From positions 405,168-469,167 of the forward strand of contig CP129474.1 of the NCBI GenBank assembly GCA_030583765.1: DNA of 64,000 nucleotides, given 5' to 3'. The position numbers and the translations under genes are program-made. The stretch is from Minisyncoccota bacterium. GTDB lineage: Bacteria > Patescibacteriota > Minisyncoccia > 2-02-FULL-40-12 > GWA2-44-9. Shown here piece after piece: positions 1 through 64,000 of this stretch. Positions within the stretch are counted from its first letter, which is position 1. Each line of letters opens with the position of its first letter. The notes beneath the pieces were generated by a model. The model had not been told where the DNA came from, did not search any database, and worked only from the letters and a program-made list of their open reading frames with translations.

Positions 1-409
1 CCGCAAGCCCATCCCCCTTCGGAGCAGACATGAGGCGAGCGACCTCGTCACCCTCAAGAAATGTTACCTGCCGCTCTTCCTGCTTTCCTAATTCAATCCT
101 TTCAGGTGCTACAGACTGTACGTTTCGTTTTACGAGATAGGTTAAAAAATTACGAATAGCAATGATGTGATAGTTTTGTGTTACGCGCTTGAGCGGTTTT
201 CCGTCAGCATCAGCTAAGCGGTTGAGGTGGAGACGGTATTTTCGGATAAGATCTTCGGAGACGTCAGAGATGTCGTTTGTGTTCGCGAAGCGCACGAATC
301 GCTCAAGATAGCGTCCATAATTTTCGACAGTTTTAGGTGACCGATTGCGCTCGATCTCAAGGTACTCAAGATATTCGTTTTTGAGGTCTTTAAGACGCTC
401 TTTGGCCAT
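1..409 (-). CDS. Tyrosine site-specific recombinase (XerC/XerD family), N-terminal part; the gene continues beyond the window edge
   Basis: Reverse-strand translation from ATG (complement of 407-409) gives MAKERLKDLKNEYLEYLEIERNRSPKTVENYGRYLERF..., the typical SAM-like N-terminal domain of XerC/XerD integrases. It was not in the ORF track because it is truncated by the window edge. Confidence 0.7.
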   Translation of the reverse strand, partial: MAKERLKDLKNEYLEYLEIERNRSPKTVENYGRYLERFVRFANTNDISDVSEDLIRKYRLHLNRLADADGKPLKRVTQNYHIIAIRNFLTYLVKRNVQSVAPERIELGKQEERQVTFLEGDEVARLMSAPKGDGLA

Positions 410-453
410 ATGTGGGTAGTATACACGCTTTTATGGCGCTCGTCTGGGCGCGC

Positions 454-482
454 TTGCAGCACTGCCCCTTTTATTGTATAAT
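454..482 (+). promoter_or_regulatory. sigma70-like promoter for rpsO (TTGCAG, 17-nt spacer, extended -10 TGTATAAT)
   Basis: TTGCAG at 454-459, TG at 475-476, TATAAT at 477-482. It lies about 80 nt upstream of the rpsO ATG. Confidence 0.5.
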
Positions 483-559
483 GGACGGGTACTGATTGTC
501 CCTCGAGTGGTCTGGCCCGCAGAACGCGCCTTACTCCTCCTGTGGCATGCATGTGTAGC

Positions 560-829
560 ATGGCATTATCAACACAACAGAAATCGAAGATCGTTTCCAA
601 ACATCAGACGCACGGCAAAGATACGGGCTCCCCTGACATTCAGGTCGCCCTTTTTTCATCGGAAATTGACCGCCTCGTGAAGCACCTTCGCAAGCATGCG
701 AAGGATAACAGTTCCCGAGTTGGGCTTTTAAAAATGGTTGCTAAGCGCCGCCGCCTTCTTGAATATCTCAAGCGCACAGAACCAAAGCGCTACGAGAAGC
801 TCATTAAGGATCTCGATTTGAAGAAGTAA
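560..829 (+). CDS. rpsO: 30S ribosomal protein S15
   Basis: MALSTQQKSKIVSKHQTHGKDTGSPDIQVALFSSEIDRLVKHLRKHAKDNSSRVGLLKMVAKRRRLLEYLKR is canonical S15. The ATG at 560 is the likely true start; the track ORF 542 starts further upstream. The gene sits in the conserved rpsO-pnp neighbourhood. Confidence 0.93.
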   Translation: MALSTQQKSKIVSKHQTHGKDTGSPDIQVALFSSEIDRLVKHLRKHAKDNSSRVGLLKMVAKRRRLLEYLKRTEPKRYEKLIKDLDLKK

Positions 830-837
830 CAACGGGC

Positions 838-868
838 GCGGACGGCACTGCCGTCCGCTGTTCGTTTC
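838..868 (+). terminator. Hairpin (9-bp perfect stem GCGGACGGC/GCCGTCCGC, loop ACT) followed by a T-rich run; rpsO terminator or attenuator
   Basis: The inverted repeat is read directly at 838-858, followed by tgttcgtttc. Confidence 0.5.
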
Positions 869-878
869 TATCACAATT

Positions 879-1505
879 ATGAATCATAAACTTTCAGTTC
901 CCCAGCGAAAAACGCACCGCGTTGGGGTGTTTGTGGATGTGCAGAACATGTATCATTCCGCAAAGCATTTGCACGGTGCGCGAGTAAACTTTAAAGAACT
1001 CCTCTCCATTGCCACAGCTGGCCGAGACCTCATTCGAGCTGTTGCATACGTGGTAAAATCAGATACAGAAGAAGAGCGTGCTTTTTTCGATGCACTCGAA
1101 AAGTCGGGCTTTGAACTCAAAATGAAGGACCTCCAAGTGTTCGCCGGTGGCATGAAGAAAGCCGACTGGGATGTGGGTCTTGCTATCGACGCTATTTCCC
1201 TGTCGCGACAGCTCGATGTGGTCGTTATTATTTCTGGAGATGGAGACTTTGAGCCGCTGGTAAATTATTTGAAACACCAAGGCCTCATTGTGGAGGCAGT
1301 TGCATTCCGTCGTTCAACGAGCTCTCGTCTCGTAGATGCTGTACACAACTTTATCGATCTCGATGAGACTGCAGCCCTCATGCGCTCTCGCCGAGCTTTG
1401 GCGCGTGGCCGTCGTAGCACGCGCACAGAGCGTCCGGAGCGGGAGGCGTCCGAGCCCCGCGCTGTAGGTACTGATACTGATGGTCTCGACGATGCTATCT
1501 CATAG
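879..1505 (+). CDS. NYN-domain (LabA/PIN-like) protein
   Basis: The N-terminal VGVFVDVQNMYH, the ISGDGDFEPLV motif and the overall length match NYN/LabA-like nuclease-fold proteins. Confidence 0.65.
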   Translation: MNHKLSVPQRKTHRVGVFVDVQNMYHSAKHLHGARVNFKELLSIATAGRDLIRAVAYVVKSDTEEERAFFDALEKSGFELKMKDLQVFAGGMKKADWDVGLAIDAISLSRQLDVVVIISGDGDFEPLVNYLKHQGLIVEAVAFRRSTSSRLVDAVHNFIDLDETAALMRSRRALARGRRSTRTERPEREASEPRAVGTDTDGLDDAIS

Positions 1506-1838
1506 ATTTTACGCAATTCTTGCTGTTGTTGTGGGCGTTGCCGCGCTCCTTTTGGGAGCGCGGCTTGCCCTCCGCGATGCGCACCAAGATGGCGCCGCGT
1601 CACCTACCCCTGGGTGCTACTACCAACAGGTGCAATGTATTCGCGCTCCATGTGATCCGGTGCTTGTGTGTCCAACGCCAAGCTACTAGTAATTCTCTTA
1701 TTGTTTCGGTATAGTCTCTTTGTATACCGCTTGTCGCACCTCCGCCATTGTCCGCATGGGGCGCTAGCCTTTTTTGTCCTCTTTGCGAGGACTAAGGTGG
1801 CCAGCTTCCGATGGGAGTGTGTGTGATCGCGGCAGCAT

Positions 1839-4040
1839 ATGCAGGAAAAAACATATACACGCACAATTGCCGGGAGAACGCTCTCTGTGCAACTGGGAAA
1901 ACTCGCACAGCAGGCGAACGGATCTTGTTTAGTTCAGTACGGTGAAACCACAGTCCTTGTGACTGCGGTCATGGGGGCGGACGCTAAGGACGTTGACTAC
2001 CTCCCCCTTTCTGTAGATTACGAAGAACGCTACTACGCTGCGGGAAAGATGAAGGAGTCTAAGTGGATGAAGCGCGAAGGGCGTCCGCCAGAAGAGGCCA
2101 TTCTCACGGGGCGACTCATTGATCGTGCAATTCGACCCCGCTTTAACCATGATATGCGCAACGAAATTCAAGTCGTTGCGACGGTTCTTTCATTTGATCG
2201 TGAAAACGACCCCGATATGGTTGCAATGTTCGGCGCTTCGCTCGCGCTCCTCATCTCCGACATCCCCTGGGACGGGCCGATCGCCGGCGTTCGCGTAAGT
2301 CGCGATGGGTCTCGCATGATCGCTCACCCAACCTATTCGGAGCGCACTGCCGGTGATTTCGATATCGCAATAGCTGGGACAAAAAACCGCATCAATATGA
2401 TCGAGGGTGGTGCGCGCATTGTCCCTGAAGCGCAGATTAGTGAAGCTGTTGCCTTTGGATTCCAGGCAATGCAAGAGCTTATCGCTTTTCAAGAGGAAAT
2501 CGCCGCGGAGGTGTCCGTCAAAAAGCGTCAGGGCGCCCTCGCTTCTATCCCCGACGATGTGTCTGCGCTTGTTGCTGGGGTGGCGACGCCGCTTTTAGAT
2601 AGGGCGGAGGGTGGGCTCTACGCAAAAACTAAAGAGGCGTTTTACACAAACGTTGCCGATGCGCGGGCAGAGGTGAAAAACGCAATTGACACCGCATATG
2701 CTGGCCGCGCTGACATCGCGAAGGTACACGAGCAGGCTATGGTTGCCTTTGAGCGCGTTGCGGATGCTGTCGTGCATAAAAATGTACTTGATCGCGATAT
2801 GCGACCCGACGGGAGGTCTCTCACTGAGGTGAGGGATCTTTCTGTACAAGTTGGCGTCTTGCCGCGTGTACATGGCAGTGCCCTATTTCAGCGGGGGCAA
2901 ACGCAGGCCCTATCAGTACTAACACTTGCGGCGCCCGGTATGGAACAGTGGATTGAGACAATGGAGATCGAGCTTACGAAAAAGCACTTCATGCACCACT
3001 ATGTGTTCCCGCCGTTTTCAGTTGGAGAAACGGGGCGCATGGGATCTCCTGGGCGTCGTGAGATAGGCCATGGTGCTCTTGCCGAGCGTTCGCTTGAGCC
3101 CATCATCCCCTCTCGAGACACGTTCCCGTACACTATCCGTGTAGTCTCTGAAATTCTCGGCTCAAACGGATCGTCGTCTATGGCATCGGTCTGTGGGTCC
3201 TCTCTTGCTCTTATGGAGGGTGGCGTTCCTATTGTTGCGCCAGCCGCCGGTATCGCGATGGGCATTATGTTTGATGGTGCTGGAGAAAAATATAAAATCC
3301 TCACCGATATTCAGGGGCCCGAAGATCACTATGGCGACATGGATCTTAAAATTGCAGGCACGCGCACCGGCGTTACCGGCATGCAGATGGACGTAAAAGT
3401 TGAGGGGATCACGCCGGCCATCTTTACAGAAACCCTTGCTCAGGCTCGCGAGGCCAGAATTCATATTCTTGACGCTATGGAGCGCGTGATTGCTGCGCCC
3501 CGTGCCGAGCTCTCGCCCCTTGCGCCACGCGTTCATACGCTGCACATTGACCCCAAGAAGATCGGCATGGTTATTGGATCTCAAGGAAAGACTATTAACG
3601 AGATTACTGAAACCACTGGTGCATCCATTGATATTGAGGATGATGGGACCATCTTCGTGGCGTCACCAGATGCGAGTAAGGCAAAGCAGGCAATTGATTG
3701 GATTGAGGCCATAACCTATGAGCCAAAGCCAGGAGATGCTTTTCAGGGAACAGTGACTCGCATTCTCGATTTTGGCGCCTTTGTTGAGTTTATGCCTGGC
3801 AAGGAGGGCATGGTGCATATCAGTGAGATTAATGGCGAGCAGCTTGATCATCCGAGCAAGGTCCTCCGTGAGGGACAATCAGTCTCCGTCACCGTAAAAG
3901 AGGTGGATGCCATGGGAAGAATTAATCTCACGATGCTCCCCCCAGGAGTCGCGCCTGCAGAGCGCCCCGCTCGACACAGTAGTGGGCCCCGCAGAGATGG
4001 CGGCCGTAGTCGCCCACCGCACCAAAAGAAGCGATACTAA
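1839..4040 (+). CDS. pnp: Polynucleotide phosphorylase (PNPase)
   Basis: 733 aa with two RNase PH-like cores (GETGRMGSPGRREIGHG), a KH region and a C-terminal S1 region. It lies downstream of rpsO, as is typical. Confidence 0.95.
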   Translation: MQEKTYTRTIAGRTLSVQLGKLAQQANGSCLVQYGETTVLVTAVMGADAKDVDYLPLSVDYEERYYAAGKMKESKWMKREGRPPEEAILTGRLIDRAIRPRFNHDMRNEIQVVATVLSFDRENDPDMVAMFGASLALLISDIPWDGPIAGVRVSRDGSRMIAHPTYSERTAGDFDIAIAGTKNRINMIEGGARIVPEAQISEAVAFGFQAMQELIAFQEEIAAEVSVKKRQGALASIPDDVSALVAGVATPLLDRAEGGLYAKTKEAFYTNVADARAEVKNAIDTAYAGRADIAKVHEQAMVAFERVADAVVHKNVLDRDMRPDGRSLTEVRDLSVQVGVLPRVHGSALFQRGQTQALSVLTLAAPGMEQWIETMEIELTKKHFMHHYVFPPFSVGETGRMGSPGRREIGHGALAERSLEPIIPSRDTFPYTIRVVSEILGSNGSSSMASVCGSSLALMEGGVPIVAPAAGIAMGIMFDGAGEKYKILTDIQGPEDHYGDMDLKIAGTRTGVTGMQMDVKVEGITPAIFTETLAQAREARIHILDAMERVIAAPRAELSPLAPRVHTLHIDPKKIGMVIGSQGKTINEITETTGASIDIEDDGTIFVASPDASKAKQAIDWIEAITYEPKPGDAFQGTVTRILDFGAFVEFMPGKEGMVHISEINGEQLDHPSKVLREGQSVSVTVKEVDAMGRINLTMLPPGVAPAERPARHSSGPRRDGGRSRPPHQKKRY

Positions 4041-4051
4041 GACATACACAC

Positions 4052-4080
4052 ACCGCGCAAAAGCGCGGTGTGGTTTTCTC
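4052..4080 (+). terminator. Rho-independent terminator after pnp (CACCGCGC aaaa GCGCGGTG + TGGTTTTCTC)
   Basis: A perfect 8-bp stem followed by a T-run, read directly. Confidence 0.55.
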
Positions 4081-4099
4081 GTGGTACAATGCAGGTGCT

Positions 4100-5440
4100 A
4101 TGGCAGATGCATCTTCAACGGGAAGTCTCGATGAACTCCTCCGCTCTCTTCAGGAAGAGCAAAAAAAGCAACCACCGGTTGCGGCTATGCCGCCCGCCCG
4201 CGAGCAATCTGCCGCCCCGGCGAACACCTCTCAGATCCCCCCTGTGCCAGTGAGCGTTGGGCAAGACCAGCTCGCCGCCCGTCGTACTCAAAAAAGCGAT
4301 GTCCCCTTTCAGCGTAAAAAAATTGATATTGCATCTCTTCCGCCGCTTGGGGGCAAGGCTTCCGCTCCGCAACAGAAACAGCCGTCCCAAGCAAGTGGAG
4401 CCCTTGAAGTAAAGGAGGAAAGCATCCCTGTTCCTCAGGGCCAAAAGACGATCATTCGTACTATGGCGCAAGATATCGCGAGCGCTGGCTCGGGGGGTGT
4501 CCTCTCCACAGGGACTCCCATGGAGGCACCAGTCGTTCTCCCTACACCTTCACGCCCGAAGCCTCAGGAGGCGGCTCAGTCGCCCAGCGAGCCCTCTTTG
4601 ACCGCGCCAGCGCCACAAGTGCCGCCCGCGTCTACGCATCACGGCCGCGTTGGTTCAAGGACAATTGCATACGTTGTCGTTACAGCTATCGCCCTCGGCG
4701 CTGGCGCGGCATATTGGATCTCCCAATCGCCAGAAGCTTCTCGCATGATTCCGCGTGAATCAAAAATCCCAGAGACACTCCCCATCCCCTCGGGAGAGCG
4801 ACAACAACTCTCTGTTTTGTTGGGCGGTGCGCTGGAAACTGTGACGCTTTCAGGCGAAGTTTCCGGCACATCAATACACGACGCCGCATCGTCACTATTG
4901 CCAGCTCCACAGCGTCTACGAAGGTTCCAAATCGCGGGGCTCGGGAACGAGGCGCCCGTAAGTCACCCGCGGGATATTTTTGATGCGCTTGGCGTCGTGC
5001 GTCCTAGCGAGATTGATACTATGTGGGGAGAAGAGGGGGCGATCCTAGTGTTTGGCCAGCCATCGATTTTTAATTCCCGTGGGGTGCTTGTCTCCCCTCC
5101 TCCTACACAGGAGACGCGCCTTATTTTAATCGGAGAAGTACTCGATGTGGCACAAGCATCTGCAGCTATGGATGTGTGGCGCGCGACGGGCGTAGACAAG
5201 TCGCTCGCAGATCTTCTGCGCTACGACATACTTAAGGCGAGCACGCCCGATATTCAAACTGGGACCTATAAGTCATACACAATTCACTACAAAAACTTCC
5301 CCTATAGCGACCGAGCTCTCGACTACGCGCTTGCGGATGGTCCCGATGGCCGAGCATATCTTCTCTTTGCAAGCTCAAAAGAGGCAATGAGCGCGGCGCT
5401 CGACCTTTTCCACGCACAGGCCGGCGAGACTGCTCTCTAG
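4100..5440 (+). CDS. Hypothetical Pro/Gln-rich membrane-anchored protein (one central TM helix, conserved-looking C-terminal domain)
   Basis: A long ORF with a coding-like composition. The low-complexity P/A/Q-rich N-terminal half is followed by the TM segment IAYVVVTAIALGAGAAYWI. The exact start is uncertain; the ATG at 4100 (MADASS...) is preferred over the GTG/ATG at 4070. Confidence 0.55.
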   Translation: MADASSTGSLDELLRSLQEEQKKQPPVAAMPPAREQSAAPANTSQIPPVPVSVGQDQLAARRTQKSDVPFQRKKIDIASLPPLGGKASAPQQKQPSQASGALEVKEESIPVPQGQKTIIRTMAQDIASAGSGGVLSTGTPMEAPVVLPTPSRPKPQEAAQSPSEPSLTAPAPQVPPASTHHGRVGSRTIAYVVVTAIALGAGAAYWISQSPEASRMIPRESKIPETLPIPSGERQQLSVLLGGALETVTLSGEVSGTSIHDAASSLLPAPQRLRRFQIAGLGNEAPVSHPRDIFDALGVVRPSEIDTMWGEEGAILVFGQPSIFNSRGVLVSPPPTQETRLILIGEVLDVAQASAAMDVWRATGVDKSLADLLRYDILKASTPDIQTGTYKSYTIHYKNFPYSDRALDYALADGPDGRAYLLFASSKEAMSAALDLFHAQAGETAL

Positions 5441-5700
5441 GATGTTGGTGACACAGTTGGTGACACAGTTGGTGACACGTGTCATGGCACTAGTGTCACG
5501 AAAACCACGTGACACTATATTTCGTGACACCATGAAAAAGTCATTATATTTTGGCCGTTTCTCCATACAATCGTCAGGGAGATGACACCAAAGGTGTCAT
5601 GGTGTCACTAAATATATTGAGGTGTCACACATGGTGTCGCGTGACACCATGTCACCTATCGTGACGCTGACATATCCACATTTTTGTGTTGACGCTATAT
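5441..5700. repeat. Array 1 of the palindromic heptamer GTGWCAC (about 15 copies in both orientations at about 10-11 bp periodicity, including the 3x tandem 12-mer GTTGGTGACACA)
   Basis: The copies were counted directly in the sequence. The array shares the 17-bp segment CGTGACACCATGAAAAA with array 2. Confidence 0.8.
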
Positions 5701-5716
5701 TTCCGTCGCGTATACT
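5689..5716 (+). promoter_or_regulatory. sigma70-like promoter (TTGACG, 16-nt spacer, TATACT) at the 3' edge of array 1
   Basis: TTGACG at 5689-5694 and TATACT at 5711-5716. It points toward the dksA-like gene. Confidence 0.45.
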
Positions 5717-5807
5717 GGCATTAGTTCCTTGTAGTTGATACGCGTTCGTTTTGTTCCTTCTGGCCGCGCGCAGCGTGCGCCGGTCGGTATATTCCCCCTA
5801 CACAGGG

Positions 5808-5875
5808 GCCCGCCCACTTGGAGAATCAATCCTTATTGTTTCCGGGGCTCGAGGCCCCTGTTTTTGTTTTTTATT
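5808..5875 (+). terminator. Hairpin ACAGGGGCC...GGCCCCTGT followed by TTTTTGTTTTTTATT; a terminator or attenuator upstream of the dksA-like gene
   Basis: A 9-bp inverted repeat with a long loop and a U-tract. It lies between the promoter at 5689 and the dksA-like ATG at 5898. Confidence 0.4.
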
Positions 5876-5897
5876 ATTTCGTATATAATCCATTTCT

Positions 5898-6257
5898 ATG
5901 GACCACGCATCGCTAAAGGCGTTACAGCAAAAACTCGAAGCAGAAAGGGGCGTACTCAAAGAGCGCCTGCGTGAGGTTGGAGTTGAAAATCCAGCGGTTC
6001 CCGGCGATTTCGAGCCAACGCTTCCTAATTATGGCGATGAATACGACGACACAGTAAACGAATCCACTGATTTAGACGCAAATATAGCCGTTGTTTCCGA
6101 GCTTGAGCGGCGATTAAAAGAAATAGAGATTGCACTTGGGAGAATCGAGAACGGTACCTATGGGGCGTGCACGACCTGTTCGACAAAAATAGCAGAAGAA
6201 AGGCTCCACGCGGTCCCTACCGCTGCGCTCTGCAGCACGTGCGCCCAGAAGCTTTAA
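5898..6257 (+). CDS. TraR/DksA-family C4 zinc-finger protein
   Basis: The C-terminal CTTCSTKIAEERLHAVPTAALCSTCAQ is a CxxC-x17-CxxC zinc finger preceded by a coiled-coil-like region. A -10 TATAAT at 5884-5889 sits only 8 nt upstream of the ATG, suggesting a leaderless or very short-leader mRNA. Confidence 0.7.
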   Translation: MDHASLKALQQKLEAERGVLKERLREVGVENPAVPGDFEPTLPNYGDEYDDTVNESTDLDANIAVVSELERRLKEIEIALGRIENGTYGACTTCSTKIAEERLHAVPTAALCSTCAQKL

Positions 6258-6276
6258 AAGCCCCAATGCGGGGCTT

Positions 6277-7806
6277 TTGTGTATGCCAACACGTATTCGA
6301 TCAGCTGGCATTGTAGGCATAGAAGCATCTCCTATCGATGTCGAGGTAGACGCTGTCCCAGGAATACACTCTTTCCTTCTCGTTGGATTGCCCGATAAAG
6401 CAGTGCAAGAATCGAAAGATCGAATAAGCGCGGCTGTGCGCAATAGCTCTTTCGCTCCGCCAAGCGCAAAGCACAAGCGTATTACGATCAGCCTAGCTCC
6501 AGCTGATTTACGAAAAGAAGGGCCCGCCTTCGATCTTCCCATTGCCCTTGGATACCTCGCAGAAACCAAGCAAATACAAGGAGATTGGAGTAACACGCTT
6601 TTTGCTGGGGAGCTTGGACTTGATGGCTCACTGCGCCCTATCCGCGGAGCGCTTCCGCTTGCCCTGTGTGCTCGGGCGGAGGGCGCTCAAGAAGTTGTAT
6701 TGCCCGTCGAAAATGCTCGCGAATGTGCGTGGATTGAAGGGATCTCCATAGTTGGCGCCAGGTCGTTGGGGGAAGTTGTTGCGCACATTATGCAAACAGT
6801 ACGATTAACAAAATGCACGGCGACTATCCGTGATGAGGTAGACGTACATGATCCCTTTGAACATATTGTAGGCCAGGATTCTGCAAAGCGCGCGCTCGTT
6901 GTCGCGGCGGCAGGAGGGCACAACGTGCTGATGTTCGGAGCTCCAGGGTCCGGGAAGACGCTCCTTGCGCGGGCTCTTGCGAGCCTTCTTCCTCCGCTTG
7001 AACACCAAGAAATGCTGGACGTAGCACGCATTTATAGCGCCGCAGGCCTACTCTCCGGAGACGCTGTTCCACGAAGGCGCCCATTTCGTAATCCGCACCA
7101 CACCGCCTCGGCAACTGCTATTATTGGCGGCGGAGCCATCCCCCGCCCTGGGGAAATTAGCTTAGCGCACCGAGGAGTCCTGTTTCTTGATGAACTGCCC
7201 GAGTTTCCCCGCTCGGTTTTAGAAAGCCTACGCCAACCACTCGAAGATGGTGTTGTGACAATCGCGAGAGCTTCTGGGTCAGCAACGCTTCCCGCCCAAT
7301 GCATGCTCGTTGCTGCGATGAATCCATGCCCTTGCGGCAACGCTGGGGATCCAGAGCTTGAGTGCGTGTGCTCTGGTGCGCACATTGCGCGGTACGCAAA
7401 GAAAGTTTCAGGACCGCTACTGGACCGACTGGATATTCAGGTGCGCGTTCCCCGAGAAGTGCGCGCATCATTTAAAAAGGACGTAGCGCCTAATGCTGTG
7501 ATAAATATGCGCGCGAGGGTTGCGCTTGCGTGGCAGATGCAAAAGGAAAGGAACGCTCATTTCGGTATTTTGCGAAACAGCGACATTCGCCACGGTTTTA
7601 TTCACGATGTATGCGCACTTTCTGATGGCGCCGAGCGACTACTTGAGTCTTCTGCGAGGGCATTTAAGCTCTCGATGCGGAGCATTCACCGGATTCAAAA
7701 AATTGCTAGAACTGTCGCTGATTTAGACGGCAAGGCGTGTGTTGAAGAGGGGCATGTAGCCGAGGCGGTGCAATTGCGCACATCCGACATGGTGTCAGCA
7801 ACCTGA
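6277..7806 (+). CDS. comM: Mg-chelatase-like AAA+ ATPase of the YifB/ComM family (competence protein ComM)
   Basis: 509 aa with a Lon-protease-like N-terminal region, Walker A GAPGSGKT, and MLVAAMNPCPCG, the hallmark of YifB/ComM. Confidence 0.9.
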   Translation: MCMPTRIRSAGIVGIEASPIDVEVDAVPGIHSFLLVGLPDKAVQESKDRISAAVRNSSFAPPSAKHKRITISLAPADLRKEGPAFDLPIALGYLAETKQIQGDWSNTLFAGELGLDGSLRPIRGALPLALCARAEGAQEVVLPVENARECAWIEGISIVGARSLGEVVAHIMQTVRLTKCTATIRDEVDVHDPFEHIVGQDSAKRALVVAAAGGHNVLMFGAPGSGKTLLARALASLLPPLEHQEMLDVARIYSAAGLLSGDAVPRRRPFRNPHHTASATAIIGGGAIPRPGEISLAHRGVLFLDELPEFPRSVLESLRQPLEDGVVTIARASGSATLPAQCMLVAAMNPCPCGNAGDPELECVCSGAHIARYAKKVSGPLLDRLDIQVRVPREVRASFKKDVAPNAVINMRARVALAWQMQKERNAHFGILRNSDIRHGFIHDVCALSDGAERLLESSARAFKLSMRSIHRIQKIARTVADLDGKACVEEGHVAEAVQLRTSDMVSAT

Positions 7807-8040
7807 CTAGTGTCACGATAGGTGACACTAGTGACACCGTGTCACCACAGAGATGACACCTATAGTGTCACCAATGACACCAATCGTGACACCATGAAAA
7901 AATAGAGCAAATAAGCCATATTTTGCATCGGTGAGTGGTGCCAAAAATGTTGGTGTCACCTACCGTGACACCCATCGTGACACTAGTGACACCGTGACAC
8001 CCATTGTGACACTTATGGTGACACCTAACATTGGTGACAC
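7807..8040. repeat. Array 2 of GTGWCAC / GGTGWCACC palindromic sites (about 16 copies, about 10-11 bp phasing)
   Basis: The copies were counted directly in the sequence. The array starts immediately after the comM stop and shares segments with array 1. Confidence 0.8.
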
Positions 8041-8072
8041 AAAAATAACCGCCAAGGTGGCGGTTATTTTTG
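8041..8072. terminator. Bidirectional rho-independent terminator (AACCGCC aaggt GGCGGTT, flanked by A-run and T-run) between convergent comM and the M23 peptidase gene
   Basis: A perfect 7-bp stem with a 5-nt loop, A5 upstream and T5 downstream. Confidence 0.65.
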
Positions 8073-9254
8073 TGCGAGCGGGTTCTTCGCTCCATGGACC
8101 TCAAAGTGTAAGTGGCATCCTGTCGACTTTCCCGTTGTTCCCATAAGGGCTATGACATCCCCCTTCTCTACAGTATCGCCAACAGCCACTAGGAGTCGCT
8201 GAGCGTGAGCATAAAGCGTCTCTGTTCCGTTGTTGTGCTGCACCTTAATATATTGGCCAAAACCACCATTATACCCCTCTGCGTCGCTGACAGATACGGT
8301 ACCGCTTGCTGCCGCATGGATGGGGGTGCCACAGGTATTCGCTATATCAACGCCATTGCGTCCATGAACTCTCCCCCAATTGAATCCTATAGTCGGAAGT
8401 TTGAAAAATGAGCCTAAGTCGGGCAGGTATCCAAAACGATTCGTTGCTGAGGCAACGTTTCTCTGTGCACTCATCTTGCCGTCCGGAACGGCAATTTCTT
8501 TACCTATCTGAAGCCTTCCATCACGGGGGATGCCATTAAATGTTATGACAGCGTCCTCAGTAACGCCGTACTTCTTTGCAATGGAGGCGATCGAATCCCC
8601 TTTCTTTACCGTATGCAATACACCAGAAATAGGAGGAATGCGTAGTGTTTGATTTGGCTTTATACTATCGGCATCGCGGAGGTTGTTTGCCCACAAGATT
8701 GATTCTGTAGAGACGCCGAAATCAGAGGCGATGAAAGAAAGAGTGTCCCCCTTTTGGACGCGATATGTAACGGTTCCACTACGTTTTTCAGTGATAAGAG
8801 CTGCGGCATTTTCGTCGGCTGGCGCGACGGTAAGAATTGCGCTCTCGCTAATCATGGCAAGGCTTGGCGATGTGGCGGCCTGCCCACCCCAGCCAGGAAT
8901 CGCCCCAATAGACGATACTGGAGTTTCCTGGGTGACCGTGTGCTCTGGGGACCCAACGAGCGCGGCAAGGTGCGCTTGCGCAAGGCGCAGGGGCTCTTGA
9001 GGGACAAGCGCAAAGCGCTCGCCCTGTGCACTAACCCCCGCGAATGAAAACAGAAGAGCGCTTGCGCCCATAAGTGCAAGAATGGCCTCTTTTTTTGTAC
9101 CGGATGGCACACGAATATCTCGTGTTACGCCCTGGTCCGGCGTGGCGTGCTCAAACGACGAATTGTCGGTGTGAGTATAAATAGTACGTGCGTTACCCTC
9201 TCCCTCTTCGCGTTCTGGTCTGTCGTTTCGTTCATGTGTGGGAAAGAGGCGCAT
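8064..9254 (-). CDS. LysM-domain / M23-family metallo-endopeptidase (cell-wall hydrolase)
   Basis: There are two LysM-like repeats (GDTLSFIASDFGVST..., GDSIASIAKKYGVTED...) and a C-terminal M23 domain (HxxxD...GTTGKSTGCHLHFEV). The track ORF extends to 9569; the ATG at 9254 (MRLFPTHE...) is preferred as the start because of the divergent yraN gene. Confidence 0.8.
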   Translation of the reverse strand: MRLFPTHERNDRPEREEGEGNARTIYTHTDNSSFEHATPDQGVTRDIRVPSGTKKEAILALMGASALLFSFAGVSAQGERFALVPQEPLRLAQAHLAALVGSPEHTVTQETPVSSIGAIPGWGGQAATSPSLAMISESAILTVAPADENAAALITEKRSGTVTYRVQKGDTLSFIASDFGVSTESILWANNLRDADSIKPNQTLRIPPISGVLHTVKKGDSIASIAKKYGVTEDAVITFNGIPRDGRLQIGKEIAVPDGKMSAQRNVASATNRFGYLPDLGSFFKLPTIGFNWGRVHGRNGVDIANTCGTPIHAAASGTVSVSDAEGYNGGFGQYIKVQHNNGTETLYAHAQRLLVAVGDTVEKGDVIALMGTTGKSTGCHLHFEVHGAKNPLAQK

Positions 9255-9323
9255 CTCCCCTAGGAAAACAAAAGCCCCCGTGGGGGGAGAATTGCTCCCG
9301 CCATGGTAGCATATAGGGAGGGT

Positions 9324-9737
9324 ATGCGTCAACGACCTTCGTCCACACGCGGCTTGAGTGAAAATGGGCAAAAAACGAGCGCTTTTGGCAACTACGCAGA
9401 AGATATGGCGGCGCAATTTTTGGTACGCAGGGGCTATGAGGTACTTGCACGCAATTGGCGCCGACCGTGGGGTGAATTGGACATCGTTGCGCGTGTTCGT
9501 GGGCTTCTTGTGTTTGTAGAGGTGAAGGCAGGAAAGGGTGGGGGAGCTGCTTTTGAGCCAGAGCTGCACGTAACTAGAGAAAAGATACAGAAACTACTGC
9601 GAACCGCGCGCACCTACCTTGCGGCACATAACTATAGCCCCGAACAGGAGTGGCAGATTGACGTCATTTCAGTAATGGTAGATGCGCCAGCGCAGAAGGC
9701 GCACATTCGGCACTATAAAAATATAGAAGTAGGGTAG
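9324..9737 (+). CDS. yraN: UPF0102/YraN-family endonuclease-fold protein
   Basis: AEDMAAQFLVRRGYEVLARNWRRPWGELDIVAR...LVFVEVKA matches the YraN signature. The start is ambiguous between 9303, 9324 and 9405. Confidence 0.7.
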   Translation: MRQRPSSTRGLSENGQKTSAFGNYAEDMAAQFLVRRGYEVLARNWRRPWGELDIVARVRGLLVFVEVKAGKGGGAAFEPELHVTREKIQKLLRTARTYLAAHNYSPEQEWQIDVISVMVDAPAQKAHIRHYKNIEVG

Positions 9738-9985
9738 GAGGGCTGGGTGGGTTCGTGAATGCTCGCGCTCCTACTCGCCCTCACCTTATACTAAGGAGCA
9801 ATCCTTACCGTTCGGGCTGCGGGAGGGTAGGATCGGGGGCATGCACAACACTGCGAGAACTAGCTGCGCCGCCAGTAGGGTGGCGACGGCGTGCTGAATC
9901 TTGGGGTGGGGTTTTGCAGAATATACGTTCTACGTGCGCGTTACACACATAGTAAGGCTGACATATATCGTGTACGCTAGGGGAT

Positions 9986-10831
9986 ATGGCAAAGAATGCT
10001 ATTGGTGTACACGTATCAATTGCAGGGGGCATAGAAAATGCTCCTAGTCGTGCGGCAGAAGAAGGGTGCGAAACGTTTCAATGCTTTACGCGCTCTCCTC
10101 AAGGCGGCCCGGTAGCTGAACTCACCAAAGAAACAATTACAGCTTTCCAATCTGCAATGCGCGAGCACGGCTTTTCTCGGTTTGTGGTCCACGCTCCATA
10201 CATTATTAATCTCGCATCTGATACTCCGCGTACGCGCCATGGGTCGGTAAGTATCCTTCGGAAAGAACTTGAGCGCGCCAGCGTACTCGGTGCGCAGTAT
10301 GTCATGTTCCACCCCGGATCCTACGGAGAAGCAACGCTTGAAGAGGGGATGGAGCGAGTAAAAAAGTCGCTCCATGAAATTCTCGATGGCTATACCGGAA
10401 TGACACAACTCCTCATAGAGATCTCGGCTGGTGCGGGACATGTGATGGGCAGCACGTTCCAAGAGGTAGGGGAGATGGTGCGCTCTGTTTCCCGGTTCGA
10501 TGCATTTGGCGGCGTCTGTTTTGATACGTGCCACGCGTTCGCATCGGGGTATGACTTTCGGACGTCAGAAGGCGCAGCGGCAATGCTTTCAGATTTTGAT
10601 ACTCACATTGGATTGCGCTTTTTAAAGATGAGCCACGTGAACGATTCACAAACGCCGCTTGGCGGAAAGAAGGATCGGCACGAACACATAGGCGCCGGGC
10701 ACGTGGGGGAGGATGGAATAAAGACCATTCTTACAACTCCCGCATTCTCTGCGATAGATTGGATTCTCGAAACAGAGCCAGGGGGGAGAGAGGGAGATCT
10801 CAAAAAGCTCAAAGAAATGCGCGAAAAATAA
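9986..10831 (+). CDS. nfo: Endonuclease IV (apurinic/apyrimidinic endonuclease)
   Basis: The IGVHVSIAGG start, FVVHAPYIINLAS, and His/Asp/Glu metal ligands spaced as in the Nfo TIM barrel. Confidence 0.88.
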   Translation: MAKNAIGVHVSIAGGIENAPSRAAEEGCETFQCFTRSPQGGPVAELTKETITAFQSAMREHGFSRFVVHAPYIINLASDTPRTRHGSVSILRKELERASVLGAQYVMFHPGSYGEATLEEGMERVKKSLHEILDGYTGMTQLLIEISAGAGHVMGSTFQEVGEMVRSVSRFDAFGGVCFDTCHAFASGYDFRTSEGAAAMLSDFDTHIGLRFLKMSHVNDSQTPLGGKKDRHEHIGAGHVGEDGIKTILTTPAFSAIDWILETEPGGREGDLKKLKEMREK

Positions 10832-10855
10832 GGGTTTTAGGCGCTTTTGAGGGCC

Positions 10856-10883
10856 TTGACTTTTCATACAGTTTTGCTATAAT
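10856..10883 (+). promoter_or_regulatory. Near-consensus sigma70 promoter (TTGACT, 16-nt spacer, TATAAT) at the start of the high-GC island
   Basis: TTGACT at 10856-10861 and TATAAT at 10878-10883. Confidence 0.55.
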
Positions 10884-10971
10884 ATACACATGCTGAGTGA
10901 GTTCACTTGGCCGCAATTTTAAAACCAATTCCCGCCATTCCGAGAGGGGTGGTACAGCCCAGGAGGGCGCA

Positions 10972-11604
10972 ATGGAGAAGATGCTGAAGTTGTTCGCGGC
11001 CGCGCTGGTCGCGATCCTCTGCGCCCCCGTCTGGGCGCAGGAGGTGTACCCCCGCCACCGCACGGAAGTGCGCGTTGGCGCCGACGTCCGCGTCGGCGAC
11101 GCTCGGTTCCGTGTCGAAGTTCGGCGCGGTGACCGCGATCGTCGCTATGGCTCTCGCTACGAGCGTCGTTCGTGGGAGCGATCCCACTACGATGACCGTT
11201 ATGGCCGCGGCTACTACCCGCCGCCGGAAGTCCGGGTGCTTCGTGCGCCCGTGACGTTCGGTGTCGGGCGGCCGGACGACCGCCGTGAGGTGGTCAGCGT
11301 TCCGCAGCCCACCGCCCCCCGCACCCCACGCGTCGAAGAAGCGCGAGAGCAGGACGCTCCCCGCTACAAGATGAAGGCGGGGGAGGTGTTCCTCACCAAC
11401 GAGACGTCGTGTCTCGTGGTGGTGAAGAACAACAGGCTCCAGGTCTCGAGAACGTTCGAATCGGGCGCCGGGACCATCGTCGTTGGGTGGGAGCTTGCGG
11501 ACCTGTCCGCGTTCGCCTACGACGGAGAGACGAAGAAGTACTATCCGATGGAGATCATCTTCTCGGATTCCGGTCCGGCGAAGTACCGGATCGTGGCGCA
11601 GTAG
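10972..11604 (+). CDS. Secreted Arg/Gly/Tyr-rich hypothetical protein (signal peptide MEKMLKLFAAALVAILCAPVWAQ)
   Basis: An AGGAGG RBS lies 7 nt upstream of ATG 10972. The sequence has about 66% GC with strong GC3 codon bias, unlike its neighbours. The track ORF 10897 uses an upstream GTG. Confidence 0.55.
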   Translation: MEKMLKLFAAALVAILCAPVWAQEVYPRHRTEVRVGADVRVGDARFRVEVRRGDRDRRYGSRYERRSWERSHYDDRYGRGYYPPPEVRVLRAPVTFGVGRPDDRREVVSVPQPTAPRTPRVEEAREQDAPRYKMKAGEVFLTNETSCLVVVKNNRLQVSRTFESGAGTIVVGWELADLSAFAYDGETKKYYPMEIIFSDSGPAKYRIVAQ

Positions 11605-11628
11605 ATAGGGCTAGGGAGGCCTGAGATC

Positions 11629-12051
11629 ATGAGCGATTCGACCCGTAACATTCTGATCGCCGTTGCCGTCGGTTTGCTGGTTCTGGCGATCGCGTTCTGG
11701 TTCTTCGGGGGCTCCAGCTGCCCGGAGAAGGGATGCAGGGACTACGGTGGCCTGTCCATTGCCCGCATCCAGCCCGTCAACGACGGCGAGGCACTGGCCG
11801 TGGCCGCTGCTCAGCTGGCAACCGCCGAAGATCGCCACGCGAAGGCGATTGCCGTCGAGACCGCGAAGGCTCGCGCCGAAGCGGATCGCGACAAGGCGGC
11901 GTTCCTCCTGCGCTTCATGGAGAAGCAGCAGGAAGCCGCCGAGCAGTCCGCGAGGAGGGCGGACGAGGCGATCGCCATCTCGGCGGGTGGACTGGCTGGC
12001 CGTCGCCGCGGCATCCCCTGCGGGCAGGATCGTTTTCTGCCCTGCAGGTAG
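11629..12051 (+). CDS. Hypothetical membrane-anchored protein (N-terminal TM, Ala/Glu/Arg-rich coiled-coil-like tail, Cys pairs)
   Basis: An ATG start follows a GGGAGG RBS. It shares the high-GC/GC3 skew of the preceding gene. The multiple overlapping alternative-frame ORFs here are GC artefacts. Confidence 0.5.
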   Translation: MSDSTRNILIAVAVGLLVLAIAFWFFGGSSCPEKGCRDYGGLSIARIQPVNDGEALAVAAAQLATAEDRHAKAIAVETAKARAEADRDKAAFLLRFMEKQQEAAEQSARRADEAIAISAGGLAGRRRGIPCGQDRFLPCR

Positions 12052-12102
12052 CACTGACCCCTCCTTCGCACACATACGTTGTGTAGCGGAGGAGGGACGA
12101 AG

Positions 12103-12159
12103 GTCCCGTGTGAGCTGAGTGGTTTTACCACCGCGCTCCACGGGCCTTTTATTTTTTTT
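12103..12159 (+). terminator. Hairpin (CCCGTG...CACGGG) followed by TTTTATTTTTTTT; the terminator that closes the high-GC island
   Basis: Read directly from the sequence. The loop is long (about 28 nt), so strength is uncertain. Confidence 0.4.
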
Positions 12160-12182
12160 CATACTCATGCCACAATGCATAC

Positions 12183-12653
12183 ATGCAGATAACGACCCAC
12201 TCAGCGCAGGAAACACAAGCGGTGGCGGCGCGTATTCTTGCCTCTCTTGATGCACTTCCTTCTTCTGGCAGTGCCCTGGTGATTCGCTTGGAAGGGGATT
12301 TGGGTGCTGGAAAGACGACCTTTGTGCAGGGGCTTGTGCGTGCCATGGGCGTTACCGATGCGGTGCGAAGCCCTACGTTTGTACTTATGAAGCGCTACCC
12401 ACGCCAGGGTGCGCGTGATGTGGTGCACATGGACTGCTATCGCATTCATCGTCCTGATGAAGTTGCTTCGCTCGATTTGCCCAGTCTTTTTACCGACCCT
12501 GATGTCCTCATGCTCATTGAGTGGCCAGAGCGCATCGCCGATATATTGCCATCATCGACGCTTACCATTTCACTTGCCCATGCAGGGGGAGATGCACGCA
12601 CTATCACTATTCCCGACGAGCTCTCCCAAGGCATGGAAAATAGTGTAAGCTAG
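12183..12653 (+). CDS. tsaE: tRNA threonylcarbamoyladenosine biosynthesis protein TsaE (YjeE ATPase)
   Basis: EGDLGAGKTTFVQG Walker A and SPTFVLMKRY, the typical TsaE motifs. Confidence 0.85.
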   Translation: MQITTHSAQETQAVAARILASLDALPSSGSALVIRLEGDLGAGKTTFVQGLVRAMGVTDAVRSPTFVLMKRYPRQGARDVVHMDCYRIHRPDEVASLDLPSLFTDPDVLMLIEWPERIADILPSSTLTISLAHAGGDARTITIPDELSQGMENSVS

Positions 12654-12659
12654 CCATAT

Positions 12660-15260
12660 ATGCGAAAGCTTGTTCTCATTGATGGAAATGCTCTGGTGCA
12701 CCGAGCATTTCATGCGCTTCCGCCTCTTACGGCGCCCGACGGCCGCGTGACCAATGCGGTGTTTGGGGTTGCTTCTATTTTGATCCGTATGATTGCGGAT
12801 GTGCGCCCTACGCACATCATCGCCACGTTCGACCGCCCAGAGCCGACATTCCGCCACGAGCAGTTTACGGAATATAAAGCACATCGAGAGAAGGCTCCTG
12901 ACGAACTTTACGCGCAGATCCCGCTCGTGCAGGAACTGATGGAGGCTATGGGCATTCCCGTGCTCCAAGCCCCCGGGTTTGAGGCTGACGACATCATCGG
13001 AACTCTCGTGCATCAACTCGAGAATGAAGAGGACATGCAGATTGTGATTGCGACAGGAGACTTAGATACTCTTCAGCTAGTGAAGGGGGAGCGTGTTGTA
13101 GTGCTTACACCTAAAAAGGGTCTTGGTGAAACGGCGCAGTATGACGAAAAGGCTGTACACGCTCGATTCGGCATTACCCCTGACCAAGTCCCTGATTTTA
13201 AAGGATTAAAAGGGGACCCTTCAGATAACATTCCCGGCGTGCCGGGTATCGGAGACAAAACCGCGTCAGCGCTCTTGGGAGCGTATGAAACGGTTGAGGG
13301 TGTCATTGAGGCGGCGACCACATTTGAGAAGGGGGCTAAAAAGGAGAAGAAAAAAGGCATCCTGACAGAGAAGCTGGCTGAGAAACTGGTGCTCCACGCA
13401 GATGAAGCTCGCTTTTCGCGAGAACTCGCGACGATTCGCACCGACGCACCCGTGTCGTGCTCGCTCGAGAGCGCCTTGTGGCGGGAGCGAGCAGATGCCG
13501 CAAAGGCCCGCGCGCTTGTTGAGGGGCTTGGGTTCCGTTCGCTCGTGCGACGCGTCGAAGAGCTCTTCCAAGATCCAACAGAAGCAGTAGATGAGCAGCC
13601 TGCAGAGGCGTTAGAGCTTTTTCCGGCGCAGGCATCGGGAAGCCTTTCTGATCTCACGCTTGGTAGTGTGATTGCGGTGATGCCAGGGGGTCCTGACGTG
13701 TGGGCTATGACAGAGGACGGTATTCCTGTGCGTGTCCCAGAAGAAAAAGTTGGGGAGCTTACTCCCTTTCTGGAAAAGGCGCCGCGTATTGTAGGGTACG
13801 ACATTAAAGAGATACTCCATCGAGTGCGTGCAGCTGGTCTTAAAGCGCTCCCCCGTGCGCCTCTCTTTGATACGCATATTGCGGCGTGGCTATGCGCTCC
13901 TGATGTGCGCGCCCACGATCTCCCGAGTGTTCTTCGTACACATCTCCGCAAAGAAGTCGGGGAGGAGGCGCTGAGCGAACAGTGTGCGTTGCTTTTTGAC
14001 CTTTCTCTAGCGCTTGAGCGCGCGCTCGCCACTGCAAAGATAGAGCATATCTACACAGATCTGGAAGCCCCACTCATTCCCGTGCTTGAGCACATGGAGG
14101 AGCGGGGCATTTTGGTGGACAAAGCGGTAGTTGAATTGTTGCGCAAAAAATCCCAGAAAGAACGGGATGATCTTTCAAGAGATATTTTTAAACTCGCAGG
14201 AGAAGAATTTAATATTAATTCGTCACAGCAGATGGCGAAAATCTTGTATGAAAAACTGGCGCTGGGAGGAAAGATTAAAAAAACGAGCACGGGACGCGCC
14301 TCAACTGCAGCGGGGGAGCTTGAGAAACTTCTCGGGAGTCACCCTATTATCGAAAAGATTCTCGACTATCGAGAACTTGAAAAACTCATTTCGACATACA
14401 TTGAGCCATTTCCAGCGCTCATAGCTGCCGATGGCCGCATCCATACGACGTATAATCAAACTGTGGCGGCAACGGGAAGGCTTTCGTCGCAAGACCCCAA
14501 CCTGCAGAACATTCCCACGCGCACTGCGCTTGGCCGCGAATTCCGAAAAGCTTTTGTTCCCGCCCCGGGGAGCGTATTGGTTTCGTGTGACTACTCACAG
14601 CTTGAGCTGCGCCTGGCGGCACACATTGCCGAAGATCCGGTCATGATCGAAGCCTTCCGCACTGGACAAGACATTCATGCCCGCACTGCGGCAACTATTT
14701 TTAAAGTTCCCCTTGAAGAAGTAACAAAAGACATGCGTCGCCAGGCAAAAGTGCTCAACTTTGGCATTCTCTACGGTATGGGTTCTCTTGGGTTTGCGCG
14801 CGCCGCGGGGGTCGACCGCGCAACCGCAACCGCGTTTATTGAGCAGTATTTTAAGGAATTTGCCGGCGTTGCGCGTTATGTAGAGCGCATGCATACCCAG
14901 GCACGCGAAGAGGGGTACGTTGCGACACTCTGGGGGCGCAAGCGCTTTACGCCAGATGCGCGTGCAACATTTCCTCAGATGCGCGCTCAAGCCGAACGCA
15001 TTGCGGTGAACCATCCGCTCCAGGGGACAAATGCAGACCTTATTAAAAAGGCAATGATTCAAATAGAGAGCGAGCTTCCAGGATACATGCTTCTCCAGGT
15101 GCATGATGAGCTCGTCTTTGAGCTCCCGAGGGATCGCGTTCTCGAGCTGGCGGGCCGCGCACGCACTATTATGGAATCAGTGGCCAAGCTCTCGGTACCT
15201 TTGGTTGTTGATGTATCCAGCGGCTCTTCGTGGGGCGACCTTGAACCGCTTTCGTTGTAA
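12660..15260 (+). CDS. polA: DNA polymerase I
   Basis: A 5'-3' exonuclease N-terminal domain with GDKTASALLG helix-hairpin-helix, and polymerase motifs A (DYSQLELRLAAHIA), B (RRQAKVLNFGILYG) and C (QVHDELVFE). Confidence 0.95.
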   Translation: MRKLVLIDGNALVHRAFHALPPLTAPDGRVTNAVFGVASILIRMIADVRPTHIIATFDRPEPTFRHEQFTEYKAHREKAPDELYAQIPLVQELMEAMGIPVLQAPGFEADDIIGTLVHQLENEEDMQIVIATGDLDTLQLVKGERVVVLTPKKGLGETAQYDEKAVHARFGITPDQVPDFKGLKGDPSDNIPGVPGIGDKTASALLGAYETVEGVIEAATTFEKGAKKEKKKGILTEKLAEKLVLHADEARFSRELATIRTDAPVSCSLESALWRERADAAKARALVEGLGFRSLVRRVEELFQDPTEAVDEQPAEALELFPAQASGSLSDLTLGSVIAVMPGGPDVWAMTEDGIPVRVPEEKVGELTPFLEKAPRIVGYDIKEILHRVRAAGLKALPRAPLFDTHIAAWLCAPDVRAHDLPSVLRTHLRKEVGEEALSEQCALLFDLSLALERALATAKIEHIYTDLEAPLIPVLEHMEERGILVDKAVVELLRKKSQKERDDLSRDIFKLAGEEFNINSSQQMAKILYEKLALGGKIKKTSTGRASTAAGELEKLLGSHPIIEKILDYRELEKLISTYIEPFPALIAADGRIHTTYNQTVAATGRLSSQDPNLQNIPTRTALGREFRKAFVPAPGSVLVSCDYSQLELRLAAHIAEDPVMIEAFRTGQDIHARTAATIFKVPLEEVTKDMRRQAKVLNFGILYGMGSLGFARAAGVDRATATAFIEQYFKEFAGVARYVERMHTQAREEGYVATLWGRKRFTPDARATFPQMRAQAERIAVNHPLQGTNADLIKKAMIQIESELPGYMLLQVHDELVFELPRDRVLELAGRARTIMESVAKLSVPLVVDVSSGSSWGDLEPLSL

Positions 15261-15263
15261 TCC

Positions 15264-16263
15264 CATGTATACGTTCTTACCTCCATGGATTCGGGGCTGG
15301 AAAGGCATTGCGCTCTTGGGCTGCCTTTTCGCCGTTGGTATATTTTTCTTGTTTTTCAACTCTACCGCCATTCCTATTTTGGGGGGAGGAGGGGGTGGCA
15401 CTGTGCGCTCAGAGAGCACTGCGTGCACTACCGCGCGGCCATGGGCGGTGATGCTTTCAGGCGATGTGATAACGCGACCCCTCTCGGGCATTGCGTCAGC
15501 GAGTATGGTCTTTGAAATGCCGGTAACACCAAATGGCGTTACGCGAACGATGGCAATTTTTTGCAACCTTCCAGAGCGCATCGGCTCGGTGCGCTCGGTG
15601 CGTGCCGAGTTCGTGCCGCTTGTGGCGGCGACGCACAGCATTCTCGTACACTGGGGAGGTGAGGCGGGGGCTTTAGAGCTGGTGCGCGAGCAGAAGCTCG
15701 ATCGGGTTGATGGGATGCTCTATGATGGGACATATTTTACGCGCTCAAAGAGCGTGCCGGCGCCCCACAATGGCTTTACGGGCAGGACGCTTCTGGTGAA
15801 GGCGGTAGAGCGGCTAGGGGTACCTACATTAGGGGCTCTTAAAGATTTCCCGCGTGGGGACGTTGCCCCTACAAAGAAGCTGGGAAGTATTGTGTCGCGT
15901 ATCGATATTCCGTTTCTCCCGCCCTTTGACGTCTCTTGGACATATGACCCACAGACGCAACGCTACGCGCGCATGCGCAACGGGACCCCAGAGATTGATG
16001 TGCGCAACAACGCCGCCGTCTCCGCAGATGTTGTAGTAGTGGTGCGTGCTCCCGCAGAGCAATTGCGTGACCAGTATCTCTCCATCGCTCTTTCTGGGGA
16101 GCGTCAGGCGACGATATATCAAAAGGGGGCAGTCATGAGCGCGACATGGAGCTTGCGTGATGGGGCGCTTGTGTTGCAGGGTGCGAGTGGCGACCCTATT
16201 ACCATCCAGCACGGAGTCGTCTGGGTGCATATTGTACCCGAAGGCATTGCGAGCACGCTATGA
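15264..16263 (+). CDS. DUF3048-domain (YerB-like) secreted/lipoprotein-like protein
   Basis: PWAVMLSGDVITRPLSGIASASMVFEMPVTPNGVTRTMAIFCN resembles the DUF3048 N-terminal signature. The ATG at 15264 lies just after the polA stop; the track ORF 15103 overlaps polA out of frame. Confidence 0.55.
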
Positions 16264-17261
16264 TTATTGCATTCTTTGGAACTGATAGTTATCGAATCAC
16301 CCGTGCGGTAGGCGATGTGATTCGTGCGCATGAGAAAAAGCATCCACATCACGGTGGAGTTCTGACTTGCGATTTTTCATCAGAAGAGGGGGTCCGTCTT
16401 GCGCACGATGCGCTACAGACAACCTCGCTTTTTGGGGGCGTTCGCTTGGTGCGTTTTCCTCCGGTGGCAGGGAAAAAAGACCTCGTTCATGTGGCCACTA
16501 AGCTTTTGAGTGATTTCCGCCTAAGCGAGGTGCGTGATGTTGTTGTGATCATAGCCGAGCAATCGGAAGAGGCTGCACTGCGCAAAGAACATCCTGCGTA
16601 TGCAGCAGCGCTCAAGGGGGCGCAGCTGGTAAAGACGTTCGCATTACCTCCTGCAGCACGCATGGAGACGTGGGTGCGTCAGGAGTGTGCCATACGCGGG
16701 CTGCAGATAGGTCCTGATGCGGCGCGAGCCCTCATCGAGCGTCGGGGAGTTGATCCATGGGCTCTTGCACACGAGATTGACAAATTGCAGAATTATGTCA
16801 ATAATAGTGAGGTTTTGCGGGCGGATATTGACGCCCTCATTTCCCCTTCGGTATCAGAAAATGCCTTTGCACTCCTTGACGATGTAGCCGATGGGAGAGT
16901 CGATAGCGCCCTTGCACGCTGTACGCGTCTTTTATCTGGCGGCGAGGACCCGCTTCGACTCTTAGGGTTACTTGCGCATCATGTGCGCACAACGATCATT
17001 ATTGGAGACCTTGCTCGTCGAGGGAGTCCTCCGGAGCGCATTGCTCGTGATGCTGGGATTCATCCATTTGTAGTGCGTAAATCCTACGCACGAGCTACGC
17101 GTATTCCGCAGGAGTACGGCGCCCGTTTGATGGAATTACTTGCTCGAGTAGATCGGGCGTTGAAAGAGGGGGGAGGAGCAGGGGTTGATGAGCTCGCTCG
17201 TATTACATTGCATGCTGCCACATTATCTCCACATCGGAAGCGCGCAGGATCTTTCGCATAA
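16260..17261 (+). CDS. DNA polymerase III delta subunit-like protein
   Basis: Its size, position (overlapping the previous stop), and a C-terminal helical region (ALLDDVADGRVDSALARCTRLLSGGEDPLRLLGLLAHHVR) are typical of HolA. The assignment is tentative. Confidence 0.5.
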   Translation: MIIAFFGTDSYRITRAVGDVIRAHEKKHPHHGGVLTCDFSSEEGVRLAHDALQTTSLFGGVRLVRFPPVAGKKDLVHVATKLLSDFRLSEVRDVVVIIAEQSEEAALRKEHPAYAAALKGAQLVKTFALPPAARMETWVRQECAIRGLQIGPDAARALIERRGVDPWALAHEIDKLQNYVNNSEVLRADIDALISPSVSENAFALLDDVADGRVDSALARCTRLLSGGEDPLRLLGLLAHHVRTTIIIGDLARRGSPPERIARDAGIHPFVVRKSYARATRIPQEYGARLMELLARVDRALKEGGGAGVDELARITLHAATLSPHRKRAGSFA

Positions 17262-17295
17262 TCGTCGCGCGTATTGGACGTATCGCGCCCTGGAA

Positions 17296-18786
17296 ATGCT
17301 CCCGGGCTTTTTAGCGTGGGGGACGCTTCTTGCAACGTTAGTTTTGCCGTTTTTTGCACCAACCCCCATAGCTCTCTTCATTATTGCGTTCGATGTGTAC
17401 TGGCTCCTGAAAGCGATGTATCTCTCGGCGCACATGCGCGCCACATTTAAAACGATGCGTGGGTATGTGCATCGCGACTGGGACGCTGAGGTGCGCACCA
17501 TAGTTGCCCAAGGACCCGAGCTCAAAGGGGCGCGATGGGAGGACATATATCATCTTGTTATTCTCCCAATGTATACAGAGCCCCATGCACTTGTTCGCGA
17601 GAGTTTTCTTGGTTTATTACGCTCTACATACCCACGAGAAAAAATGATTGTAGTGCTTGCGACAGAGGAGCGGGCCGGCGCTCCTGCTCAAGAAACGGCG
17701 GCGCGCATTGTCGCAGAGTTTGGATCTGCATTTCATGCATTGCTCGTCACAACCCACCCCGCCAATCTTCCAGGTGAAATCCCCGGGAAGGGTTCGAATG
17801 ATGCGTGGGCGGCTCGAAAGGTGGTTGCTGAATACATCGATCCGCATCATATCCCACACGAACGCGTCCTCGTTTCTGTTTTCGACGTTGATTCTATAGT
17901 GCATCCCAGCTTCTTTTCAATGCTTACTTGGCACTACCTTACCGCAGAGAAGCCAACGAGATCATCATTCCAGCCCGTGCCGCTTTTTACTAATAATATC
18001 TGGGAAGCTCCAGCATTTGCGCGCGTCTTTGCCTTTGCGACGACGTTTTGGCAAATGATCCAACAGGCTCGGCCAGAGCATCTGGTAACCTTTTCCTCGC
18101 ACTCAATGAGCCTGGCACCACTCGTAGATATAGGGTATTGGCAAACAAATGTTGTTTCTGAGGACTCGCGTGTATTCTGGCAGTGTTTACTGAGATTTGA
18201 TGGCGACTGGCGCACAGTTCCACTCGCTTTTCCTATCGCCATGGACGCAAACGTGGCGCCTACCTTCTGGCAAACACTCGTAAACCAATACAAACAGATT
18301 CGGCGCTGGATGTTCGGCGTTGAAAACAACCCATATTTTATGTATGGGTTTCTCCACAATAAACGAATTCCAATTCGCACAAAGCTCCGCGCTCTTTTCT
18401 TTATGATCGAGAGCTCTCATTCGGCAGCAACTCACTCACTTGTCATTTTTCTTCTTGGGTGGCTTCCTGTTATCGTCGGCGGGAGTGCATTTGCGAGCAC
18501 GGTTCTTTCGTATAATTTGCCACAAATTACTCGTTTTATTATGACGCTTGCCGCGGTCGGACTTGTGGCAAACGTGGCAATTAGCATCGCTCTTCTCCCG
18601 CCGCGCCCACCGCAGTATGGCAAGCGGGCATTTCTATGGATGGCCCTGCAGTGGCTTCTCCTGCCCATTAATCTCATGGCATTCGGAGCGCTTCCGGCCC
18701 TTGAGTCACAAACAAGACTTATGCTCGGCAAATATCTTGGGTTCTGGGTGACTCCAAAAGCACGACACACTACTGCGGGTGAGTAA
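17296..18786 (+). CDS. Processive family-2 glycosyltransferase (cellulose/chitin-synthase-like membrane synthase)
   Basis: It has the D, D, D and Q-I-R-R-W (QxxRW) motif pattern, the FDVDS motif, and multiple TM segments before and after the catalytic domain. The start is taken as ATG 17296 after the holA-like stop. Confidence 0.65.
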   Translation: MLPGFLAWGTLLATLVLPFFAPTPIALFIIAFDVYWLLKAMYLSAHMRATFKTMRGYVHRDWDAEVRTIVAQGPELKGARWEDIYHLVILPMYTEPHALVRESFLGLLRSTYPREKMIVVLATEERAGAPAQETAARIVAEFGSAFHALLVTTHPANLPGEIPGKGSNDAWAARKVVAEYIDPHHIPHERVLVSVFDVDSIVHPSFFSMLTWHYLTAEKPTRSSFQPVPLFTNNIWEAPAFARVFAFATTFWQMIQQARPEHLVTFSSHSMSLAPLVDIGYWQTNVVSEDSRVFWQCLLRFDGDWRTVPLAFPIAMDANVAPTFWQTLVNQYKQIRRWMFGVENNPYFMYGFLHNKRIPIRTKLRALFFMIESSHSAATHSLVIFLLGWLPVIVGGSAFASTVLSYNLPQITRFIMTLAAVGLVANVAISIALLPPRPPQYGKRAFLWMALQWLLLPINLMAFGALPALESQTRLMLGKYLGFWVTPKARHTTAGE

Positions 18787-20899
18787 TTGCGCGCACTTCT
18801 GCGACGCGGGCCTTGAGTTCCGGATAGCGTGAGAGGCGCGAGTCTTCATGGAGAAGTATTCGAGCGACATTTCGTGCGCGAGTGACCGTGCGGGATGATG
18901 CGCTGAGTGCGAGGCGCAGATCAGAGGTTCCTGACTGCTTAAAGCCGAAGAATTGGCCAGCGCCACGGAGCTCGAGGTCGTGTTCCGCGAGCTTGAATCC
19001 ATCGTCGCAAGACGCAAGCAGCGCGAGGCGCTCATGCTCTGTTTTTTCTGGGGATGAGGCAAAGAGAAAGCAGTGTGACTGCCCTTCGCCACGACCCACG
19101 CGTCCACGAAGCTGGTGTAGTTGGGCGAGACCGAAGTGGTCGGCGTGTTCAATTGCGATAATGCGTGCATTGGGGACATCAATACCGACTTCAATAAGCG
19201 TTGTTGCAACGAGTACGTGGTGCCAGCCATCGCGAAAGCCAGCCATCGCGGCGGAGCGCTCTGCCGGCCTCATGCGTCCGTGGATGAGCGAGACTGAAAA
19301 TTCTGGGAATACGTCTTGAGCGAGGACCGCGTGTGCCTTCTTTGCTGCTCGGAGATCATAAAGTGCCGATTCAAGTGGCGCATCGTCGGCCTCCTCATGA
19401 ATGCGCGGAGATATAAAAAATGCCTGGGCTCCATCGCGGATAAGCGTGCGCATATGCTCCATTGCTTTTGCCCGATCTTTTGGCGCGACAATGTGGGTGA
19501 TAATTGGATTGCGCCCCGCAGGCTTGGTGCGAATTGTTGAAATGTCCAAATCGCCAAGGATAGTGAGAGCTAGCGTGCGTGGAATGGGAGTCGCGGTGAG
19601 GGCAAGGAGGTGGGGCGCCTGTTTTGCTGTTGCGATTAGGGCGCGGCGCTGGTCTACACCAAAACGATGCTGCTCATCAATGATGGCAAGTCCTATGTGG
19701 GGGAGTGTGACCCCTTTTGCCATAAGCGCATGCGTCCCAATAATAAGATACGGAGCCTTTCCTTTGATGGCTGAACGGGCGCGAGCTTTCGGGACGGTGC
19801 GTCCATCAAGGCTCGTTTCTTGCGCAGTAATGAGCGCAACATGAATATTGAGGATGTTCCTGAGTCGCTCTGCGCTTTGTGCGTGTTGACGTGCTAGGGC
19901 ATCTGTTGGCGCCAAGAAAACCGCGTGATGGCCCGCGTGAACGGCGTGTGCAGCTGCAAGAAGTGCAACGATTGTTTTTCCACTTCCCACATCTCCCTGT
20001 AAGAGTCGGTTCATGGGGAATGGCCGCTCCATGTCAGTAATAATTTCGAAAAGCGCCACACGTTGGTCGTCGGTGAGTTTCATTGGGAGTTTATTGATGC
20101 GCGCCTTGAGAAACGCATGGTCCTGCGGGACTGGTATCCCTGGTATCGCGTGAGTAATGCGACGTTGCTGGAGTGCACCGATATGCAGTGCGAGGACGTC
20201 ATCGAAAGCGAGTCGTTCTTTGCCTCGCTTTGCTTCGCTTACTTCGGCGGGCACGTGAACCATACGGAGCGCTTCTTTAAGAGGTGGGAGAGACTGTTCT
20301 ACGCGGACTGCCTCCGGAAGGGGATCTGGCACATGCCAGAGTGCCAATATTTTTTTAACATAATTGTGTAGTCCGCGAGAGGTAATCCCTTCAGTTTCGG
20401 GATATACGGGGACAAGCCCAAGGGGCGCAGGTTCACCTCCGTCAAGCGAGATCGTCTCATATGAGGGACTTGCGAGGTATACGCCTTTTTTATCACGATA
20501 CGCCTTTCCAGCAACGCGCACTCGAGTTCCTTCGGGGAGTGCCTTTACGAGATATGATTGATGAAACCAGCGGATGCGAATTCGTTCCCCGTTATTTTCA
20601 ATGACCGCCTCTGTTGCGGTCATACGTTTCGGGAAAATGTAGGTATTAATAATGGAAACAATGGTACCAACGCAGGTGACAATATCTCCTGGGCGCACGT
20701 GGCCTGGCGAGCGGGGAAGTCCAAAATCTTGATATCGATGAGGTAGATGCCACAGAAGGTCTCTGGGTGTTTTAATGCCCAGTTTTTCAAGTTTGGCATA
20801 GTGCGCGGGGGCAATGCGGATCCACAATTGCAGAGACGTGCGTGCTTCTTCCCACGTGGTAATTGAGCGACTAGGCATGGCGTGCGTTAGAAATACCAT
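18770..20899 (-). CDS. recG: ATP-dependent DNA helicase RecG
   Basis: 709 aa with a wedge domain, Walker A GDVGSGKT, DEQHRFG, and helicase motifs through QLRGRVGRG. Confidence 0.92.
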   Translation of the reverse strand: MVFLTHAMPSRSITTWEEARTSLQLWIRIAPAHYAKLEKLGIKTPRDLLWHLPHRYQDFGLPRSPGHVRPGDIVTCVGTIVSIINTYIFPKRMTATEAVIENNGERIRIRWFHQSYLVKALPEGTRVRVAGKAYRDKKGVYLASPSYETISLDGGEPAPLGLVPVYPETEGITSRGLHNYVKKILALWHVPDPLPEAVRVEQSLPPLKEALRMVHVPAEVSEAKRGKERLAFDDVLALHIGALQQRRITHAIPGIPVPQDHAFLKARINKLPMKLTDDQRVALFEIITDMERPFPMNRLLQGDVGSGKTIVALLAAAHAVHAGHHAVFLAPTDALARQHAQSAERLRNILNIHVALITAQETSLDGRTVPKARARSAIKGKAPYLIIGTHALMAKGVTLPHIGLAIIDEQHRFGVDQRRALIATAKQAPHLLALTATPIPRTLALTILGDLDISTIRTKPAGRNPIITHIVAPKDRAKAMEHMRTLIRDGAQAFFISPRIHEEADDAPLESALYDLRAAKKAHAVLAQDVFPEFSVSLIHGRMRPAERSAAMAGFRDGWHHVLVATTLIEVGIDVPNARIIAIEHADHFGLAQLHQLRGRVGRGEGQSHCFLFASSPEKTEHERLALLASCDDGFKLAEHDLELRGAGQFFGFKQSGTSDLRLALSASSRTVTRARNVARILLHEDSRLSRYPELKARVAEVRAITHPQ

Positions 20900-20920
20900 T
20901 CAAGAGTGAATGGTGCAAGG

Positions 20921-21295
20921 CTAACGTACTATAACGGAGCACCGGGCGGTTTTTTCTCCGCTGGTTACAATGATTTCTTGTCGTCCTTCTGTTTCTGCAG
21001 AGAAAGCGATGATAGCAATTGATTCCGCGGTGGTGATGTAGGCAATGTTTGCGCCGGGGACATCCCAACGATAGGGTGGGCGGCCTCCTTCTGCAAAAAC
21101 AATGAGGTCTTGCTCAGGCGCGACGTGCGTGCTTTTGGGGGAGCAGACAAGAGGCTGCTGATCCGCGCCCGAAGAAGAGATTTCGGGAGTAAAGAGCGTT
21201 TGTTGAAACAACGCAAGCATACCAATGGTACCAGCAAACGTAGTGGCAATTACTGAAACCCATGTTCGTGATACGGAAAAAGAGTAGCGACCCAT
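20921..21295 (-). CDS. Small membrane-anchored protein with one copy of the Cys-bracketed GG-x-Y-x-W Ig-like repeat
   Basis: An N-terminal TM segment followed by LVCSPKST...FAEGGRPPYRWD...CSVIV. It is the last gene of the sortase/surface-protein operon. Confidence 0.55.
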   Translation of the reverse strand: MGRYSFSVSRTWVSVIATTFAGTIGMLALFQQTLFTPEISSSGADQQPLVCSPKSTHVAPEQDLIVFAEGGRPPYRWDVPGANIAYITTAESIAIIAFSAETEGRQEIIVTSGEKTARCSVIVR

Positions 21296-21299
21296 AGTG

Positions 21300-21932
21300 T
21301 TAGGGGAGCGGCGCTTGAATGACTCCTATGCCACACTCCGCGAATTGTCCAGAAGCGGAAACGCGGACGCTGTGATGTGTTACGCTCTCTTGTGGCGTTG
21401 TGGTAAAAGTATTCCCAGTTCCGCTGGCAGGATTGGTGCTTTGAGAACTCCATGCATAAGCTCCACTCCCGCCGGTAGCAAAAATGCGCGCACTTTGACC
21501 TTGGAAGAGAGTTTGGTAGAGCGGCACACATCGCAGCGGCGGCGTCGCTGCTTCTTGTGGGAAGGCTGCTTCGGTGACATATACTTCACAAAATGCGATG
21601 TCGTCTCCGCTTCGTACCACGACTGGTTTCCGGTGCGGGTCACCATCAATGGATCCTTGCATATATCGTGTTGTAAATGTGGCGTCAGATCCAGAGTTCT
21701 GTTCCGCATCTTCAGCAACCCAGGTATACACTCCACTACCACCGCTTGCCGAGAGGGTAACTGTGTCTCCAGCAATAACTGACTGGTATAGCGGGGAACA
21801 GCGCAGACTACCCGAAGAGCCGCTACTTTCGGACGGGACGGATTCCACAAGTGTGCGCGCAACCCACACCCCTCCTGCAGAGAGCAAGAGCAGTGCGACA
21901 ACGAGAACGTTTTTTTGGGTGAAGGATATCAT
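21300..21932 (-). CDS. Secreted/anchored protein with two copies of the Cys-bracketed Ig-like repeat
   Basis: A signal anchor MISFTQKNVLVVALLLLSAGG, then LRCSPLYQ...SASGGSGVYTWV...CEVYV and LRCVPLYQ...ATGGSGAYAWS...CGIGV. It overlaps the upstream gene by 4 bp. Confidence 0.6.
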   Translation of the reverse strand: MISFTQKNVLVVALLLLSAGGVWVARTLVESVPSESSGSSGSLRCSPLYQSVIAGDTVTLSASGGSGVYTWVAEDAEQNSGSDATFTTRYMQGSIDGDPHRKPVVVRSGDDIAFCEVYVTEAAFPQEAATPPLRCVPLYQTLFQGQSARIFATGGSGAYAWSSQSTNPASGTGNTFTTTPQESVTHHSVRVSASGQFAECGIGVIQAPLP

Positions 21933-24574
21933 TGCTTGAAGTTCTCACGCGCCCTCTCACGAACCAGTTCCTGGGCCTCTTTCGTGCGGAAGCGATTCGT
22001 GTGTGCATATGCGGCATATGCGGCACCTGCGAAAGAGCCGAGCGCAAGTGCTAGGAACAGCGTTTCTGCCGGGCCTGTTTGGACTTGGGCGACGATGGCA
22101 ATGGCGCTAGGGAGGAAGATTGGGAGCTCTGCTACGATGAGTGGAATGTTGTCTGCGCGAGCTTGTGATCGATTGATAATTGTGCGTCCCAGTGTTCCGA
22201 GACTTGCAGGATCGCGCATGAGCGCAGAAAAGCGCACTACACTTTCCTGGTTTGCCTGGAGCGTGCCTAGTGAGATTCCGGCTTCAATATTTGCATCAGG
22301 ACGGGAAACCCCATTAATACCAACAGAGCCAAACACGAAACTCATTTCACTTGGCAAGGTGTCTTGCACTATGACATTTGTGGCCGCTTGAGCACCTGCG
22401 CGCACGCGGAGCGTGAATTCAATTGTATCTCTTGCGCGTGCCTGTACTGGCGTTGTGGAAACTAGGTCTCCTTGAGTTATATTACGCCCCTCTTTTATCA
22501 ACTGCATTGAGACTGGAGAGCCTCCAACCCCTGGTGTGCCCGCCGTAGTGATTTGGACGAAAGCCTGATCACTCACGTTGAGGGCGTTAGTGGATCGAGC
22601 AAAGGCGGTGTTGATATGAGTTGATGTTCCCGCTGGGAATGAGCCGGCCCCAGCTACGCGTGCCTGGAAGCGGATAGTAGTACTCTGCCCAGGGACCATG
22701 TCTCCTATCACAATGTCGCCGTCTCCTGCGGGGGCTCCGTCGCGGGTCGTTGTCCCCGCCATACGAATGATAGTGGCCGGTTGCTCATCGGAGAATACGA
22801 CACTGCGCGCCGTATCATTCCCAACAGATCTGATCCGAATCGTATAAAACACGAGGTCTCCTGGTGCGGCGACAATGCTCTCACTGTCTGTGGCGCCAAC
22901 AATATCGCGCCGTACCAATTTCTCTATCTCAAGACGAACCGTTGGACCAGTACCTCCACCTCCGCCACCTCCTCCGCCCGATGGAGGGGGGCTCGTTGGC
23001 GTTGCCGTAGGTGTTGGACTTGCGGGCGGCACCGTAGGTGTCGGAGTGGGGGATGCGGGTGGATCAGTGGGTGTTGGTGTCGGAGTTACCGGTGGTGTTG
23101 CCGTAGGTGTTGGACTTGCGGGCGGGTCAGTAGGGGTTGGTGTTGGGGTTGGGGAGGAGAGAGGCGCAATCGCAACAATACAAGTGACGGTTGTTGCTCC
23201 ATCTGAGAGTACGACATCCTGACTTGAACTGGCAAAAGACGATGAAAAGGCAACAGAAAAGACGGGCCCAGTGCCTGTTGCGGGTTGGCCATTTACTGCA
23301 CTCCATGTATATATGCCGCTTCCGCCCGAGGCCACTACATGGGCTTCTTGGTTTGTATCAACGAGTTGCGAGAGCGGCTCACAAGACAAGGGGATCGCCG
23401 TAGGTGTCGGAGTGGGGGATGCGGGTGGATCAGTGGGTGTTGGTGTCGGAGTTACCGGTGGTGTTGGCGTAGGAGTGGGACTTGCGGGCGGGTCAGTAGG
23501 GGTTGGCGTTGGGGTTGGGGAGGAGAGAGTGACGGGGCATACTGCAGAGCGGCCTGTACGGCTCTCTACGACGACCTCTCGTTCTGCCGGGTCTGCGTCC
23601 GCGAAGGTGACTGTAAATGTATCTCCTTCGCCATCTTGCGGGTCAGCATCGTCGTCAAATGCTTGCCAGAGGAAAGGAGGAATTCCAGAACCAGAAAGAC
23701 TAAATGTTATCGGGACTCCGGGGAAGAACGGGCCAACAGGAGCAACGCAGGCAAAGTCTTCAAATGCGAGGACGACCTGACATGTGGCGGACTGGCCATC
23801 GCTTGCAACGGTTACATCAAAGATTGCTCCGCCGGCAACATTAGGATACTGCACACCAACAAGCGCGCCGCTTGTGCTGCTTAGACTACCTCCCGGAGCT
23901 GTCCACGTATATGTCCCACTCCCGCCGATTGCGCCAATAAATGCCTGATTATTTCCATTTCCTGGAGTAACAACTTGTAATGCGGGAACGCAGGTAAGTG
24001 TGGTAGGAGTCGGTGTGGGGGTAGGAGTCGGTGTGGGGGTAGGAGTCGGTGTGGGGGTAGGCTGTGCATATAGCTCATCACAGTAAAGTTGAGTGTTGTC
24101 TACATCCCCAACATCGCGGAACTGAACCCCCAAGAATTGACTCGAATGGAAGGATGGTGGCTCTGGTGCTGGGCCAAAAATAAGATCAACTTGTGAGTAG
24201 CATGCATCAATTGAAACAGAGAGATCAACCCAAGATCCTGGCGCAACAGACCGCGAATCTTCGTCATAAATAGTCTGCTGTGCGGTGTAGTGTGGGGGCG
24301 TTCCGCCACGATCTGACCAAATGCTATAGGAAACTAAAGTGATAACGCAATCAACATCGTTATCATTGCGAACTCGCGAAGACGCTGAGCCACCTGAGAT
24401 ATTTACTTTGCTACCCTGTGAGAAAATAAGGTTTTTATCACATACAGCAGCGTCCGATGATTGGAAGCGATCCAGTGTTGCTGGTATTTGAGTGGCGGCA
24501 ATAACGGCAAGCGCGGTGATGCTTGCAATACCGATGTACCCCAAAGCCTTTTTTATAGATGGGCTTAAAGTCAT
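21929..24574 (-). CDS. Large (881 aa) cell-surface protein
   Basis: An N-terminal signal anchor, three Ig-like repeats, (PT)n and Gly9 linkers, two DUF11-like domains, and the C-terminal sorting signal (VQTGPAE + TM + basic tail), all read from the translation. The gene contains a duplicated segment of about 130 bp. Confidence 0.75.
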   Translation of the reverse strand: MTLSPSIKKALGYIGIASITALAVIAATQIPATLDRFQSSDAAVCDKNLIFSQGSKVNISGGSASSRVRNDNDVDCVITLVSYSIWSDRGGTPPHYTAQQTIYDEDSRSVAPGSWVDLSVSIDACYSQVDLIFGPAPEPPSFHSSQFLGVQFRDVGDVDNTQLYCDELYAQPTPTPTPTPTPTPTPTPTPTTLTCVPALQVVTPGNGNNQAFIGAIGGSGTYTWTAPGGSLSSTSGALVGVQYPNVAGGAIFDVTVASDGQSATCQVVLAFEDFACVAPVGPFFPGVPITFSLSGSGIPPFLWQAFDDDADPQDGEGDTFTVTFADADPAEREVVVESRTGRSAVCPVTLSSPTPTPTPTDPPASPTPTPTPPVTPTPTPTDPPASPTPTPTAIPLSCEPLSQLVDTNQEAHVVASGGSGIYTWSAVNGQPATGTGPVFSVAFSSSFASSSQDVVLSDGATTVTCIVAIAPLSSPTPTPTPTDPPASPTPTATPPVTPTPTPTDPPASPTPTPTVPPASPTPTATPTSPPPSGGGGGGGGGTGPTVRLEIEKLVRRDIVGATDSESIVAAPGDLVFYTIRIRSVGNDTARSVVFSDEQPATIIRMAGTTTRDGAPAGDGDIVIGDMVPGQSTTIRFQARVAGAGSFPAGTSTHINTAFARSTNALNVSDQAFVQITTAGTPGVGGSPVSMQLIKEGRNITQGDLVSTTPVQARARDTIEFTLRVRAGAQAATNVIVQDTLPSEMSFVFGSVGINGVSRPDANIEAGISLGTLQANQESVVRFSALMRDPASLGTLGRTIINRSQARADNIPLIVAELPIFLPSAIAIVAQVQTGPAETLFLALALGSFAGAAYAAYAHTNRFRTKEAQELVRERARENFKQ

Positions 24575-25014
24575 GGTGTTAGCGTACAGTCATCTGTTCT
24601 CGTGGGTATCGTAGCTTGCGCCGGATCTCCACTGATAAGCAGCAGCCCATATCCAGGGAATGAAGTATTGATGGATGTGCTAAAAGTGCTACCCGAACCA
24701 GACGCTGGGGCTCCCCCGAAAGCGCGCCATGTAAATGTTCCATTTCCGCCACTTGCTGTTGCTGAAACGGAAATAGTGCCCCCCGCTTCTTCTAAAGAGG
24801 TAACCGTGCATAGGACGGGTTCTATGAGGTCAGAGAGTGAAATGTCGGCGGGGATTGAAGCGCTTCCGCGTTCGACATTGACGGCAACATCAGGAGCTCC
24901 AGAAAGCGCGAGCGCGAGGACAATGCCTATTGCAAGGAAAATCAAGAGTCCTGCGACCTTGCGTTCGTGGATTTGGACCCACTGCACTATTTGTTCTCGG
25001 GAGGGAGTGCGCAT
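24571..25014 (-). CDS. Small TM-anchored protein with one Ig-like repeat (GGNGTFTWRA)
   Basis: An N-terminal TM segment LLIFLAIGIVLALAL. It overlaps its neighbours by 4 bp and 28 bp, as expected for translational coupling within the operon. Confidence 0.55.
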   Translation of the reverse strand: MRTPSREQIVQWVQIHERKVAGLLIFLAIGIVLALALSGAPDVAVNVERGSASIPADISLSDLIEPVLCTVTSLEEAGGTISVSATASGGNGTFTWRAFGGAPASGSGSTFSTSINTSFPGYGLLLISGDPAQATIPTRTDDCTLTP

Positions 25015-28000
25015 GTTATTGACCCATCGCTTTGTATATTACATTCTATCACATTTGCTGCCTGAGATCCTGAGAAATCAACATCTCCTGGCGGCGTAAT
25101 CGCAATAGACGCAATGCCAAGGAGTACGAGCGTTAGGGGTGCGGTTGCAAAATTGAACGTTGTTGATTGTGCGGCTAGCTCGCGAGCTTCTCCAGTCTTC
25201 CATCTGTGCAATCGTGTAATACCAAGCCATGTGCCAGCGACAATAAATGCTCCTCCAAGGGCAATGAGAAGTGACTCGGCGATGCCCGTTGACACGGCGC
25301 TTGCGTCCCGCAGGCCCCCTCCCATGAGAATAGTGGCGTGTTCCGCCTGAACTCTGGAAAGGTTGGTTGCTTCTACGGCTGCGCGAGTGACAAGTGCCTG
25401 TGTCCCAATGCCTGCTCGCAGCTCCGTTTTAGTAGAGAATCGGACACTCACCGTGTCGCCAGCTCGCAACGATCCTAGTGCAATATTGCGACGTATGTCC
25501 GCGTTAGCGTCCTGTACACCGTTGATAGAGAGGGTGCCAGGTACAAACGTGAGGTATTCAGGAAGAGTGATTGTGGCAGTTGCGTTGTTTGTGGTATGTA
25601 TTGCGCGCACGAGAAGGGCGAGCTCGAGTGTTTCGCCTTGCATGGCGCGGGTTTCTTGCGAGAGTTGCGTGGCTCCTCGCGAAAGATTACGCCCACTGAG
25701 CGAGAGAGTGATGGCGGGTATCCCTGGGGAGATGTTTTCTCCGCCTTGATTATTCGAATTACCTATCTGTGGAGAGGCCCGGAAGATGGAAAGTGTTCCT
25801 GCGTGGGCGATGCGGCCATGTGTGTCGCTGGTGAGGGATGCGGTAATGGGAATGACCGTTGTCCCGATTGCAAATGCGGACTCATTTGCTACGGAGAGGG
25901 TCCCAGAAATTTCTATCGTGCGCGTTCCAGAGATGCTCCCAATACGAACGGTGCGCCCGTCGACCGCCCCTGAAGATGTGCGCAATGAATTTGGTACGAG
26001 GGATACTGTGCTTGGTAGCGCAAGTGTTAGAGATGCATTTGTAAGCGCACTAACAGACTGTGTTTCCACAAGGATGCGCATAGCAACGTTTTGTCCAGGA
26101 GTGCGGGAAAGGGTGTTCGTGAATGCTCCCGTAGCTTCTGGTTCGCGGAATCCAATAGCGAGAGAGATGCTGTCTGCTTGGGTGGTTGGGTTTTGTGATG
26201 TAGCAGTGGCTTGCCGCACAGTGACGCCACACACTGCCGACCGCGTTCCATCAGAGACGGTGACGGAACGGGATCCAGGGGCACTAAAGCGTGTGGTAAA
26301 CGATGCTCCCGTACCCTGTGAAGGGGTACCCGCCCCAGAGCTCCATGTATATGTTCCGCTGCCGCCACGAGCCCGAATGAGAGCATCATCTCCTACTGAG
26401 ACAGACTGAGAAAGCGGCTCACAGGCAAGGGTCTGATTGTTTTCTGATGCGGGAGTTTCTTGTACAACAATACTGCATGCCTGCGATACTCCACCGCTAA
26501 CAACGGTGACTATATGTGTTCCTGGAGAGTCTGGCGTTGTGCGGAAGACAGATGCGCCGCCAGTGCGAGGGATGCCGTTGGATGTTGACCATGCGTATGC
26601 CCCCGTGCCTCCGGTGGCGAATATATTTGCTGCTTGTCCGCGAGTAATAATTTGATTAAGTGGTGTACACGCGAGGGGTGCGCTCGGAATTTGTGGGGGA
26701 ATGTTGACAAGTGTCGTTGGGCTTGGTGTTGGCGAAGGCGTCGCTTGCGACGACGGGCTTGGCGTTGTGGTCACGGGCGCTGTCGGAGTCGGGGTTATTT
26801 GTGAGGTGGGTGTTGGTGTGAATGCAGGCGTGCTACTTGGCTGGATGCTTATGATTGGGGTCGGTGACGAAGAGACTGGCACCGGTTCTGGGGCAACAAG
26901 GACGAGGCATGAAGTTGTCTCCGCGCCACTGCGCACAGTCACCGTGTGTTGATCAAGGCATGTCGGACCTAGGAGCTGTGCATTAAAAATCGGAATTGTG
27001 TCTGACGAAATAGGACAAAGGAGCCGAGGAGTATTCAGGGTGTAGCGCGTACTAAAGCTTGTCCCGGTGCCGGCGGACGTGGTCGCTCGTGGTGCGCTCC
27101 ATTGATACGTTCCCGTGCCTCCAGTTGCGGTGAAAATTACCTCTTGTCCCGGTGCGACAACTCGTGATGAGGGTACGCAGGCAAGCGTTTGTGGGCCAGG
27201 TGTTGCACTGGGAGCCGGTGTTGTAGTGGGCGTGCGCGTTGGGGTTGGTGTGGCGCCAGAGCAGGGGATGCCAAGTATCTTATATCCGATGGCGCGATGC
27301 ACTGCGCGAAGCGTGTCTCCATGTTCGCGCGTACCAGATGGACGACCATATGAGAACATGGTGATCGCTTTTACGCGGCGGTCGTTATAAGCCGCATAGT
27401 ATGCCGGAGCCTGAAGGTCTTTGAGTGTAGTGAGATTTGTCCACGAACCATTCCTCGCGTACGCCATCATGACGATAACTATGTCTTTCGATGCTGGAAC
27501 GCGTTGTTTCGCGCGAGAAAGGAATGAGGAGAGGGCTCCCACGTTTGTGCTCGAGGTGTTGCTACCTGGCGGATCGATATAGGCCTCAATGCCGACCCAA
27601 TCGAGGCCGTCAGAGAATAGCATGTCTTGTTGCATGAGCTGATCATCTGTATAGACGACCCCCACTGGTCTCTGAGCAAGGTTTCGCGCTCGCAACTTTG
27701 CCTCAATGTCTTTTATGCGCTGCTCTGTTTGAGCTCGTGTCCAGTTTGGTTCGTCTCCGAGCTCAATGCGGGTCACCTTGCTCCAGTAGGGGCGCATCAT
27801 GTCGAGCACACGGTTGATCGTTGTATCTGTGACCTGGTCGCGCTCCATGCCGAGGGCAAGGTAAATATTCTTATTGTCCTCAAATGCTCGGCGCACTGCC
27901 GCATCCATTTTTGGGATCCAGACATCATCGCTTTCTTCAGAGTGGGATTCATATCCACGTCGTACCCATGCGTGATATGTGTTGGTGAAGCTTGAGACTT

Positions 28001-29024
28001 CGTTATATACATCCCCATAGCGTCCATCGGTAAAGTAGTATGCAAAATCAATGGGATGGTTGGGGTTGGGAAGCGCGGCACACGTACTTGGGAACGGAGT
28101 CGCTATAGGCGCTGGGGTTGGTGTTGCCTGATTGCAGGATATGCCATAGTTAAACACTACATTAAAACCCTCTCCAGTACCTTCGCCATCGATAAGCCAT
28201 TCGGCGCCTTGCACAATGCGGCCACAGTTATATGCGCCAGTGTCGTAGCTGATGCGCCATTGCTGATTTTTTCCTTGGCCAAAGTGCGTTTCGCCACGAT
28301 CAAATCCTTGCGCCCACGTTGTGCCAGGCTCGCTGTTATTTCTACTCCACCCAGCAGTCGGTACGTGATCGGCATAGAATTTGAGGTTTACTTCTTTTCC
28401 AGTAGTGTTGTCCAACAAGCCTCCTGCAAAAATTTTGGAACACGAAGAGAGGGGATCGGTATTTTCCTGATCGCCAAATTTAGAAAAACTACACTCATCT
28501 GTTGAGCGCGAAAGATCCCACGAAAACGATCCTGGGGCCTGTGATGGAGGGTTGCATTCACCGTTCGAGCAACCATACTCACATGCGGGCTCTAGATTTT
28601 CTCCATTGCAATTACTGTAGTGCTGGAAAACATATTCTTTCCTCCCTACGCCATTGCATGAGCGATAGGTTTCTTCACACGCTTCTCCACTTCCGGATAA
28701 TCCAGGATTCTCTACGTTTTCCGCGTTGGTAATGATGCTCTGGCTGCCTGTGGAATTGTATGGATCAGTAGGGCACGAACCAACCTCGGCGTAGGTGCCG
28801 TCCGGACATTCTTCAAAGCCACTTTGCTCGAATGGTCCAGGCGCTGCACGGAACTCAGACAAACGGATAGACAGAAGTGTCCCACCGTAAGCGACGGCAA
28901 CAATAGCGAGCGTAGCGATACTAATAGTGAACCACCTTACTCTATGCAGTGCGTGCACAAAGAAGCCAATGCGCGAGGCTATGGCGCCAAAGAGTTCAAC
29001 GAGAGAATCTCGCCCTGATTGCAT
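24987..29024 (-). CDS. Giant (1345 aa) cell-surface protein
   Basis: It begins with an N-terminal TM segment, a Cys-rich segment and a TIM-barrel-like, hydrolase-like region. Next come (PT)n linkers, three Ig-like repeats, DUF11-like domains and the sorting signal VSTGIAE + TM + RLHRWK. All were read from the translation. Confidence 0.75.
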   Translation of the reverse strand: MQSGRDSLVELFGAIASRIGFFVHALHRVRWFTISIATLAIVAVAYGGTLLSIRLSEFRAAPGPFEQSGFEECPDGTYAEVGSCPTDPYNSTGSQSIITNAENVENPGLSGSGEACEETYRSCNGVGRKEYVFQHYSNCNGENLEPACEYGCSNGECNPPSQAPGSFSWDLSRSTDECSFSKFGDQENTDPLSSCSKIFAGGLLDNTTGKEVNLKFYADHVPTAGWSRNNSEPGTTWAQGFDRGETHFGQGKNQQWRISYDTGAYNCGRIVQGAEWLIDGEGTGEGFNVVFNYGISCNQATPTPAPIATPFPSTCAALPNPNHPIDFAYYFTDGRYGDVYNEVSSFTNTYHAWVRRGYESHSEESDDVWIPKMDAAVRRAFEDNKNIYLALGMERDQVTDTTINRVLDMMRPYWSKVTRIELGDEPNWTRAQTEQRIKDIEAKLRARNLAQRPVGVVYTDDQLMQQDMLFSDGLDWVGIEAYIDPPGSNTSSTNVGALSSFLSRAKQRVPASKDIVIVMMAYARNGSWTNLTTLKDLQAPAYYAAYNDRRVKAITMFSYGRPSGTREHGDTLRAVHRAIGYKILGIPCSGATPTPTRTPTTTPAPSATPGPQTLACVPSSRVVAPGQEVIFTATGGTGTYQWSAPRATTSAGTGTSFSTRYTLNTPRLLCPISSDTIPIFNAQLLGPTCLDQHTVTVRSGAETTSCLVLVAPEPVPVSSSPTPIISIQPSSTPAFTPTPTSQITPTPTAPVTTTPSPSSQATPSPTPSPTTLVNIPPQIPSAPLACTPLNQIITRGQAANIFATGGTGAYAWSTSNGIPRTGGASVFRTTPDSPGTHIVTVVSGGVSQACSIVVQETPASENNQTLACEPLSQSVSVGDDALIRARGGSGTYTWSSGAGTPSQGTGASFTTRFSAPGSRSVTVSDGTRSAVCGVTVRQATATSQNPTTQADSISLAIGFREPEATGAFTNTLSRTPGQNVAMRILVETQSVSALTNASLTLALPSTVSLVPNSLRTSSGAVDGRTVRIGSISGTRTIEISGTLSVANESAFAIGTTVIPITASLTSDTHGRIAHAGTLSIFRASPQIGNSNNQGGENISPGIPAITLSLSGRNLSRGATQLSQETRAMQGETLELALLVRAIHTTNNATATITLPEYLTFVPGTLSINGVQDANADIRRNIALGSLRAGDTVSVRFSTKTELRAGIGTQALVTRAAVEATNLSRVQAEHATILMGGGLRDASAVSTGIAESLLIALGGAFIVAGTWLGITRLHRWKTGEARELAAQSTTFNFATAPLTLVLLGIASIAITPPGDVDFSGSQAANVIECNIQSDGSITCALPPENK

Positions 29025-29077
29025 TACTCACAGTATACCTCTGTGCATGCGAGATTGCATGCATTTTTGTCCACATC

Positions 29078-29707
29078 TTACTCAAAGACGCGCTCTGCAT
29101 AGACCGCGATGCGACGATAGTTTGTGCCAACCGGCCAGCAACTGAGGAGCACAAGGCTGGGGGTGTTTGTCTGCTCGAGCTCGGTGAGGCGCGCATCATC
29201 GGCAAACGGGTTAAAGACAATAGATTTTTTCATTTCAAATACAAACGTTCTCCCGTCTTCATATCGCACATAGAAGCGCTCGCCTGGGTGGAGCTTGCCG
29301 AGCAAGGCAAACACGGAGCCGTATGCTCCACGATACCACGGATACGCTGAGCTGTGTCCTAAAACGATTGCGATGCCGTCTTGTCCCGGTTTCACGCTAT
29401 TACCATAGTGGACAACGCCGTCTTCGAGGCGCTCATAGATATCATCGTTCTGTGGCGGAACGTTAAAGACTATTGGAGCATCAACGCCGAGCCGATCAAT
29501 AACGAGGCGGGCGTTATGAGGGAGCGGACGCTGGGCGATGTCGTCGGCGAGAGGAAAGAGCGTCGGGATTCCAGCGAGAGAGTCGTCTCGGATAATAGTG
29601 CCCGGAGCAACGAAGTACCGAATGTTTGCGCCCACAAAGCGAATATTGAGGAGGCTAAAAATAATAATGAATGAAAAAGTAAAAATGCCCGCAAAGCGAA
29701 TTTTCAT
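29078..29707 (-). CDS. Sortase (transpeptidase)
   Basis: An N-terminal TM segment, then LVIDRLGVDAPIV, a catalytic His in IVLGHSS, Cys in LVLLSCWP, and Arg in YRRIAVYA. This is the sortase TLxTC/His/Arg triad pattern. Confidence 0.75.
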   Translation of the reverse strand: MKIRFAGIFTFSFIIIFSLLNIRFVGANIRYFVAPGTIIRDDSLAGIPTLFPLADDIAQRPLPHNARLVIDRLGVDAPIVFNVPPQNDDIYERLEDGVVHYGNSVKPGQDGIAIVLGHSSAYPWYRGAYGSVFALLGKLHPGERFYVRYEDGRTFVFEMKKSIVFNPFADDARLTELEQTNTPSLVLLSCWPVGTNYRRIAVYAERVFE

Positions 29708-29788
29708 GGCACGCGCATGGTTGTGGAGATGTGGGGGCATATAACACACAGCGCCCTCGCGGGCGCTGTGTAGTGTGCATCACAAACG

Positions 29789-32566
29789 TTATGCCGTTAG
29801 TGACCGCCCGCGCTGGCGAAGTAGCTGAGCTCCAGTATAGCGCATGTGGCCGTAGGTGACGAGCATACTGCCAACAAGTGCGAGCACGGCGGTGTCTGCT
29901 GGTCCTGTGGGAACCTTTCCAACAGTACCAATCGACGTACGGGAGATGGGCAGCGTCGCGGAAACCTGGGACGCATTATCTGCGCGCGCATACCCAACAT
30001 TAATGACGTTATATGTGCCAGAAGGGAATGTGGTCCCTGTGTTTGTGCGCGTCGAGAAGCGAACGCTCGCCTCTTGATTTGGTGCGAGTGAGCCGATTTG
30101 GATACCTCCGCTGGTGACGCCATCGCCAACGGCAATACTGTTTACACCGGTTGAGCCACCGAGATACGTGAATCCTTCGGGAAGCGTATCCCATACCACG
30201 ACGTTTGAAAGCGTCGTGCTGGTTGTATTGCGAACGCGGAGTGTAAATTCAATTGTTTCATTTGATCCAACGACGAGAGATGAGGACTCCGTAACCTGTC
30301 CACGCGAAATATTGCGTCCAGTTTTCTGAATAGACATCTGTCCGTTGCCCGGGTTGCCATAGCCTCGTGAAACATTCACGAGAGCGGTGTCGGAGACGCT
30401 CCCCGTATTGTTCGCAGTTGCAGTTGCAGTGTTGACGAGCGTGGTTGTGCCGCTTGAGAATGCAGAGTCGTTGTCGACAGTTGCGCGGAATCGCACTGTG
30501 ATCGTGCGCCCCGAGCTATAGGATCCGAGGTTGAGACCGGAAGACGTGAGTGTGTCGCCAGTGTAGGAGCCATCGATAGTGGTGCTTCCCGAAACGTAGG
30601 TTGCGCGATGGGGCAACGCATCGGTGAGACGCAAGTTTTCGACATATGTGCCGCCATGAATATTAATGCGAATGACGTATTCCAGTGAGTCGCCCGGGTC
30701 GGCGGCAACGACGTCTTGCTCATTTGTGCCATCCGAGATGTTGCGTACCTGTTTCGTAAGGGAGATATTTGCGGATGAGTTATTGTTGCCAATGCGAACG
30801 GAGCACGTTGCGGTCTGGTTTCCGCTCGAGAGATACACCATATTCGTGGTGTCGTATGAGCTATACCACCGTGTCGAGAAGCTCGAGCCCGTGCCATAAT
30901 TCGGATCGCCACCCGAGGCGTTCCATGAGTAGGAGCCAGTGCCACCGTTTGCGTAAAAGTACACCGTTTGGCCGCTCTGAGCGTTCTGATATGACGGTGA
31001 GCAGGAGAGAGATTGGTTCTGCGTCGGCTGTACGTATACGGAGCACGTTGCGGTCTGGTTTCCGCTTACCACCTGCACATTGCGTGTGCCAGAATATGAG
31101 AACGAAGAGGTGAAGTTTGAGCCGCTGCCAGTTGTTGGGTTGCCATCATACGCAAACCATGAATATGTTCCGTTGCCACCCTGTGCGAAGAAGATGGCGT
31201 TTTGGTTGATAGTAACTGTTTGGTTCGCTGGCGAGCAGGTAAGAGTCTGGTTCTGCGTCGGCTGTACGTTCACTGAGCATGCTGTGCTTTGGGTGCCGCT
31301 CACTACGTACACATTGCGTGTGCCTGGAGTACTAAACGTTGTGGCGAAGGACGCGTTTGAGCCAAAACTTGGGTTGCCGTCGTATGCGTTCCAGATATAT
31401 GAGCCAGTGCCACCGCTTGCCACAAATTGTGCCAACTGTCCTACAAACACTGTTTGGTTTGCTGGCGAGCAGGTAAGAGTTTGATTTTGTGCGGGCTGCA
31501 CTGTTACAACGCAGGTAGCGCTTTGAGTGCCACTGACAAGATACACATTGCGTGTGCCTGGAGTACTAAACGTTGTGGCGAAGTTTGAGCCGGTTCCGTA
31601 TGTTGGGGTGCCATCATACGTGTTCCAGACATAAGTGCTCGCTCCGCCTGAGGCAGAGAATTGCGCGAGCTGCCCCACGACAACCGTTTGTGTGGTGGGT
31701 GAGCATGAGAGAACTGTTGGCGTTGGAGTCGGGGTTGGTGTGGGAGTGACGGTTGCGCCACAAGCTTGAGCGGTTACGGCAACGGCGACCGTGTTTGAAG
31801 AAACGAGCGGGTGAGCTTTTACACGGTAGGTGTATGTGTTGCCGAGAGAAACTGCGGTGTCGGTGTAGATGTTGCTGTTGTATGCCGGTCCTGGCGTGAT
31901 GAAAAATCCCTCGCCGCCGTTGATGGTTTTAATGACTCCGTTCGAATTGCGATTCGCAACAAGATTCCACGTAAGGTTAATGCGTGGATTTGTGCCACCA
32001 ACGCATTGCGCTGAAAGCGTAGGGGAGGTAGGGAGAACTGTTGGCGTTGGGGTCGGGGTTGGTGTGGGGGTTGGTGTTGGAGTGGGAGTTGCGATGGCGC
32101 CACAGTAATTTGGGTGTTCAAATTTATCTATCGATGCTACGAGATAGTGCCCACTTGTTGGTCCACCGAAAAATGGAGGCGTGAGCGGCTCGCCCTGGAA
32201 CAAATCTAGCTGGTATTTGCAGGTTGTCGGGACGCTTACCTGCAGACGGGTTGAGCCAATGGTTTCTCCCGGTGCAAGAGTAAACGTCTTTGCATCATGA
32301 AGCGTTTGGTTAGCGAGTTCGCCATTTGGATTAACGCGATATGACGCAATGCCAATGGTGTATGTGCATGATGTAGAACGGTTCTCGATCCACGCCATTG
32401 CACGTGGGTCCTGGGCGCTACCAGTTGCGGTGAAATGTCCAAAAAGATGTTGAGACGCATCGTCACAGACATCGGCAGCAGTGACAGGTGTGCCAGAAAG
32501 GGCCCCAGAAAAGAGGAAAATGGCAAAAAAGACACCGATTCCTGCCCATGGAGTGAGTTTTTGCAT
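29789..32566 (-). CDS. Large (925 aa) cell-surface protein
   Basis: The translation reads signal peptide, N-terminal Cys-containing domain, (PT)n, an FN3-like domain, four tandem Ig-like repeats, and two DUF11-like domains. It ends with the sorting signal VPTGPAD + TM + basic tail. The Ig-like repeats are encoded by tandem DNA repeats of about 230 bp. Confidence 0.8.
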   Translation of the reverse strand: MQKLTPWAGIGVFFAIFLFSGALSGTPVTAADVCDDASQHLFGHFTATGSAQDPRAMAWIENRSTSCTYTIGIASYRVNPNGELANQTLHDAKTFTLAPGETIGSTRLQVSVPTTCKYQLDLFQGEPLTPPFFGGPTSGHYLVASIDKFEHPNYCGAIATPTPTPTPTPTPTPTPTVLPTSPTLSAQCVGGTNPRINLTWNLVANRNSNGVIKTINGGEGFFITPGPAYNSNIYTDTAVSLGNTYTYRVKAHPLVSSNTVAVAVTAQACGATVTPTPTPTPTPTVLSCSPTTQTVVVGQLAQFSASGGASTYVWNTYDGTPTYGTGSNFATTFSTPGTRNVYLVSGTQSATCVVTVQPAQNQTLTCSPANQTVFVGQLAQFVASGGTGSYIWNAYDGNPSFGSNASFATTFSTPGTRNVYVVSGTQSTACSVNVQPTQNQTLTCSPANQTVTINQNAIFFAQGGNGTYSWFAYDGNPTTGSGSNFTSSFSYSGTRNVQVVSGNQTATCSVYVQPTQNQSLSCSPSYQNAQSGQTVYFYANGGTGSYSWNASGGDPNYGTGSSFSTRWYSSYDTTNMVYLSSGNQTATCSVRIGNNNSSANISLTKQVRNISDGTNEQDVVAADPGDSLEYVIRINIHGGTYVENLRLTDALPHRATYVSGSTTIDGSYTGDTLTSSGLNLGSYSSGRTITVRFRATVDNDSAFSSGTTTLVNTATATANNTGSVSDTALVNVSRGYGNPGNGQMSIQKTGRNISRGQVTESSSLVVGSNETIEFTLRVRNTTSTTLSNVVVWDTLPEGFTYLGGSTGVNSIAVGDGVTSGGIQIGSLAPNQEASVRFSTRTNTGTTFPSGTYNVINVGYARADNASQVSATLPISRTSIGTVGKVPTGPADTAVLALVGSMLVTYGHMRYTGAQLLRQRGRSLTA

Positions 32567-32574
32567 ATGCTTGT

Positions 32575-32603
32575 ATTCTACAATAAAATGTTTTTAAAGT
32601 CAA
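32575..32603 (-). promoter_or_regulatory. sigma70-like promoter for the surface-protein/sortase operon (minus strand: TTGACT, 17-nt spacer, TAGAAT); the predicted TSS is essentially at the ATG, so the mRNA would be leaderless
   Basis: The reverse complement of 32598-32603 is TTGACT and of 32575-32580 is TAGAAT. The ATG lies at 32564-32566. Confidence 0.5.
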
Positions 32604-32654
32604 TTACGGCGGGTGGCGAAAACCAAAGGTTTTTCAAGCATTATATCACACCAC

Positions 32655-32729
32655 TGGTGCCCTCGCGTGGAATCGAACCACGATTACAAGTTCCGGAAAC
32701 TTGCGTCCTATCCGTTGAACGACGAGGGC
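32655..32729 (-). tRNA. tRNA-Arg (anticodon CCG)
   Basis: Cloverleaf GCCCTCG...CGAGGGC-A-CCA, anticodon loop TTCCGGA, and T-arm GTGGTTCGATTCCAC. Confidence 0.85.
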
Positions 32730-32770
32730 TTTCATGAACTCTAGTATGCGCCACTCGGTGCTGACAAGCA

Positions 32771-32794
32771 AAAACCCGATACATCGGGTTTTTG
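32771..32794. terminator. Bidirectional hairpin AAAACCCGAT-acat-CGGGTTTT between tRNA-Leu and tRNA-Arg
   Basis: Read directly from the sequence. Confidence 0.45.
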
Positions 32795-32798
32795 CTTG

Positions 32799-32885
32799 TG
32801 GTGCCCGGGGTGGGAATCGAACCCACACGGCCTTTCGGCCACATCATTTTAAGTGACGTGCGTCTGCCAGTTTCGCCACCCGGAC
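32799..32885 (-). tRNA. tRNA-Leu (anticodon UAA), type II with a long variable arm, CCA encoded
   Basis: Acceptor GTCCGGG/CCCGGGC, anticodon loop CTTAAAA, variable arm TGGCCGAAAGGCCG, and T-arm GTGGGTTCGATTCCCAC. Confidence 0.85.
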
Positions 32886-33356
32886 TTTGCTTTTGTTTTT
32901 TCCTCGATGCGTTGCCTGAAGGCTATGACAATTAGGGCAAAGAATGCGTAAGTTTTCAATCCTATTATCGCTGTGGTCGCCGTTTATATGATCAAGCTCG
33001 ACTGGTATTCTGCCATCTTTTGCAGTTTTTGCCCAGCTGCACTCCTCGCATTGTGGCTGTTTTAATCCTGCCAAGAAAAGACGCTTTTTTAACTTAAAAC
33101 TTTGGAAAGCGCTACCACGCACAAGGATGTCTTCTAGTGTTCTACGTGGTTTCCCGATGCCTCGGAGACCCTTATTCCACGCAGATCCAGTGAAATGATC
33201 TATGGGAACTTGTAGCGCTGTTAGCCTCGCCTTAATGCTTTGGTAGTTCCCGCCGGCGGGGATGAGGTTGAGGCGACTAATAACTTCACGGATGCTTTTG
33301 CTCCGTTGTGTGGCTGTGCGAAGTTTAGCGTCGCTCCACGTGCGTCCTCTTGGCAT
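32844..33356 (-). CDS. Free-standing HNH endonuclease (homing-endonuclease-like), inserted between tRNA genes
   Basis: ELDHINGDHSDNRIENLRILCPNCHS carries the HNH His-Asn-His and Cys4 motif. The last roughly 40 nt of the ORF overlap the 5' half of tRNA-Leu. GC is lower than the flanks. Confidence 0.8.
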   Translation of the reverse strand: MPRGRTWSDAKLRTATQRSKSIREVISRLNLIPAGGNYQSIKARLTALQVPIDHFTGSAWNKGLRGIGKPRRTLEDILVRGSAFQSFKLKKRLFLAGLKQPQCEECSWAKTAKDGRIPVELDHINGDHSDNRIENLRILCPNCHSLQATHRGKNKSKVRVAKLADARHLK

Positions 33357-33412
33357 AAAGCTATTATACCACAGGTAAGCGTTTTAAAAAATGATGCGAC
33401 TACCTAAACGAA

Positions 33413-33486
33413 TGAGGCGCAGGTGGGAATCGAACCCACGCGTGGGAGTTTTGCAGACTCCTGCGTTACCACTTCGCCACTGCGCC
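33413..33486 (-). tRNA. tRNA-Cys (anticodon GCA)
   Basis: Acceptor GGCGCAG/CTGCGCC, anticodon stem-loop GGAGT-CTGCAAA-ACTCC, and T-arm GTGGGTTCGATTCCCAC. Confidence 0.85.
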
Positions 33487-33495
33487 AGAGATGAG

Positions 33496-35061
33496 TTATG
33501 AAAGTGCTTGGGCAACTTTCTCTTCAGTGTATGCCTCTAGAATGTCTCCTTCAGCGATTTCGCGTTGTGCGCCGGTGATATCAATGCGCAGACCCGCTTC
33601 TAACCCCTCGCGGACATCTGCGGCATCTTCCTTATTATGCTGGAGCTGGGTGAGCTTGCCAACATATGCATCGCCAACGCGTAAGAGGGTGCCGCGGCTC
33701 ATCTTTCCTGAAGTTACGCGCCCACCCACAATACATGACCGCCCCTCTTTTTTAAAGACTGCTAAAATGCGCAACTTTCCTTGGGCGGTTGCGATTGTTT
33801 CGGGTTCGAGAAGTCCTGCCATTGCCTCTCGCACGGCATTGACCAATTCATAGATAATATCAAACGTGTGAATCGAAACTTTTTCTCGTTCTGCGAGCTT
33901 TTCAACGGATGCGCCAGCGCTTACACGAAATCCAAAAATTGCTGCTTGGCTTGTACGTGCTGTGCGCACGTCAGCATCGGTGATAGAGCCAACGCCGTAA
34001 TCTAAAACCGTAATACCTACGCGAGTAGAGCGGATCGCGCGCAGTGCACTCTCAAGCGCCTCAAGAGAACTCGTAACGTCAGCGCGGAGAATGATGGGAA
34101 GCGTTTTCTCATATGCTGGCGTATCTGCCATCGCTTCTTTCAAAAACTGGAAGAGGGGAGCAATGTTTATGTTGGTATCGCGAGCTTCTTCCGCTTCTTC
34201 CTTTGTGGCTCGCGCATGGAGTTCACGACCAATAATAGGGGCCTCATTCCAGCCGGTGATGAGTATTGGTTGTGAGGGAACCGCTTCGGTCATAGACGCG
34301 CCCGTGAAGTCTTCGAGTGAGCGAATCTTTGCAACCATAGTGCCCACCGACACCCAGTCGCCAGTGTGTACGGTACCTTTCGTGACGAGCGCCGTTGCTA
34401 CAAATCCTCGGCGCTTGTCGAGGTGTGATTCAATAATAATGCCTTCGCCGGGAACGGCTCGTTCATCGGGGAGTTCGGCGAGGTCTGCTACCAACAGCAC
34501 CATGTCGAGTAGCTCATCAATGCCCGTGCCGTTCTTGGCGGAAATTTCTACAGCGGGCACGGTGCCGCCCCATTCTTCTACGAGCACTGACTCTTGGGCT
34601 AAGTCTTGTTTGACCTTTTGAGGGTTTGCGCCCTCGCGATCTACCTTATTAATAGCAACGACAAACGGAATTCCTGCCTCTTGAATGATAGAAATCGCTT
34701 CTTTCGTTTGTGGCTTGACGCTTTCATCGGCAGCAACCACAAGGATGGCGACATCGGCGACACGTGCGCCACGAGAGCGAATGGCGGTGAACGCCTCGTG
34801 CCCGGGGGTGTCCAAAAAGGTAATGAGACGGTTCCGTGCGGTGGCTTGGTAGGCTCCAATATGCTGGGTGATGCCTCCTGATTCGCGCTCAGCAACGCGC
34901 GTCTTACGAATGGTATCGAGAAGCTTTGTTTTGCCATGATCCACATGCCCAAGTACAACCACGATAGGTGGGCGTGCGGCTTGTGTGTTTGGTGTAGATG
35001 CTGGTGCCATAGTGAGCGACTCACCATACCACGCTTTTTTGGCGTTGACAATGAAACTCAT
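33496..35061 (-). CDS. infB: Translation initiation factor IF-2 (short form, G domain to C-terminus)
   Basis: [28 protein letters not shown], and a C-terminal beta-barrel region; 521 aa. Confidence 0.9.
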
Positions 35062-35102
35062 AAAGAAAAGGCGGCTAACCGTGCGTGGGCACGATTAGCC
35101 GT

Positions 35103-36191
35103 TTAGAAAAGGCTCCGTTGCGCGGGGTGCTCCCGGAGGCCGCGGATGATCAGCTCACCGCGGACGTAGTACGGAGCAGCCGGGATAGTGAACCGGCACG
35201 TGTCTTGCACGGGACACGTGCGACACGATCGTTCGAATGCCCGGGTTTGGGCTTCATCCCACGTGACTGCGAGCGGGGTGAGCTCTGTTTTTCTTCCGCC
35301 GCCCTTTCCGCGGTACACAGTTGTGTTGCCGGGATGTTGTGTGCAGACTGCGCGGGACAGTCCCCACACAACCTCGGAGAGGTGAACGGGATCTGTGGCG
35401 TGTGTGTGGGCGTACCACGAGAAGAAGTCACGCAGTGCCGAGAGGACGATCGGATGGAAGTAGTTGAGTTTTCCATTCTTTTCGCCTCCCTCGATGATGC
35501 GCACGATGTCGTGTGCGACCATGACGCGGAGCACATGGAAGTCGATGGGCGCGGGGAAGGTGAATGGATCTCCAAACCCGGCTTCAACCAAGAAGTAGAT
35601 CAGCATGCTGACCATCTTTTCTTGGAACCCAAGGAACCCGTGATGGTGCGGCTCGTACGCGCGCGCCTTTTTCTTCTTGTTTTGAATGCGCAGACACGCT
35701 TCTTCAAAGGTGGTAACGCCGTTCATGAGCGTGCGCGGGTCTGCGTCCCAGTGGTCGCGTAGCCGTCGGAAGTTCTCAACCCAGAACGAGCTAATCTCTT
35801 CACTGTTGAAGTTCAGGCCGTTACGGGCGAGGATGTCTCGAATCTCTACCGGATCGCAAGTACTCACGACTTCGGGACGAACCAGTTCCGGGCGCACTTC
35901 GTAGATGCGACTCAACGACTGTGCAGCCCTGTCACTTGTGATACCCCCTCGCATATAGAAACATAATGCGAAGAGGTAGCAGGCGTGGTCTCGATTGTCT
36001 GCGAACCCACCTCGGGGCAGATTCTCAGGGATCTGTGGCGGGAGAGCTTTCTTCAGAGTGAAGGGGAAGCTCTTTTCTCGAAACGCGCGCATGAGCGTGG
36101 TAAGGATCCGCGCACCATGTTCACGATCTACAACTATGCGCATTGGCACGGGCACCTCCTTTTCCTGCCAATAGGGCGGATTGAACCACAA
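35103..36191 (-). CDS. Hypothetical protein with a C-terminal Cys cluster (CRTCPVQDTCRF)
   Basis: A long ORF with coding-like composition and no motif I can name with confidence. The start is ambiguous (36191 or the internal Met at about 36143). Confidence 0.5.
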   Translation of the reverse strand: MWFNPPYWQEKEVPVPMRIVVDREHGARILTTLMRAFREKSFPFTLKKALPPQIPENLPRGGFADNRDHACYLFALCFYMRGGITSDRAAQSLSRIYEVRPELVRPEVVSTCDPVEIRDILARNGLNFNSEEISSFWVENFRRLRDHWDADPRTLMNGVTTFEEACLRIQNKKKKARAYEPHHHGFLGFQEKMVSMLIYFLVEAGFGDPFTFPAPIDFHVLRVMVAHDIVRIIEGGEKNGKLNYFHPIVLSALRDFFSWYAHTHATDPVHLSEVVWGLSRAVCTQHPGNTTVYRGKGGGRKTELTPLAVTWDEAQTRAFERSCRTCPVQDTCRFTIPAAPYYVRGELIIRGLREHPAQRSLF

Positions 36192-36230
36192 TGTTTAGCG
36201 TGATGCAATCATTGACCTCACGATGCACTT

Positions 36231-36905
36231 TTGTTAATGCGATATGGAGGAGGTGAAACAGTGCCTGCAGTATACACTGACGCACAACGCTCTGCGTTGA
36301 TCGGTCGTTTTTTCGTATTCGCCACGCGCAAGATGTTCGGGGGAAACCCTGCGCGCACGAAGGCTCTTGGGGATGGTGATCTCTGGAACTTCGCGGATGA
36401 GTGGGCGATCGAGGTCAAGGCAACCAACCACCTTGATAAGCCAAAAATCTTCTTGTGCCAGGCTCGCGCGTTCGCCGATGGCGGATGGCCGCTCCAGCAT
36501 CGTGTGGTGTGTACGTGGTTCTACCTGAACGGCTTGCGTCACAATGAGCGCATTCTCCGCGGCGCAAAGACGACACATCGGCTCGATACGCTTCTTGCGC
36601 ACCGAACGCGACTACTGGTTGTGTGTGATGCGACGACACTGCTCCGTTTCGCCGAGAGGTATGGGACATACACTGTCGTGCGCGATGGCGCGAGTGCTGA
36701 GATCGTTCACATGACTTATGCACGCATGCGCCAACACGCCGAGAATCCGCAATGCTTGCGATCCGAACTCGGGCTCGATAAGAGCCACGTGGCGAGCACA
36801 CGCGAAACAACACTTCGCTTTCGTGGGCGAGGGATGGCATTCACTATGTTGACGCTTGTCACGCGAGCAACGTACGATGCTCTGCGCTTTTCGGAAAAGT
36901 TCTAG
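36231..36905 (+). CDS. Hypothetical protein with a PD-(D/E)xK-like nuclease motif (GDGD...ADEWAIEVK)
   Basis: The D...E-x-K spacing is typical of the restriction-endonuclease fold. It is divergent from the upstream hypothetical gene. Confidence 0.45.
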   Translation: MLMRYGGGETVPAVYTDAQRSALIGRFFVFATRKMFGGNPARTKALGDGDLWNFADEWAIEVKATNHLDKPKIFLCQARAFADGGWPLQHRVVCTWFYLNGLRHNERILRGAKTTHRLDTLLAHRTRLLVVCDATTLLRFAERYGTYTVVRDGASAEIVHMTYARMRQHAENPQCLRSELGLDKSHVASTRETTLRFRGRGMAFTMLTLVTRATYDALRFSEKF

Positions 36906-37012
36906 CTCGCGCCCGCATTTCCTACGAAATGGGGGCGCGCTTTCTATAGCGCATGACTCGTTGCGTAAAGCCTATAATTCCAGTATAGTGTGACCCTAGG
37001 ATGCGGATATAT

Positions 37013-37104
37013 GGAGGCGTGTCAGAGTGGTCTAATGTACCTCTTTGCTAAAGAGGCAGGGGCGTTAAAACCCCTCGGAGGTTCGAATCCTCCCGCCTCC
37101 GCCA
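37013..37104 (+). tRNA. tRNA-Ser (anticodon GCU), type II, CCA encoded
   Basis: Acceptor GGAGGCG/CGCCTCC, anticodon loop TTGCTAA, long variable arm CAGGGGCGTTAAAACCCCTCG, and T-arm GGAGGTTCGAATCCTCC. Confidence 0.85.
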
Positions 37105-37142
37105 CACTAACAGAGACTGCCAAATGGCAGTCTCTGTTAGTG
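37105..37142. repeat. Perfect 17-bp palindrome CACTAACAGAGACTGCC-aaat-GGCAGTCTCTGTTAGTG immediately after tRNA-Ser
   Basis: Read directly from the sequence. It could be a terminator or processing hairpin, or a protein-binding site. Confidence 0.7.
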
Positions 37143-37189
37143 TTCTAGTGAATCCTTCCGCCGCTTTTGCTATAGTTCCTTCATGCATT

Positions 37190-37276
37190 GGAGAGGTGGC
37201 TGAGTGGTTGAAAGCAGCGGTTTACTAAACCGCCGGGCTCGCAAGAGCCTCGTGGGTTCGAATCCCACCCTCTCCG
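37190..37276 (+). tRNA. Ser-like type-II tRNA whose anticodon loop reads TTACTAA (apparent anticodon ACU); possibly tRNA-Ser with a G34A change, or a pseudo/variant tRNA
   Basis: Acceptor GGAGAGG/CCTCTCC-G, 3-bp D-stem GCT/AGC, anticodon stem GCGGT/ACCGC, long variable arm CGGGCTCGCAAGAGCCTCG, and T-arm GTGGGTTCGAATCCCAC. CCA is not encoded. Confidence 0.6.
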
Positions 37277-37431
37277 CATATGCTTTTGAACATGCCTTTA
37301 GGCATATTTAAAAGCATCTAGTGTGGAAAGTGGGGCGGCATTCGAACGGCCGGAGTGATGTTGCGTCACCAGATGCAACCACGAGGCCCGGCCCTGAGGC
37401 TATGACGAGCGACGGCGAGTCAGAGACCGAA

Positions 37432-37454
37432 GGCGAACCCCACCCTCTCCGCCA
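37432..37454 (+). repeat. 23-bp imperfect direct copy of a tRNA 3' end (GGCGAACCCCACCCTCTCCGCCA, compared with GGTTCGAATCCCACCCTCTCCGCA of the upstream tRNA); att-like scar
   Basis: Found by direct comparison with positions 37254-37278. Confidence 0.55.
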
Positions 37455-37463
37455 AAATTGAAG

Positions 37464-38195
37464 TTATATCTCCCGCGCGATGACGAGCGCGGAGACAGAG
37501 GAAGCGCCTGCGGCGCGTAAAGCTGTGGCGCACGCATCAAGTGTGGCGCCAGTCGTGCATACGTCATCAATGAGCAGAATACTTTTTCCTTTTACGAGCG
37601 AAGGGTGTGGGCATGAGAATAAATTCTGCACTGATAAGAATCGCTCGGTACGCGAATGGTGCACTTGGGTTTCAGTGTGGTGGGTGCGCATAAGTGTGGC
37701 CGGCGCGTAGATCTGCTGTGTGGCGTGCGCAATAATCTCTGCAATGCGCCCTGCTTGGTTGAACCCGCGCCAGTTTAGGCGCCGCGTGTGGAGAGGCACG
37801 GGAACAATGAGGGGGTTTTCGGAAAAGATATTGCGCGTACGCGACATGCGCTTGAGTGCGCGCAACACTACGCGGCCGAGCGGGCGGTGCAAGTCTTCAA
37901 TGCATCCATACTTATATGCGTGAAGTGCGGTGCGCACGGCAGGGTGTTGAAAGTGGGTGGCGGCGTAGAGCGCACTAATATTCCATTCTGGAGCGCACGA
38001 GGAACACGCTACGCCTTGTGGTGTGGCGCGAGCGCAGCCAATACATTGTCCGGATGCGCTCACAGGAATGCGGCCGGCACACGCGCGACAGAGGTAGCGA
38101 TCGCGGGGATCGTAGGGGAGCGCGTCACACGCGACGCATCGCGGCGGGAAAATGGCATCGGCAAGGGTGGTGCACAGCTGGGCGATGGAGGGCAT
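37464..38195 (-). CDS. comFC: ComF-family protein (ComFC; phosphoribosyltransferase-like competence protein with N-terminal double zinc ribbon)
   Basis: An N-terminal zinc-ribbon region with CxxC pairs (CVAC...CRAC...CIGC...CSSC), and a C-terminal PRTase motif ILLIDDVCTTGATL. Confidence 0.8.
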   Translation of the reverse strand: MPSIAQLCTTLADAIFPPRCVACDALPYDPRDRYLCRACAGRIPVSASGQCIGCARATPQGVACSSCAPEWNISALYAATHFQHPAVRTALHAYKYGCIEDLHRPLGRVVLRALKRMSRTRNIFSENPLIVPVPLHTRRLNWRGFNQAGRIAEIIAHATQQIYAPATLMRTHHTETQVHHSRTERFLSVQNLFSCPHPSLVKGKSILLIDDVCTTGATLDACATALRAAGASSVSALVIAREI

Positions 38196-38218
38196 GGTAT
38201 ACTACAGGTGACGTTACC

Positions 38219-39268
38219 ATGTTCAAACTTTTTCAGTCAAAAGGAAAACTCGGTGTCGATATCGGGACACATGCTATTAAAATTGTCGAGCTTGGGAAGG
38301 ATAACGGGCGCTTTACTCTTTTAAACTATGGCATCTTCGCATTTCCCGAAACGGGCACAGGCACAACGCCCGAAGAGCGCGATGCATTCCTTACGCAGGG
38401 GATTAAACAACTCATCGAGCAGTGCAAGTTCTCTAGCGTAGATGCCGTTGCCGCAATTCCACCGTTTTCACTGTTCACGACGGTGATTGAAATGCCGTAT
38501 CTTTCGGAAGACGATCTTGCAAAGGCGATTCCCTTTGAGGCGCGTAAGTATGTTCCTATTCCATTAAGCGAGGTGGTGTTGGATTGGTCTATTATTGGCG
38601 TGAATGAAGCGGCGCCAGGATCTACTACGCCACCAACCGTCGAGATTTTTATTGCTGCCGTACCTCGCGAAGAAACAGCTCGCTATCAGGCGATCATGCA
38701 AGCGGCTGGTTTAAATCTTGTTGCACTCGAATTGCAGAACACGGGGCTTATCCGTGGACTACTCGGTAACGATTTAAGTCCCACGGCGGTCGTTGATATC
38801 GGAGGGCGGGGCACAACTATTATTGTCGTGAATAAGGGATATGAACGAGTGAATCGTTCCTATGAGGTGGGGAGTTTTGAAATTACGAAATCCATTGCTC
38901 GCGCGTTGAGCATCAGTGAAGGGAAGGCAGAGGGATTGAAGATGCAGTATGGTTTGCGCGAGGGAGATGACAATGTTATTCGCGATTCAGTAATTTCGCT
39001 TGTCGACCTCATTGTATTTGAAGCAAGCAAAACAATCGCCGGATATGAGGAGTCTAAAAATACAAAAATCGGCCGCGTTGTCGTTACCGGAGGGCTCGCA
39101 AATATGCCAGGTTTTGTTGCATATTTTACAAAGCGTCTCGCGCGCGATGTTATTGTGGGGAATGCGTTCTCTCGGGTTGTCTACCCACAGCAGTTGGCGC
39201 CGGTGATTCAAGAGCTTTCAAACACGCTTGCGGTAGCCACAGGTTTAGCCATGCGCGAAGAAAGCTAA
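38219..39268 (+). CDS. pilM: Type IV pilus assembly protein PilM (actin-like ATPase)
   Basis: MFKLFQSKGKLGVDIGTHAIKIVEL, the typical PilM N-terminus. The start is taken at ATG 38219, 23 bp from the divergent comFC. Confidence 0.8.
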   Translation: MFKLFQSKGKLGVDIGTHAIKIVELGKDNGRFTLLNYGIFAFPETGTGTTPEERDAFLTQGIKQLIEQCKFSSVDAVAAIPPFSLFTTVIEMPYLSEDDLAKAIPFEARKYVPIPLSEVVLDWSIIGVNEAAPGSTTPPTVEIFIAAVPREETARYQAIMQAAGLNLVALELQNTGLIRGLLGNDLSPTAVVDIGGRGTTIIVVNKGYERVNRSYEVGSFEITKSIARALSISEGKAEGLKMQYGLREGDDNVIRDSVISLVDLIVFEASKTIAGYEESKNTKIGRVVVTGGLANMPGFVAYFTKRLARDVIVGNAFSRVVYPQQLAPVIQELSNTLAVATGLAMREES

Positions 39269-39309
39269 TGGTATACTAGCGACAGGGAGCATTCCGCTCT
39301 CTCTTTCCT

Positions 39310-39939
39310 ATGCCAGGCCGCGGCGGCATTCAACTTCTACCTACACTTCCCGGCACCAAGAAAATCGACGTAGCAACGCCGGGGGAATACACCGTACTCA
39401 TTATTGGAGTACTTATTTTCGCTGTGGGCATTGGGTTTTCGCTGTTCGCGTGGCTACAGGTGAAGGCAAAGGAAGAAAAAATTGCAGCATTGAACGTAGA
39501 AATCGAGCAGATTGAAAAATCACGTATTGTAAAAGATGAGCAAACAATTATTGCGTTTCGCAAGCAGCTTGCTCCCGTGGGAAGCATTCTCGACAATCAC
39601 ATATTTGTATCTCAAGGCTTAACGGCTCTTGAGAGCCTTATCCACTCTAAAGTGCAAGTAAAAAACTTATCAATACAAGCACAGCAAGGCTCTGTGTCGG
39701 TGAGGGGATTTGCTCCAGATTACACAACGATCGCGCAACAGCTTGCTACGTTCTTGCGTAAAAATAAGCATGTTACCTCTGCGGTGCTTGGCGGCATGCA
39801 AACAAACAATGCGGGCGGACTTGATTTCGACGTATCGCTTTCAGTGAATAGCGATGCATTTTTCAAGAAGCAACCATCGCCAACGCCTCGGCCGAGCCCT
39901 TCTGGTAAGCCATCTCCCGCAGTTTCTCCTCAGCTATGA
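39310..39939 (+). CDS. pilN: Type IV pilus assembly protein PilN
   Basis: A single N-terminal TM segment, a coiled-coil and a periplasmic domain. It sits in the pilMNO order. Confidence 0.65.
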   Translation: MPGRGGIQLLPTLPGTKKIDVATPGEYTVLIIGVLIFAVGIGFSLFAWLQVKAKEEKIAALNVEIEQIEKSRIVKDEQTIIAFRKQLAPVGSILDNHIFVSQGLTALESLIHSKVQVKNLSIQAQQGSVSVRGFAPDYTTIAQQLATFLRKNKHVTSAVLGGMQTNNAGGLDFDVSLSVNSDAFFKKQPSPTPRPSPSGKPSPAVSPQL

Positions 39940-40523
39940 ATCTCCCCGCTGCGCCAAAAGACATGATCGGTGCGACGCTTGCGGCCATTGGCGTCGCGTT
40001 GGGTTGGGGCTTGGGATACGCACACATGAGCACCTTGGGCGCCCATGATGATGCTATAGCTGAGCGCGAGAGCTTTGTAGAGAAACGCCTTCAGCAAAAA
40101 GCGAATTTTGAGGATCTGTTTGCGGCATACACCTCAGCGAGTGATATTAAGCGCGCAACGCAGGAGATTTTGCCCACCGAAGAAAATATTCCCGAACTTA
40201 TTTCTGCGTTGCAGCAAATGGCTCGCGACTCTGGCGTCGGGGTAAAATCAATTTCAGTGACAGGCGCAGGAGGGGGGAAGGGCACACAGGCATCAGTGAC
40301 GATCCAGCAAGTGGGTATTTCGCTGAGTGTGCAGGGTTCGTATAGTAGTATCAAAACTCTCCTCTCGTTTATAGAGAAGAATCGTCGCATCATTGATGTC
40401 TCAACAATAGATTTTGCTCCAAGTGCAATTGATACGACGATCATTGATACGACGATCTCCGCGAGTGCTTACGTTGCACCCGAACAAGCGCAGCGTGATG
40501 AAGAAACGCCGACGAAGAAGTAA
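39936..40523 (+). CDS. pilO: Type IV pilus assembly protein PilO
   Basis: An N-terminal TM segment plus a coiled-coil, overlapping the pilN stop by 4 bp. Confidence 0.6.
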   Translation: MNLPAAPKDMIGATLAAIGVALGWGLGYAHMSTLGAHDDAIAERESFVEKRLQQKANFEDLFAAYTSASDIKRATQEILPTEENIPELISALQQMARDSGVGVKSISVTGAGGGKGTQASVTIQQVGISLSVQGSYSSIKTLLSFIEKNRRIIDVSTIDFAPSAIDTTIIDTTISASAYVAPEQAQRDEETPTKK

Positions 40524-40538
40524 ATTCTTTTCATACCA

Positions 40539-40823
40539 ATGACACAGCAATCTTCCGGATCACAAATATACATTATTCTCGGCGCGATTGTGCTCTTGGG
40601 GGCCGTTGCGGGATACATTGTTTCGGGCATGGTGAGTCAGGGTGTAGATATCCCTCCATACACTGTCCAAAAACCTGATACACTCAAAGAGCTTGATGGC
40701 CCCGGATTTCAATTTGGGTTGTTGCGCGGCAACGCAACATATACTTCGTTGCAGTCGTTCGGTGAGTCGACAGTAACAATCCCAGCAGGAGGTCGTCTCA
40801 ACATGTTCGCGCCCGTGCAGTAA
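40539..40823 (+). CDS. Small membrane protein in the pilus locus (PilP-like position)
   Basis: 94 aa with an N-terminal TM segment IYIILGAIVLLGAVAGYIV. The call rests on its position only. Confidence 0.4.
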   Translation: MTQQSSGSQIYIILGAIVLLGAVAGYIVSGMVSQGVDIPPYTVQKPDTLKELDGPGFQFGLLRGNATYTSLQSFGESTVTIPAGGRLNMFAPVQ

Positions 40824-40829
40824 TCATGT

Positions 40830-42590
40830 ATGGCAAATCGTACCCCCATTCTCCTGATTCAAGAATTAGTTCGTCAAAACCTCATTACCGAGGATGCGGC
40901 GCTTGCGCTTGACGCGCGCGCACGTCAGGAGCGGAAAGATCTTTCAGATTTGCTTGTCGAGCAAAATATTATTTCAGAAAAGGATCTCACCGCACTTCGT
41001 TCAAAGCTATATAAATTGCCGAGCCTCGACGCAGGCACGCTGCAGCCAAACCCAGACGCACTTGCGCTTATCCCAGAAGATGTTGCTGCTTTTTATCGCA
41101 TTGTCGCATTTGATCGGGATGACACTACACTGAAGGTGGCATTGGTAAACCCAGAGGATATCGATGCCCTTGAGGCGTTGAAATTCGTTGCTGTAGGAAA
41201 GGGGCTCCGCCTTGAAAAATACATTGTATCCGCCCAAGGGCTCGAAAAGCTTCTCGCGAATAATCGCACATTGAGTGGCGATGTTGGACTTGCGCTTGAT
41301 GCGCTGGCACAAGATGCTACCGAAGTGAAGGCAGAAGCAGAGGCGAGTACGTTGCAGCTTGAAGAGATTACCGCAGAATCTCCGGTTATTAAGATTGTTG
41401 GCGCTATTTTAAAACATGCCGTTGAGTCTCGTGCTTCGGATATTCACATCGAGCCGTTTGAAGAGCGCGTACGAGTACGCTATCGCATCGATGGTGCGTT
41501 GGTGAAAACACTGCAACTCCCGCGGCAGCTGCACCCCGCAATTGTCACGCGTGTCAAAATTCTCTCCGAGCTCAAGATTGATGAAACGCGCATCAGTCAA
41601 GATGGTCGATTCTCGCTTCGCGTTGGTAGCCGCAAGATCGATTATCGTGTTTCCACGCTACCCACGAAACATGGTGAAAAAATTGTGATGCGTATTCTTG
41701 ATCCATTCGGGAATGATGTCGGCATGGAACAGTTGGGATTTCAAGACGAACCGCGCGCCGCGCTGGAGCGTGCAATCGCAAAGCCATACGGGAGCATCCT
41801 TATCACCGGTCCTACAGGCTCTGGTAAATCAACAACGATTGCTGCGGTGCTGCGACGATTGAACACGGAAGATGTAAACATTGTGACCTTGGAAGATCCG
41901 GTAGAATATTTTTTGGATGGAGTAAACCAGTCTCAGGTGCATGAAGAAATTGGCTACACGTTTGCCACCGGGTTGCGTAGTATTTTGCGCCAAGACCCGG
42001 ATATCGTAGTGGTCGGTGAAGTGCGTGACCATGAAACGGCGGGTCTTGCAACACAAGCCGCACTCACTGGCCACCTCGTGCTCTCAACGCTGCACACGAA
42101 TGATGCGATCGGAGTCATTCCTCGTCTCATTGATATGGGAATCGAGAAATATCTTATTCCGCCAACCCTTAATGTGGTGGTGGGGCAACGGTTGGTGCGC
42201 AGACTATGCAAAGCGTGTGCGCTCACCGAAAAAGCGAACGCAACCGAGCAGGAAATGATTACTAAAGCGGTGCAAGAAATGCCGCGAGCGTATCAAGAGA
42301 CATATGCGGTGAAGGACGGTTACACAATCCAAAAGCCAAATATCAATCCTGGCGGGTGTCCGGAGTGTGGCGGGAAGGGATACAAAGGCCGTGTCGGTGT
42401 TTATGAGGTGCTCGAAATGACCCCCGCAATCGAAAAGCTAGTGCTCAGCACCTTTTCCGAGGCTGCGCTTCGTCAGGAAGCGGAGCGACAGGGGATGCTT
42501 ACTATGTATCAAGATGGTATTCTCAAGGTGCTCCAAGGCATGGCGTCGCTTCAGGACATCTTAGAGCTTGTTGGCGATTCTTCATCATGA
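40830..42590 (+). CDS. pilB: Type IV pilus assembly ATPase PilB (GspE family)
   Basis: N-terminal GspII_N-like domains, Walker A GPTGSGKSTT, and a tetracysteine motif CPECGGKGYKGR. Confidence 0.9.
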   Translation: MANRTPILLIQELVRQNLITEDAALALDARARQERKDLSDLLVEQNIISEKDLTALRSKLYKLPSLDAGTLQPNPDALALIPEDVAAFYRIVAFDRDDTTLKVALVNPEDIDALEALKFVAVGKGLRLEKYIVSAQGLEKLLANNRTLSGDVGLALDALAQDATEVKAEAEASTLQLEEITAESPVIKIVGAILKHAVESRASDIHIEPFEERVRVRYRIDGALVKTLQLPRQLHPAIVTRVKILSELKIDETRISQDGRFSLRVGSRKIDYRVSTLPTKHGEKIVMRILDPFGNDVGMEQLGFQDEPRAALERAIAKPYGSILITGPTGSGKSTTIAAVLRRLNTEDVNIVTLEDPVEYFLDGVNQSQVHEEIGYTFATGLRSILRQDPDIVVVGEVRDHETAGLATQAALTGHLVLSTLHTNDAIGVIPRLIDMGIEKYLIPPTLNVVVGQRLVRRLCKACALTEKANATEQEMITKAVQEMPRAYQETYAVKDGYTIQKPNINPGGCPECGGKGYKGRVGVYEVLEMTPAIEKLVLSTFSEAALRQEAERQGMLTMYQDGILKVLQGMASLQDILELVGDSSS

Positions 42591-43657
42591 TTGATCCAAA
42601 AGCATTTCTTGCAGAGTTGCTCACTATTACCGCACAACAGGGTGCGTCCGATTTGCACCTTTCACCTGGGTACTATCCCGTGGTGCGCGTTGATCGTCGT
42701 CTCATGCCGCTCACTAATAAGCCGATCCTTGATCGAGAGACTTTGGAAAGTCTCGCCGACCTTCTCATGGGACCGGAGCGAAAGGAGCGTTTTAAGAAGG
42801 ATCGAGAGCTCGACTTCTCATTTAGTTTTGAAGATAAGGCTCGCTTTCGCGTAAATGCCTACTATACCAAAGGGAATATCGCTGCCGTGCTACGTTTTGT
42901 CCCCGATAATATCCGGACCCTTGAAGAGCTCAAGTTGCCCCCGATACTGAATGTGTTCACGAAGCTTTCACAAGGTCTTGTGTTGGTGGTTGGGCCGAAT
43001 GGACACGGCAAATCAACGACGCTCGCGGCCATGATTGAGCGGATCAACCAAGAGCGTGCGGAAAAAATTGTCACCATTGAAGACCCGATTGAGGCTATTT
43101 ATAAATCGGAGAAGAGTATTATTGACCAACGTGAGGTGGAGCAGGACACCCTTTCATTCTATAAGGCGCTCCGCGGGACATTTCGTCAGGATAACAATGT
43201 GATTGTGGTTGGTGAAATGCGCGACTATGAAACGATGAGCGCTGCGGTCACTGCCGCAGAGACGGGCCGCTTAGTGTTCGCATCATTGCACACCAACAGT
43301 GCGCCCCAAACAGTGGAGCGTATTATTGACAGCTTCCCACCGGAGCAACAGCCGCAGATTCGCGTTCAGCTCGCAAATATTCTTTCTGGAGTTGTGTCAC
43401 AGCGTCTCGTGCCGCGTATCCAAGGGGGGCTTGCCGCTGCCGTTGAAGTGATGATGGGCACTACCGCAGTGCGCACGATGATTCGAGAAAATAAGATTAA
43501 ACAATTAGAGCAGGTTATTGAGACAAGCCAAGATGTGGGCATGATCTCGCTTGATCGATCGCTTGCCGACTTAGTGCGCAAGCAGGAGGTGAGTATTGAG
43601 AATGCTGAATTCTACGCCACAAACCCACAGAACCTGAGGTCAATGCTGCGCATATAA
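42587..43657 (+). CDS. pilT: Twitching-motility/retraction ATPase PilT
   Basis: LVLVVGPNGHGKSTTLAAMI and the AIRNLIRE-like motif VRTMIRENKIKQLE. Confidence 0.88.
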   Translation: MIDPKAFLAELLTITAQQGASDLHLSPGYYPVVRVDRRLMPLTNKPILDRETLESLADLLMGPERKERFKKDRELDFSFSFEDKARFRVNAYYTKGNIAAVLRFVPDNIRTLEELKLPPILNVFTKLSQGLVLVVGPNGHGKSTTLAAMIERINQERAEKIVTIEDPIEAIYKSEKSIIDQREVEQDTLSFYKALRGTFRQDNNVIVVGEMRDYETMSAAVTAAETGRLVFASLHTNSAPQTVERIIDSFPPEQQPQIRVQLANILSGVVSQRLVPRIQGGLAAAVEVMMGTTAVRTMIRENKIKQLEQVIETSQDVGMISLDRSLADLVRKQEVSIENAEFYATNPQNLRSMLRI

Positions 43658-43659
43658 TT

Positions 43660-44868
43660 ATGGAATTTCTCTATCAAGCCAAAGACCAAACGGGTCGCGT
43701 GTTGCAGGGTGTGGTTGACGCGCCAAACGAGGGGATCGCAGTTGATACTCTGCATAATAAAGGGCTTACCCTCCTTTCTATTCAATCAGCGAAAAAACCT
43801 CTCGTCTATTCTGATATCGGCCTTCTTTTTTCTAAGCCAAAGCAGAAGGACATCGTTATTTTTACGCGCCAGTTAGCAACGCTCATTGAAGCGGAAATGC
43901 CGCTCGCCGAAGGCTTGCGTACGCTCGCAAAGCAGACAGAAAAGAAAACATTCCAGAAAATCATCAATGACATAGCTGATTCCGTTGAATCGGGCGTAGG
44001 GCTTGCTGACTCCATGAATGCTCATGTGAGTCTTTTCTCTCCTTTTTATGTCAAATTGGTAAAGTCAGGAGAAATCTCCGGTAAATTACAGGAATCACTT
44101 CAGTATCTTGCTGACTACTTAGAGCGAAGCTACGCCCTTACGGCAAAACTAAAAGGGGCCCTTGCATATCCTGCATTCATTATTTTTGCGATGGCTGTTG
44201 TCGTTATTATTATGATGACCTATGTGCTCCCGCAGCTACTCGTTGTCTTTGAAGAGGCGGGGAACATTGAACTCCCGCTCCAGACGCGCCTTCTTATTGC
44301 CACTTCAAACTTCATGACGGAGTACATCGTCTATATTCTTGTAGCCTTAGTGTTGGGTGCGGTTGGTCTTTGGCGATATATAAAAACGCCGACGGGCCGC
44401 GTACAATTTGACGCGCTCCAACTGCGCGTGCCTGGGTTTGGAAAGATTTTCCGTAACGTATACCTGTCTCGCATCGCAGAAATTTTTTCCACGCTTATTA
44501 AGTCAGGTGTGGGCATTTTGGACGCTATTAAACTTGTTGCAGATCTTGTTGGCAACAAATCCTATGAAGCTTTACTACTCAAGGTAGAGCAAACGGTTCG
44601 AGGCGGGGGAGGTGTTGCCACTACGCTTGCAGAAAATCCAACGCTTATTCCTGCGCTCATGAGCTCCATGGTCGCCATCGGTGAGAAGACTGGTAAGCTC
44701 GATAGCATGCTTACGTATGTGGCAAAGTTTTATCGTGCTGAATCTGAGTCAAGCGTGCAGTCCATCTCTTCGCTTGTGGAGCCTGTGCTCATGCTTTTCC
44801 TTGGTTTTGGTGTTGCAGTGTTGGTTTCTGCAATTCTTTTACCGCTCTACAGCCTTACTGCGCAATAG
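43660..44868 (+). CDS. pilC: Type IV pilus platform protein PilC (GspF family)
   Basis: Two repeated GspF domains and three TM regions; 402 aa. Confidence 0.85.
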   Translation: MEFLYQAKDQTGRVLQGVVDAPNEGIAVDTLHNKGLTLLSIQSAKKPLVYSDIGLLFSKPKQKDIVIFTRQLATLIEAEMPLAEGLRTLAKQTEKKTFQKIINDIADSVESGVGLADSMNAHVSLFSPFYVKLVKSGEISGKLQESLQYLADYLERSYALTAKLKGALAYPAFIIFAMAVVVIIMMTYVLPQLLVVFEEAGNIELPLQTRLLIATSNFMTEYIVYILVALVLGAVGLWRYIKTPTGRVQFDALQLRVPGFGKIFRNVYLSRIAEIFSTLIKSGVGILDAIKLVADLVGNKSYEALLLKVEQTVRGGGGVATTLAENPTLIPALMSSMVAIGEKTGKLDSMLTYVAKFYRAESESSVQSISSLVEPVLMLFLGFGVAVLVSAILLPLYSLTAQ

Positions 44869-44918
44869 TGTTGTTGATAATATCCCTTGTGCCTCTGTGC
44901 GGTAAGCGCGATAATACA

Positions 44919-45443
44919 ATGCAGCGATATATGAAACATTCCCACCTCCGCTCTCGGTTTGCTCGAGGCTTCACGCTCGTTGAGTTGCTGGTGGTCATTG
45001 CCATCATTGGTATTTTGGCAACTACTGGGCTGACGCAGCTCGGATCTGCACGCGCGAAAGCGCGCGATGCCCGTCGCATTTCTGACATACGTGAAATAGC
45101 GCAGGTGATCGAGTTTTATAATAATAGTGAAGATGATGGATATCCCGCCGACATTACTGCAGGTACGCTCGATGCGTATATTTCAGGCAATGTGGTACCA
45201 ACGGATCCAGCGACCGGAGACCCATACAACTACGCGACGTCCGTAGGCGCCCCCCGCCGCTACTATCATCTCTGGATTGAGCTGGAGGCGTACTCCCGAG
45301 TTCTTGAGAGCGATGCGGACATTGATTCAGAGACCCTCACCGAATGGACCGGCGATACTATCGATGCGTCTGATAGCGCCATAACCGAGGCTTGCACAAC
45401 TGCTGACAATGACTGCGTGTATGATGTGGGGCAGAAGTTATAA
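44919..45443 (+). CDS. Type IV (pseudo)pilin, major pilin paralog 1
   Basis: Class III signal RGFTLVELLVVIAIIGILA, and a C-terminal Cys pair (CTTADNDCVYDVGQK). Confidence 0.8.
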   Translation: MQRYMKHSHLRSRFARGFTLVELLVVIAIIGILATTGLTQLGSARAKARDARRISDIREIAQVIEFYNNSEDDGYPADITAGTLDAYISGNVVPTDPATGDPYNYATSVGAPRRYYHLWIELEAYSRVLESDADIDSETLTEWTGDTIDASDSAITEACTTADNDCVYDVGQKL

Positions 45444-45517
45444 TGTAGTTATAAACAATAATCGTGGCGAACCGGGCGGTCTCTTGAGAACACACGGCGC
45501 GCCACACCATTTCTAGT

Positions 45518-46018
45518 ATGCGAAAAAAATTACAACAAGGATTTACACTGATTGAGCTGCTGGTGGTCATTGCCATCATCGGTATTTTGGCAACAACAGC
45601 ACTCACTCAGTTGGGAAGTGCGCGCGGACGTGCACGTGATGCAAAGCGCTTAAGTGATATTGCGCAAATCGCACAGGCGATCGAGATCCACAATGATCAA
45701 GTGGGTGGATATCCGGACGATATCTATACAGATCTTATCAACTACATCTCTGGGACGACGGTCCCAATAGACCCCTCAACCGATGGGGAATATAACTATC
45801 TGTATCGTGGCGGTTCGGCTGGTAAGCGAACGGCGTACCACCTTTGGGCTGAATTAGAGTCCAATAATAGGGCGTTAAATAGTGATGCCGACATCAATTC
45901 GAGGGAAGTCTTAACGCCAGCATGGACTGTTGGCAGTGGTGCGGCGGAAGATGGCGCAGCAGAAACATGCACAAACTCGTCTTCTATTGACTGTGTCTAC
46001 GACATCGGACAGAAGTAA
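45518..46018 (+). CDS. Type IV pilin, major pilin paralog 2
   Basis: MRKKLQQGFTLIELLVVIAIIGILA and a C-terminal CTNSSSIDCVYDIGQK. It is collinear with paralog 1. Confidence 0.8.
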   Translation: MRKKLQQGFTLIELLVVIAIIGILATTALTQLGSARGRARDAKRLSDIAQIAQAIEIHNDQVGGYPDDIYTDLINYISGTTVPIDPSTDGEYNYLYRGGSAGKRTAYHLWAELESNNRALNSDADINSREVLTPAWTVGSGAAEDGAAETCTNSSSIDCVYDIGQK

Positions 46019-46035
46019 TTGTACGCACAAAAACA

Positions 46036-46067
46036 AAACGGCCCATATCGGGGCCGTTTTGTTTTTG
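46036..46067 (+). terminator. Rho-independent terminator after the pilin genes (CGGCCC-atatc-GGGCCG + TTTTGTTTTT)
   Basis: Read directly from the sequence. Confidence 0.55.
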
Positions 46068-46080
46068 GTATGATGACTCT

Positions 46081-46836
46081 ATGGATATTATGACGCTGAT
46101 CCTCGCCGGAATATGCGGTGCGTTTCTAGGAAGTTTTGTGAATGTACTCGTTATGCGCACGGGCAAGGGAGAGTCGTGGATTTCCGGACGCTCTCACTGT
46201 GTCGCGTGCGGGTCTCGCATCGCATGGTACGATCTTATCCCGATTCTGAGTGCTCTTTGGCTTCAATTTCACTGCCGTACGTGCAAGCAGAAGTTCTCTG
46301 CAGAATATGTGTGGGGTGAGGCTGGTATGGCCGGTCTTGCGATGCTCTGGGCCTCCGCTTACTGGCCGCCAGCTGAACCAATCGTCATTGCATATGCATG
46401 TGCACTGGTTCTCTTTGTTGCTCTCATGCGACTTGATGCAAGATACTTATGGCTTCCCGATGTGTTTACGGGGTGCGTGGCTGCTGTTGCAATAGTGGGG
46501 CACGTTGCTAGTGGGCATCCATTGCCAGAATATCTACTTTCTGGGGCTGGGCTTGCAGCTTTTTTTGGTATACTACATGGAGTATCGCGTGGTCGATGGA
46601 TTGGTCTTGGTGATGCAAAGCTAGCGGGAGGCATTGGATTGCTTCTTGGATACCCGCTTGGATTTTTAGCAATTGTTGGTGGCGTGTGGCTTGCGGCGGC
46701 ATGGGCGCTCGTACTTGTTATAACAAGGCGGGCAACGCTTCAGACCGCTATTCCGCTCGGAACATTTTTGTGTGCTGGTGCGAGTATTGTAATTCTTTTT
46801 CCTTCTTATGTACGATCACTGGAACGACTTTTCTAG
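46081..46836 (+). CDS. pilD: Prepilin peptidase (A24 family) PilD
   Basis: An N-terminal CxxC...CxxC zinc region, multiple TM segments and conserved Asp residues. Confidence 0.85.
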   Translation: MDIMTLILAGICGAFLGSFVNVLVMRTGKGESWISGRSHCVACGSRIAWYDLIPILSALWLQFHCRTCKQKFSAEYVWGEAGMAGLAMLWASAYWPPAEPIVIAYACALVLFVALMRLDARYLWLPDVFTGCVAAVAIVGHVASGHPLPEYLLSGAGLAAFFGILHGVSRGRWIGLGDAKLAGGIGLLLGYPLGFLAIVGGVWLAAAWALVLVITRRATLQTAIPLGTFLCAGASIVILFPSYVRSLERLF

Positions 46837-46897
46837 TAAGGCTGCAACTGCAGAGCTTGTAGCGCGAACGCGCGCCGATGAAGTGCGTCCCCCCAGC

Positions 46898-47272
46898 ATG
46901 TTCGTGCAGCTGCTCATCGTCGCAGTGTTTCTGGGCGCTCTTATCGTTTCGGGGGGCGGCGATCAGGGCACCGCACAGGTTGCATTTGCGTTACCGCAGG
47001 GAACGCGAGTATTTGAGGGAGATGTTGTTCGGGGCATGACGCTTGTCGATGCCTTGAATGCCGCTGCAATGGCTGGGAATATTACGCTTCGCTTCGCTAT
47101 CGATGAGGGACGCGGCATGCGCATTATGGCACTCGATGGTATTGCAACGCGATCAGCTCAGGTAGCGGTGCCGGTAAAAATAATGCGCAACACGCAAGCC
47201 GTTGACGTGAGTAAAGCTCACGCGGTGCCTATTCGTCCCGGCGACATGGTGAGCGTTTCACTTGATGAATAA
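46898..47272 (+). CDS. Hypothetical small membrane protein in the pilus locus
   Basis: A TM segment MFVQLLIVAVFLGALIV. The start is uncertain (46808, 46850 or 46898). Confidence 0.4.
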   Translation: MFVQLLIVAVFLGALIVSGGGDQGTAQVAFALPQGTRVFEGDVVRGMTLVDALNAAAMAGNITLRFAIDEGRGMRIMALDGIATRSAQVAVPVKIMRNTQAVDVSKAHAVPIRPGDMVSVSLDE

Positions 47273-48491
47273 TTTTCGTCGTTCGCTCGGCTTTACACTC
47301 ATTGAGATTCTCGTTGTCATCGCAATTACCGGCGTTGTCACAACCGGTGTAGTTACCCGTTTCAATAAAACGACGGTTGTGACGCGAAAAGCCGCCGAAC
47401 GATTTGTCACCGATGTGCGCTCAACACAATCGCGTGCGCTTTCCGGGACTCAATACGAAAATGCGTTTCGTTGTGGTTTTGGTGTCACCGTAACAACGGA
47501 AACAACATATGCGCTTTACGCAGGACCCGATGCAGGGAGTGTGGTGTGCGCAAACGAGAATAGAAATTATGAAGAAGGAACTGACGCGATCATTGAAGAA
47601 TTTTCGCTTCTTGATCCAACTCTTTCATTTAAAACCGCGGTAGGAGATGTTTTCTTCGAGCCACCAAGCGGCACTGCGGCCCTCGATAATACTATTGGAG
47701 CGGACCAGGCTCCCATGGATGTTGTTATTGGGCCGACGGATACAGACTGTGATGCTTCTGCGGAGCAGTGTCAGCGTGTATGTATATTCGCAACCGGGAA
47801 AGTCGATCTTATCCGCGCTGATGCAAGTTGCGCCACGCCGCTATCATCTGGCCCACCCCCCACCCCAACGCCGACACCAACACCCACTCCGACCCCCACC
47901 CCAACGCCGACACCAACACCCACTCCGACCCCCACCCCAACGCCGACACCAACACCATTTGCAACTCTTTCCGCCCCAGCGAGTACGACAGGGGGCTCAT
48001 CTATTCAGGTTTCCTGGCAACGTTTTTATTTTTCCGGGTATGCGTCTGATTGGATTGCTATCGTGCCCTACGGACAAACGTGGGTGAATACTAGTGCAGG
48101 CCTCCGCACGTGGCGCTACCTGAATAGCTCACAGTCGATTCCCGGGTCTACTGTGTCTGGCCCGAGCTCTATCACGATACCTGTTCCTACCACCGCTGGG
48201 ACATATTGGGCGCTATTTTATATCAATAATAGTGTTGCTGACGGAGATATCATGGGGTCAAGCGCAGCGATTTCGGTTTCTGCGGCACCAACACCAACCC
48301 CAACGCCGACTCCAACTCCCACACCAACACCAACCCCAACGCCGGAGCCAATGACGTGTGCGGAAATGGGATGGTATGACGCTGATGCACTTGACCAGTG
48401 TAATGATGAGTGTTCTGGAACGTGCGTGAGTAAGCAGTGGTGCGGCAATGATTTTTGTCCGTGGCCAGGGTATTGCTGGAAATGCCAATGA
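47262..48491 (+). CDS. Large minor pilin / pseudopilin with (PT)n repeats and a Cys-rich C-terminus
   Basis: A prepilin N-terminus RRSLGFTLIEILVVIAITGVV, two (TP)n tracts of 15 or more and 9 or more repeats, and a C-terminal CxxxC-rich tail. Confidence 0.7.
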   Translation: MMNNFRRSLGFTLIEILVVIAITGVVTTGVVTRFNKTTVVTRKAAERFVTDVRSTQSRALSGTQYENAFRCGFGVTVTTETTYALYAGPDAGSVVCANENRNYEEGTDAIIEEFSLLDPTLSFKTAVGDVFFEPPSGTAALDNTIGADQAPMDVVIGPTDTDCDASAEQCQRVCIFATGKVDLIRADASCATPLSSGPPPTPTPTPTPTPTPTPTPTPTPTPTPTPTPTPTPFATLSAPASTTGGSSIQVSWQRFYFSGYASDWIAIVPYGQTWVNTSAGLRTWRYLNSSQSIPGSTVSGPSSITIPVPTTAGTYWALFYINNSVADGDIMGSSAAISVSAAPTPTPTPTPTPTPTPTPTPEPMTCAEMGWYDADALDQCNDECSGTCVSKQWCGNDFCPWPGYCWKCQ

Positions 48492-48964
48492 CACTCCCTC
48501 GTCCCAATGGTTTTTCATTGCTTGAATCGCTTGTCGCGCTTTTTCTTTTAACTATGGGCATCTTGCCCGCGCTTCTCGTTGCGACGGCCTCTTCTCGATC
48601 ATCGGACAGCATTCGCAATAGCCTAATTGCATCGCAACTTGCACAAGAGGGCGCAGAGATTGTGCGCGCCTTACGAGATGCTGATTGGTTTGCTGGTAGT
48701 GCGTTTGGTACCCGTGTTACTGCAGGAGATTGGGAAATCGCATGGAATGAGGATACGTTAGCAGCGGCAACTAGCCAGCCATTGCTCGTCAACGCATCGG
48801 GGATCTATTCGTATTCCGATGGTGTTGCAACGCCTTTTGTGCGCACGATCCGCATATCGGCCGAAAGTGCTTTCGAATTTCTCGTACAAAGTGAGGTTGT
48901 GTGGGAAGAGCGTGGAAGGACTCGGAGTATCGTAGTTGAATCTCATATCTATGACTGGTACTAA
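48488..48964 (+). CDS. Minor pilin (PilV-like)
   Basis: A prepilin N-terminus RPNGFSLLESLVALFLLTMGIL. Confidence 0.6.
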   Translation: MTLPRPNGFSLLESLVALFLLTMGILPALLVATASSRSSDSIRNSLIASQLAQEGAEIVRALRDADWFAGSAFGTRVTAGDWEIAWNEDTLAAATSQPLLVNASGIYSYSDGVATPFVRTIRISAESAFEFLVQSEVVWEERGRTRSIVVESHIYDWY

Positions 48965-49469
48965 AAATAAAAACGGGTTTACACTTGTTGAGACGGTTGT
49001 AGCTATTTTTGTTTTTTCCGTTGTGGTTATTGCGTCTCAGGGAGTTTTCGGTAAGGCGCTCACGGTGGTGAAGAGCGGTGCTGCGGCACAGCGCGTGCAG
49101 GAGAGTGTGCAATATGCACTTGAGCTTATGGCCCGCGATATCAGAATGAGTAGTATTAGCGCTGATCAAGAAGACGCATCGTGTGCGCTCTCTCAGCTCA
49201 CTCTCGTACATCCAATCTTGGGTGCGGTCATTTATCGTCACGATGGCGTCGCGATCGAACGTACGGTCGATGGCGTTTCAGGACACATCACCGCAGGTGA
49301 AGTACTGATTCAGGACCTTTCTTTCTGTGTGCGCCACGCCGGTCTTGATGGCGAGCAGACGCGCGTCACCATTCTCATAAATGCGGTGTATGATAGCGAG
49401 AGGGTTTCCGAACAGAAAGAGCTGAACGTTCAAACGACCGTTTCTCTTCGAGACTATGAAACAGAATAA
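48951..49469 (+). CDS. Minor pilin (PilW-like)
   Basis: A prepilin N-terminus KNKNGFTLVETVVAIFVFSVVVIA. Confidence 0.6.
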   Translation: MTGTKNKNGFTLVETVVAIFVFSVVVIASQGVFGKALTVVKSGAAAQRVQESVQYALELMARDIRMSSISADQEDASCALSQLTLVHPILGAVIYRHDGVAIERTVDGVSGHITAGEVLIQDLSFCVRHAGLDGEQTRVTILINAVYDSERVSEQKELNVQTTVSLRDYETE

Positions 49470-49812
49470 TCAGAGGGGTTCTATTATTATATTTACAGTG
49501 CTCTTGCTTGCGGTGATGATGACCATCGTCCTCGCGTCGCTGGGTGGGTTTGCGGTAAGTCAGCGCTCTGCCGCGCAGGCTACGGAAGCGGTAATTGCGC
49601 TTTTTGGTGCGGACAGCGCTGCAGAATTTTGTTTATATGAAGCGCGTCGTGGGGCGGCTGACCTTGTGTTTACAGATCCAGACCTCTCCTATGAGCTCAT
49701 CGATATTGCTACTGGAATTGCGTTAACAAGCTGTGAAAATCAGGGGGCGGCTGCATTTCGTGCGCAGGGCATATACCGTGGCACGGGTCGCGCCCTTGAG
49801 CTTGGTCAGTAG
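49456..49812 (+). CDS. Minor pilin (PilX-like small membrane protein)
   Basis: An N-terminal TM segment GSIIIFTVLLLAVMMTIVLASL at the end of the pilin operon. Confidence 0.5.
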   Translation: MKQNNQRGSIIIFTVLLLAVMMTIVLASLGGFAVSQRSAAQATEAVIALFGADSAAEFCLYEARRGAADLVFTDPDLSYELIDIATGIALTSCENQGAAAFRAQGIYRGTGRALELGQ

Positions 49813-49827
49813 TGTTTGGTGTGATAG

Positions 49828-51873
<2,046 letters not shown>

Positions 51874-51903
51874 TGCCGGAGACTTCCTGATAGGCTAGGC
51901 AAT

Positions 51904-52194
51904 ATGTCAGAGCGTATTGATATTAATCACGTAGCTCGCCTCGCGCGACTCTCGCTGGCGCCAGAAGAGAAAGAGAAGCTCGCCAAAGATTGCGATGCGA
52001 TTTTGGCGTACATTGACCAACTTGCCGCGGTTCCCACAGAGGGAATCGAGCCGCTCTTACAAACGACGGGTTTACGCAATGCGTGGCGCGCAGATGACGG
52101 CGTGTCGATTGCCAGCAGCTCACTCGTGGACTCAGCGCCGCGTCACGATGAGGCCTTTGTGCGCGTGCATACAGTGTTACGAAAGAAAAAATAA
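51904..52194 (+). CDS. gatC: Asp-tRNA(Asn)/Glu-tRNA(Gln) amidotransferase subunit C
   Basis: The 96-aa sequence INHVARLARLSLAPEEKEKLAKDCDAILAYIDQL. Confidence 0.85.
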   Translation: MSERIDINHVARLARLSLAPEEKEKLAKDCDAILAYIDQLAAVPTEGIEPLLQTTGLRNAWRADDGVSIASSSLVDSAPRHDEAFVRVHTVLRKKK

Positions 52195-52197
52195 TAC

Positions 52198-53577
52198 ATG
52201 CAGCACACGCTTACTACATTTAAAGAAGCACAGCTTACGGAGGGCCTTGAAAGGCTCCTTGCTGAATATCGCGCTGCACGGGAGGCCCGAGCGGATCTGA
52301 ATGCATTCATTTCAGACGCTACTGTGATGCCTGCACATACTCAGGGGCTACTGGCCGGCGCCCCGATTGCGGTGAAGGACAACATTTTAGTGCGTGGCGA
52401 GGCGTGCACTGCCGGCTCCCGTATTCTTGAGGGATATATTGCCACATATCACGCAACGGTCGTTGAAAAACTTCTCGCGGCGGGCGCGACTATCTTTGGA
52501 AAAACAAACTTAGATGAATTCGCAATGGGTTCATCGACAGAAAATTCTGCGTTTGGTGTAGTGAAAAATCCACTCGATACTTCACGCGTGCCGGGAGGAT
52601 CTTCTGGTGGTTCTGCAGCTGCGGTTGCTGCGGGGTTGTGCGTGGCGGCGCTTGGCACTGACACTGGCGGATCAATCCGCCAGCCAGCGGCATTCTGTGG
52701 AATTGTTGGCCTTAAGCCAACGTATGGACGCGTGTCACGCCACGGCGCAATAGCTATGGGGTCGTCTTTGGATCAGATAGGGCCGCTCACTCGCAATGTG
52801 GCTGATGCTGCGCATATACTCGAAGTAATTGCTGGGCATGACCCATATGACGCTACAACAGTAGAGCGTCCAGTTCCCGCATATACAGAGAAGATGCTTG
52901 AAGATATTTCAGGTCTTCGCGTTGGTGTGGTGCAGGAGCACTTCGGAGACGGCCTTGCTCCTGAGGTGCGTGAAAATGTAGAGCAGGCGATAGAGGCATT
53001 GCGCGCACAGGGTGCGCAGATTGTCGATGTCTCATTGCCACATGCGCCACTCGCGCTTGCCGTGTATTATGTCGTGATGCCGTGTGAGGTTTCAGCGAAC
53101 CTTGCACGCTTTGACGGTGTGCGTTATGGGTTCTCGGACACGAGCGCTGAGACTGTGTTAGAGGCGTATGAGCGTGCACGAAGTGGTGGTTTTGGCGCAG
53201 AGCCGAAGCGGCGTATTATTCTGGGAACGTATGCGCTTTCCGCCGGGTATTTTGATGCGTATTATATGAAGGCACAACGCGTTCGCGCTCTTATCTCGCA
53301 AGACTATGATCGTGCTTTCGAGAACGTTGACGTCATTGTCGGCCCGACAACTCCAACAACGGCGTTTCGCATCGGAGAAAAAAGCGACGATCCTTTGGCG
53401 ATGTATCTCTCTGATATGTACACGGTCCCAGCAAATTTAGCCGGACTTCCAGCGCTTTCTGTGCCGTATGGCGTTGGACGTGAGAGCGGTATGCCGGTTG
53501 GCGTTCACATCACTAGTAAAGCGTTTGACGAAGAAACAATGTTGCGCATTGGGTATGCGCTCGAACGTGCGGTATAA
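52198..53577 (+). CDS. gatA: Glu-tRNA(Gln) amidotransferase subunit A (amidase family)
   Basis: The GGSSGGSAAAVAAG amidase signature and a Ser-cisSer-Lys triad region. Confidence 0.92.
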   Translation: MQHTLTTFKEAQLTEGLERLLAEYRAAREARADLNAFISDATVMPAHTQGLLAGAPIAVKDNILVRGEACTAGSRILEGYIATYHATVVEKLLAAGATIFGKTNLDEFAMGSSTENSAFGVVKNPLDTSRVPGGSSGGSAAAVAAGLCVAALGTDTGGSIRQPAAFCGIVGLKPTYGRVSRHGAIAMGSSLDQIGPLTRNVADAAHILEVIAGHDPYDATTVERPVPAYTEKMLEDISGLRVGVVQEHFGDGLAPEVRENVEQAIEALRAQGAQIVDVSLPHAPLALAVYYVVMPCEVSANLARFDGVRYGFSDTSAETVLEAYERARSGGFGAEPKRRIILGTYALSAGYFDAYYMKAQRVRALISQDYDRAFENVDVIVGPTTPTTAFRIGEKSDDPLAMYLSDMYTVPANLAGLPALSVPYGVGRESGMPVGVHITSKAFDEETMLRIGYALERAV

Positions 53578-53586
53578 TAGAACTCT

Positions 53587-54228
53587 ATGCAACCGGAGGG
53601 ATTGCTGAACGATATTGTCGGAGAGCTGTATGCGAACATTGCTTCGGCGAGTCTTCCCGCGGCAAATATTCCGGCGCTCACTTCAGAGATTGCATCGAGA
53701 GCAAGTGCTTTTGAACAGGCACGTTTTTTATTCGATACATTCTCTGTTGCGTTCTCTGTAGTGAAGGGCATTGGCATGATTCTTTCAGTTGCTCTCGGGG
53801 CGGTGCTTATCTGGATTGCGTATAAATGGATTCTATTAAACAGTGAGGCAGTTGCCACGCCGGAAGCGTCAACTCCAGACGCACTTCCCGAACCAGCAGA
53901 GGGAGGGCCTTTCCAGGCGCGGTGGGACGAGATTGTGCGTCACATGGAGTCACCTCAAGAAGCGCAGTGGAAGCTTGCTATTGTGGAGGCGGACACGCTT
54001 CTTGATCTTGCGCTTGCACGAGCTGGATTCCCAGGATCTTCAATTGGCGATCGTCTTATGCGTATCACTGATGGACAGCTTCCTGGTCTCGACGACATTT
54101 GGGGTGCGCACAAAATTCGTAACCGGATCGCGCACGATATTGGGTTTACGTTATCATATGCTCAGATGCGCTCTGCTTTGAATGCGTATGAACGTGTCCT
54201 GCAAGATTTAGGAGCTATCCGATCATGA
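53587..54228 (+). CDS. Hypothetical membrane protein (central TM helix; C-terminal region with an R-x4-H (RNRIAH) motif)
   Basis: An ORF with a TM segment ILSVALGAVLIWIAYKWIL. Its function is unknown. Confidence 0.45.
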   Translation: MQPEGLLNDIVGELYANIASASLPAANIPALTSEIASRASAFEQARFLFDTFSVAFSVVKGIGMILSVALGAVLIWIAYKWILLNSEAVATPEASTPDALPEPAEGGPFQARWDEIVRHMESPQEAQWKLAIVEADTLLDLALARAGFPGSSIGDRLMRITDGQLPGLDDIWGAHKIRNRIAHDIGFTLSYAQMRSALNAYERVLQDLGAIRS

Positions 54229-56012
54229 TGAAAAGAATCTTCCTTTTTGTGGGCGGTGGCGTTGTGGTCCTTGGCGTGATCGCGGGCTTTGTGTTGCTTT
54301 CTCTTTTTTCAGACCGCTTTTTACCAGGAACGCACATTGGCTCGCTGCCTGTCGGCGGCCTTACCATGGGAGAGGCGGAAGGCGTGGTGCGCGATCGAGT
54401 AGAAGCACTCCTTGCGGAAGGCGTGGTGCTGCGCATCGATAATGAGCGCGAAGAGCGCGTGATGCTCTCTACTGAATCGTTCGCCGTAGATCAGGCGGCA
54501 AGCATCGCGCGTGCATGGAGTGTCGGCCACCGCGGCCCATGGTATGAGCGCCTTTGGGATCGGGCACGTGCGCTTGCGTCTCCTCGAATCATTGCCCCTC
54601 TCGTGACGCAGGATGCGTGGGCGCTCGAGCAGGATATCGCCCTTGTTTCACAAGTAGTCGATCAGCCGGCAAAAGACGTGCGTCTCCATGTGCAGGGAAC
54701 CAGGATTTCTATTCTTTTAGATACAGAGCCTGGGTTGCGCATGAATGCAGAGCAAGTGCTTTCTGATGTCAGTGCACGCTTGTACCTGCTTGATGCTACT
54801 CCAGTTGTTGCGCTACGTACGCCGCATGCGCCGATTGCTGACCCCGTAACCGCTGCTGAGGCCAAGAGCGCTGCTGAGCGCCTGATTCGGACTCCATTGA
54901 CGCTGCGCATCCAAGATGCAGAAGATGTCCTTATTACTCGCACACAGCTCGCCTCTTGGTTAGTTACGAAGTATGAGGGCTCGCGCGTAGTTGCTGGTAT
55001 CAACGATCGTATGGTGAGTTCGTTTGTGACCAACGTTGCTGGGCGCACCAATATTCCAGCTCAAAATGCGGCGCTGACAATTGCTGATGGCCGCGTGACG
55101 TCCTTCACGCCCCCTCGTTCAGGCCTTGCTGTTCAAGAGGAAGACCTCGTGCGTGCTATCCTTGCCGAACTCGACGCTCGCGCCACGGGGTCGTCAGCGC
55201 GTGCAGCTATTGATGTGCCACTCAAAGTAACAAGGCCACAAGAAAATGAGCTCGATCCTGCTTTCGGTATTACTGAGCGCATTGGAGGCGCTACAACTAG
55301 CTTTAAGGGGAGCCCATCAAATCGCGTGGGGAATATAAAGAATGGAACGAAGTTTTTGAGTGGCGTTATCGTGCGCCCTGGTGAAGAGTTCTCTACGATC
55401 AAAACGCTGGGCGTCATTGATAATACACAGGGCTACTTACCTGAGCTGGTGATTCGAGGCGATCAAACAATCCCAGAATTTGGCGGAGGGCTATGCCAAG
55501 TTTCGACAACACTCTTTCGCGCAGTGATGGATGCGGGTCTGCCGGTGACGGCGCGTCGCAACCACTCTTACCGTGTTTCATACTATGAAAATGATGGTGA
55601 CGGAAAATATATCGGGCCCGGCCTTGACGCAACGATCTACGAACCGTATCCCGATTTTCGATTTAAAAATGATACTGCACACCCCATATTGCTTTATGGC
55701 TTTGTGAAAGGGGATCGAGTGACGTTTGAATTGTATGGAACCGCAGACGGCCGGTCGAGTAAGATTGTCGGCCCCACAACGCTCACCGAAGTCCCTGCAG
55801 GGGAGCCTATTTATACAGATACTGACACATTGCCAAAAGGCGTTGTGAAGCAAACTGAAACACCGCACCCTGGCGGCACTGCAGTTGCCAGCTATTTCAT
55901 TACCTATGCAGATGGAACGGAAAAAAAGCAAGAGTTTACGTCCGTCTATCGTCCGTGGCCGGCCCGCTTTCTCGTCGGCACAGGGGAGCCGGCTACTCCT
56001 GCAGCGCAGTAG
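54225..56012 (+). CDS. VanW-family protein
   Basis: An N-terminal TM segment and a VanW core (GGATTSFKGSPSNRVGNIKNG...PGEEFS...GGGLCQVSTTLFRA). It overlaps the previous stop by 4 bp. Confidence 0.75.
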   Translation: MMKRIFLFVGGGVVVLGVIAGFVLLSLFSDRFLPGTHIGSLPVGGLTMGEAEGVVRDRVEALLAEGVVLRIDNEREERVMLSTESFAVDQAASIARAWSVGHRGPWYERLWDRARALASPRIIAPLVTQDAWALEQDIALVSQVVDQPAKDVRLHVQGTRISILLDTEPGLRMNAEQVLSDVSARLYLLDATPVVALRTPHAPIADPVTAAEAKSAAERLIRTPLTLRIQDAEDVLITRTQLASWLVTKYEGSRVVAGINDRMVSSFVTNVAGRTNIPAQNAALTIADGRVTSFTPPRSGLAVQEEDLVRAILAELDARATGSSARAAIDVPLKVTRPQENELDPAFGITERIGGATTSFKGSPSNRVGNIKNGTKFLSGVIVRPGEEFSTIKTLGVIDNTQGYLPELVIRGDQTIPEFGGGLCQVSTTLFRAVMDAGLPVTARRNHSYRVSYYENDGDGKYIGPGLDATIYEPYPDFRFKNDTAHPILLYGFVKGDRVTFELYGTADGRSSKIVGPTTLTEVPAGEPIYTDTDTLPKGVVKQTETPHPGGTAVASYFITYADGTEKKQEFTSVYRPWPARFLVGTGEPATPAAQ

Positions 56013-56147
56013 AGATATGCACATGAGTGCTCCACGGCATGGGGGTGCATGCTATACTTTTTCTATACGTAGTGCGCACGCCATGTCCGCACCGCGCTCC
56101 GAGGGAGCGCATGTGCGTCCGCATTCGTTGCTTCCATCTAACTAAGC

Positions 56148-56648
56148 ATGCAATCGAATATGAAATATCTTTGGTATGGTATCGGAGCCCTTGTGGTGCT
56201 CTTCGTCGTGTTTAATGTTACGTCAAATAGTCCGGTAACAGCGCCCGATGCAAATAATCCTGGTCAGGCGATGAACGCAACGCCAGTGCCGTCATCGGCG
56301 CCGGCACAAGCAACGCCAAAAGTTGCTGCAAAGCCGAAGAGCACAACGCCTTCGTCTTCGAGCAATATTTCGTATGAAGAGGCGCTTCGTTTGTACAGCA
56401 AATCGCGCATTCAATTTGGAGTGACGTGCCAGGCGAGCCCAAATTCAATTACGGTTTTGAATGGTACGAATGTGATGTTTGATAACCGTTCAGGAGATGC
56501 GCGCTGGATTGCCCTCAATGGCCAAGCATACTATTTGGAGGGGTATGGCTTTAAGATCCTCCCGATGAAGAGCCAGACGTTGCCGCAGACAGTCGTGCTT
56601 GATTGTGGTGCAGCAAAGAATGTTGGTAAAATCCTCATCCAGCAATAA
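56148..56648 (+). CDS. Hypothetical secreted/anchored protein (N-terminal TM, Pro/Ala/Ser-rich linker)
   Basis: An ATG-initiated ORF. It ends at a strong terminator. Confidence 0.5.
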   Translation: MQSNMKYLWYGIGALVVLFVVFNVTSNSPVTAPDANNPGQAMNATPVPSSAPAQATPKVAAKPKSTTPSSSSNISYEEALRLYSKSRIQFGVTCQASPNSITVLNGTNVMFDNRSGDARWIALNGQAYYLEGYGFKILPMKSQTLPQTVVLDCGAAKNVGKILIQQ

Positions 56649-56669
56649 CCATCTGCGAGCACAGAAACC

Positions 56670-56693
56670 AAAACGGGGCACGTGCCCCGTTTT
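56670..56693 (+). terminator. Rho-independent terminator AAAACGGGGCACGTGCCCCGTTTT
   Basis: A perfect palindromic stem plus a T-run. Confidence 0.7.
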
Positions 56694-56701
56694 AGCTTCT
56701 G

Positions 56702-56729
56702 TTGACAAAATATTAATAGCGTATATGAT
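56702..56729 (+). promoter_or_regulatory. sigma70-like promoter (TTGACA, 16-nt spacer, TATGAT) driving a non-coding transcript
   Basis: TTGACA at 56702-56707 and TATGAT at 56724-56729. Confidence 0.55.
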
Positions 56730-56735
56730 GTGGCG

Positions 56736-56968
56736 TGCTTGAGTAACAATTGCCTGGCGGCCACCTCGTCGTAGAGAGGCGTTTGGGTTCAAGTCCCATT
56801 AGTTGGGGATTGCGGAGAGTATACGCGGTGCGCAGTATAGGCGGGAGGCATTGAAGCAAACTTTTCGGAGCTTGCTGAGCCGACAGTGAGATACCGCCCT
56901 AAGCGTGGAAACCCAATATCCTACTCAAGCACACCCTCATGCCCCGCACATCGCGGGGCTCTTTTTTA
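56736..56968 (+). ncRNA. Candidate structured small RNA (about 230 nt) with its own promoter and terminator; the family could not be assigned (6S-like terminal helix)
   Basis: The 5' GTGCTTGAGTA pairs with the 3' TACTCAAGCAC as a closing helix. There is an internal T-arm-like GGGTTCAAGTCCC, and the RNA ends in the terminator GCCCCGC-acat-GCGGGGC+T7. It contains no ORF. Confidence 0.45.
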
Positions 56969-57006
56969 ACTGGTCTCGTAGAGCTGGATTCACCCGCATA
57001 CGTCTC

Positions 57007-57035
57007 TTGACGTATTATTATAATGCGAGTATAAT
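57007..57035 (+). promoter_or_regulatory. Consensus sigma70 promoter (TTGACG, 17-nt spacer, TATAAT) about 420 nt upstream of tRNA-His with no CDS in between
   Basis: TTGACG at 57007-57012 and TATAAT at 57030-57035. Confidence 0.55.
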
Positions 57036-57459
57036 CGCTTTATTAACAATTAAATATTAATTCAAACGCATTGACGAAGAAAGAGTAGGATTGAGCTAGA
57101 GAAAAGCGAGCCCAGGACAGTGTGAGCTGGGTCTCAAATTCTTTCCGAACACATCTTCCGAGCGGCTAGTGAGAAAGCCATACAGCAAAAACTAGACGGG
57201 GGTCACTCCTCGTGAACGCAAAATCGAGTGCTTAGATTTACCGAAAGGGCGTCTAAGAATAAAGGATGGGACCGCGGGCAGTCGTTAAGACTCTCGTTCC
57301 TTTTGTTTGCTATTCAATTTTTGGATAGTGCAAAAGGAATGGGAGTTTTTGCGTTTTTAAGGCGAAAGGAGGCCTATGCGCAAGCAACACCATCGAGCGC
57401 TGGGCGGCATGGGACCGCACTAGGCTCGGGGAGGAGATAATCTCTCCTCCCGCCGTTCT

Positions 57460-57533
57460 GGTTCTGGTAGCTCAATAGAAGAGCGGTGCCCTGTGAAGGC
57501 ATTGGTTGCGGGTGCAAGTCCCGTCCAGAACCC
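57460..57533 (+). tRNA. tRNA-His (anticodon GUG) with encoded G-1
   Basis: G-1 at 57460, acceptor GTTCTGG/CCAGAAC, D-arm GCTCAATAGAAGAGC, anticodon loop CTGTGAA, and T-arm GCGGGTGCAAGTCCCGT. The downstream ATG overlaps the 3' end. Confidence 0.8.
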
Positions 57534-58439
57534 ATGAGTTATAAAAAGAAGAAACAACAAAAGAGCATTGTTAACCAACTCAGCTATCGCGTTGGGTTGG
57601 TTAAAGCTGCGCTTTTGAAGTTCTGGTCACAGTTTAACAGAAAGGAGAAATGTGTGCGCTTACCACAAACGCAACGCGTAATGGAAACGCTCCGGATTCT
57701 CAATCGGGGCGTTCGCAAAAACAACAAGCGGGTCGATGGTTGGGTGGATGAATATGTAAATTCATGCGCTCTCAATGGACAGCCAGTCGAGGTATTACTT
57801 CAATGGTGCACCGCCCTAGGATTGGAGCGGCGGAAGGCTCAGCAGGGAGGCAGATTCATTCCACTTCCCGCAGAGCGTGAGCTTATTGAGAAAGAAATGC
57901 CACGTATCCTTAATCTCTTTACTCAAAACAGCATCGAGGTGACGTGGTTCGTCACGTTCAACCGTTCCTATGTGCAAGAACGACGTTTGCCGGCAGAACC
58001 CTTCCGAGAATATATGGACATGATCCGAGAGCTCGCTCAAGACATTCCTGAGCTATCTCGTGTTGTCTTTCTTGACTGGGAGGCTGATGTCCTTGGAGGG
58101 GAGCCGAAGCCAAGTCCTGCAGTGCTCACTAACTTCGATGCCTTCATCTCGAAACAGGCGCTTTTAGTGGAGCTTCAAAACTTCACTCGCATGCTTGCGG
58201 CATATCCTGGGAAGCAGGCAACTCCAGAAGAGCTTAAAGAAGAAGCAAAGCTTCGTATTGCTTGCGAAGCTGAAGAAGCTCGCTTCTTGACGGGCGGTGA
58301 CTCACCGTTCCGAAAAGGGGAGTTCATCCTTATCCCACTGGAGGTGCCAGAGCGGTACGCTTTCTTCCGAACGCTGGTTCCAGACTTCGATAAGAGGATT
58401 GTCTCGGTCGTGAAGCAGTATCCTTGGCGAGTGTCGTAG
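57534..58439 (+). CDS. Hypothetical protein (301 aa, Lys-rich N-terminus) between tRNA-His and tRNA-Met
   Basis: An ATG start directly after the tRNA. The gene ends at a strong terminator and has somewhat lower GC than the flanks. The track ORF starts at 57486 inside the tRNA. Confidence 0.5.
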   Translation: MSYKKKKQQKSIVNQLSYRVGLVKAALLKFWSQFNRKEKCVRLPQTQRVMETLRILNRGVRKNNKRVDGWVDEYVNSCALNGQPVEVLLQWCTALGLERRKAQQGGRFIPLPAERELIEKEMPRILNLFTQNSIEVTWFVTFNRSYVQERRLPAEPFREYMDMIRELAQDIPELSRVVFLDWEADVLGGEPKPSPAVLTNFDAFISKQALLVELQNFTRMLAAYPGKQATPEELKEEAKLRIACEAEEARFLTGGDSPFRKGEFILIPLEVPERYAFFRTLVPDFDKRIVSVVKQYPWRVS

Positions 58440-58448
58440 CAGTGCAAA

Positions 58449-58476
58449 GGGCTCCGCAGTTACGGAGCCCTTTTTT
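58449..58476 (+). terminator. Rho-independent terminator GGGCTCCG-cagtta-CGGAGCCC + TTTTTT
   Basis: A perfect 8-bp stem and a T6 run. Confidence 0.7.
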
Positions 58477-58593
58477 CTTGTACCCGCCGCCTACTGGCGC
58501 GGGGCACTGCGTCGCCTTCGCTCGCATTACGCTTGTACCCCTTCGGGGCACTGCGCAAACGGCCATTTGTTTTTTCTATTGAGCGTTTGCTTG

Positions 58594-58665
58594 TTGCGGG
58601 GGCTGGATTCGAACCAGCGACCTCCAGGTTATGAGCCTGGCGAGATACCACTTCTCCACCCCGCG
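58594..58665 (-). tRNA. tRNA with anticodon CAU (elongator Met or Ile2-type)
   Basis: The reverse complement gives ...GAGAAGTGGTATCTC-G-CCAGG-CTCATAA-CCTGG...GCTGGTTCGAATCCAGC-CCCCGCA. The exact ends are uncertain by 1-2 nt. Confidence 0.7.
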
Positions 58666-58761
58666 ATATAAGTGCCCTGTGAATATACCAGCAAAAAGAG
58701 GGGAGGGCAAGTCGGCTCCGTTGAAAAAACAAAGGAAATCGTGTACGATGCTGATACTTTT

Positions 58762-58837
58762 GCCGGCGTAGCTCAGTGGTTAGAGCGAAGCATTCATAAC
58801 GCTTAGGTCGGAGGTTCGATCCCTCCCGCCGGCACCA
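58762..58837 (+). tRNA. tRNA with anticodon CAU (Met/fMet/Ile2-type), CCA encoded
   Basis: Acceptor GCCGGCG/CGCCGGC-A-CCA, D-arm TAGCTCAGTGGTTAGAGC, anticodon loop TTCATAA, and T-arm GGAGGTTCGATCCCTCC. Confidence 0.8.
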
Positions 58838-58841
58838 CACT

Positions 58842-60128
58842 ATGAACCTTATCCATTCCACCCACACGTTTCCTTCAGGTTTGCGCGTTGTCACTATCCC
58901 CATGCCTGCCACGCAGACGGCAACCGTGCTCGTGCTTGTGGGTACGGGTTCTAAATACGAGGCAAAGGAAATCGGAGGAATTTCGCATTTCTTGGAACAC
59001 ATGATGTTCAAGGGAACAGAGCGTCGCCCTGGTCCGCTTGATATCGCGCGCGAGCTTGATGGCATTGGTGCGGATTACAACGCATTTACGAGCAAGGAAG
59101 TCACGGGTTATTACGCAAAAGCAAGCGTCGCGAAGCTCGATGTGATTACTGATGTTGTTTTCGATATTTTTCAGAACGCGCTTCTTGATGAGACGGCGAT
59201 TGAGCGTGAAAAAGGTCCGGTGATTGAAGAGATCAACATGGATAAAGACAATCCTATGCGCCATGTGGCTGATGTGTTTGAAGACGCAATGTATGGGGAT
59301 CAGCCGGCAGGGTGGGACATTGCGGGGACGAAAGAATCAGTTGCTGCACTCACGCGCGATCAGGTCGCTGATTATTTTCATTCACACTATGTTGCAGCAA
59401 ACACGGTGATCGCAGTGGCGGGGAATGTGAGTCACGAAGACGTTGTTGCTCGTGTCACAAAAGCATTCGTGCATGTCCGAGAAAGCGCAGCGCCCACGAA
59501 ACTTACAACGCGCCATGCAGACGCTGGCCCAGTTGTGCGCGCCATAAATCGCGACACAGATCAGACACATTTTATTCTTGGCCTGCGCGGCATCGATTTA
59601 AAAGACGAACGTCGCTATGCTATGGGTCTTGCGAGCACTATTCTTGGTGGTGGTATGAGCTCGCGTCTCTTTACCGAAATTCGGGAGAAGCGAGGGCTCG
59701 CATACTATGTTGGCTCACGACATACTACGTATACGGATAGCGGATATCTCATGATGCGCGCTGGCGTGAATGCTGAAAAGGTGCAGGAAGCGGCGACGGT
59801 CATGCTTGAGCAATGTGCCGACATAGCAATGCGTGGCGTTTCTGAGGAAGAGCTCAAGCGCGCAAAAGATAATATGGAAGGCTCACTTGTGCTGGGTCTT
59901 GAGCACTCGGACACGGTTGCCGATACATACGCTATGTCGTGGCTCCTTGACGGTTCTATTTTGACGCCCGAGCAAGAACTCGATAAACTAAAGGCTGTAA
60001 CTGGCGAAGAAGTTCGTGCTGCAATGCGTGAAATTCTTGCTCCTGAACGCGCTGCACTCGCACTCATTGGCCCACAGAGTAACGAAGGGTCATTACAAGA
60101 GCTCATCATTCAGTATGCCAAACGATAA
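58842..60128 (+). CDS. M16-family zinc peptidase (insulinase-like)
   Basis: The HFLEHMMFKGT (HxxEH) inverted zincin motif plus a second-half M16_C-like region. It starts 5 nt after the tRNA. Confidence 0.85.
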   Translation: MNLIHSTHTFPSGLRVVTIPMPATQTATVLVLVGTGSKYEAKEIGGISHFLEHMMFKGTERRPGPLDIARELDGIGADYNAFTSKEVTGYYAKASVAKLDVITDVVFDIFQNALLDETAIEREKGPVIEEINMDKDNPMRHVADVFEDAMYGDQPAGWDIAGTKESVAALTRDQVADYFHSHYVAANTVIAVAGNVSHEDVVARVTKAFVHVRESAAPTKLTTRHADAGPVVRAINRDTDQTHFILGLRGIDLKDERRYAMGLASTILGGGMSSRLFTEIREKRGLAYYVGSRHTTYTDSGYLMMRAGVNAEKVQEAATVMLEQCADIAMRGVSEEELKRAKDNMEGSLVLGLEHSDTVADTYAMSWLLDGSILTPEQELDKLKAVTGEEVRAAMREILAPERAALALIGPQSNEGSLQELIIQYAKR

Positions 60129-61167
60129 TACTCTTACTCTTGAAATCTCTGCCGCGAGCATTATGCGCGCTCTGGCACTGACTGCCGGGGCGCTTTTGCT
60201 CTATGCGCTTAAGGAGATCTTCGCCATTGTGCTCTTTGCGATTATTATCGCTTCGGGCATTTCTCCGTTTGCGTCTTCGATGGAGAGGCGGGGCATTCCG
60301 CGTATCTTTGCCGTACTTCTCTTATACGTAATTGTCTTTGGGCTCCTGCTCTTCTTAGCATCCCTCGTGATCCCTTTCTTGTCTCAAGATCTTGCACAAC
60401 TCACGTCAGCGTTCCCGCGCATTCTTGAGGGCGTTACATCTTCTCTCGATACAGTACAAAATGGTTCTCCGCGGTATTTTGACTTCGTGAGCGAGCTACA
60501 AAATATTCTCGCCATCTTTAGTAGCTATTTACAGCAATTTTCGCAATCGAGCATCAGTTTTGTGATCAGCATCTTCGGTGGTCTCTTTGCGTTTGTCGCT
60601 ACCATTGTGATCTCATTTTACTTCTCTATCATGAAGGATGGTATTGACGCGTTCATTCGTTCAGTAACTCCCACAAAATACGAGAACTATCTCATTGACC
60701 TATGGCACCGTGCGGAGGTGAAAGTCGGACGTTGGCTCCAGGGGCAAATGCTCCTTGCGCTTATTGTTGGCTTGCTGGTGTATGTGGGCCTCGAGCTCTT
60801 CAATGTAAAGTTTGCGCTCTTGTTGGGCATCCTCGCTATGGCGCTAGAGATTGTTCCATTTGCAGGTCCCATCCTTGCGGCGATTCCCGCTATCGGCCTC
60901 GCGTTTCTTCAGGATCCGATGCTTGGTGTGTGGGTATTCGTTTTCTATGGCTTGGTGCAGCAGATTGAAAGTCACGTGTTGGCTCCTCTCGTGTTAGGAA
61001 AAACAACCGGCATGAATCCGGTCGTGGTTATTCTAGCATTATTGATCGGTGCGAAACTCTATGGAATTGCAGGGGCGCTCCTTGGCGTGCCCGTAGCGAC
61101 GGTTGTGGTTGAGGTGATTGATGACCTTGCGCGCCGTAAGGAGCTCCGCCGACAGCAGTCGGCATAA
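60115..61167 (+). CDS. AI-2E family transporter (UPF0118/PerM-like permease)
   Basis: About 8 TM segments and a C-terminal LGVPVATVVVEV...RRKELRRQ, typical of the family. The ATG at 60115 overlaps the upstream gene by 14 nt. Confidence 0.75.
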   Translation: MPNDNTLTLEISAASIMRALALTAGALLLYALKEIFAIVLFAIIIASGISPFASSMERRGIPRIFAVLLLYVIVFGLLLFLASLVIPFLSQDLAQLTSAFPRILEGVTSSLDTVQNGSPRYFDFVSELQNILAIFSSYLQQFSQSSISFVISIFGGLFAFVATIVISFYFSIMKDGIDAFIRSVTPTKYENYLIDLWHRAEVKVGRWLQGQMLLALIVGLLVYVGLELFNVKFALLLGILAMALEIVPFAGPILAAIPAIGLAFLQDPMLGVWVFVFYGLVQQIESHVLAPLVLGKTTGMNPVVVILALLIGAKLYGIAGALLGVPVATVVVEVIDDLARRKELRRQQSA

Positions 61168-61168
61168 C

Positions 61169-61906
61169 ATGGGAACTCTTTTTATCGTTGCAACGCCGAT
61201 AGGGAATCTTGACGATATTACCTTGCGTGCAATCAATACGCTCGCAAGTGCAGACGTTATCTTTGCGGAAGATACGCGCACTACCCGGGTGCTGTGTGAG
61301 AGGCATGCCATTAAGACGCCACTCGTTGCTTTCCATCAGCACAGCAGCGCACATGCTTTTCGGAAGGTTGCTGATGCGCTCCGTGGAGGTCAGCGCGTCG
61401 CGCTTGTTTCTGACGCAGGGACTCCAGGGATTAACGATCCGGGCGGCATGCTCATTGCGTTTATCCGTGAGGCGGTTCCTGACGCGCACATCGTTCCCAT
61501 TCCGGGTGCCAATGCAGCCGTTGCTGCGCTTTCGGTGAGCGGGTTTCCTGCAGATCGTTTCGTATACCTTGGTTTCCCACCACACAAAAAGGGCCGTCAG
61601 ACCTTCTTCCGCTCTCTTGCAGAGATGCATGATACATTGGTACTCTACGAGTCGAAGCATCGAATCTTAAAGACGCTTGAAGCGTTGCGCGATGTTTCAC
61701 GCATAGGAGAGCGGCAACTGCTAGTGGCCCGTGAACTCACGAAACAGTTTGAGACTATTGTGCGAGGCACTATCGAAGAGGTGATTCGCGAGTTCTCTCG
61801 AGGTGATCCACGCGGAGAGTTTGTGGTCGTTGTTGCTCCAGAGAAGCGAAGTGTGCGGAAGAATAAAGAGTCAGAAGAAGACCCAACCGAAGAAGATGCA
61901 GAATAA
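61169..61906 (+). CDS. rsmI: 16S rRNA (cytidine1402-2'-O)-methyltransferase RsmI
   Basis: MGTLFIVATPIGNLDDITLRAINTLASADVIFAEDTR, a tetrapyrrole-methylase-fold signature. Confidence 0.85.
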   Translation: MGTLFIVATPIGNLDDITLRAINTLASADVIFAEDTRTTRVLCERHAIKTPLVAFHQHSSAHAFRKVADALRGGQRVALVSDAGTPGINDPGGMLIAFIREAVPDAHIVPIPGANAAVAALSVSGFPADRFVYLGFPPHKKGRQTFFRSLAEMHDTLVLYESKHRILKTLEALRDVSRIGERQLLVARELTKQFETIVRGTIEEVIREFSRGDPRGEFVVVVAPEKRSVRKNKESEEDPTEEDAE

Positions 61907-63431
61907 TCGCTTTTACATTACGACAGCTATACCATATGTGAATGCCCAACCCCACATTGGTTTTGCGTTGGAACTCGTGCAAGCTGACGCACTTGCGCGA
62001 TATCATCGCATGCTTGGCGAAGACGTGCGCTTGGTAAATGGCAGTGATGAGAATGCGCTCAAAAATGTACAAGCGGCGGAAAAGGCCGGTGTCTCAGTGC
62101 AGGCATTTGTAGATGAGCATGCCCAGCGGTTCCAGGGCCTCTCAGATGTGCGGGTGCTTAATATTTCAAATGATGATTTTATCCGTACCACGGAAGAGCG
62201 TCACGTGCGCGGTGCTCAAAAGCTTTGGGCGGCATGCAAAAAGGAAGACATTTATAAGAAGACATACGATGGGTTGTATTGCGTCGGGTGCGAAGAATTT
62301 AAGACCCCCAAAGAACTTATTGACGGGCTGTGTCCTGAGCACAGAGTAGCGCCAGAACGCGTTGCTGAAGAAAATTATTTTTTCAGACTTTCTCACTACC
62401 AAAATGCACTGCTCGAGCTTATCGAGTCGGGCGCGCTTACTATTACGCCAAGTACCCGCAAGAACGAGGTGCTCTCATTCATTCGTGAAGGGCTCGAAGA
62501 CTTTAGTATTTCTCGGAGTGTCGCCCGCGCAAAAGGGTGGGGCATCGATGTGCCAGGAGATTCAAGTCAAAAAATGTACGTCTGGTTTGATGCGCTTACC
62601 AACTATATTACCGCACTCGGATATGCGGATAATGCCGAGTTGTTCCAGCGCTACTGGCTAGAGAATGACCAGCGGGTGCACTTGGTAGGCAAGGGGATCA
62701 CGCGCTTTCACGCTATTTACTGGCCCGCCATGCTTCTCTCTGCTGGCCTTCCCGTGCCCTCAACTATTTTAGTGCACGGATATGTGACTGTTGACGGAGA
62801 AAAGATTTCTAAATCACTGGGCAACGGTATTGATCCCTATGCTGCTGTAGAGCAGTATCGCACTGATGTCGTGCGCTACTTTTTATTGCGCGAGATACCT
62901 TCCGGCGAGGACGGTGATTTTTCTTTCGAAAAACTAAAGGCACGCTATGCAGGCGATCTTGCAAACGGGTTGGGAAATCTTGTACAACGCACCGCGGTTT
63001 TGGCTCAGACTAAAATCGGAGATTCATTTATGTGGGACCTTGCGGGGGAGCGACGCTCTGAGCACTGGCATTTTGTACATGCTGACGAAAATTATCACGC
63101 CGCATTTCAAGAGTTCCGCTTACATGATGCTGTCGCCGACGTATGGAAAAAGATCGCTACAGTGAACCAATACATTAATGAAGAAAAGCCGTGGGCTCTT
63201 GAAGCCGGAGAGCGTCAACGCGACATTCTTTTGCACATGATTGGTATGGTTGCGCACATTGCGTGGCTCCTTCAGCCATTGATGCCAGAGACTGCGCAAA
63301 ACATCTTTGCATTGTTCGGTATTGAGTCAACGAAGGAGCTTATTCCTGGTACGGAGTTGCGCATAGAAAAAGGCGAGGGGTTGTTCCCTCGCCTCCAGCG
63401 GGCGATGCTTAATCGCCCTCGGTGTCGCTGA
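61896..63431 (+). CDS. metG: Methionyl-tRNA synthetase (short form)
   Basis: TTAIPYVNAQPHIGF (HIGH-like) and KISKSLGN (KMSKS), plus an anticodon-binding helical domain. Confidence 0.9.
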   Translation: MQNNRFYITTAIPYVNAQPHIGFALELVQADALARYHRMLGEDVRLVNGSDENALKNVQAAEKAGVSVQAFVDEHAQRFQGLSDVRVLNISNDDFIRTTEERHVRGAQKLWAACKKEDIYKKTYDGLYCVGCEEFKTPKELIDGLCPEHRVAPERVAEENYFFRLSHYQNALLELIESGALTITPSTRKNEVLSFIREGLEDFSISRSVARAKGWGIDVPGDSSQKMYVWFDALTNYITALGYADNAELFQRYWLENDQRVHLVGKGITRFHAIYWPAMLLSAGLPVPSTILVHGYVTVDGEKISKSLGNGIDPYAAVEQYRTDVVRYFLLREIPSGEDGDFSFEKLKARYAGDLANGLGNLVQRTAVLAQTKIGDSFMWDLAGERRSEHWHFVHADENYHAAFQEFRLHDAVADVWKKIATVNQYINEEKPWALEAGERQRDILLHMIGMVAHIAWLLQPLMPETAQNIFALFGIESTKELIPGTELRIEKGEGLFPRLQRAMLNRPRCR

Positions 63432-63813
63432 GCTGTTTGTCCGCGACCCCGCTTTTGTGGACGTAGTAGCCGAGCGGCCAGATCACGAGCGTGAGCCACA
63501 TGGCTCCCGTCACGGTGACGCGTTCCCACTTGTTCTTCCAGTTTGCCCGCGAAAAACCACAGAGCAGGGCAAGGTCTTCGCGCCCCCACGTCTCGTATCG
63601 GTGCAGGAACCAGAAGCCGAGAGCGAAGTAGCAGGCTAGGCCGATGGCTACCGAGCCGAACAGCATGCCGACGACGATCGGCGTGAGCGGCAAGAACCAC
63701 CACCACGCATCGGCGATGCTTTGACAGGTTGCTTTGAACACTAGCGCCTCCTTGGTGCGGTATGGTACGCTTTTCCTTACATTATGCAATACCTGTTCGA
63801 TACCCACGCACAT
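63409..63813 (-). CDS. Hypothetical small membrane protein (2-3 TM segments, Trp-rich)
   Basis: The ORF has high GC and coding-like composition. It is convergent with, and slightly overlaps, the 3' end of metG. The true start is uncertain (possibly the internal Met near 63661). Confidence 0.4.
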   Translation of the reverse strand: MCVGIEQVLHNVRKSVPYRTKEALVFKATCQSIADAWWWFLPLTPIVVGMLFGSVAIGLACYFALGFWFLHRYETWGREDLALLCGFSRANWKNKWERVTVTGAMWLTLVIWPLGYYVHKSGVADKQLSDTEGD

Positions 63814-64000
63814 CCGCAGATGAAGAACTTTGATCGCGATCGCGACGAGGTACTTGCACGCGCAAAAGAAGATGGAGTGCGCATGGTGTGCGTTGGCGTT
63901 GATTTGGATTCTTCACAGGCTGCAATTGAGCTTGCGGCGGCACATGATCATGTTTGGGCTTCGGTGGGTCTTCATCCTAACGACAACCTTGCTGAGGTGT
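63784..64000 (+). CDS. tatD: TatD-family metal-dependent hydrolase, N-terminal part (continues beyond the window)
   Basis: MQYLFDTHAHPQ...GVRMVCVGVDLDSS; DTHAH is the TatD signature. It was not in the ORF track because it is truncated. Confidence 0.7.
   Translation, partial: MQYLFDTHAHPQMKNFDRDRDEVLARAKEDGVRMVCVGVDLDSSQAAIELAAAHDHVWASVGLHPNDNLAEV

Follow-up and report, generated by a model that had tools for sequence, protein, structure and literature searches.

Two bipartite arrays of a GTGWCAC motif bracket a leader–dksA–comM transcription unit in a tiny Paceibacterota genome

We report two clusters of a short DNA motif of the protein-binding type, GTGWCAC, that are real and lineage-conserved and that bracket exactly one transcription unit: a leader RNA, a dksA-like gene, and comM. 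Arrays of this kind are unusual for a chromosome, and they are found here in a tiny genome of the Paceibacterota (CPR). They share the design of the iteron-type origins and control loci found in replicons of phages, satellites, and plasmids. Our preferred reading, a tentative one, is that the arrays serve as binding fields in the style of iterons for a protein of winged-helix type, and that they would pair and govern the unit of promoter, leader, dksA, and comM. The main rival of this reading is origin firing, in which the array cores would be melted for helicase loading.

Motif enrichment and array architecture

We call the whole 64-kb stretch of DNA that was analyzed the window. It contains 28 copies of GTGWCAC where 6.6 are expected; shuffled sequences hold 6.56 +/- 2.34 copies (maximum 13), and none of 100 shuffles reaches 28. 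Twenty-three of the copies lie inside 5448-5647 and 7810-8040, within 500 bp (binomial tail 3e-44), and the remaining five are dispersed singletons at chance level, confirming the two arrays described in an earlier note on this DNA. The note's estimate of about 15 copies per array agrees with the 15 and 17 sites obtained when one mismatch to GTGWCAC is tolerated, and its W at the centre also holds, the 23 exact copies having A in 16 cases and T in 7. The 9-bp form GGTGWCACC given there fits a minority of sites and is not general, as the -1 position is G in 9/23 exact sites and C in another 9/23, and the +1 position is C in 11/23.

Table 1. Coordinates of the arrays and of the unit they enclose (positions in the window)
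Feature	Position	Strand	Details
Array 1	5441..5671	none	15 GTGWCAC-type sites, 9 exact
Array 1, left cluster	5448-5530		includes GTTGGTGACACA x3
Array 1, motif-free core	5531-5581		61% A+T
Array 1, right cluster	5582-5667		
DnaA-box-like 9-mer ATATCCACA	5672..5680	+	promoter-proximal edge of array 1; single box
Predicted sigma-70-type promoter	5689..5716	+	TTGACG-16-TATACT, 10/12 matches
Predicted clade-specific leader or small RNA	5722..5876	+	~150 nt; ends in intrinsic terminator
DksA/TraR-family (YteA-like) C4 zinc-finger protein	5898..6257	+	119 aa; PF01258, E 3e-8
comM / YifB	6283..7806	+	507 aa; TIGR00368, 519 bits
Array 2	7792..8040	none	17 sites, 14 exact
Array 2, left cluster	7792-7892		
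Array 2, motif-free core	7893-7952		63% A+T
Array 2, right cluster	7953-8040		
Bidirectional intrinsic terminator	8038-8074	none	perfect 17-nt arms, 3-nt loop, flanking A and T runs

Array 1 starts 1 bp past the stop codon of an upstream membrane-protein gene, and array 2 occupies the space from the comM stop codon to the terminator, its first site overlapping the last comM codons. The terminator into which array 2 had been said to run is a perfect hairpin (Table 1) that also serves the convergent LysM/M23 peptidase gene, and profile matches bear out the earlier identification of both enclosed genes. The arrays are indeed non-coding, as open reading frames across them are not kept in relatives. 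Both are bipartite in the window, with site clusters on either side of a motif-free, A/T-richer core of 51-60 bp, and each of the seven arrays examined keeps one motif-free stretch of 36-74 bp at its centre, with an A/T content of 52-70% vs 44-53% in the rest of the array. Clusters comprise 6-9 sites with centre spacings of 12 bp or 7-9 bp, and the core is bounded by an A-tract and a T-tract.

The helical phasing at 10-11 bp that had been claimed, with every site on the same face of the DNA, is contradicted by the spacings themselves. Among 30 centre-to-centre distances (7 bp twice, 8 bp four times, 9 bp three times, 12 bp twelve times, 14-20 bp seven times, 58 bp, and 67 bp) none is 10, 11, or 13 bp, and the Rayleigh vector strength at 10.5 bp is 0.13 and 0.17 in the two arrays (P = 0.8 and 0.7 vs random placement), so the sites are not all on one helix face. 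The arrays show no long-range phase coherence at 12 bp either. A threefold repeat of the 12-mer GTTGGTGACACA is present at 5444-5479, as described earlier, and is perfect except for the last base of copy 3. The longer segments said to mark the arrays as related copies are also there: an 18-nt stretch, TCGTGACACCATGAAAAA, matches at 100% between 5522-5539 in array 1 and 7884-7901 in array 2, and ATATTTTG occurs in both cores. Array 2 originated by copying of array 1; in the relative L244 the two have ~190 bp in common at ~88% identity.

Conservation and turnover among relatives

Arrays are found in other genomes of the lineage, where the earlier note had proposed to look for them. Both are syntenic in the Paceibacterota relatives L244/L245 (ComM 82% identical) and L246/L247 (80%); L248 (57%) has array 1 only, its motif drifted to GGTGACAT/ATGTCACC, and lacks array 2, indicating that the ancestral array is the upstream one and not the one behind the helicase gene. 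Neither arrays nor leader RNA are found at 80 more distant comM loci, and array-free CPR genomes commonly carry the dksA-like/comM gene pair. Down to 57% ComM identity the genes stay in the order xerC-rpsO-NYN-pnp-unknown-[array]-dksA-comM-[array]-LysM/M23-yraN, and no composition break is seen at the locus, which argues against the mobile cassette once proposed. The suggestion of a DNA-uptake sequence fares no better, as the remaining 63 kb of the window and ~60 kb from relatives (~120 kb of the clade) hold no further sites beyond chance singletons; this confinement suggests instead a factor dedicated to the locus, as in rep/par modules.

Copy number and centre bases change even between closely similar strains. 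The 98.8% identical strain L250 carries GTTGGTGACACA twice, not three times, in array 1, array 2 of strain L003 has lost 12 bp and shows A/T centre flips, and L246 has a tandem run of six adjoining an assembly gap. Such shifts in 12-bp units, together with the perfect tandem runs (three copies in the window, six by the L246 gap) and the homogenized arrays of L244, would suit a functionless expansion, a self-complementary unit spreading via slippage and gene conversion in two spacers. We consider this quite unlikely. Irregular spacing and mixed orientation do not correspond to simple tandem slippage, the bipartite form with its central gap recurs in 7/7 arrays, and ~500 bp are held at fixed positions in a streamlined 0.6-Mb genome. 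Furthermore, the heptamer is kept and its flanks are turned over across species at 80% identity; the divergence of inter-site sequence around retained sites implies that selection acts on the sites themselves.

The arrays might alternatively act at the RNA level, as transcribed 3' UTRs of the upstream gene and of comM that serve as structured stabilizers or terminators, or as protein-sponge RNA. Stop codons precede both arrays on the + strand, predicted folding is far stronger than in shuffles (z = -5.7 and -9.2), and terminator-like hairpin and T-run sites occur within the arrays. A strong fold is, however, automatic for a self-complementary repeat, and no Rfam family was matched. In addition, array 2 has seven A-centre sites in a row without perfect partners, and the A<->T centre flips between 98.8% identical strains are uncompensated. 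These two observations point to duplex DNA and a symmetric reader and argue against RNA hairpins, and the symmetry of the site and its use in both orientations likewise suggest duplex recognition, leaving RNA-level action highly improbable.

Counterparts among phage, satellite, and plasmid replicons

The likeness to plasmid and phage iterons raised in the earlier note proves to be the closest known design, with matches in viral helicase-gene arrays, phage A2, SaPIs, and the ori/crr pair of P4. Its remark that no described element with the motif is known is not borne out, given that GTGACAC is used in many phage and satellite origin-like arrays. In ~18/39 viral-contig loci such arrays abut the 3' end of helicase genes (PrimPol-D5, VapE, DnaB-like, DUF3987, and the MCM-like Cch), and in the cultured Arthrobacter phage RootBeer the same motif lies behind a primase/helicase gene. 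SaPI origins follow a comparable rule, with many iterons (5-10 bp) in both orientations directly downstream of the helicase ORF, in two clusters on both sides of an A/T-rich centre (PMC9371898). The annotated rep_origin of Lactobacillus phage A2, which shares this layout, begins at the primase gene's 3' end; its iterons surround a ~55-bp A/T core, and their spacings of 12, 8, and 12 bp are those of the present arrays. Our locus departs from these origins in several ways. The neighbouring helicase gene is the housekeeping comM, lacking both a winged-helix origin-binding domain and a primase, and the older of the two arrays precedes the operon. The sites are close to palindromes where the iterons of these origins are directional, the A/T enrichment of the cores is moderate, and the surroundings are those of a stable chromosome and not of a mobile element.

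P4 offers the nearest parallel to a pair of arrays, having (NC_001609 annotation) ori, an operon with the helicase gene last, and then crr, whose array lies 46 bp past the alpha stop codon. As at our locus, two separate arrays of one short repeat in both orientations surround an operon ending in a hexameric helicase gene, with the second array just beyond that gene and a small RNA or leader region at the operon start. In P4 this small RNA is the CI RNA. The P4 arrays differ in repeat (TGTTCACC) and lie 4.7 kb apart vs 2.1-2.3 kb here, alpha itself holds a primase and an iteron-binding domain, both missing from ComM, and P4, with its integrase and attP, is a mobile satellite.

These parallels make it possible, though on balance rather unlikely, that the arrays work as origins or as sites where a helicase is loaded. 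The initiator, which a mobile element might supply in trans or ComM might form with a partner, would bind the iterons, melt the A/T core, and load a hexameric helicase, giving local bidirectional replication or defined ComM entry sites in a P4-like or SaPI-like chromosomal module. Such a role agrees with the SaPI rule and the phage A2 origin, 12/8/12 bp included, with the viral and RootBeer arrays behind helicase genes, and with the P4 two-array layout; array 2 begins where comM stops, and the AAA+ protein ComM resembles the MCM clade (PF00493, E 3e-9). In addition, the innermost sites, judged by flanking bases, converge on the core in 4-5 of 6 arrays, and a DnaA-box-like 9-mer edges array 1 in all four genomes, reading ATATCCACA in L244, ATATCCACT in L246, and a perfect TTATCCACA in L248. 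However, ComM has the domains of a canonical YifB (Lon-like N-terminal, Mg-chelatase/MCM-clade AAA+, and Mg_chelatase_C), with no extra DNA-binding or winged-helix origin-binding domain and no clade-specific insertion, and the window proteins that were searched include no primase, Rep, or initiator. An origin is further disfavoured by the ancestral position of the array upstream of the operon (L248 has no array 2), the many near-palindromic sites where phage iterons are directional, the stable housekeeping neighbourhood, and a core A/T-richness of a moderate 52-70%.

That the locus is the chromosomal oriC, possibly in bipartite form, is extremely improbable. Two repeat clusters with A/T-rich cores around genes recall bipartite origins, and one DnaA-box-like 9-mer is present. 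GTGWCAC is not a DnaA box, however, and DnaA boxes with at most one mismatch number 8 in the window vs 10.7 expected, one of them at the locus. GC skew is at least 0 on both sides of the arrays with no sign change in the window plus L001 or in L244, L246, or L248, and the upstream genes are co-directional and point to the arrays.

The sharing of heptamer and architecture with many viral origin-like arrays would also be explained by a decoy or hitch-hiker that mimics the origin iterons of lineage-infecting phages, either titrating the phage initiator (a natural phage-origin-mediated resistance) or causing in-situ amplification of dksA-comM during infection. The cognate binder is not encoded locally, and the fast turnover, with 12-bp copy steps between 98.8% identical strains and motif drift in L248, has the look of an arms race. 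We nevertheless regard a decoy as very unlikely: among viral contigs the clade's extended site TTGGTGWCACCAA is confined to a single unrelated element of 62% G+C, array 2 had no BLAST match in phage and plasmid collections, and the fixed synteny around one operon and the promoter/leader RNA linkage would be left unexplained.

Among plasmids, P1 (incC-repA-incA), F, and RepFIB have an array-gene-array layout in which the promoter of the gene lies within the first array or right beside it, the second array works through titration and handcuffing, and a DnaA box adjoins the iterons and an A/T-rich region. The present locus resembles them in the array-gene-array order, the promoter by the first array, and the DnaA-box-like element by the iterons. 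Iterons of plasmids are direct repeats of 17-22 bp to which Rep binds as a monomer, and the gene enclosed in these plasmids is rep, unlike here, where there is no Rep.

Plasmid centromeres are arrays of 10-18 short sites; R1 parC has two iteron clusters around a core, and parC1 and parC2 of pB171 flank parAB. Our locus likewise has two clusters around each core, or two arrays of ~15-17 short sites around a two-gene unit (a small protein and an NTPase), and sites are absent elsewhere, as if a small adaptor formed a segrosome on them. This role is very doubtful, as the genes are of the DksA/TraR family and YifB/ComM, not ParA/ParM/TubZ with an RHH/wHTH adaptor, the pair is also common in array-free CPR genomes, and a consistent promoter was not found in the array cores. 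No partition NTPase or adaptor is present.

A putative control field at the promoter and leader RNA

The form of the site suggests what kind of protein may read it. Operators of the FadR subfamily of winged-helix regulators have the consensus TKGT-N3-ACMA, with a conserved centre and a variable periphery (PMC4494728). The array motif likewise varies at its periphery around an invariant core, GT-N3-AC, and the extended site of the relatives, ttgGTGWCACcaa, mostly good on a single side, corresponds in its form TTGGTGWCACCAA to TKGT-N3-ACMA. Most sites fall short of a two-sided TKGT-N3-ACMA palindrome, which is found at 1 site in the window, 5/18 in L244, and 6/25 in L246. The locus further differs from GntR/FadR systems in its ~32 sites, where one or two operators per regulator are normal, and in having no GntR-type gene in the window or flanks.

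We infer, still tentatively, that each array is a double-stranded DNA binding field for one sequence-specific protein, most likely of winged-helix type and encoded outside the window, which would read the invariant core GT-GWC-AC with a usually one-sided extension, TTGGTGWCAC. The protein may coat both arrays cooperatively and control the promoter that abuts array 1, and the arrays could then pair by handcuffing or looping, as P1 incC-incA or P4 ori-crr do, insulating and regulating the leader-dksA-comM unit. Several features count against such control. Dedicated regulators usually adjoin their targets, and Pfam and NCBIfam searches of the neighbours gave no candidate for the array-binding protein in or beside the unit; ~32 sites are far above ordinary operator need, full two-sided palindromes are few, and array 2 lacks a promoter on which to act. 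An origin would also account better than an operator for the A/T-rich core and the DnaA-box-like element.

The control reading draws in part on the position of array 1 relative to a strong predicted promoter. About 20 bp separate the end of array 1 from the downstream -35 of this promoter, which serves the leader RNA, the dksA-like gene, and comM, and a degenerate copy of the motif contains the -35. A 48-bp stretch that runs from the last array 1 site through the -35 is identical in the window, L244, and L246, the three promoter-proximal sites are found at unchanged positions in three species, and L248 has two sites within the promoter spacer. The 3' 120 nt of the leader RNA are nearly invariant among three species, and the leader is found solely in genomes with arrays, so that arrays and leader, restricted to the same clade, were apparently acquired as one unit. 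Furthermore, pairing of 5803-5809 with 5853-5859 in the leader would exclude its intrinsic terminator (5844-5858 and a T-run), giving it the look of an attenuator.

Paired GTGWCAC arrays around a dksA-comM unit

In its 64 kb the window holds 28 copies of the self-complementary heptamer GTGWCAC, against 6.56 ± 2.34 copies expected from 100 dinucleotide-preserving shuffles of the same sequence, none of which reached 28. We find 23 of these copies in two stretches (5448-5647 and 7810-8040; binomial tail 3e-44) and the other five as scattered singletons, which establishes as real the two arrays that an earlier note had proposed on reading the sequence. Sites with up to one mismatch to the 7-bp core number 15 in array 1 and 17 in array 2. 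Also borne out were the 12-mer GTTGGTGACACA in three tandem copies (5444-5479), the 18-nt segment TCGTGACACCATGAAAAA common to both arrays, the perfect hairpin into which array 2 leads, and the identity of the enclosed genes, one for a zinc-finger protein of the DksA/TraR family and one for a canonical YifB/ComM.

The helical phasing claimed for the sites does not hold. Among the 30 centre-to-centre spacings in both arrays, 12 are of 12 bp, nine of 7-9 bp and seven of 14-20 bp, with one large spacing per array (58 and 67 bp) and no interval of 10, 11, or 13 bp; the 10.5-bp vector strength (0.13 and 0.17) is that of random placement (P = 0.8 and 0.7), and long-range coherence at 12 bp was found in neither array. 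A role as DNA uptake sequence (DUS/USS), likewise suggested, is not supported: it requires hundreds of dispersed copies, and the five GTGWCAC copies in the 63 kb outside the arrays are at chance level, with nothing beyond one or two singletons outside the locus in the related loci L244, L246, and L248. REP/BIME-type extragenic palindromes do not fit either, because the arrays are confined to two fixed orthologous positions and do not form a dispersed, variable family.

Both arrays are bipartite, consisting of two clusters of sites around a single motif-free core that opens with an A-run and closes with a T-run beside the innermost sites. The A+T enrichment of the cores is moderate only, the rest of the arrays having 51-53% and the window 47%, and an A/T-richer central core with sites on both sides is found in all seven arrays of the clade. 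Array 1 starts 1 bp past the stop codon of an unannotated membrane-protein gene, and array 2 occupies the gap that separates the stop codon of comM from the bidirectional terminator. From the order array 1, promoter, leader, dksA, comM, array 2, it follows that the arrays bracket exactly one transcription unit.

Coordinates of the locus, of its counterparts in related genomes, and of other features of the window
Feature	Position	Strand	Remarks
Core of array 1	5531-5581		61% A+T
DnaA-box-like 9-mer	5672-5680		ATATCCACA; between array 1 and predicted promoter
Predicted promoter	5689-5716	+	TTGACG-16-TATACT; strong; ~20 bp downstream of array 1 end
Leader RNA	5722-5876	+	~150 nt
Promoter and leader RNA, window	5689-5876	+	
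Promoter and leader RNA, L244	9410-9594		
Promoter and leader RNA, L246	6680-6862		
Promoter and leader RNA, L248	9345-9502		
dksA-like gene	5898-6257		DksA/TraR family
comM	6283-7806		YifB protein
Core of array 2	7893-7952		63% A+T
Bidirectional terminator	8038-8074		perfect hairpin, 17-nt arms
HNH endonuclease gene	32844-33356	-	PF13392/PF01844
tRNA-Ser, anticodon ACU	37190-37277	+	ARAGORN call; loop TTACTAA
Type IV pilus/competence-pilus block	38018-49812	+	30 kb from comM

The ComM of the window is identical to WKZ26936.1 from Candidatus Paceibacterota (Patescibacteria). Two related Paceibacterota species, with ComM 82% and 80% identical to that of the window (loci L244/L245 and L246/L247), have the same gene order, xerC-rpsO-NYN-pnp-unknown-dksA-comM-LysM/M23(-)-yraN, and carry GTGWCAC arrays in both intergenic spaces, the consensus there extending to ttgGTGWCACcaa. 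In all relatives the xerC-like gene, which lies 5 kb upstream of the arrays, is syntenic. The more distant L248, whose ComM is 57% identical, has a large array 1 of a drifted site (GGTGACAT/ATGTCACC) with a 74-bp A/T-rich core, and lacks array 2. Inter-site sequence is unalignable between species, the sites and the bipartite plan being retained. In L244 the two arrays share ~190 bp at ~88% identity and have therefore been homogenised recently. Two strains 98.8% identical to the window differ from it by one copy of the 12-mer in array 1 (L250) and by a 12-bp deletion in array 2 together with centre-base switches between A and T that are not compensated (L003). Functionless repeat expansion, which the turnover of copies favours and the retained sites and plan speak against, is ranked third among the explanations and is quite unlikely.

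In L246 an assembly gap (N run, 6281-6380) falls exactly at the start of array 1, beside six perfect tandem copies of GTGACACAGTAG, so that the copy number seen there may differ from the true one. The single DnaA-box-like 9-mer at the promoter-proximal edge of array 1 is kept in all four genomes, as ATATCCACA in the window and L244, as ATATCCACT in L246, and as the perfect box TTATCCACA in L248 (~9326-9334), which keeps it although its surrounding sequence is unalignable.

No such arrays were found at 80 further comM loci (metagenomes, 44-51% identity), two of which have unrelated repeats upstream, and palindromes are not enriched around comM in other CPR genomes (0.59 vs 0.57 per kb). These repeat fields, upstream of dksA-comM or comM, belong to two distant CPR comM loci: L278 has a field (2050-2330) of the perfect palindromes GTTTGTCGACAAAC and TGTTTRGCGCTAAACA, each present twice, plus CCGGCAAT/ATTGCCGG repeats, and L291 has eight copies of CAGGAAT (913-1152). 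Coding repeats were rejected as an explanation, ORFs spanning the arrays not being conserved, and a Saccharibacteria match (L066) proved a false positive, a coding VTTVSP repeat.

Leader RNA, enclosed genes, and candidate reader of the site

The leader RNA, which has its own predicted promoter and an intrinsic terminator at its end, looks like an attenuator because an alternative upstream pairing competes with this terminator and would disrupt it. Despite a ComM identity of only 80%, its 3' 120 nt are near-invariant in three close species, and an indel of 1 nt marks it as non-coding. A covariance model recovers it only in the four array-bearing genomes and not in the 80 other CPR comM loci; Rfam offers no family for it, searches of the whole window (gathering threshold) and of 5300-8200 and 5700-5900 (both by E-value) returning only tRNAs and meaningless miRNA-precursor matches, which are due to long hairpins. 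A 20-mer match in three related viral contigs lies inside an endolysin gene and was dismissed as chance, the covariance model giving no match in those contigs. The analysis thus also uncovers an unclassified, almost invariant, clade-specific RNA, and the arrays are coupled to it.

RNA hairpins are disfavoured for the arrays themselves because of the long runs of same-type sites. That they are RNA-level 3'UTR elements is ranked sixth and is very improbable. The least probable reading, ranked seventh and hardly worth entertaining, is oriC, which we reject on DnaA-box counts and GC skew. With up to one mismatch allowed, eight DnaA boxes lie in the 64 kb vs 10.7 expected, a single one of them at the locus. 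The skew, examined in the window plus L001, L244, L246, and L248 with ~10 kb upstream covered, is about +0.02 upstream and +0.07 downstream of the arrays, thus at or above zero on both sides with no change of sign.

ComM is a full-length canonical YifB (TIGR00368, 519 bits) with ChlI, Mg_chelatase, and Mg_chelatase_C as its only domains; alignment with 11 homologues reveals no clade-specific extension or insertion, and a domain search found no primase or winged-helix extension. The protein belongs to the AAA+ helicase family and is not a known initiator, and the dksA-comM unit contains no primase or D5/P4-family domain. A centromere, another suggestion of the earlier note, is ranked fifth and is improbable: the genes that the arrays enclose are of the DksA/TraR family and YifB/ComM, with no ParA/ParM/TubZ or adaptor adjacent. 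Integron attC sites, tyrosine-recombinase arm sites, and CRISPR were set aside on anatomical grounds, there being no R'/R'' motifs, dedicated adjacent integrase, or spacer structure.

All sites contain the invariant core GT-N3-AC, and the 13-mer of the relatives, TTGGTGWCACCAA, corresponds to TKGT-N3-ACMA, the operator consensus of the FadR subfamily of GntR (winged-helix) regulators, with a conserved centre and a variable periphery (PMC4494728). Two-sided matches to this consensus amount to one site in the window, 5/18 in L244, and 6/25 in L246, and we treat the GntR/FadR likeness of the site as a lead and not as membership. The search for the site's reader covered part of the window proteins and the flanks of the relatives, and yielded neither a GntR-family regulator, which usually lies adjacent to its operator, nor an initiator, a Rep, or an obvious transcription factor. 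As candidate binders, the upstream 456-aa membrane protein returned nothing by Pfam, NCBIfam, and PDB sequence search, and other ORFs near the arrays nothing either; a PaaX-like protein of L248 was discarded, having no homologue in the window. The locus, with ~32 sites in one place, is unlike an SOS box, and searching the literature for the motif as a string brought up nothing of relevance.

Iteron arrays of similar plan in phages and satellites

Replicons of mobile elements are typically marked by iteron arrays that have an A/T core. We searched IMG/VR and the GTDB genomes for three close heptamers (GTGACACN{1,5}GTGWCACN{1,5}GTGWCAC), which gave at least 120 matches each; the pattern was too loose, and the listed loci were ranked by site density to recover the signal. 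Among the matches listed, this ranking gave ~39 mixed-orientation arrays, many of them with outer sites, an inner GTGACAC pair or triplet, an A/T-rich centre of 60-110 bp, and an inverted inner pair GTGTCAC. At 14 loci among these listed matches the array adjoins the 3' end of a large gene (0-183 bp away) for a PrimPol-D5_N-DUF5906/Pox_D5, PriCT or Toprim-VapE, or AAA_25 primase-helicase, a recurrence among diverse replicases that is partly built in, since the search used this heptamer. Four further arrays among the matches listed are tied to other replicative helicase genes: three directly adjoin a DnaB-like helicase, a DUF3987 helicase, and the C-terminal HTH domain of a Cch (MCM-like) helicase, and the fourth lies 1.1 kb from a PrimPol-DUF5906 protein. 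The C-termini of these array-linked viral helicases look like winged-helix domains.

Arrays of GTGACAC(/T) stand behind helicase genes of the PrimPol-D5, VapE, DnaB-like, DUF3987, or Cch type in contigs of 36-70% G+C (L218, L109, L231, L198, L174, L228, L204/L186, L156, L154, L146/L160/L164, and others), and none is annotated as origin-like in those viral records. As a by-product, GTGACAC-type iteron origins behind replicative helicase genes thus appear widespread in uncultured phages. A plasmid- or phage-like IMG/VR contig of 62% G+C (L332, 7679-7950) carries GTTGGTGACAC(C) sites, among them three copies of GTTGGTGAC, around a ~100-bp centre, between RuvC-like and multicopper oxidase genes and 2.2 kb from a Toprim-VapE primase gene; its extended site is that of the window 12-mer GTTGGTGACACA. 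Queried by BLASTN with array 2, collections of phages and plasmids yielded no match. The sharing of the heptamer with phage replicase loci is what a decoy or hitch-hiker for a phage replicase would draw on, an explanation ranked fourth that we consider decidedly unlikely.

The same plan is used with other iteron sequences, as Lactobacillus phage A2 shows: its annotated rep_origin begins at the 3' end of the primase gene, and its iterons (ACGGGAGGAT) lie 12 bp apart on one side of a ~55-bp A/T core and, inverted, 8 and 12 bp apart on the other, spacings that recur in the window. In Arthrobacter phage RootBeer (L336; PQ184833, 4276-4541), GTGACAC/GTGACAT sites with inverted inner pairs and a 56-bp centre lie downstream of the primase/helicase gene and are likewise unannotated in its record. 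In SaPIs, 6-12 iterons lie directly 3' of the rep ORF, oppositely oriented on the two sides of an A/T-rich centre; a self-loading helicase, which may be SF3 or MCM-like, reads them through its C-terminal winged-helix domain (PMC9371898). In satellite P4 (NC_001609 annotation), ori precedes an operon whose last gene encodes the alpha primase-helicase, and crr follows 46 bp past the alpha stop codon, one octamer being used in both ori and crr.

The window shares with the SaPI/A2 type an array of at least six short iterons (~5-10 bp; 15 and 17 sites here) and a central A/T-rich region, moderately enriched, that iterons flank. As judged from the flanks, from which alone orientation can be read because the heptamer core is self-complementary, 4-5 of 6 arrays have an innermost site pair pointing towards the core; the clusters are mixed, also in L248. 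Array 2 starts directly at the stop codon of comM, and the gene ahead of array 1 encodes an unrelated membrane protein. The helicase of the SaPI/A2 type has a C-terminal winged-helix origin-binding domain and often a primase, and ComM has neither. As in P4, same-repeat arrays flank an operon that ends in a helicase gene; an alpha-type primase-helicase with an iteron-binding domain and the integrase and attP of a satellite were not found, the xerC-like gene upstream being syntenic in all relatives. The locus further differs from SaPIs and phages in that its older array stands upstream of the operon and not behind the helicase gene, and from phages, whose sites have directional flanks, in that its own are near-palindromic.

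Interpretation of the locus and other features of the window

The evidence supports the arrays as cis-acting, putative duplex protein-binding arrays of iteron design, because the heptamer is so strongly enriched, because the sites persist amid sequence that turns over, because changes of the centre base go uncompensated, and because the bipartite plan recurs in 7/7 arrays. The iteron idea of the earlier note was thus in the right neighbourhood, its mobile-cassette and DNA-uptake ideas finding no support. By analogy of design, the element is a set of iteron arrays of the phage, satellite, and plasmid kind, fixed in a CPR core chromosome around comM. That design is known; the chromosomal context around comM is unprecedented, and a conserved pair of iteron arrays was not to be expected in a Patescibacteria core chromosome, the genome being of 0.6 Mb. 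The one operon wrapped by them encodes a helicase of competence and recombination (ComM), an RNA-polymerase factor resembling DksA, and the clade-specific leader RNA.

We rank first, tentatively and with somewhat less than even confidence, a replicon-style iteron control of the promoter-leader-dksA-comM unit, in which a protein would coat the arrays cooperatively, array 1 would pair with array 2, and the promoter of the unit would be controlled. For this and the other readings, the functional steps (binding, pairing, melting, regulation) are inferred from anatomy and analogy. Such control would point to an unrecognised dedicated DNA-binding factor, with looping or insulation controlling recombination linked to DNA uptake, on which these organisms are thought to depend.

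Ranked second, and rather doubtful, is that the arrays are true origin or helicase-loading sites, served by ComM and a partner or by an initiator in trans. Array 2 starts at the stop codon of comM, a gene of the AAA+ helicase family, which favours this reading; however, ComM is a canonical YifB without a winged helix, no initiator was found among the window proteins searched, and the ancestral array is the one upstream of the operon, L248 having no array 2. A more specific proposal, which we hold to be unlikely, places a replicon module of P4/SaPI style in the chromosome, with the housekeeping MCM-clade helicase ComM at its centre: ComM or a trans initiator would be loaded at the defined sequences of the arrays. 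In this ultra-small CPR genome the outcome would be local replication or amplification of leader-dksA-comM, or programmed entry points of the recombination helicase. Should the arrays prove to load a helicase or to fire as origins, they would constitute the first chromosomal ComM-centred origin-like module and would tie ComM in function to its relatives among MCM and self-loading helicases.

Elsewhere in the window we find a complete type IV pilus/competence-pilus block comprising PilM-like protein, PilB/T/C-type ATPases and platform protein, several prepilins, and a prepilin peptidase (PilM by Pfam, the other members read from N-terminal prepilin motifs in the ORF list). The predicted tRNA-Ser(ACU) lies 86 bp past a normal tRNA-Ser(GCU); unmodified A34 outside tRNA-Arg is unusual in bacteria, and possible explanations are a miscall, a decoder of the inosine type, and a pseudogene. 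Between the tRNA-Leu and tRNA-Cys genes stands an HNH endonuclease gene, possibly a homing-type or mobile insertion.

Follow-up and report, generated by a model that had tools for sequence, protein, structure and literature searches.

A conserved sortase operon of Candidatus Paceibacterota encodes large surface proteins that look like fibrillar adhesins or stalked enzymes

Streptococcal StrH (GH20) and BgaA (GH2) are cell-wall-anchored glycosidases, in which a glycosidase-type TIM barrel is displayed through a C-terminal sortase signal, as we propose below for a protein of 1345 aa. A surface system described in 2025 (PMC12617251) combines a Sec signal, a distal head, Ig-like stalk repeats including CLIPPER/DUF11, covalent intradomain locks, a C-terminal transmembrane (TM) segment with a basic tail and an adjacent sortase; CLIPPER domains form the stalks of fibrillar adhesins (Costa 2025). 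Among CPR bacteria, surface proteins or structures made of Ig-like modules, with paired cysteines and a proposed role in host contact, are the giant PKD/DUF11/fibronectin membrane proteins of the predator Vampirococcus lugosii (PMC8080830) and the Pam pili of Ca. Mycosynbacter (bioRxiv 10.64898/2026.03.03.709456). The operon analysed here is built of Ig-like modules as well; unlike it, the Pam pili use no sortase, their polymerisation relying on donor-strand exchange and membrane-anchored chaperones (10.64898/2026.03.03.709456), and the V. lugosii proteins are listed by domain content only, with no sortase or sorting signal described (PMC8080830). The operon has all the listed features of the PMC12617251 system (the covalent locks being predicted), but differs in its pentapeptide, [VI]-x-T-G without Pro, in an often long conserved cytoplasmic FNF tail, in a sortase that fits no curated class, in a stalk of disulfide-type PKD units and in its CPR host. 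We consider it fairly probable that it is a conserved envelope operon of Candidatus Paceibacterota with a dedicated sortase, three substrates (the giants) and three membrane-tethered Ig-like proteins, the giants following a sortase-anchored fibrillar-adhesin or stalked-enzyme design.

The operon spans positions 20921-32566 of the window (the whole 64-kb stretch of DNA analysed) and consists of seven intact ORFs, all on the minus strand and all found where the sequence-only reading had placed them: a 925-aa surface protein (29789-32566), the sortase (29078-29749 as first called, likely 29078-29707), a 1345-aa surface protein (24987-29024), a 147-aa protein (24571-25014), an 881-aa surface protein (21929-24574), a 210-aa protein (21300-21932) and a 124-aa protein (20921-21295). 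The 4-bp overlaps reported by that reading occur at junctions 147/881 and 881/210 and its short gaps, of 4 to about 81 nt, at the remaining ones, but junction 1345/147 is a 28-bp overlap. Its supposition of a reduced genome agrees with the source, a CPR organism: the 124-aa protein matches GenBank QY311_02295, from a Candidatus Paceibacterota MAG, at every residue. A check of operon conservation found an orthologous operon in a groundwater MAG, with identical gene order and repeat counts; the ORFs are intact in both genomes. The gene recG lies only 21 nt beyond the operon on the same strand and may therefore be co-transcribed with it, and the window also holds the peptidoglycan-related genes LysM-M23 and VanW/PG_binding. 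On the minus strand at 32575-32603, the sigma-70-like promoter TTGACT-17-TAGAAT is the strongest match of its type in the region (10/12 positions), and both hexamers are kept in the Hainich orthologue, where the intergenic DNA around them has diverged. Its -10 element ends 8 nt upstream of the ATG of the 925-aa gene; therefore, the transcript probably has little or no leader. This site had been named as the single promoter of the operon, and the site itself holds good, but nine promoter-like sites in the region against 11.1 expected after shuffling do not support the word single.

The three giants are secreted proteins with DUF11 domains and C-terminal anchors, as had been read from the sequence. 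The 925-aa protein comprises a signal peptide (aa 1-30), a 4-Cys domain (31-165), a PT linker, a Cys-bracketed Fn3-like domain (177-272), four tandem Cys-bracketed PKD-like units (285-598; 30773-31714, minus strand; HMM E 1e-32 to 1e-35 per unit), two CLIPPER/DUF11 domains (599-880) and a sorting signal (885-925). The 881-aa protein has an N-terminal signal or anchor, a 4-Cys domain (aa 41-170) homologous to that of the 925-aa protein, PT linkers, three PKD-like units (192-475), a Gly9 linker, two CLIPPER/DUF11 domains (548-830) and a sorting signal (831-881). No relative of known function was detectable for these two heads, so that the term adhesin is taken from the architecture alone. Pfam DUF11 scores 55 bits on both proteins, and the top PDB match of CLIPPER domain profile A4 is the isopeptide domain 9IFR, in an alignment that includes the D-x-LP motif and stops short of the Lys column. 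The Lys/Asp/Asn triad is complete in the four CLIPPER domains of the 925-aa and 881-aa proteins, where it would be compatible with an isopeptide bond, whereas the two degenerate copies of the 1345-aa protein have lost all three columns. As first described, each of the small proteins has an N-terminal anchor and contains either a single repeat or two: the 147-aa protein has a TM anchor with a single PKD-like unit (aa 65-147) whose second Cys is displaced by 7 residues, the 210-aa protein a signal or anchor followed by units at aa 42-125 and aa 132-210, and the 124-aa protein a TM anchor and one unit (aa 48-124).

The 1345-aa protein comprises a TM anchor (aa 32-52), a Cys-rich region (60-300), a glycoside-hydrolase-like (beta/alpha)8 barrel (315-588), three PKD-like units (613-942; 26199-27188, minus strand, by HMM), the first with a 26-aa insert and two extra cysteines, two degenerate CLIPPER-like domains (~955-1225) and a sorting signal from 1244. 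The Cys-rich stretch had been called EGF-like, a label without support, as Pfam gives no match even at E<=10, while the predicted TIM-barrel-like, enzyme-like region proved to be the GH-like barrel (27261-28082, minus strand), bracketed by C315 and C588. Its invariant residues are E421, D424, E425 and P426 at the end of strand 4, and E480 and Y482 at the end of strand 6. Clan GH-A enzymes carry their nucleophile on strand 7; no conserved acidic residue was found on strand 7 of this barrel, and its glycosidase activity is therefore only putative. Compared with StrH and BgaA, the barrel has no recognisable Pfam or CAZy family and no strand-7 nucleophile, and it has the invariant D-E doublet on strand 4 and the Glu on strand 6.

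In their layout, the giants resemble fibrillar adhesins or surface enzymes on stalks. A structural envelope or S-layer-type coat, in which PKD and CLIPPER domains would form a lattice or spacer tethered by the sortase, is unlikely, although SbsC, the archaeal S-layer PKD (1l0q) and the Deinococcus HPI S-layer are among the repeat's best Foldseek matches and the 881-aa protein has a weak NCBIfam match to the anammox S-layer glycoprotein family (1.7e-4, far under cutoff). Operon proteins are 56-91% identical to their orthologues, as compared with 84% for RecG and 91% for IF-2, and such divergence near the level of housekeeping genes, which would also suit a coat, gives no sign of arms-race evolution. 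However, S-layer families all score under threshold, the three paralogues have distinct distal heads, one of them enzyme-like, and the long flexible PT/Gly linkers and the polarity of N-terminal head and C-terminal anchor are typical of fibrillar adhesins.

The presence of a sortase in the operon is well founded (Pfam Sortase 1.1e-18, 67.7 bits; His/Cys/Arg aligned to the solved sortases 2xwg and 8gr6). A TM segment lies at its N-terminus, and its catalytic residues, predicted from motif positions, are His118, Cys190 and Arg199; its start is most likely ATG 29707, which gives 209 aa as in the orthologues, where GTG 29749 would give 223 aa. NCBIfam places it under every class cutoff, the best being class F (43 bits vs 166). 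Within the window, a non-canonical sorting signal of [VI]-x-T-G, TM helix and basic tail, the last often ending in F-N-F, occurs on the three giants only: K-VPTG-PADT, a hydrophobic segment and RQRGR in the 925-aa protein (29792-29914, minus strand), Q-VQTG-PAET, a TM segment and RFRTK...NFKQ in the 881-aa protein, and A-VSTG-IAES, a TM segment, RLHRWK...FNF, a second TM segment and a 2-Cys tail in the 1345-aa protein (24990-25295, minus strand), where the region is conserved in the orthologue. Of 150 representatives that bear the repeat, at least 49 carry the signal.

This element might be a mere membrane anchor, with its conserved cytoplasmic tail serving another purpose and the sortase acting on canonical substrates elsewhere. 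The pentapeptide does not have the Pro that LPXTG carries at position 2, the NCBIfam LPXTG models are silent at E<=1, the long conserved tail ending in FNF is foreign to classical sorting signals, and the 1345-aa protein has its further TM segment and extracellular tail beyond the element. We regard this as distinctly unlikely, since [VI]-x-[TA]-G with TM helix and basic tail is found in 16/16 proteins adjoining orthologous sortases of 39-91% identity, with T-G (near-)invariant at a fixed distance before the TM helix, the adjacency of sortase and substrate genes is conserved, class E sortases accept Ala for Pro (LAXTG), and the window holds no other candidate substrate. A sortase-assembled pilus island, in which a class-C-like sortase would polymerise the three substrates as tip, shaft and base pilins, is very unlikely: the position of the one sortase gene amid those of three substrates does recall Gram-positive pilus islands, Actinomyces SrtC-1 (2xwg) is among the closest solved sortases (weak E 0.0026) and Pfam GramPos_pilinBB and GBS104-like_Ig match weakly (E 0.05-0.13), but the YPK-type pilin motif is absent from all giants, the class C model scores 24 bits against a cutoff of 160 and below classes F and D, the giants are multi-domain, adhesin-like chains of 881-1345 aa and not compact pilins, and most related genomes pair just one substrate with the sortase.

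The repeat that makes up the predicted stalk is about 78 aa long. An HMM built from its units counts exactly 14 copies (E 1e-7 to 1e-35 each), matching the earlier estimate of about 14 in all six non-sortase proteins, distributed 4+3+1+3+2+1 in operon order, and finds no further copies elsewhere in the window. Columns C4, G23, G24 and W30 are invariant, and at least 90% of units have C68. Structure prediction, which had been suggested as a check, gave an Ig-like sandwich (AF2, pLDDT 96.6) with Foldseek TM scores of 0.65-0.72 to ColG PKD-like, AAVR PKD, SbsC and lambda gpV Ig domains. Like the PKD family (PF00801/PF18911; ColG 4aqo, 2y72; 1l0q; AAVR 6nz0), the repeat would be a seven-strand sandwich of about 80 aa, but it has one conserved Cys in each of its two terminal strands, and the signature GG-x-G-x-Y-x-W / G-[ST]-G. 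With intimin D2 and phage Ig-like decoration and tail domains (1e5u/1f00, 5lxk, 8zvi, lambda gpV 2l04) it has A-x-GG-x-G-x-Y-x-W in common (sequence E 5.5e-7, to intimin D2, to 3.8e-5; TM 0.72 to 2l04); these lack the Cys bracket, 5lxk having the second Cys only. Pfam Big_2 gave no match to the units at E<=1. The proposal of the sequence-only reading that the repeat is a previously undescribed Ig-like family is highly improbable: the mapping onto a known family is clean only in part, with lone units borderline for Pfam PKD (best 23.8 bits, cutoff 23.5; E<1 in only 8/14), the 1345-aa and 881-aa proteins under that cutoff, the canonical WDFGDG shrunk to a lone Trp and the Cys-bracketed form having no dedicated model, but PKD (PF00801) exceeds the cutoff in the 925-aa protein (four stretches, 43.2 bits) and in 10/10 homologues tested (up to 105 bits), where PKD_4 and BiPBP_C match too, and both the sequence profile and the fold reach solved PKD-like and bacterial Ig domains. 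On sequence and model, the repeat is a Cys-stapled form of the well-known PKD/Ig-like domain.

The Cys pair, supposed earlier to form a disulfide, is real and widespread judging by homologues. Among 496 full-length units from the best 150 of the 4070 representative proteins found by the profile, both cysteines are present in 456, neither in 32 and one only in 8, a near-perfect co-occurrence that fits a disulfide closing each PKD-type unit. Moreover, Cys brackets every non-CLIPPER module and Cys counts are even in all six proteins of both genomes. According to Meheust 2019, CPR show an enrichment of MdbA-like oxidoreductases with VKOR and also of sortase.

The locus encodes a genuine cell-surface system that varies an already known adhesin design; it does not introduce a new domain. 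Further, we propose that the giants are exported by Sec, that the membrane-anchored sortase would cleave past the Thr of [VI]-x-T-G and join the cleaved giant to peptidoglycan, and that two CLIPPER domains would then lie beside the wall, followed outward by the PKD-type stalk and Pro/Thr linkers and by the distal heads, which are a 4-Cys domain specific to the lineage in the 925-aa and 881-aa proteins and the Cys-rich region with the GH-like barrel in the 1345-aa protein. Projecting tens of nanometres from the cell, these heads may bind a partner cell or surface, and the 1345-aa protein may also cut the glycans of the partner.

An ORF scan of the window reproduced exactly the seven genes listed in the sequence-only reading, all of them on the minus strand: the 925-aa surface protein (29789-32566), the sortase (29078-29749), the 1345-aa surface protein (24987-29024), the 147-aa protein (24571-25014), the 881-aa surface protein (21929-24574), the 210-aa protein (21300-21932) and the 124-aa protein (20921-21295), the last of which is identical to GenBank QY311_02295 from a Candidatus Paceibacterota MAG. 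Adjacent genes overlap by 4 bp at the 147-aa/881-aa and 881-aa/210-aa junctions and by 28 bp at the 1345-aa/147-aa junction, with short gaps elsewhere. Since recG lies only 21 nt past the operon end on the same strand, the transcription unit may extend further. The top sigma-70-type match in the region, TTGACT-17-TAGAAT (32603..32575, minus strand), has both hexamers kept in the orthologous locus of a groundwater relative, and the intergenic DNA around them has diverged. In both genomes only 7-8 nt separate the -10 element from the first-gene ATG (32566-32603, minus strand), which leaves no room for a Shine-Dalgarno sequence and suggests that the first-gene transcript may be leaderless or nearly so. 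A single promoter, as proposed earlier, is plausible yet unproven, because the total of promoter-like sites in the region was not above the shuffled expectation.

The groundwater relative is the Hainich MAG H51-bin004 (GCA_964361305.1), where the operon recurs, flanked by IF-2 and recG; neither the order of its genes nor the repeat counts differ. Identity between the two genomes was 91% for the sortase, 83% for the 925-aa protein, 76% for the 881-aa protein (over the aligned C-terminal 489 residues), 71% each for the 147-aa and 210-aa proteins, 70% for the 1345-aa protein and 56% for the 124-aa protein, compared with 84% for RecG and 91% for IF-2 as housekeeping proteins. Pseudogenisation was not seen; every ORF is intact in the L003 assembly of the Hainich population, which indicates functional genes under ordinary purifying selection. 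Among the Hainich assemblies there is a 70-nt indel in the PT-linker DNA of the 881-aa orthologue (L001 12062-12161 versus L003 10020-10049), which puts the called gene out of frame in two further assemblies from that population, GCA_964361305.1 among them, and is either a repeat-collapse or assembly artefact or real variation in linker length. An invertible segment was considered for the two assemblies with a split 881-aa orthologue and was rejected, since blastn displayed just this indel. When related loci were collected with the sortase as query, the seven-gene, 14-repeat layout was confined to this genome and its Hainich relative, and the more distant loci had one or two substrates.

We consider it probable, from sequence and predicted structure, that the operon encodes a dedicated sortase and, as its substrates, three surface proteins on stalks anchored in the wall, two of which would be adhesin-like and the third enzyme-bearing. 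Covalent bonds would lock the modules of these three large proteins, and they would be accompanied by three small proteins (147, 210 and 124 aa) that are built from the same module and tethered to the membrane. The module they share, a Cys-bracketed repeat, was modelled by AF2 as a seven-strand Ig-like sandwich (pLDDT 96.6), and Foldseek matched this model with a TM of 0.65-0.72. The best matches are Ig domains of the S-layer protein SbsC, the PKD-like domain of ColG, the PKD domain of an archaeal S-layer protein (1l0q), the PKD domain of AAVR and the Ig-like domain of lambda gpV. An S-layer-type structural coat is an alternative that we regard as unlikely.

The sortase scored 67.7 bits against Pfam PF04203 (cutoff 26.6), and its catalytic His118, Cys190 and Arg199 (GH118, SC190WP and R199) align with the GH, TC-x-P and R of the solved sortases 2xwg and 8gr6. 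All NCBIfam class cutoffs were missed, with scores of 43.3 for class F (cutoff 166), 33.2 for class D (165), 24.2 for class C (160) and 24.0 for class E (160). The orthologous sortases are 209 aa long; a 223-aa form gave no match in an exact look-up because its GTG start is too far upstream. The three large proteins end in K-VPTG-PADT (925-aa), Q-VQTG-PAET (881-aa) and A-VSTG-IAES (1345-aa); behind each motif come a hydrophobic helix and a basic tail. A C-terminal LPxTG was not found in any of the three, for which the NCBIfam LPXTG models were silent at E<=1, and none of the other ORFs of the window had an end of this sorting-signal kind. Orthologous sortases with 39-91% identity are encoded by 13 GTDB species representatives (labelled Yanofskybacteria, Paceibacteria, Patescibacteria and 'Saccharibacteria'), and in each of the 13 a neighbouring surface protein ends in [VI]-x-[TA]-G, a TM helix and a basic tail, the tails usually finishing in ...DK(N/D)(K/R)FNF. 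Counting the three window proteins in, all 16 substrates encoded beside orthologous sortases have such a C-terminal motif, hydrophobic helix and basic tail, and the motif T position is Thr in 15 and Ala in one. Of the 150 best representatives with the repeat, at least 49 had an end of this kind, which falls into three sub-types. In the distant relatives a membrane protein of about 300 aa with CAP/SCP-like motifs (YFAHTSPSG..., HR-N) is often placed between substrate and sortase (loci L007-L013, L016 and L017; e.g. L009 9095-9991), and this protein is absent from the window.

That the adjacency is conserved and the T-G nearly invariant argues for [VI]-x-T-G as the sorting signal cognate to a CPR sortase lineage, and we infer that cleavage would take place between T and G, with linkage to peptidoglycan. 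A helix and basic tail could also be only a membrane anchor, which we think quite improbable with this motif preceding them beside the sortase. A sortase-polymerised pilus would likewise draw on a sortase and its substrates, but it is very improbable, since a YPK-type pilin motif ([YFW]PK) was not found in any of the three large proteins and the class C score stands at 24 bits against the cutoff of 160. The Pam pili of CPR, a sortase-independent Ig-like system, differ by their description in both architecture and assembly logic.

A repeat HMM built from ten seed units recovered 14 units, split 4+3+1+3+2+1, and a six-frame scan of the whole window found no units beyond these, so that the earlier estimate of about 14 copies in the six non-sortase proteins becomes exactly 14. 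C4, G23, G24 and W30 do not vary in their alignment, and at least 90% of the units keep the second Cys. When the PKD units were searched for tandem repetition at the DNA level, it was limited to the Pro/Thr and Gly linkers, and therefore the duplications of the unit are old. The repeat had been put forward as undescribed, which is contradicted both by the fold matches to PKD-like domains and by Pfam PKD (PF00801), which matched four stretches of the 925-aa protein at 43.2 bits (cutoff 23.5). The model stayed below cutoff on the 1345-aa (19.7 bits) and 881-aa (14.7 bits) proteins, and eight of the 14 single units matched it at E<1, the best at 23.8 bits. All ten homologues tested passed the cutoff (27.5-105.7 bits), many of them also matching PKD_4, BiPBP_C and DUF11, from which, together with the predicted fold, the unit is recognised as a PKD-type bacterial Ig-like domain. 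The WDFGDG-type motif is the signature conserved in the PKD family; it was not found in the consensus of the 14 units, which has GGxGxYxW...G[ST]G..F instead, with just the Trp of the signature invariant. Against the PDB, the 14-unit profile matched intimin domain D2 (5.5e-7) and phage decoration proteins (6.8e-6 and 3.8e-5), matches that rest on the common A-x-GG-x-G-x-Y-x-W motif; however, the Pfam Big_2 model (PF02368) does not fire, with no match at E<=1 among the 14 units. Weighing the missing signature together with the PKD matches, we hold a truly new domain family to be exceedingly improbable. A full HMMER scan of 1.84 billion representative proteins returned 4070 proteins at E<=1e-3, of which 187 also reached E<=1e-30, and counted up to 13 repeat copies in the top match. 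One of the ten top repeat-bearing proteins carries a name, Tectomicrobia.

The top 150 representatives contain 496 full-length units. Both cysteines were present in 456 of these, neither in 32, the first only in eight and the second only in none, which is the pattern that a structural disulfide would give. The AF2 model has the first Cys on strand 1 (residues 3-5) and the second midway along the last strand (64-73), so that the predicted bond would staple the N- and C-terminal strands together, whereas the disulfide of classical Ig domains links strands B and F. Moreover, Cys counts are even in all six non-sortase proteins of both genomes, and cysteines lie near both ends of every module except the CLIPPER (DUF11) domains: the Fn3-like domain of the 925-aa protein is bracketed by C188/C269, the TIM barrel of the 1345-aa protein by C315/C588, and the N-terminal head domains have four Cys each. 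MdbA-like thiol-disulfide oxidoreductases with VKOR, as well as a sortase family, are enriched in CPR (Meheust et al. 2019), which makes disulfide chemistry plausible in the lineage.

The domains described at first as DUF11-like are true DUF11 domains in the 925-aa and 881-aa proteins, which scored 55.6 and 54.8 bits against PF01345 (cutoff 24.6) over two stretches each; the 1345-aa protein reached 19.4 against the cutoff of 24 for TIGR01451. Costa et al. (2025) showed DUF11, now named CLIPPER, to be a CnaA-like isopeptide domain from which the stalks of fibrillar adhesins are built. The profile made from the six CLIPPER copies had its best PDB match in the CLIPPER structure 9IFR (8.4e-5), in an alignment that spans the Asp motif and does not reach the Lys; phmmer with the CLIPPER region alone had missed this structure. 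All four domains of the 925-aa and 881-aa proteins keep the Lys, D-x-LP and Asn columns, and the two degenerate domains of the 1345-aa protein lack all three, which suggests isopeptide-competent copies in the former and isopeptide-incompetent copies in the latter. Homology links the N-terminal heads of the 925-aa and 881-aa proteins (E 3e-6), which have one weak homologue besides. Residues 177-272 of the 925-aa protein resemble Fn3, a likeness drawn only from weak homologues carrying PF00041. Pfam gave nothing credible on the four-Cys heads and the Cys-rich region of the 1345-aa protein even at E<=10, the only sub-threshold match being DUF3268 (E 0.12), and the label EGF-like for the Cys-rich region is accordingly unsupported.

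The 1345-aa protein contains a TIM barrel (27261-28082, minus strand), which is 84-94% identical in the two genomes, more than any other part of the protein. The barrel is classified by fold comparison alone, since PDB sequence searches with the Cys-rich region and the barrel, as single sequence and as profile, returned only noise. In the glycoside hydrolases of clan GH-A (GH5/10/26 and others) the acid/base Glu ends strand 4 (N-E-P) and the nucleophile Glu ends strand 7. Of the enzyme-like TIM barrel proposed earlier, the (beta/alpha)8 fold of this clan was borne out and its catalytic residues were not matched: strand 4 ends in A/G-D-E-P with D424-E425-P invariant, strand 7 (V-x-x-M-M-A-Y) has no conserved acid, and a second invariant Glu (E480) lies on strand 6. 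A D-E doublet on strand 4 recalls the substrate-assisted N-acetylhexosaminidases, and one homologue (P0011) had a sub-threshold match to Pfam NAGidase (GH84, E 0.03); we take a hexosaminidase-like character as a lead and not as a classification. The GH99 domain in another homologue (P0017) turned out to be a separate domain. The barrel family, for which Pfam has no model, also occurs in non-CPR bacteria (an Oligoflexia MAG and others; homologues P0006-P0022), where it is fused to Big_7, FlgD_ig, TSP_3 or FG-GAP modules. The 1345-aa protein does not stop at its sorting signal and basic tail: another hydrophobic helix follows, and then a 30-aa tail with two Cys (24990-25160, minus strand; aa ~1290-1345), an extension kept in the orthologue.

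Elsewhere in the window, a complete type IV pilus cluster (38018-48491, plus strand) encodes PilM, PilO, PilB-type and PilT-type ATPases, PilC, two N-methyl pilins and the prepilin peptidase PilD; it lies 5.5 kb from the sortase operon, so that two surface systems are clustered in one region. A LysM-M23 peptidase (8064-9569, minus strand) and a VanW/PG_binding_4 protein (54225-56012, plus strand), both peptidoglycan-associated, are consistent with a wall for sortase attachment. A 170-aa HNH endonuclease ORF (32844-33356, minus strand; Pfam HNH_3 1.4e-7) lies between tRNA-Cys and tRNA-Leu, its 3' end overlapping tRNA-Leu, and is probably a mobile insertion, since the Hainich gap between IF-2 and the operon is only about 416 nt and too small for it. 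An ordinary tRNA-Ser(GCU) (37013-37104) is followed 85 nt downstream by a tRNA with a Ser-type long variable arm (37190-37277, plus strand), the anticodon loop of which, TTACTAA, reads ACU; tRNAs with A34 other than Arg-ACG are unusual in bacteria.

The locus is neither a new fold nor a new kind of system, and CPR sortases, giant PKD/DUF11/fibronectin surface proteins and disulfide machinery have already been noted in general terms. The searchable literature yielded no account of the sorting signal without Pro, of Cys brackets on all modules or of the barrel family. A wider reading, which we put forward tentatively and with more doubt than confidence, is that Paceibacteria and related CPR use a sortase class and signal of their own, of which this operon would be the richest cargo, with covalently locked modules and a new glycosidase. 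If so, the signal would consist of a Pro-less [VI]-x-T-G, a TM helix and a long, conserved tail in the cytoplasm with F-N-F at its end, and the operon would build three stalked surface machines with terminal disulfides in the PKD, Fn3-like, head and TIM-barrel domains and an isopeptide bond in CLIPPER. One of the three would carry a new glycosidase family that attacks the wall of the partner cell, possibly as a hexosaminidase given the D-E doublet, and together they would be an apparatus for host attachment and wall opening specific to episymbiotic CPR bacteria.

Several items can be tested directly: the non-LPXTG signal across the 16 sortase-adjacent substrates, a very large Cys-stapled PKD subfamily (about 4000 representative clusters) at the margin of what current models pick up, a conserved unclassified glycosidase-like barrel and a lineage-specific head domain. 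Apart from type IV pili, little is known of the means by which CPR/Patescibacteria attach to partner cells and feed on them, and this locus offers a concrete, conserved candidate in which a sortase is paired with three long surface proteins.

Follow-up and report, generated by a model that had tools for sequence, protein, structure and literature searches.

A probable lineage-specific sortase system with three anchored surface proteins in Patescibacteria

In the 64-kb stretch of DNA analyzed here (the window), a minus-strand operon combines three large proteins with a sortase. This locus raises the question of whether the C-termini of the three proteins are sorting signals for the neighboring enzyme, and how such signals relate to the described ones. 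The class A paradigm is SrtA of Staphylococcus aureus with its LPXTG signal (TIGR01167 / PF00746). A sequence-only reading of the window had proposed a dedicated sortase-substrate pair with a motif outside the described types. The reading that we favor, with a probability of about 0.7, is a sortase system specific to a lineage of Patescibacteria (CPR, Paceibacteria/Yanofskybacteria group), with three anchored surface proteins. The DNA comes from an uncultivated groundwater bacterium of this group.

The heptapeptides quoted in the sequence-only reading (VQTGPAE, VSTGIAE and VPTGPAD) were all found on the minus strand in the ORFs to which they had been assigned (Table 1). Translated in all six frames, the 64 kb contain exactly three matches to the pattern V.TG[PI]A[ED], all on the minus strand, while residue shuffles gave a mean of 0.015 and a maximum of one match per window. 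Each match lies close to the 3' end of its large gene, directly before a membrane helix, an uncharged stretch of 15-20 residues that leads into an R/K-rich sequence. The pentapeptides of substrates 1, 2 and 3 are QVQTG, AVSTG and KVPTG, respectively, none of which is L-P-x-T-G; the signals align with LPxTG on T-G, and Val indeed stands where LPxTG has Pro, as had been noted. The tripartite C-terminus described for all three proteins holds for substrates 1 and 3, with 47 and 37 residues from the motif Gly to the C-terminus, but not for substrate 2, where 98 residues include FNF, a second transmembrane helix and a short Cys-containing tail (~35 aa). The sorting domain of substrate 2 is thus internal with an extension behind it, a form also kept in loci L001 and L015 and with analogous extensions in L029/P0192 and P0256, and that of substrate 3 is a short form without the terminal FNF. 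The conserved [KT]GEA[QR]EL element occurs in two of the three proteins, with TGAQLL in its place in substrate 3. Across the family the element reads F-[RK]-[RK]-[RK]-E-[AIV], of which [KT]GEA[QR]EL is a local variant.

Table 1. Features of the sortase operon, with nucleotide positions in the window
Feature	Position	Strand	Details
Substrate 3, 925 aa	29789..32566	minus	Translation; DUF11, PKD, TIGR01451; tail profile match
VPTGPAD	29894-29914	minus	Substrate 3, aa 885-891
Sorting domain, substrate 3	29792..29917	minus	K-VPTG-PAD, TM helix 29849-29893, basic tail HMRYTGAQLLRQRGRSLTA
Sortase, 220 aa	29078..29740	minus	Start ATG 29740; mechanical ORF reaches GTG 29749
Catalytic His	29327-29359	minus	Sortase, GHSSAYPWYRG
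Beta6/beta7 loop	29204-29215	minus	Sortase, FNPF
Cys	29123-29143	minus	Sortase, SCWPVGT
Arg	29102-29116	minus	Sortase, RRIAV
Substrate 2, 1345 aa	24987..29024	minus	Translation, domain matches, tail profile
VSTGIAE	25275-25295	minus	Substrate 2, aa 1244-1250
Sorting domain, substrate 2	24990..25298	minus	A-VSTG-IAE, TM helix 25215-25274, then RLHRWKTGEARELAAQSTTFNF
Substrate 1, 881 aa	21929..24574	minus	Translation, domain matches, tail profile
VQTGPAE	22064-22084	minus	Substrate 1, aa 831-837
Sorting domain, substrate 1	21932..22087	minus	Q-VQTG-PAE, TM helix 22004-22063, then HTNRFRTKEAQELVRERARENFKQ
Small operon protein, 147 aa	24571..25014	minus	N-terminal TM helix, one PKD-like Cys-bracketed domain
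Small operon protein, 210 aa	21300..21932	minus	N-terminal TM helix, two PKD-like domains
Small operon protein, 124 aa	20921..21295	minus	N-terminal TM helix, one PKD-like domain
Promoter-like site	32575..32603	minus	TTGACT-17-TAGAAT, 10/12 matches; just upstream of substrate 3 start
GC-rich hairpin, 12 bp	29745..29772	minus	GCGA loop; between substrate 3 stop codon and sortase start

A Pfam and NCBIfam scan of six tails (E<=10) matched no sorting-signal or anchor model. Spurious weak matches of the isolated tails to circular bacteriocin, tetraspanin and DUF5305 models were rejected as helix-composition matches. When a tail profile was built from other organisms only, it matched exactly substrates 1-3 among the 278 ORFs of the window (E values 4e-15, 6.6e-13 and 1.1e-3, the last being the weak match of substrate 2). 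Because the three proteins have domains in common, their tails do not count as independent cases inside the window. Many proteins end in a hydrophobic stretch, and the likeness could in principle be compositional, or a single tail merely inherited by three paralogues. We consider this extremely improbable: it is contradicted by the shuffle expectation given above and by the conservation and synteny of the signal in related loci.

These loci were surveyed in 82 non-identical instances from genomes and metagenomes, gathered by similarity to the sortase; the survey therefore covers only signal genes that lie near such a sortase, in genomes that have one. The combination of [VI]xTG, a helix and basic residues occurs in 76 same-strand neighboring ORFs of the 82 loci and in none of 247 ORFs on the opposite strand. 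Furthermore, the signal-bearing gene ends at most 1.3 kb from the sortase in 36 of the 47 loci that have at least 1.5 kb of upstream sequence. An alternative course suggested by the sequence-only reading, loss of the motif in orthologues with a canonical LPxTG elsewhere, was not observed, as the motif is retained and LP.T[GAS] with a helix and basic residues was found in 0 of 462 same-strand ORFs. Thus, the proposed sortase-substrate pairing recurs in dozens of independent loci without LPxTG, as would be expected of a pair with a specificity of its own, but it is lineage-wide rather than dedicated to one operon.

Alignment of the sortase-adjacent C-termini of this lineage, as had been recommended, yielded 123 non-redundant tails in which [VI]xTG is conserved as part of a domain of ~55 residues. 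The core of the motif is V85/I13-x-T96-G100-[PTA]-x-[EDG]-[ST] (numbers are percentages), and T and G are the best-conserved positions of the whole domain. The x position is Pro in 30% of the tails and S, A, K or Q in ~60%. The position after the Gly is only loosely [PTAG] in the family, and the GPA(E/D) extension that had been taken as conserved is merely a local form of [PTAG]-x-[EDG]-[ST]. Past the membrane helix, the domain carries Y-x-x-Y-T-[RK]-T-x-x-F-[RK]3-E and then a terminal F-N-F; a median of 51 residues follows the Gly, and the cytoplasmic part of ~30 residues has its own conserved motifs. The 123 carriers come from many samples, range from 288 to 1439 aa and have very different N-terminal architectures, yet the position of the domain relative to the sortase gene is constant. 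In public records, the substrates are annotated as hypothetical, DUF11 or NBR1-Ig-like. Querying a word index with the C-terminal 260 aa of substrate 1 gave a single close relative and no informative names. A 14-tail alignment found nothing at E<=0.01 in a collection of 5.8 billion proteins, because the domain is too short for a database of this size, and this search was replaced by local HMM searches of the fetched loci and 150 DUF11 representatives.

The sortase is the only one in the whole window and lies inside the operon, in agreement with the sequence-only reading. However, its start is more likely ATG 29740 than 29707 as given there, since the resulting 220-aa protein is identical to database protein P0001 and retains an N-terminal H..R motif conserved in relatives. 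The protein has an N-terminal membrane anchor and matches PF04203 (peptidase C60) over profile positions 1-125 of 125 with 67.7 bits (cut-off 26.6). H132 (LGHSS), C204 (SCWP) and R213 (RRIA) are invariant across 17 relatives and, in alignment, fall on the catalytic residues of 2xwg and 2w1j. The enzyme has the eight-stranded beta-barrel of the sortase fold, and its AF2 model is moderately confident (mean pLDDT 73), with a pLDDT below 50 in the loop behind the catalytic His. This loop, an invariant GHSSAYPWY[KR]G, is the hallmark of the family. In the beta6/beta7 loop, FSPF versus FNPF apparently pairs with TGT versus TGP after the motif Gly; this pairing is not usable as evidence because it follows phylogeny.

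Scored with NCBIfam models NF033745-NF033748, NF058671 and TIGR01076, the enzyme reached 43.3 bits for class F (cut-off 166), 33.7 for SrtD (140), 33.2 for class D (165), 29.1 for TIGR01076 (39.35), 24.2 for class C (160) and 24.0 for class E (160), and no class A or B model was listed at E<=0.01. By these scores, the enzyme stays under all class A-F cut-offs of NCBIfam and is assigned to an unclassified family. The best PDB matches, by structure and by sequence, are class C sortases (e.g. GBS SrtC1, A. oris SrtC-1 and C. diphtheriae SrtA) and not SrtB-type enzymes. As in class C, the gene lies in an operon alongside the substrates. In contrast to class C, there is a six-residue insertion, AYPWY[KR], after the catalytic His that the aligned class C enzymes do not have, the DP[WFY] lid motif is absent from the sequence, and no C-terminal membrane helix or hydrophobic segment was found, as the protein ends six residues past the RRIAV segment.

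With LPXTG and class A, the system shares the layout in which a short motif closing with T-G precedes a hydrophobic helix and basic residues, as well as an N-terminal secretion signal on the substrates; like SrtA, the present enzyme is, judging by sequence, a membrane-anchored Cys transpeptidase with a His-Cys-Arg triad and a beta-barrel. The differences are Val/Ile (98%) at the Pro position with no conserved Leu, conservation running past the Gly as [PTAG]-x-[EDG]-[ST], and a ~30-residue cytoplasmic part with terminal FNF instead of a few Arg/Lys. The claim that the motif lies outside the described types stands insofar as no curated model matches the signal and the enzyme falls far under the class A-F cut-offs, but Val at the Pro position was already known. 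Spy0129 of Streptococcus pyogenes cuts EVPTG between Thr and Gly, with the consensus (E/Q/V)(V/P)PTG (PMC3019223), and SrtC2 of the same species anchors a QVPTGV protein (Barnett 2004, as cited in PMC11231552). There, as here, Val lies two residues before Thr-Gly, and the match is literal for KVPTG of substrate 3 and for relatives with QVPTG. It does not extend to VQTG and VSTG of substrates 1 and 2: S. pyogenes invariably has a Pro between Val and Thr, while S, A, K or Q prevail here. Additionally, Spy0129 is a class B pilus sortase, and the closest structural and sequence matches of the present enzyme lie elsewhere. NVQTG was proposed as a signal for C. difficile CbpA, although SrtB did not cleave NVQTG in vitro (PMC4155245).

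Several substrates around one sortase is a layout like that of Gram-positive pilus islands, and the xVPTG motifs known so far belong to pilins (PMC3019223). The substrates also hold CnaA-like CLIPPER domains, as pilins and adhesins do. Accordingly, one could imagine a fibre in which a single sortase joins the three proteins head to tail, linking each [VI]xTG Thr to a Lys in the following subunit, instead of simply tying each protein to the wall. We judge this quite unlikely. A regular-expression test found no YPK pilin motif in the three substrates, where "PK" occurs once, in substrate 2 and in unrelated context, and Lys is rare (8, 19 and 9 residues). Many related loci have one substrate gene only, and the enzyme has neither the DP[WFY] lid motif in its sequence nor a C-terminal membrane helix. 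Finally, the S. pyogenes proteins are compact Lys-joined pilins, whereas the substrates here are multidomain proteins of 880-1345 aa.

At 881-1345 aa these proteins, which had been called giant, are large. Substrate 3 has a signal peptide and a Cys-containing domain at the N-terminus and the sorting domain at the C-terminus; P/T linkers, some five PKD-like Cys-bracketed domains and a pair of DUF11/CLIPPER domains make up the rest (Pfam DUF11 7.9e-15 and PKD 4.1e-11; TIGR01451 is also matched). Substrate 1 begins with a signal/anchor, and its Cys-containing N-terminal domain is related to the one in substrate 3; it further comprises PT-rich linkers, PKD-like domains, a pair of DUF11/CLIPPER domains and the sorting domain. 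In substrate 2, an N-terminal TM segment is followed by large unannotated domains, P/T/S linkers, PKD-like domains and a weak DUF11 match. DUF11/CLIPPER domains form the stalks of sortase-anchored and other fibrillar adhesins (10.1101/2025.04.25.650565). A CPR pilus system based on donor-strand exchange, PamA/B (2026 preprint), is unrelated, sortase being named only in the introduction of that work.

No sorting signal was found in any of the three small operon proteins. The 210-aa protein is similar to substrate 3 (E 1.6e-48), and the PKD-like domain of the 147-aa protein is paralogous to those of the substrates; from its position, the 147-aa protein may belong to the sortase system. The promoter-like site upstream of substrate 3 is a candidate operon promoter by consensus match, in a region where the total of such sites is not above shuffles. 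The hairpin ahead of the sortase (-31.4 kcal/mol, z -4.3; equally stable in 0 of 200 shuffles) may modulate sortase expression relative to the substrate. A CAP-domain membrane protein lies between substrate and sortase in many relatives; it has no homologue in the window and is therefore not obligatory for the system here.

Other CPR sortase signals occur on like DUF11/CLIPPER surface proteins as [AS]P[KP]TG with a short basic tail, thus retaining the canonical Pro, unlike the [VI]xTG domain. Near one of them, the L096 sortase has a related GHSS-x-Y-x-W loop and a CAP-domain neighbor, but its loop reads GHSSDYIWKRD and the enzyme is 376 aa long with a long N-terminal extension. Three look-ups of APKTG-type proteins gave two contigs without a sortase and one with a variant-loop sortase, which is too little for an argument on specificity.

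In the favored reading, the three large proteins would be Sec-exported fibrillar surface proteins built of PKD-like and DUF11/CLIPPER Ig-type domains on Pro/Thr-rich linkers. The ~55-residue sorting domain would hold each of them in the membrane, with [VI]-x-T-G at the outer face, one transmembrane helix and the conserved basic tail in the cytoplasm. The membrane-anchored operon sortase would recognize [VI]-x-T-G, its Cys probably cutting between Thr and Gly, which is plausible by the precedent of EVPTG and Spy0129 (PMC3019223). The cleaved protein would then pass to an amine acceptor, most likely a peptidoglycan precursor or the cell wall, and the helix and tail, now starting with Gly, would be left in the membrane. 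As a result, the adhesin-like proteins would be covalently fixed at the cell surface. The CPR envelope is poorly understood (PMC5220378). A cell wall is present here, with LysM-M23 and VanW/PG_binding_4 proteins encoded in the window.

In both length and conservation, the tail past the helix goes far beyond the classical charged stop-transfer tail, which is unusual for a discarded segment. Together with the second helix of substrate 2, behind which even a PKD-like domain is present in a few relatives, this would also fit a permanent, uncleaved membrane anchor. [VI]xTG would then be a structural cap before the helix, the sortase would act elsewhere, and the helix and cytoplasmic tail would perhaps bind a cytoplasmic partner. 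We hold this to be improbable. The two best-conserved positions of the domain are exactly the residues between which sortases cut their signals, the synteny is strict and same-stranded, and the 82 loci offer no LPxTG-like alternative substrate. Moreover, sortases that are 35-38% identical yet have GHSSAYPWY adjoin [SY]VKTG proteins with an unrelated cytoplasmic tail; in these comparisons, the motif tracks the enzyme and not the tail.

A more far-reaching version of the sortase reading is speculative and, in our estimate, unlikely. It takes the ~55-residue domain as a two-sided sorting signal of a so far undescribed kind and the GHSSAYPWY family as a seventh sortase class with Pro-independent specificity. 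The outer [VI]xTG would be the cleavage site, and the cytoplasmic half (Y-x-x-Y-T-[RK]-T-x-x-F-[RK]3-E ... F-N-F) would be recognized on its own, for instance by the sortase through its conserved cytoplasmic N-terminus (H..R....RF) or by a different factor, so that this second recognition could gate or localize cleavage. For the extended forms of substrate 2, L029/P0192 and P0256, a single gene would upon cleavage also yield a second functional membrane protein.

Although Val for Pro in a sorting signal is already known from Spy0129 and SrtC2 of S. pyogenes, there appears to be no description so far of the Pro-independent core, of the extended and conserved tail or of the enzyme family. Sortases are encoded in over half of the CPR genomes (PMC6744442), and in the CPR literature searched no paper names the signal that these sortases read. 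The general view of how sortases work is unchanged by the finding. [VI]xTG and the sortase form a concrete peptide-enzyme pair, and the enzyme may bring an orthogonal, Pro-independent specificity to the protein-ligation toolbox. With a profile of the [VI]xTG domain, one could predict from the genomes of Paceibacteria and related CPR which surface proteins are covalently displayed, and these are likely the host-attachment proteins of organisms that live as episymbionts.

Seven consecutive minus-strand genes at 20.9-32.6 kb encode three large surface proteins (substrates 1 to 3), a sortase and three small proteins (see table). This operon is flanked upstream by infB and an HNH endonuclease gene and downstream by recG, and a promoter-like site lies immediately ahead of substrate 3. 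The endonuclease gene stands isolated between infB and the operon and may be a remnant of a mobile or homing element. Between the stop codon of substrate 3 (29789-29791) and the sortase ATG (29740) there is a stable hairpin with no U-run after its stem, which could dampen translation or transcription of the sortase compared with the substrate. Elsewhere in the window, genes for type IV pili form a cluster: PilB/PilT/PilC-like ATPases and platform, a prepilin peptidase-like gene and five or more pilins with N-methylation motifs, one of them 409 aa long with a Cys-rich C-terminus; the organism therefore has type IV pili besides its apparently sortase-handled surface proteins.

Coordinates of features in the window and in related loci (L, fetched loci; P, database proteins)
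Feature	Position	Strand	Details
Substrate 3	29789-32566	-	925 aa
Sortase	29078-29740	-	220 aa
Substrate 2	24987-29024	-	1345 aa
Small protein	24571-25014	-	147 aa; 28-nt overlap with substrate 2 end
Substrate 1	21929-24574	-	881 aa
Small protein	21300-21932	-	
Small protein	20921-21295	-	
Motif VQTGPAE	22064-22084	-	substrate 1
Motif VSTGIAE	25275-25295	-	substrate 2
Motif VPTGPAD	29894-29914	-	substrate 3
N-terminal half	25900-28100	-	substrate 2, aa ~60-600
Second TM helix and extracellular piece	24990-25150	-	substrate 2
Nine-Gly run	22950-23000	-	substrate 1, aa ~530-540
SSAYPWY[KR]G loop	29327-29359	-	sortase
Hairpin	29745-29772	-	perfect 12-bp GC-rich stem, GCGA loop; -31.4 kcal/mol, z -4.3
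HNH endonuclease	32844-33356	-	170 aa; PF13392/PF01844
Type IV pilus cluster	38018-49812	+	
Extended-form relatives	L001:3736-7986, L015:8609-12928, L029:848-3679		also P0192, P0256
CAP protein	L004:9053-9982, L005:9080-9991, L006:2973-3905, L007:1048-2040		~300 aa; ~40 other loci
CAP protein beside distant APKTG-type sortase	L096:3285-4451		
Second tail family	L086-L093 (e.g. L090:8575-10686, L091:8670-12341)		[SY]VKTG, helix, YCRxRExKLLExLN...RFKKVYW
Third and further tail types	P0137, P0147, P0165, P0189, P0198, P0227		DUF11 proteins

At the N-terminus of all three substrates is a signal peptide or membrane anchor. The proteins also contain linkers rich in Pro and Thr, several PKD-like domains bracketed by Cys, and DUF11 domains, of which substrates 1 and 3 have two each and substrate 2 a match below threshold. 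CLIPPER is the recent new name of DUF11, which is CnaA-like, stabilised by isopeptide bonds, and acts as a stalk domain in fibrillar adhesins (10.1101/2025.04.25.650565). Neither Pfam nor NCBIfam gave a match for the N-terminal half of substrate 2, which combines Cys-rich stretches with a region of alternating conserved acidic and aromatic residues, a pattern that could represent an enzyme or binding domain. In substrate 1, the Gly run follows long PT/PTD-rich linkers (PTPTPTPT..., TDPPASPTPTPT repeated), and this low-complexity stretch may be O-glycosylated or slippage-prone. Each small protein consists of an N-terminal TM helix and one or two PKD-like domains of the same Cys-bracketed kind as in the substrates (phmmer, E down to 1.6e-48). 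The sorting signal is absent from all three, which could be partners, acceptors or decoys.

The peptides VQTGPAE, VSTGIAE and VPTGPAD, which a sequence-only reading had placed in tripartite C-terminal signals, are indeed present, within IVAQVQTGPAETL, ASAVSTGIAESL and GKVPTGPADTA, respectively. After each comes a stretch of 15-20 uncharged residues, and then basic ones. In a six-frame translation of the window, V.TG[PI]A[ED] occurs three times, only at these sites (shuffle mean 0.015), and a profile built solely from the tails of other organisms picks exactly the three substrates among 278 window ORFs (E-values 4e-15, 6.6e-13 and 1.1e-3). The C-terminal placement fails for substrate 2: this protein runs 98 residues beyond the motif Gly, taking in FNF, a further helix and a tail with Cys, which makes its signal internal. 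The earlier reading had missed both this exception and the extended tail. In some relatives, too, the sorting domain precedes another TM helix and an extracellular stretch, which in P0256 is a whole PKD-like domain. Cleavage between T and G would in such proteins split off a separate membrane protein with two helices, and the extended form looks like a substrate fused to a small protein of the downstream-encoded kind.

The probable sortase start at 29740, likelier than the one first assigned, yields a protein identical to database protein P0001. Its relatives are labelled Patescibacteria, Yanofskybacteria or Paceibacterota, and the closest contigs belong to assemblies from Hainich groundwater; the type IV pili and the short IF-2 encoded in the window are both typical of CPR (Patescibacteria). 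The sortase passes the Pfam model PF04203 (67.7 bits) and falls far under all NCBIfam class cut-offs, with class F on top (43 vs 166). His132, Cys204 and Arg213 are invariant among the relatives, and the class C lid motif and a C-terminal anchor are lacking. The family is marked by the segment GHSSAYPWY[KR]G right after the catalytic His, which hardly varies, is retained down to 35% overall identity and includes a six-residue insertion in comparison with class C enzymes. Although it scarcely changes across 82 loci, the SSAYPWY[KR]G loop has the lowest confidence within the AF2 core (pLDDT <50, residues 135-144); it may serve as a flexible loop for substrate binding or as a lid.

Loci fetched around sortase relatives (13 genome and 80 metagenome) show a recurrent one-strand gene order: a substrate, in some cases a ~300-aa protein, the sortase and, in some cases, further substrates. 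Among the 82 non-identical loci, [VI]xTG followed by a helix and basic residues was found in 76 same-strand ORFs and in none of 247 opposite-strand ORFs, and no ORF had an LPxTG signal. The [VI]xTG gene ends within 1.3 kb of the sortase in 36 of the 47 loci with enough upstream sequence. The feature is real and lineage-wide, and the earlier idea of a dedicated sortase-substrate pair is largely right but understates its spread. About half of the related loci encode the ~300-aa membrane protein, in which an N-terminal TM helix precedes a CAP/SCP domain (PF00188, E 1e-16), followed by a linker and a C-terminal pair of TM helices; it has no homologue in the window and may be an accessory factor of CPR sortases.

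Together with 63 of 150 DUF11 representatives from an exhaustive HMMER search, the locus tails gave an alignment of 123 non-redundant tails. The motif core reads V (85%) or I (13%), x, T (96%), G (100%), with P (30%), S (21%), A (14%), K (13%) or Q (10%) at x; after the Gly come P/T/A (41/20/15%), any residue, E/D/G (44/28/15%) and S/T (52/30%). The helix has conserved Ala, Leu, Ser and Thr positions. It is followed by Y (82%), x, x, Y (95%), T (77%), [RK], T (73%), x, x, F (69%), [RK]3 and E (53%), then ~10 variable residues and a terminal D (51%), x, x, x, F (50%), N (60%), F (69%). The median length after the Gly is 51 residues. GPA(E/D) and [KT]GEA[QR]EL, originally singled out as consensus elements, do occur but are only local forms of these family-wide ones. 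The tails have no matching model in Pfam or NCBIfam, and proteins bearing them are publicly named hypothetical, DUF11 or NBR1-Ig-like.

Distant GHSSAYPWY sortases (L086-L093) adjoin [SY]VKTG proteins with an unrelated cytoplasmic tail; here the sortase gene precedes the substrate gene, and ribosomal protein and rpoA-like genes precede the cluster. The motif goes with the enzyme, not with the tail. Other DUF11 proteins carry a third tail type ([AV]VTGG[ND][SD]L, helix, W[KR]xxx[FL]K...WKI[KR]) or [IV][KR]TGA[SG] with a short tail, so that VxTG-type C-terminal domains seem to form a whole set on CPR surface proteins. Further CPR DUF11 proteins have [AS]P[KP]TG and a short tail, one of them near a sortase with the loop GHSSDYIWKRD.

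The best-supported explanation is that the enzyme follows classical sortase chemistry but differs in specificity, and we assign a probability of about 0.7 to the pairing of sortase with [VI]xTG and cleavage jointly. The substrate would be exported by Sec and retained by its helix and basic tail, Cys204 would attack the Thr-Gly bond, and the substrate would be moved onto an amine. The acceptor is most likely on peptidoglycan, a point held less firmly than pairing and cleavage; a cell wall is expected because the window encodes LysM-M23 and VanW/PG-binding proteins. The main alternative, a membrane anchor that is never cleaved, would suit the long conserved tail and the extra helix of substrate 2, but is less likely, since no positions are better conserved than T and G and the motif outlasts the tail swap. 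Pilus-type polymerisation of the substrates is possible in view of the operon layout and of class C as the nearest fold; against it, the substrates have no pilin motif and little Lys, and many loci have just one substrate.

Sortases are common in CPR (PMC6744442; noted as present by PMC7143001, PMC4736985 and PMC5220378), and the [VI]xTG motif is undescribed in the searchable CPR literature that reports them. The novelty of the Val substitution had nevertheless been overstated. Spy0129 cuts EVPTG between Thr and Gly, with the consensus (E/Q/V)(V/P)PTG (PMC3019223), and a QVPTGV protein is anchored by SrtC2 according to a citation in PMC11231552. For C. difficile CbpA, NVQTG was proposed, with no in vitro cleavage by SrtB (PMC4155245). 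In contrast to these V-containing signals, the CPR signal can do without Pro N-terminal to T-G and is a long, conserved, two-sided domain; unlike Spy0129, the CPR enzyme is not class B. What is new, as far as sequence comparison indicates, is the pairing of an unclassified sortase family of Patescibacteria with a [VI]xTG sorting domain for which no curated model exists. Rather than a new principle, this provides an enzyme and peptides that can be tested together, and a way of predicting the surface proteomes of CPR.
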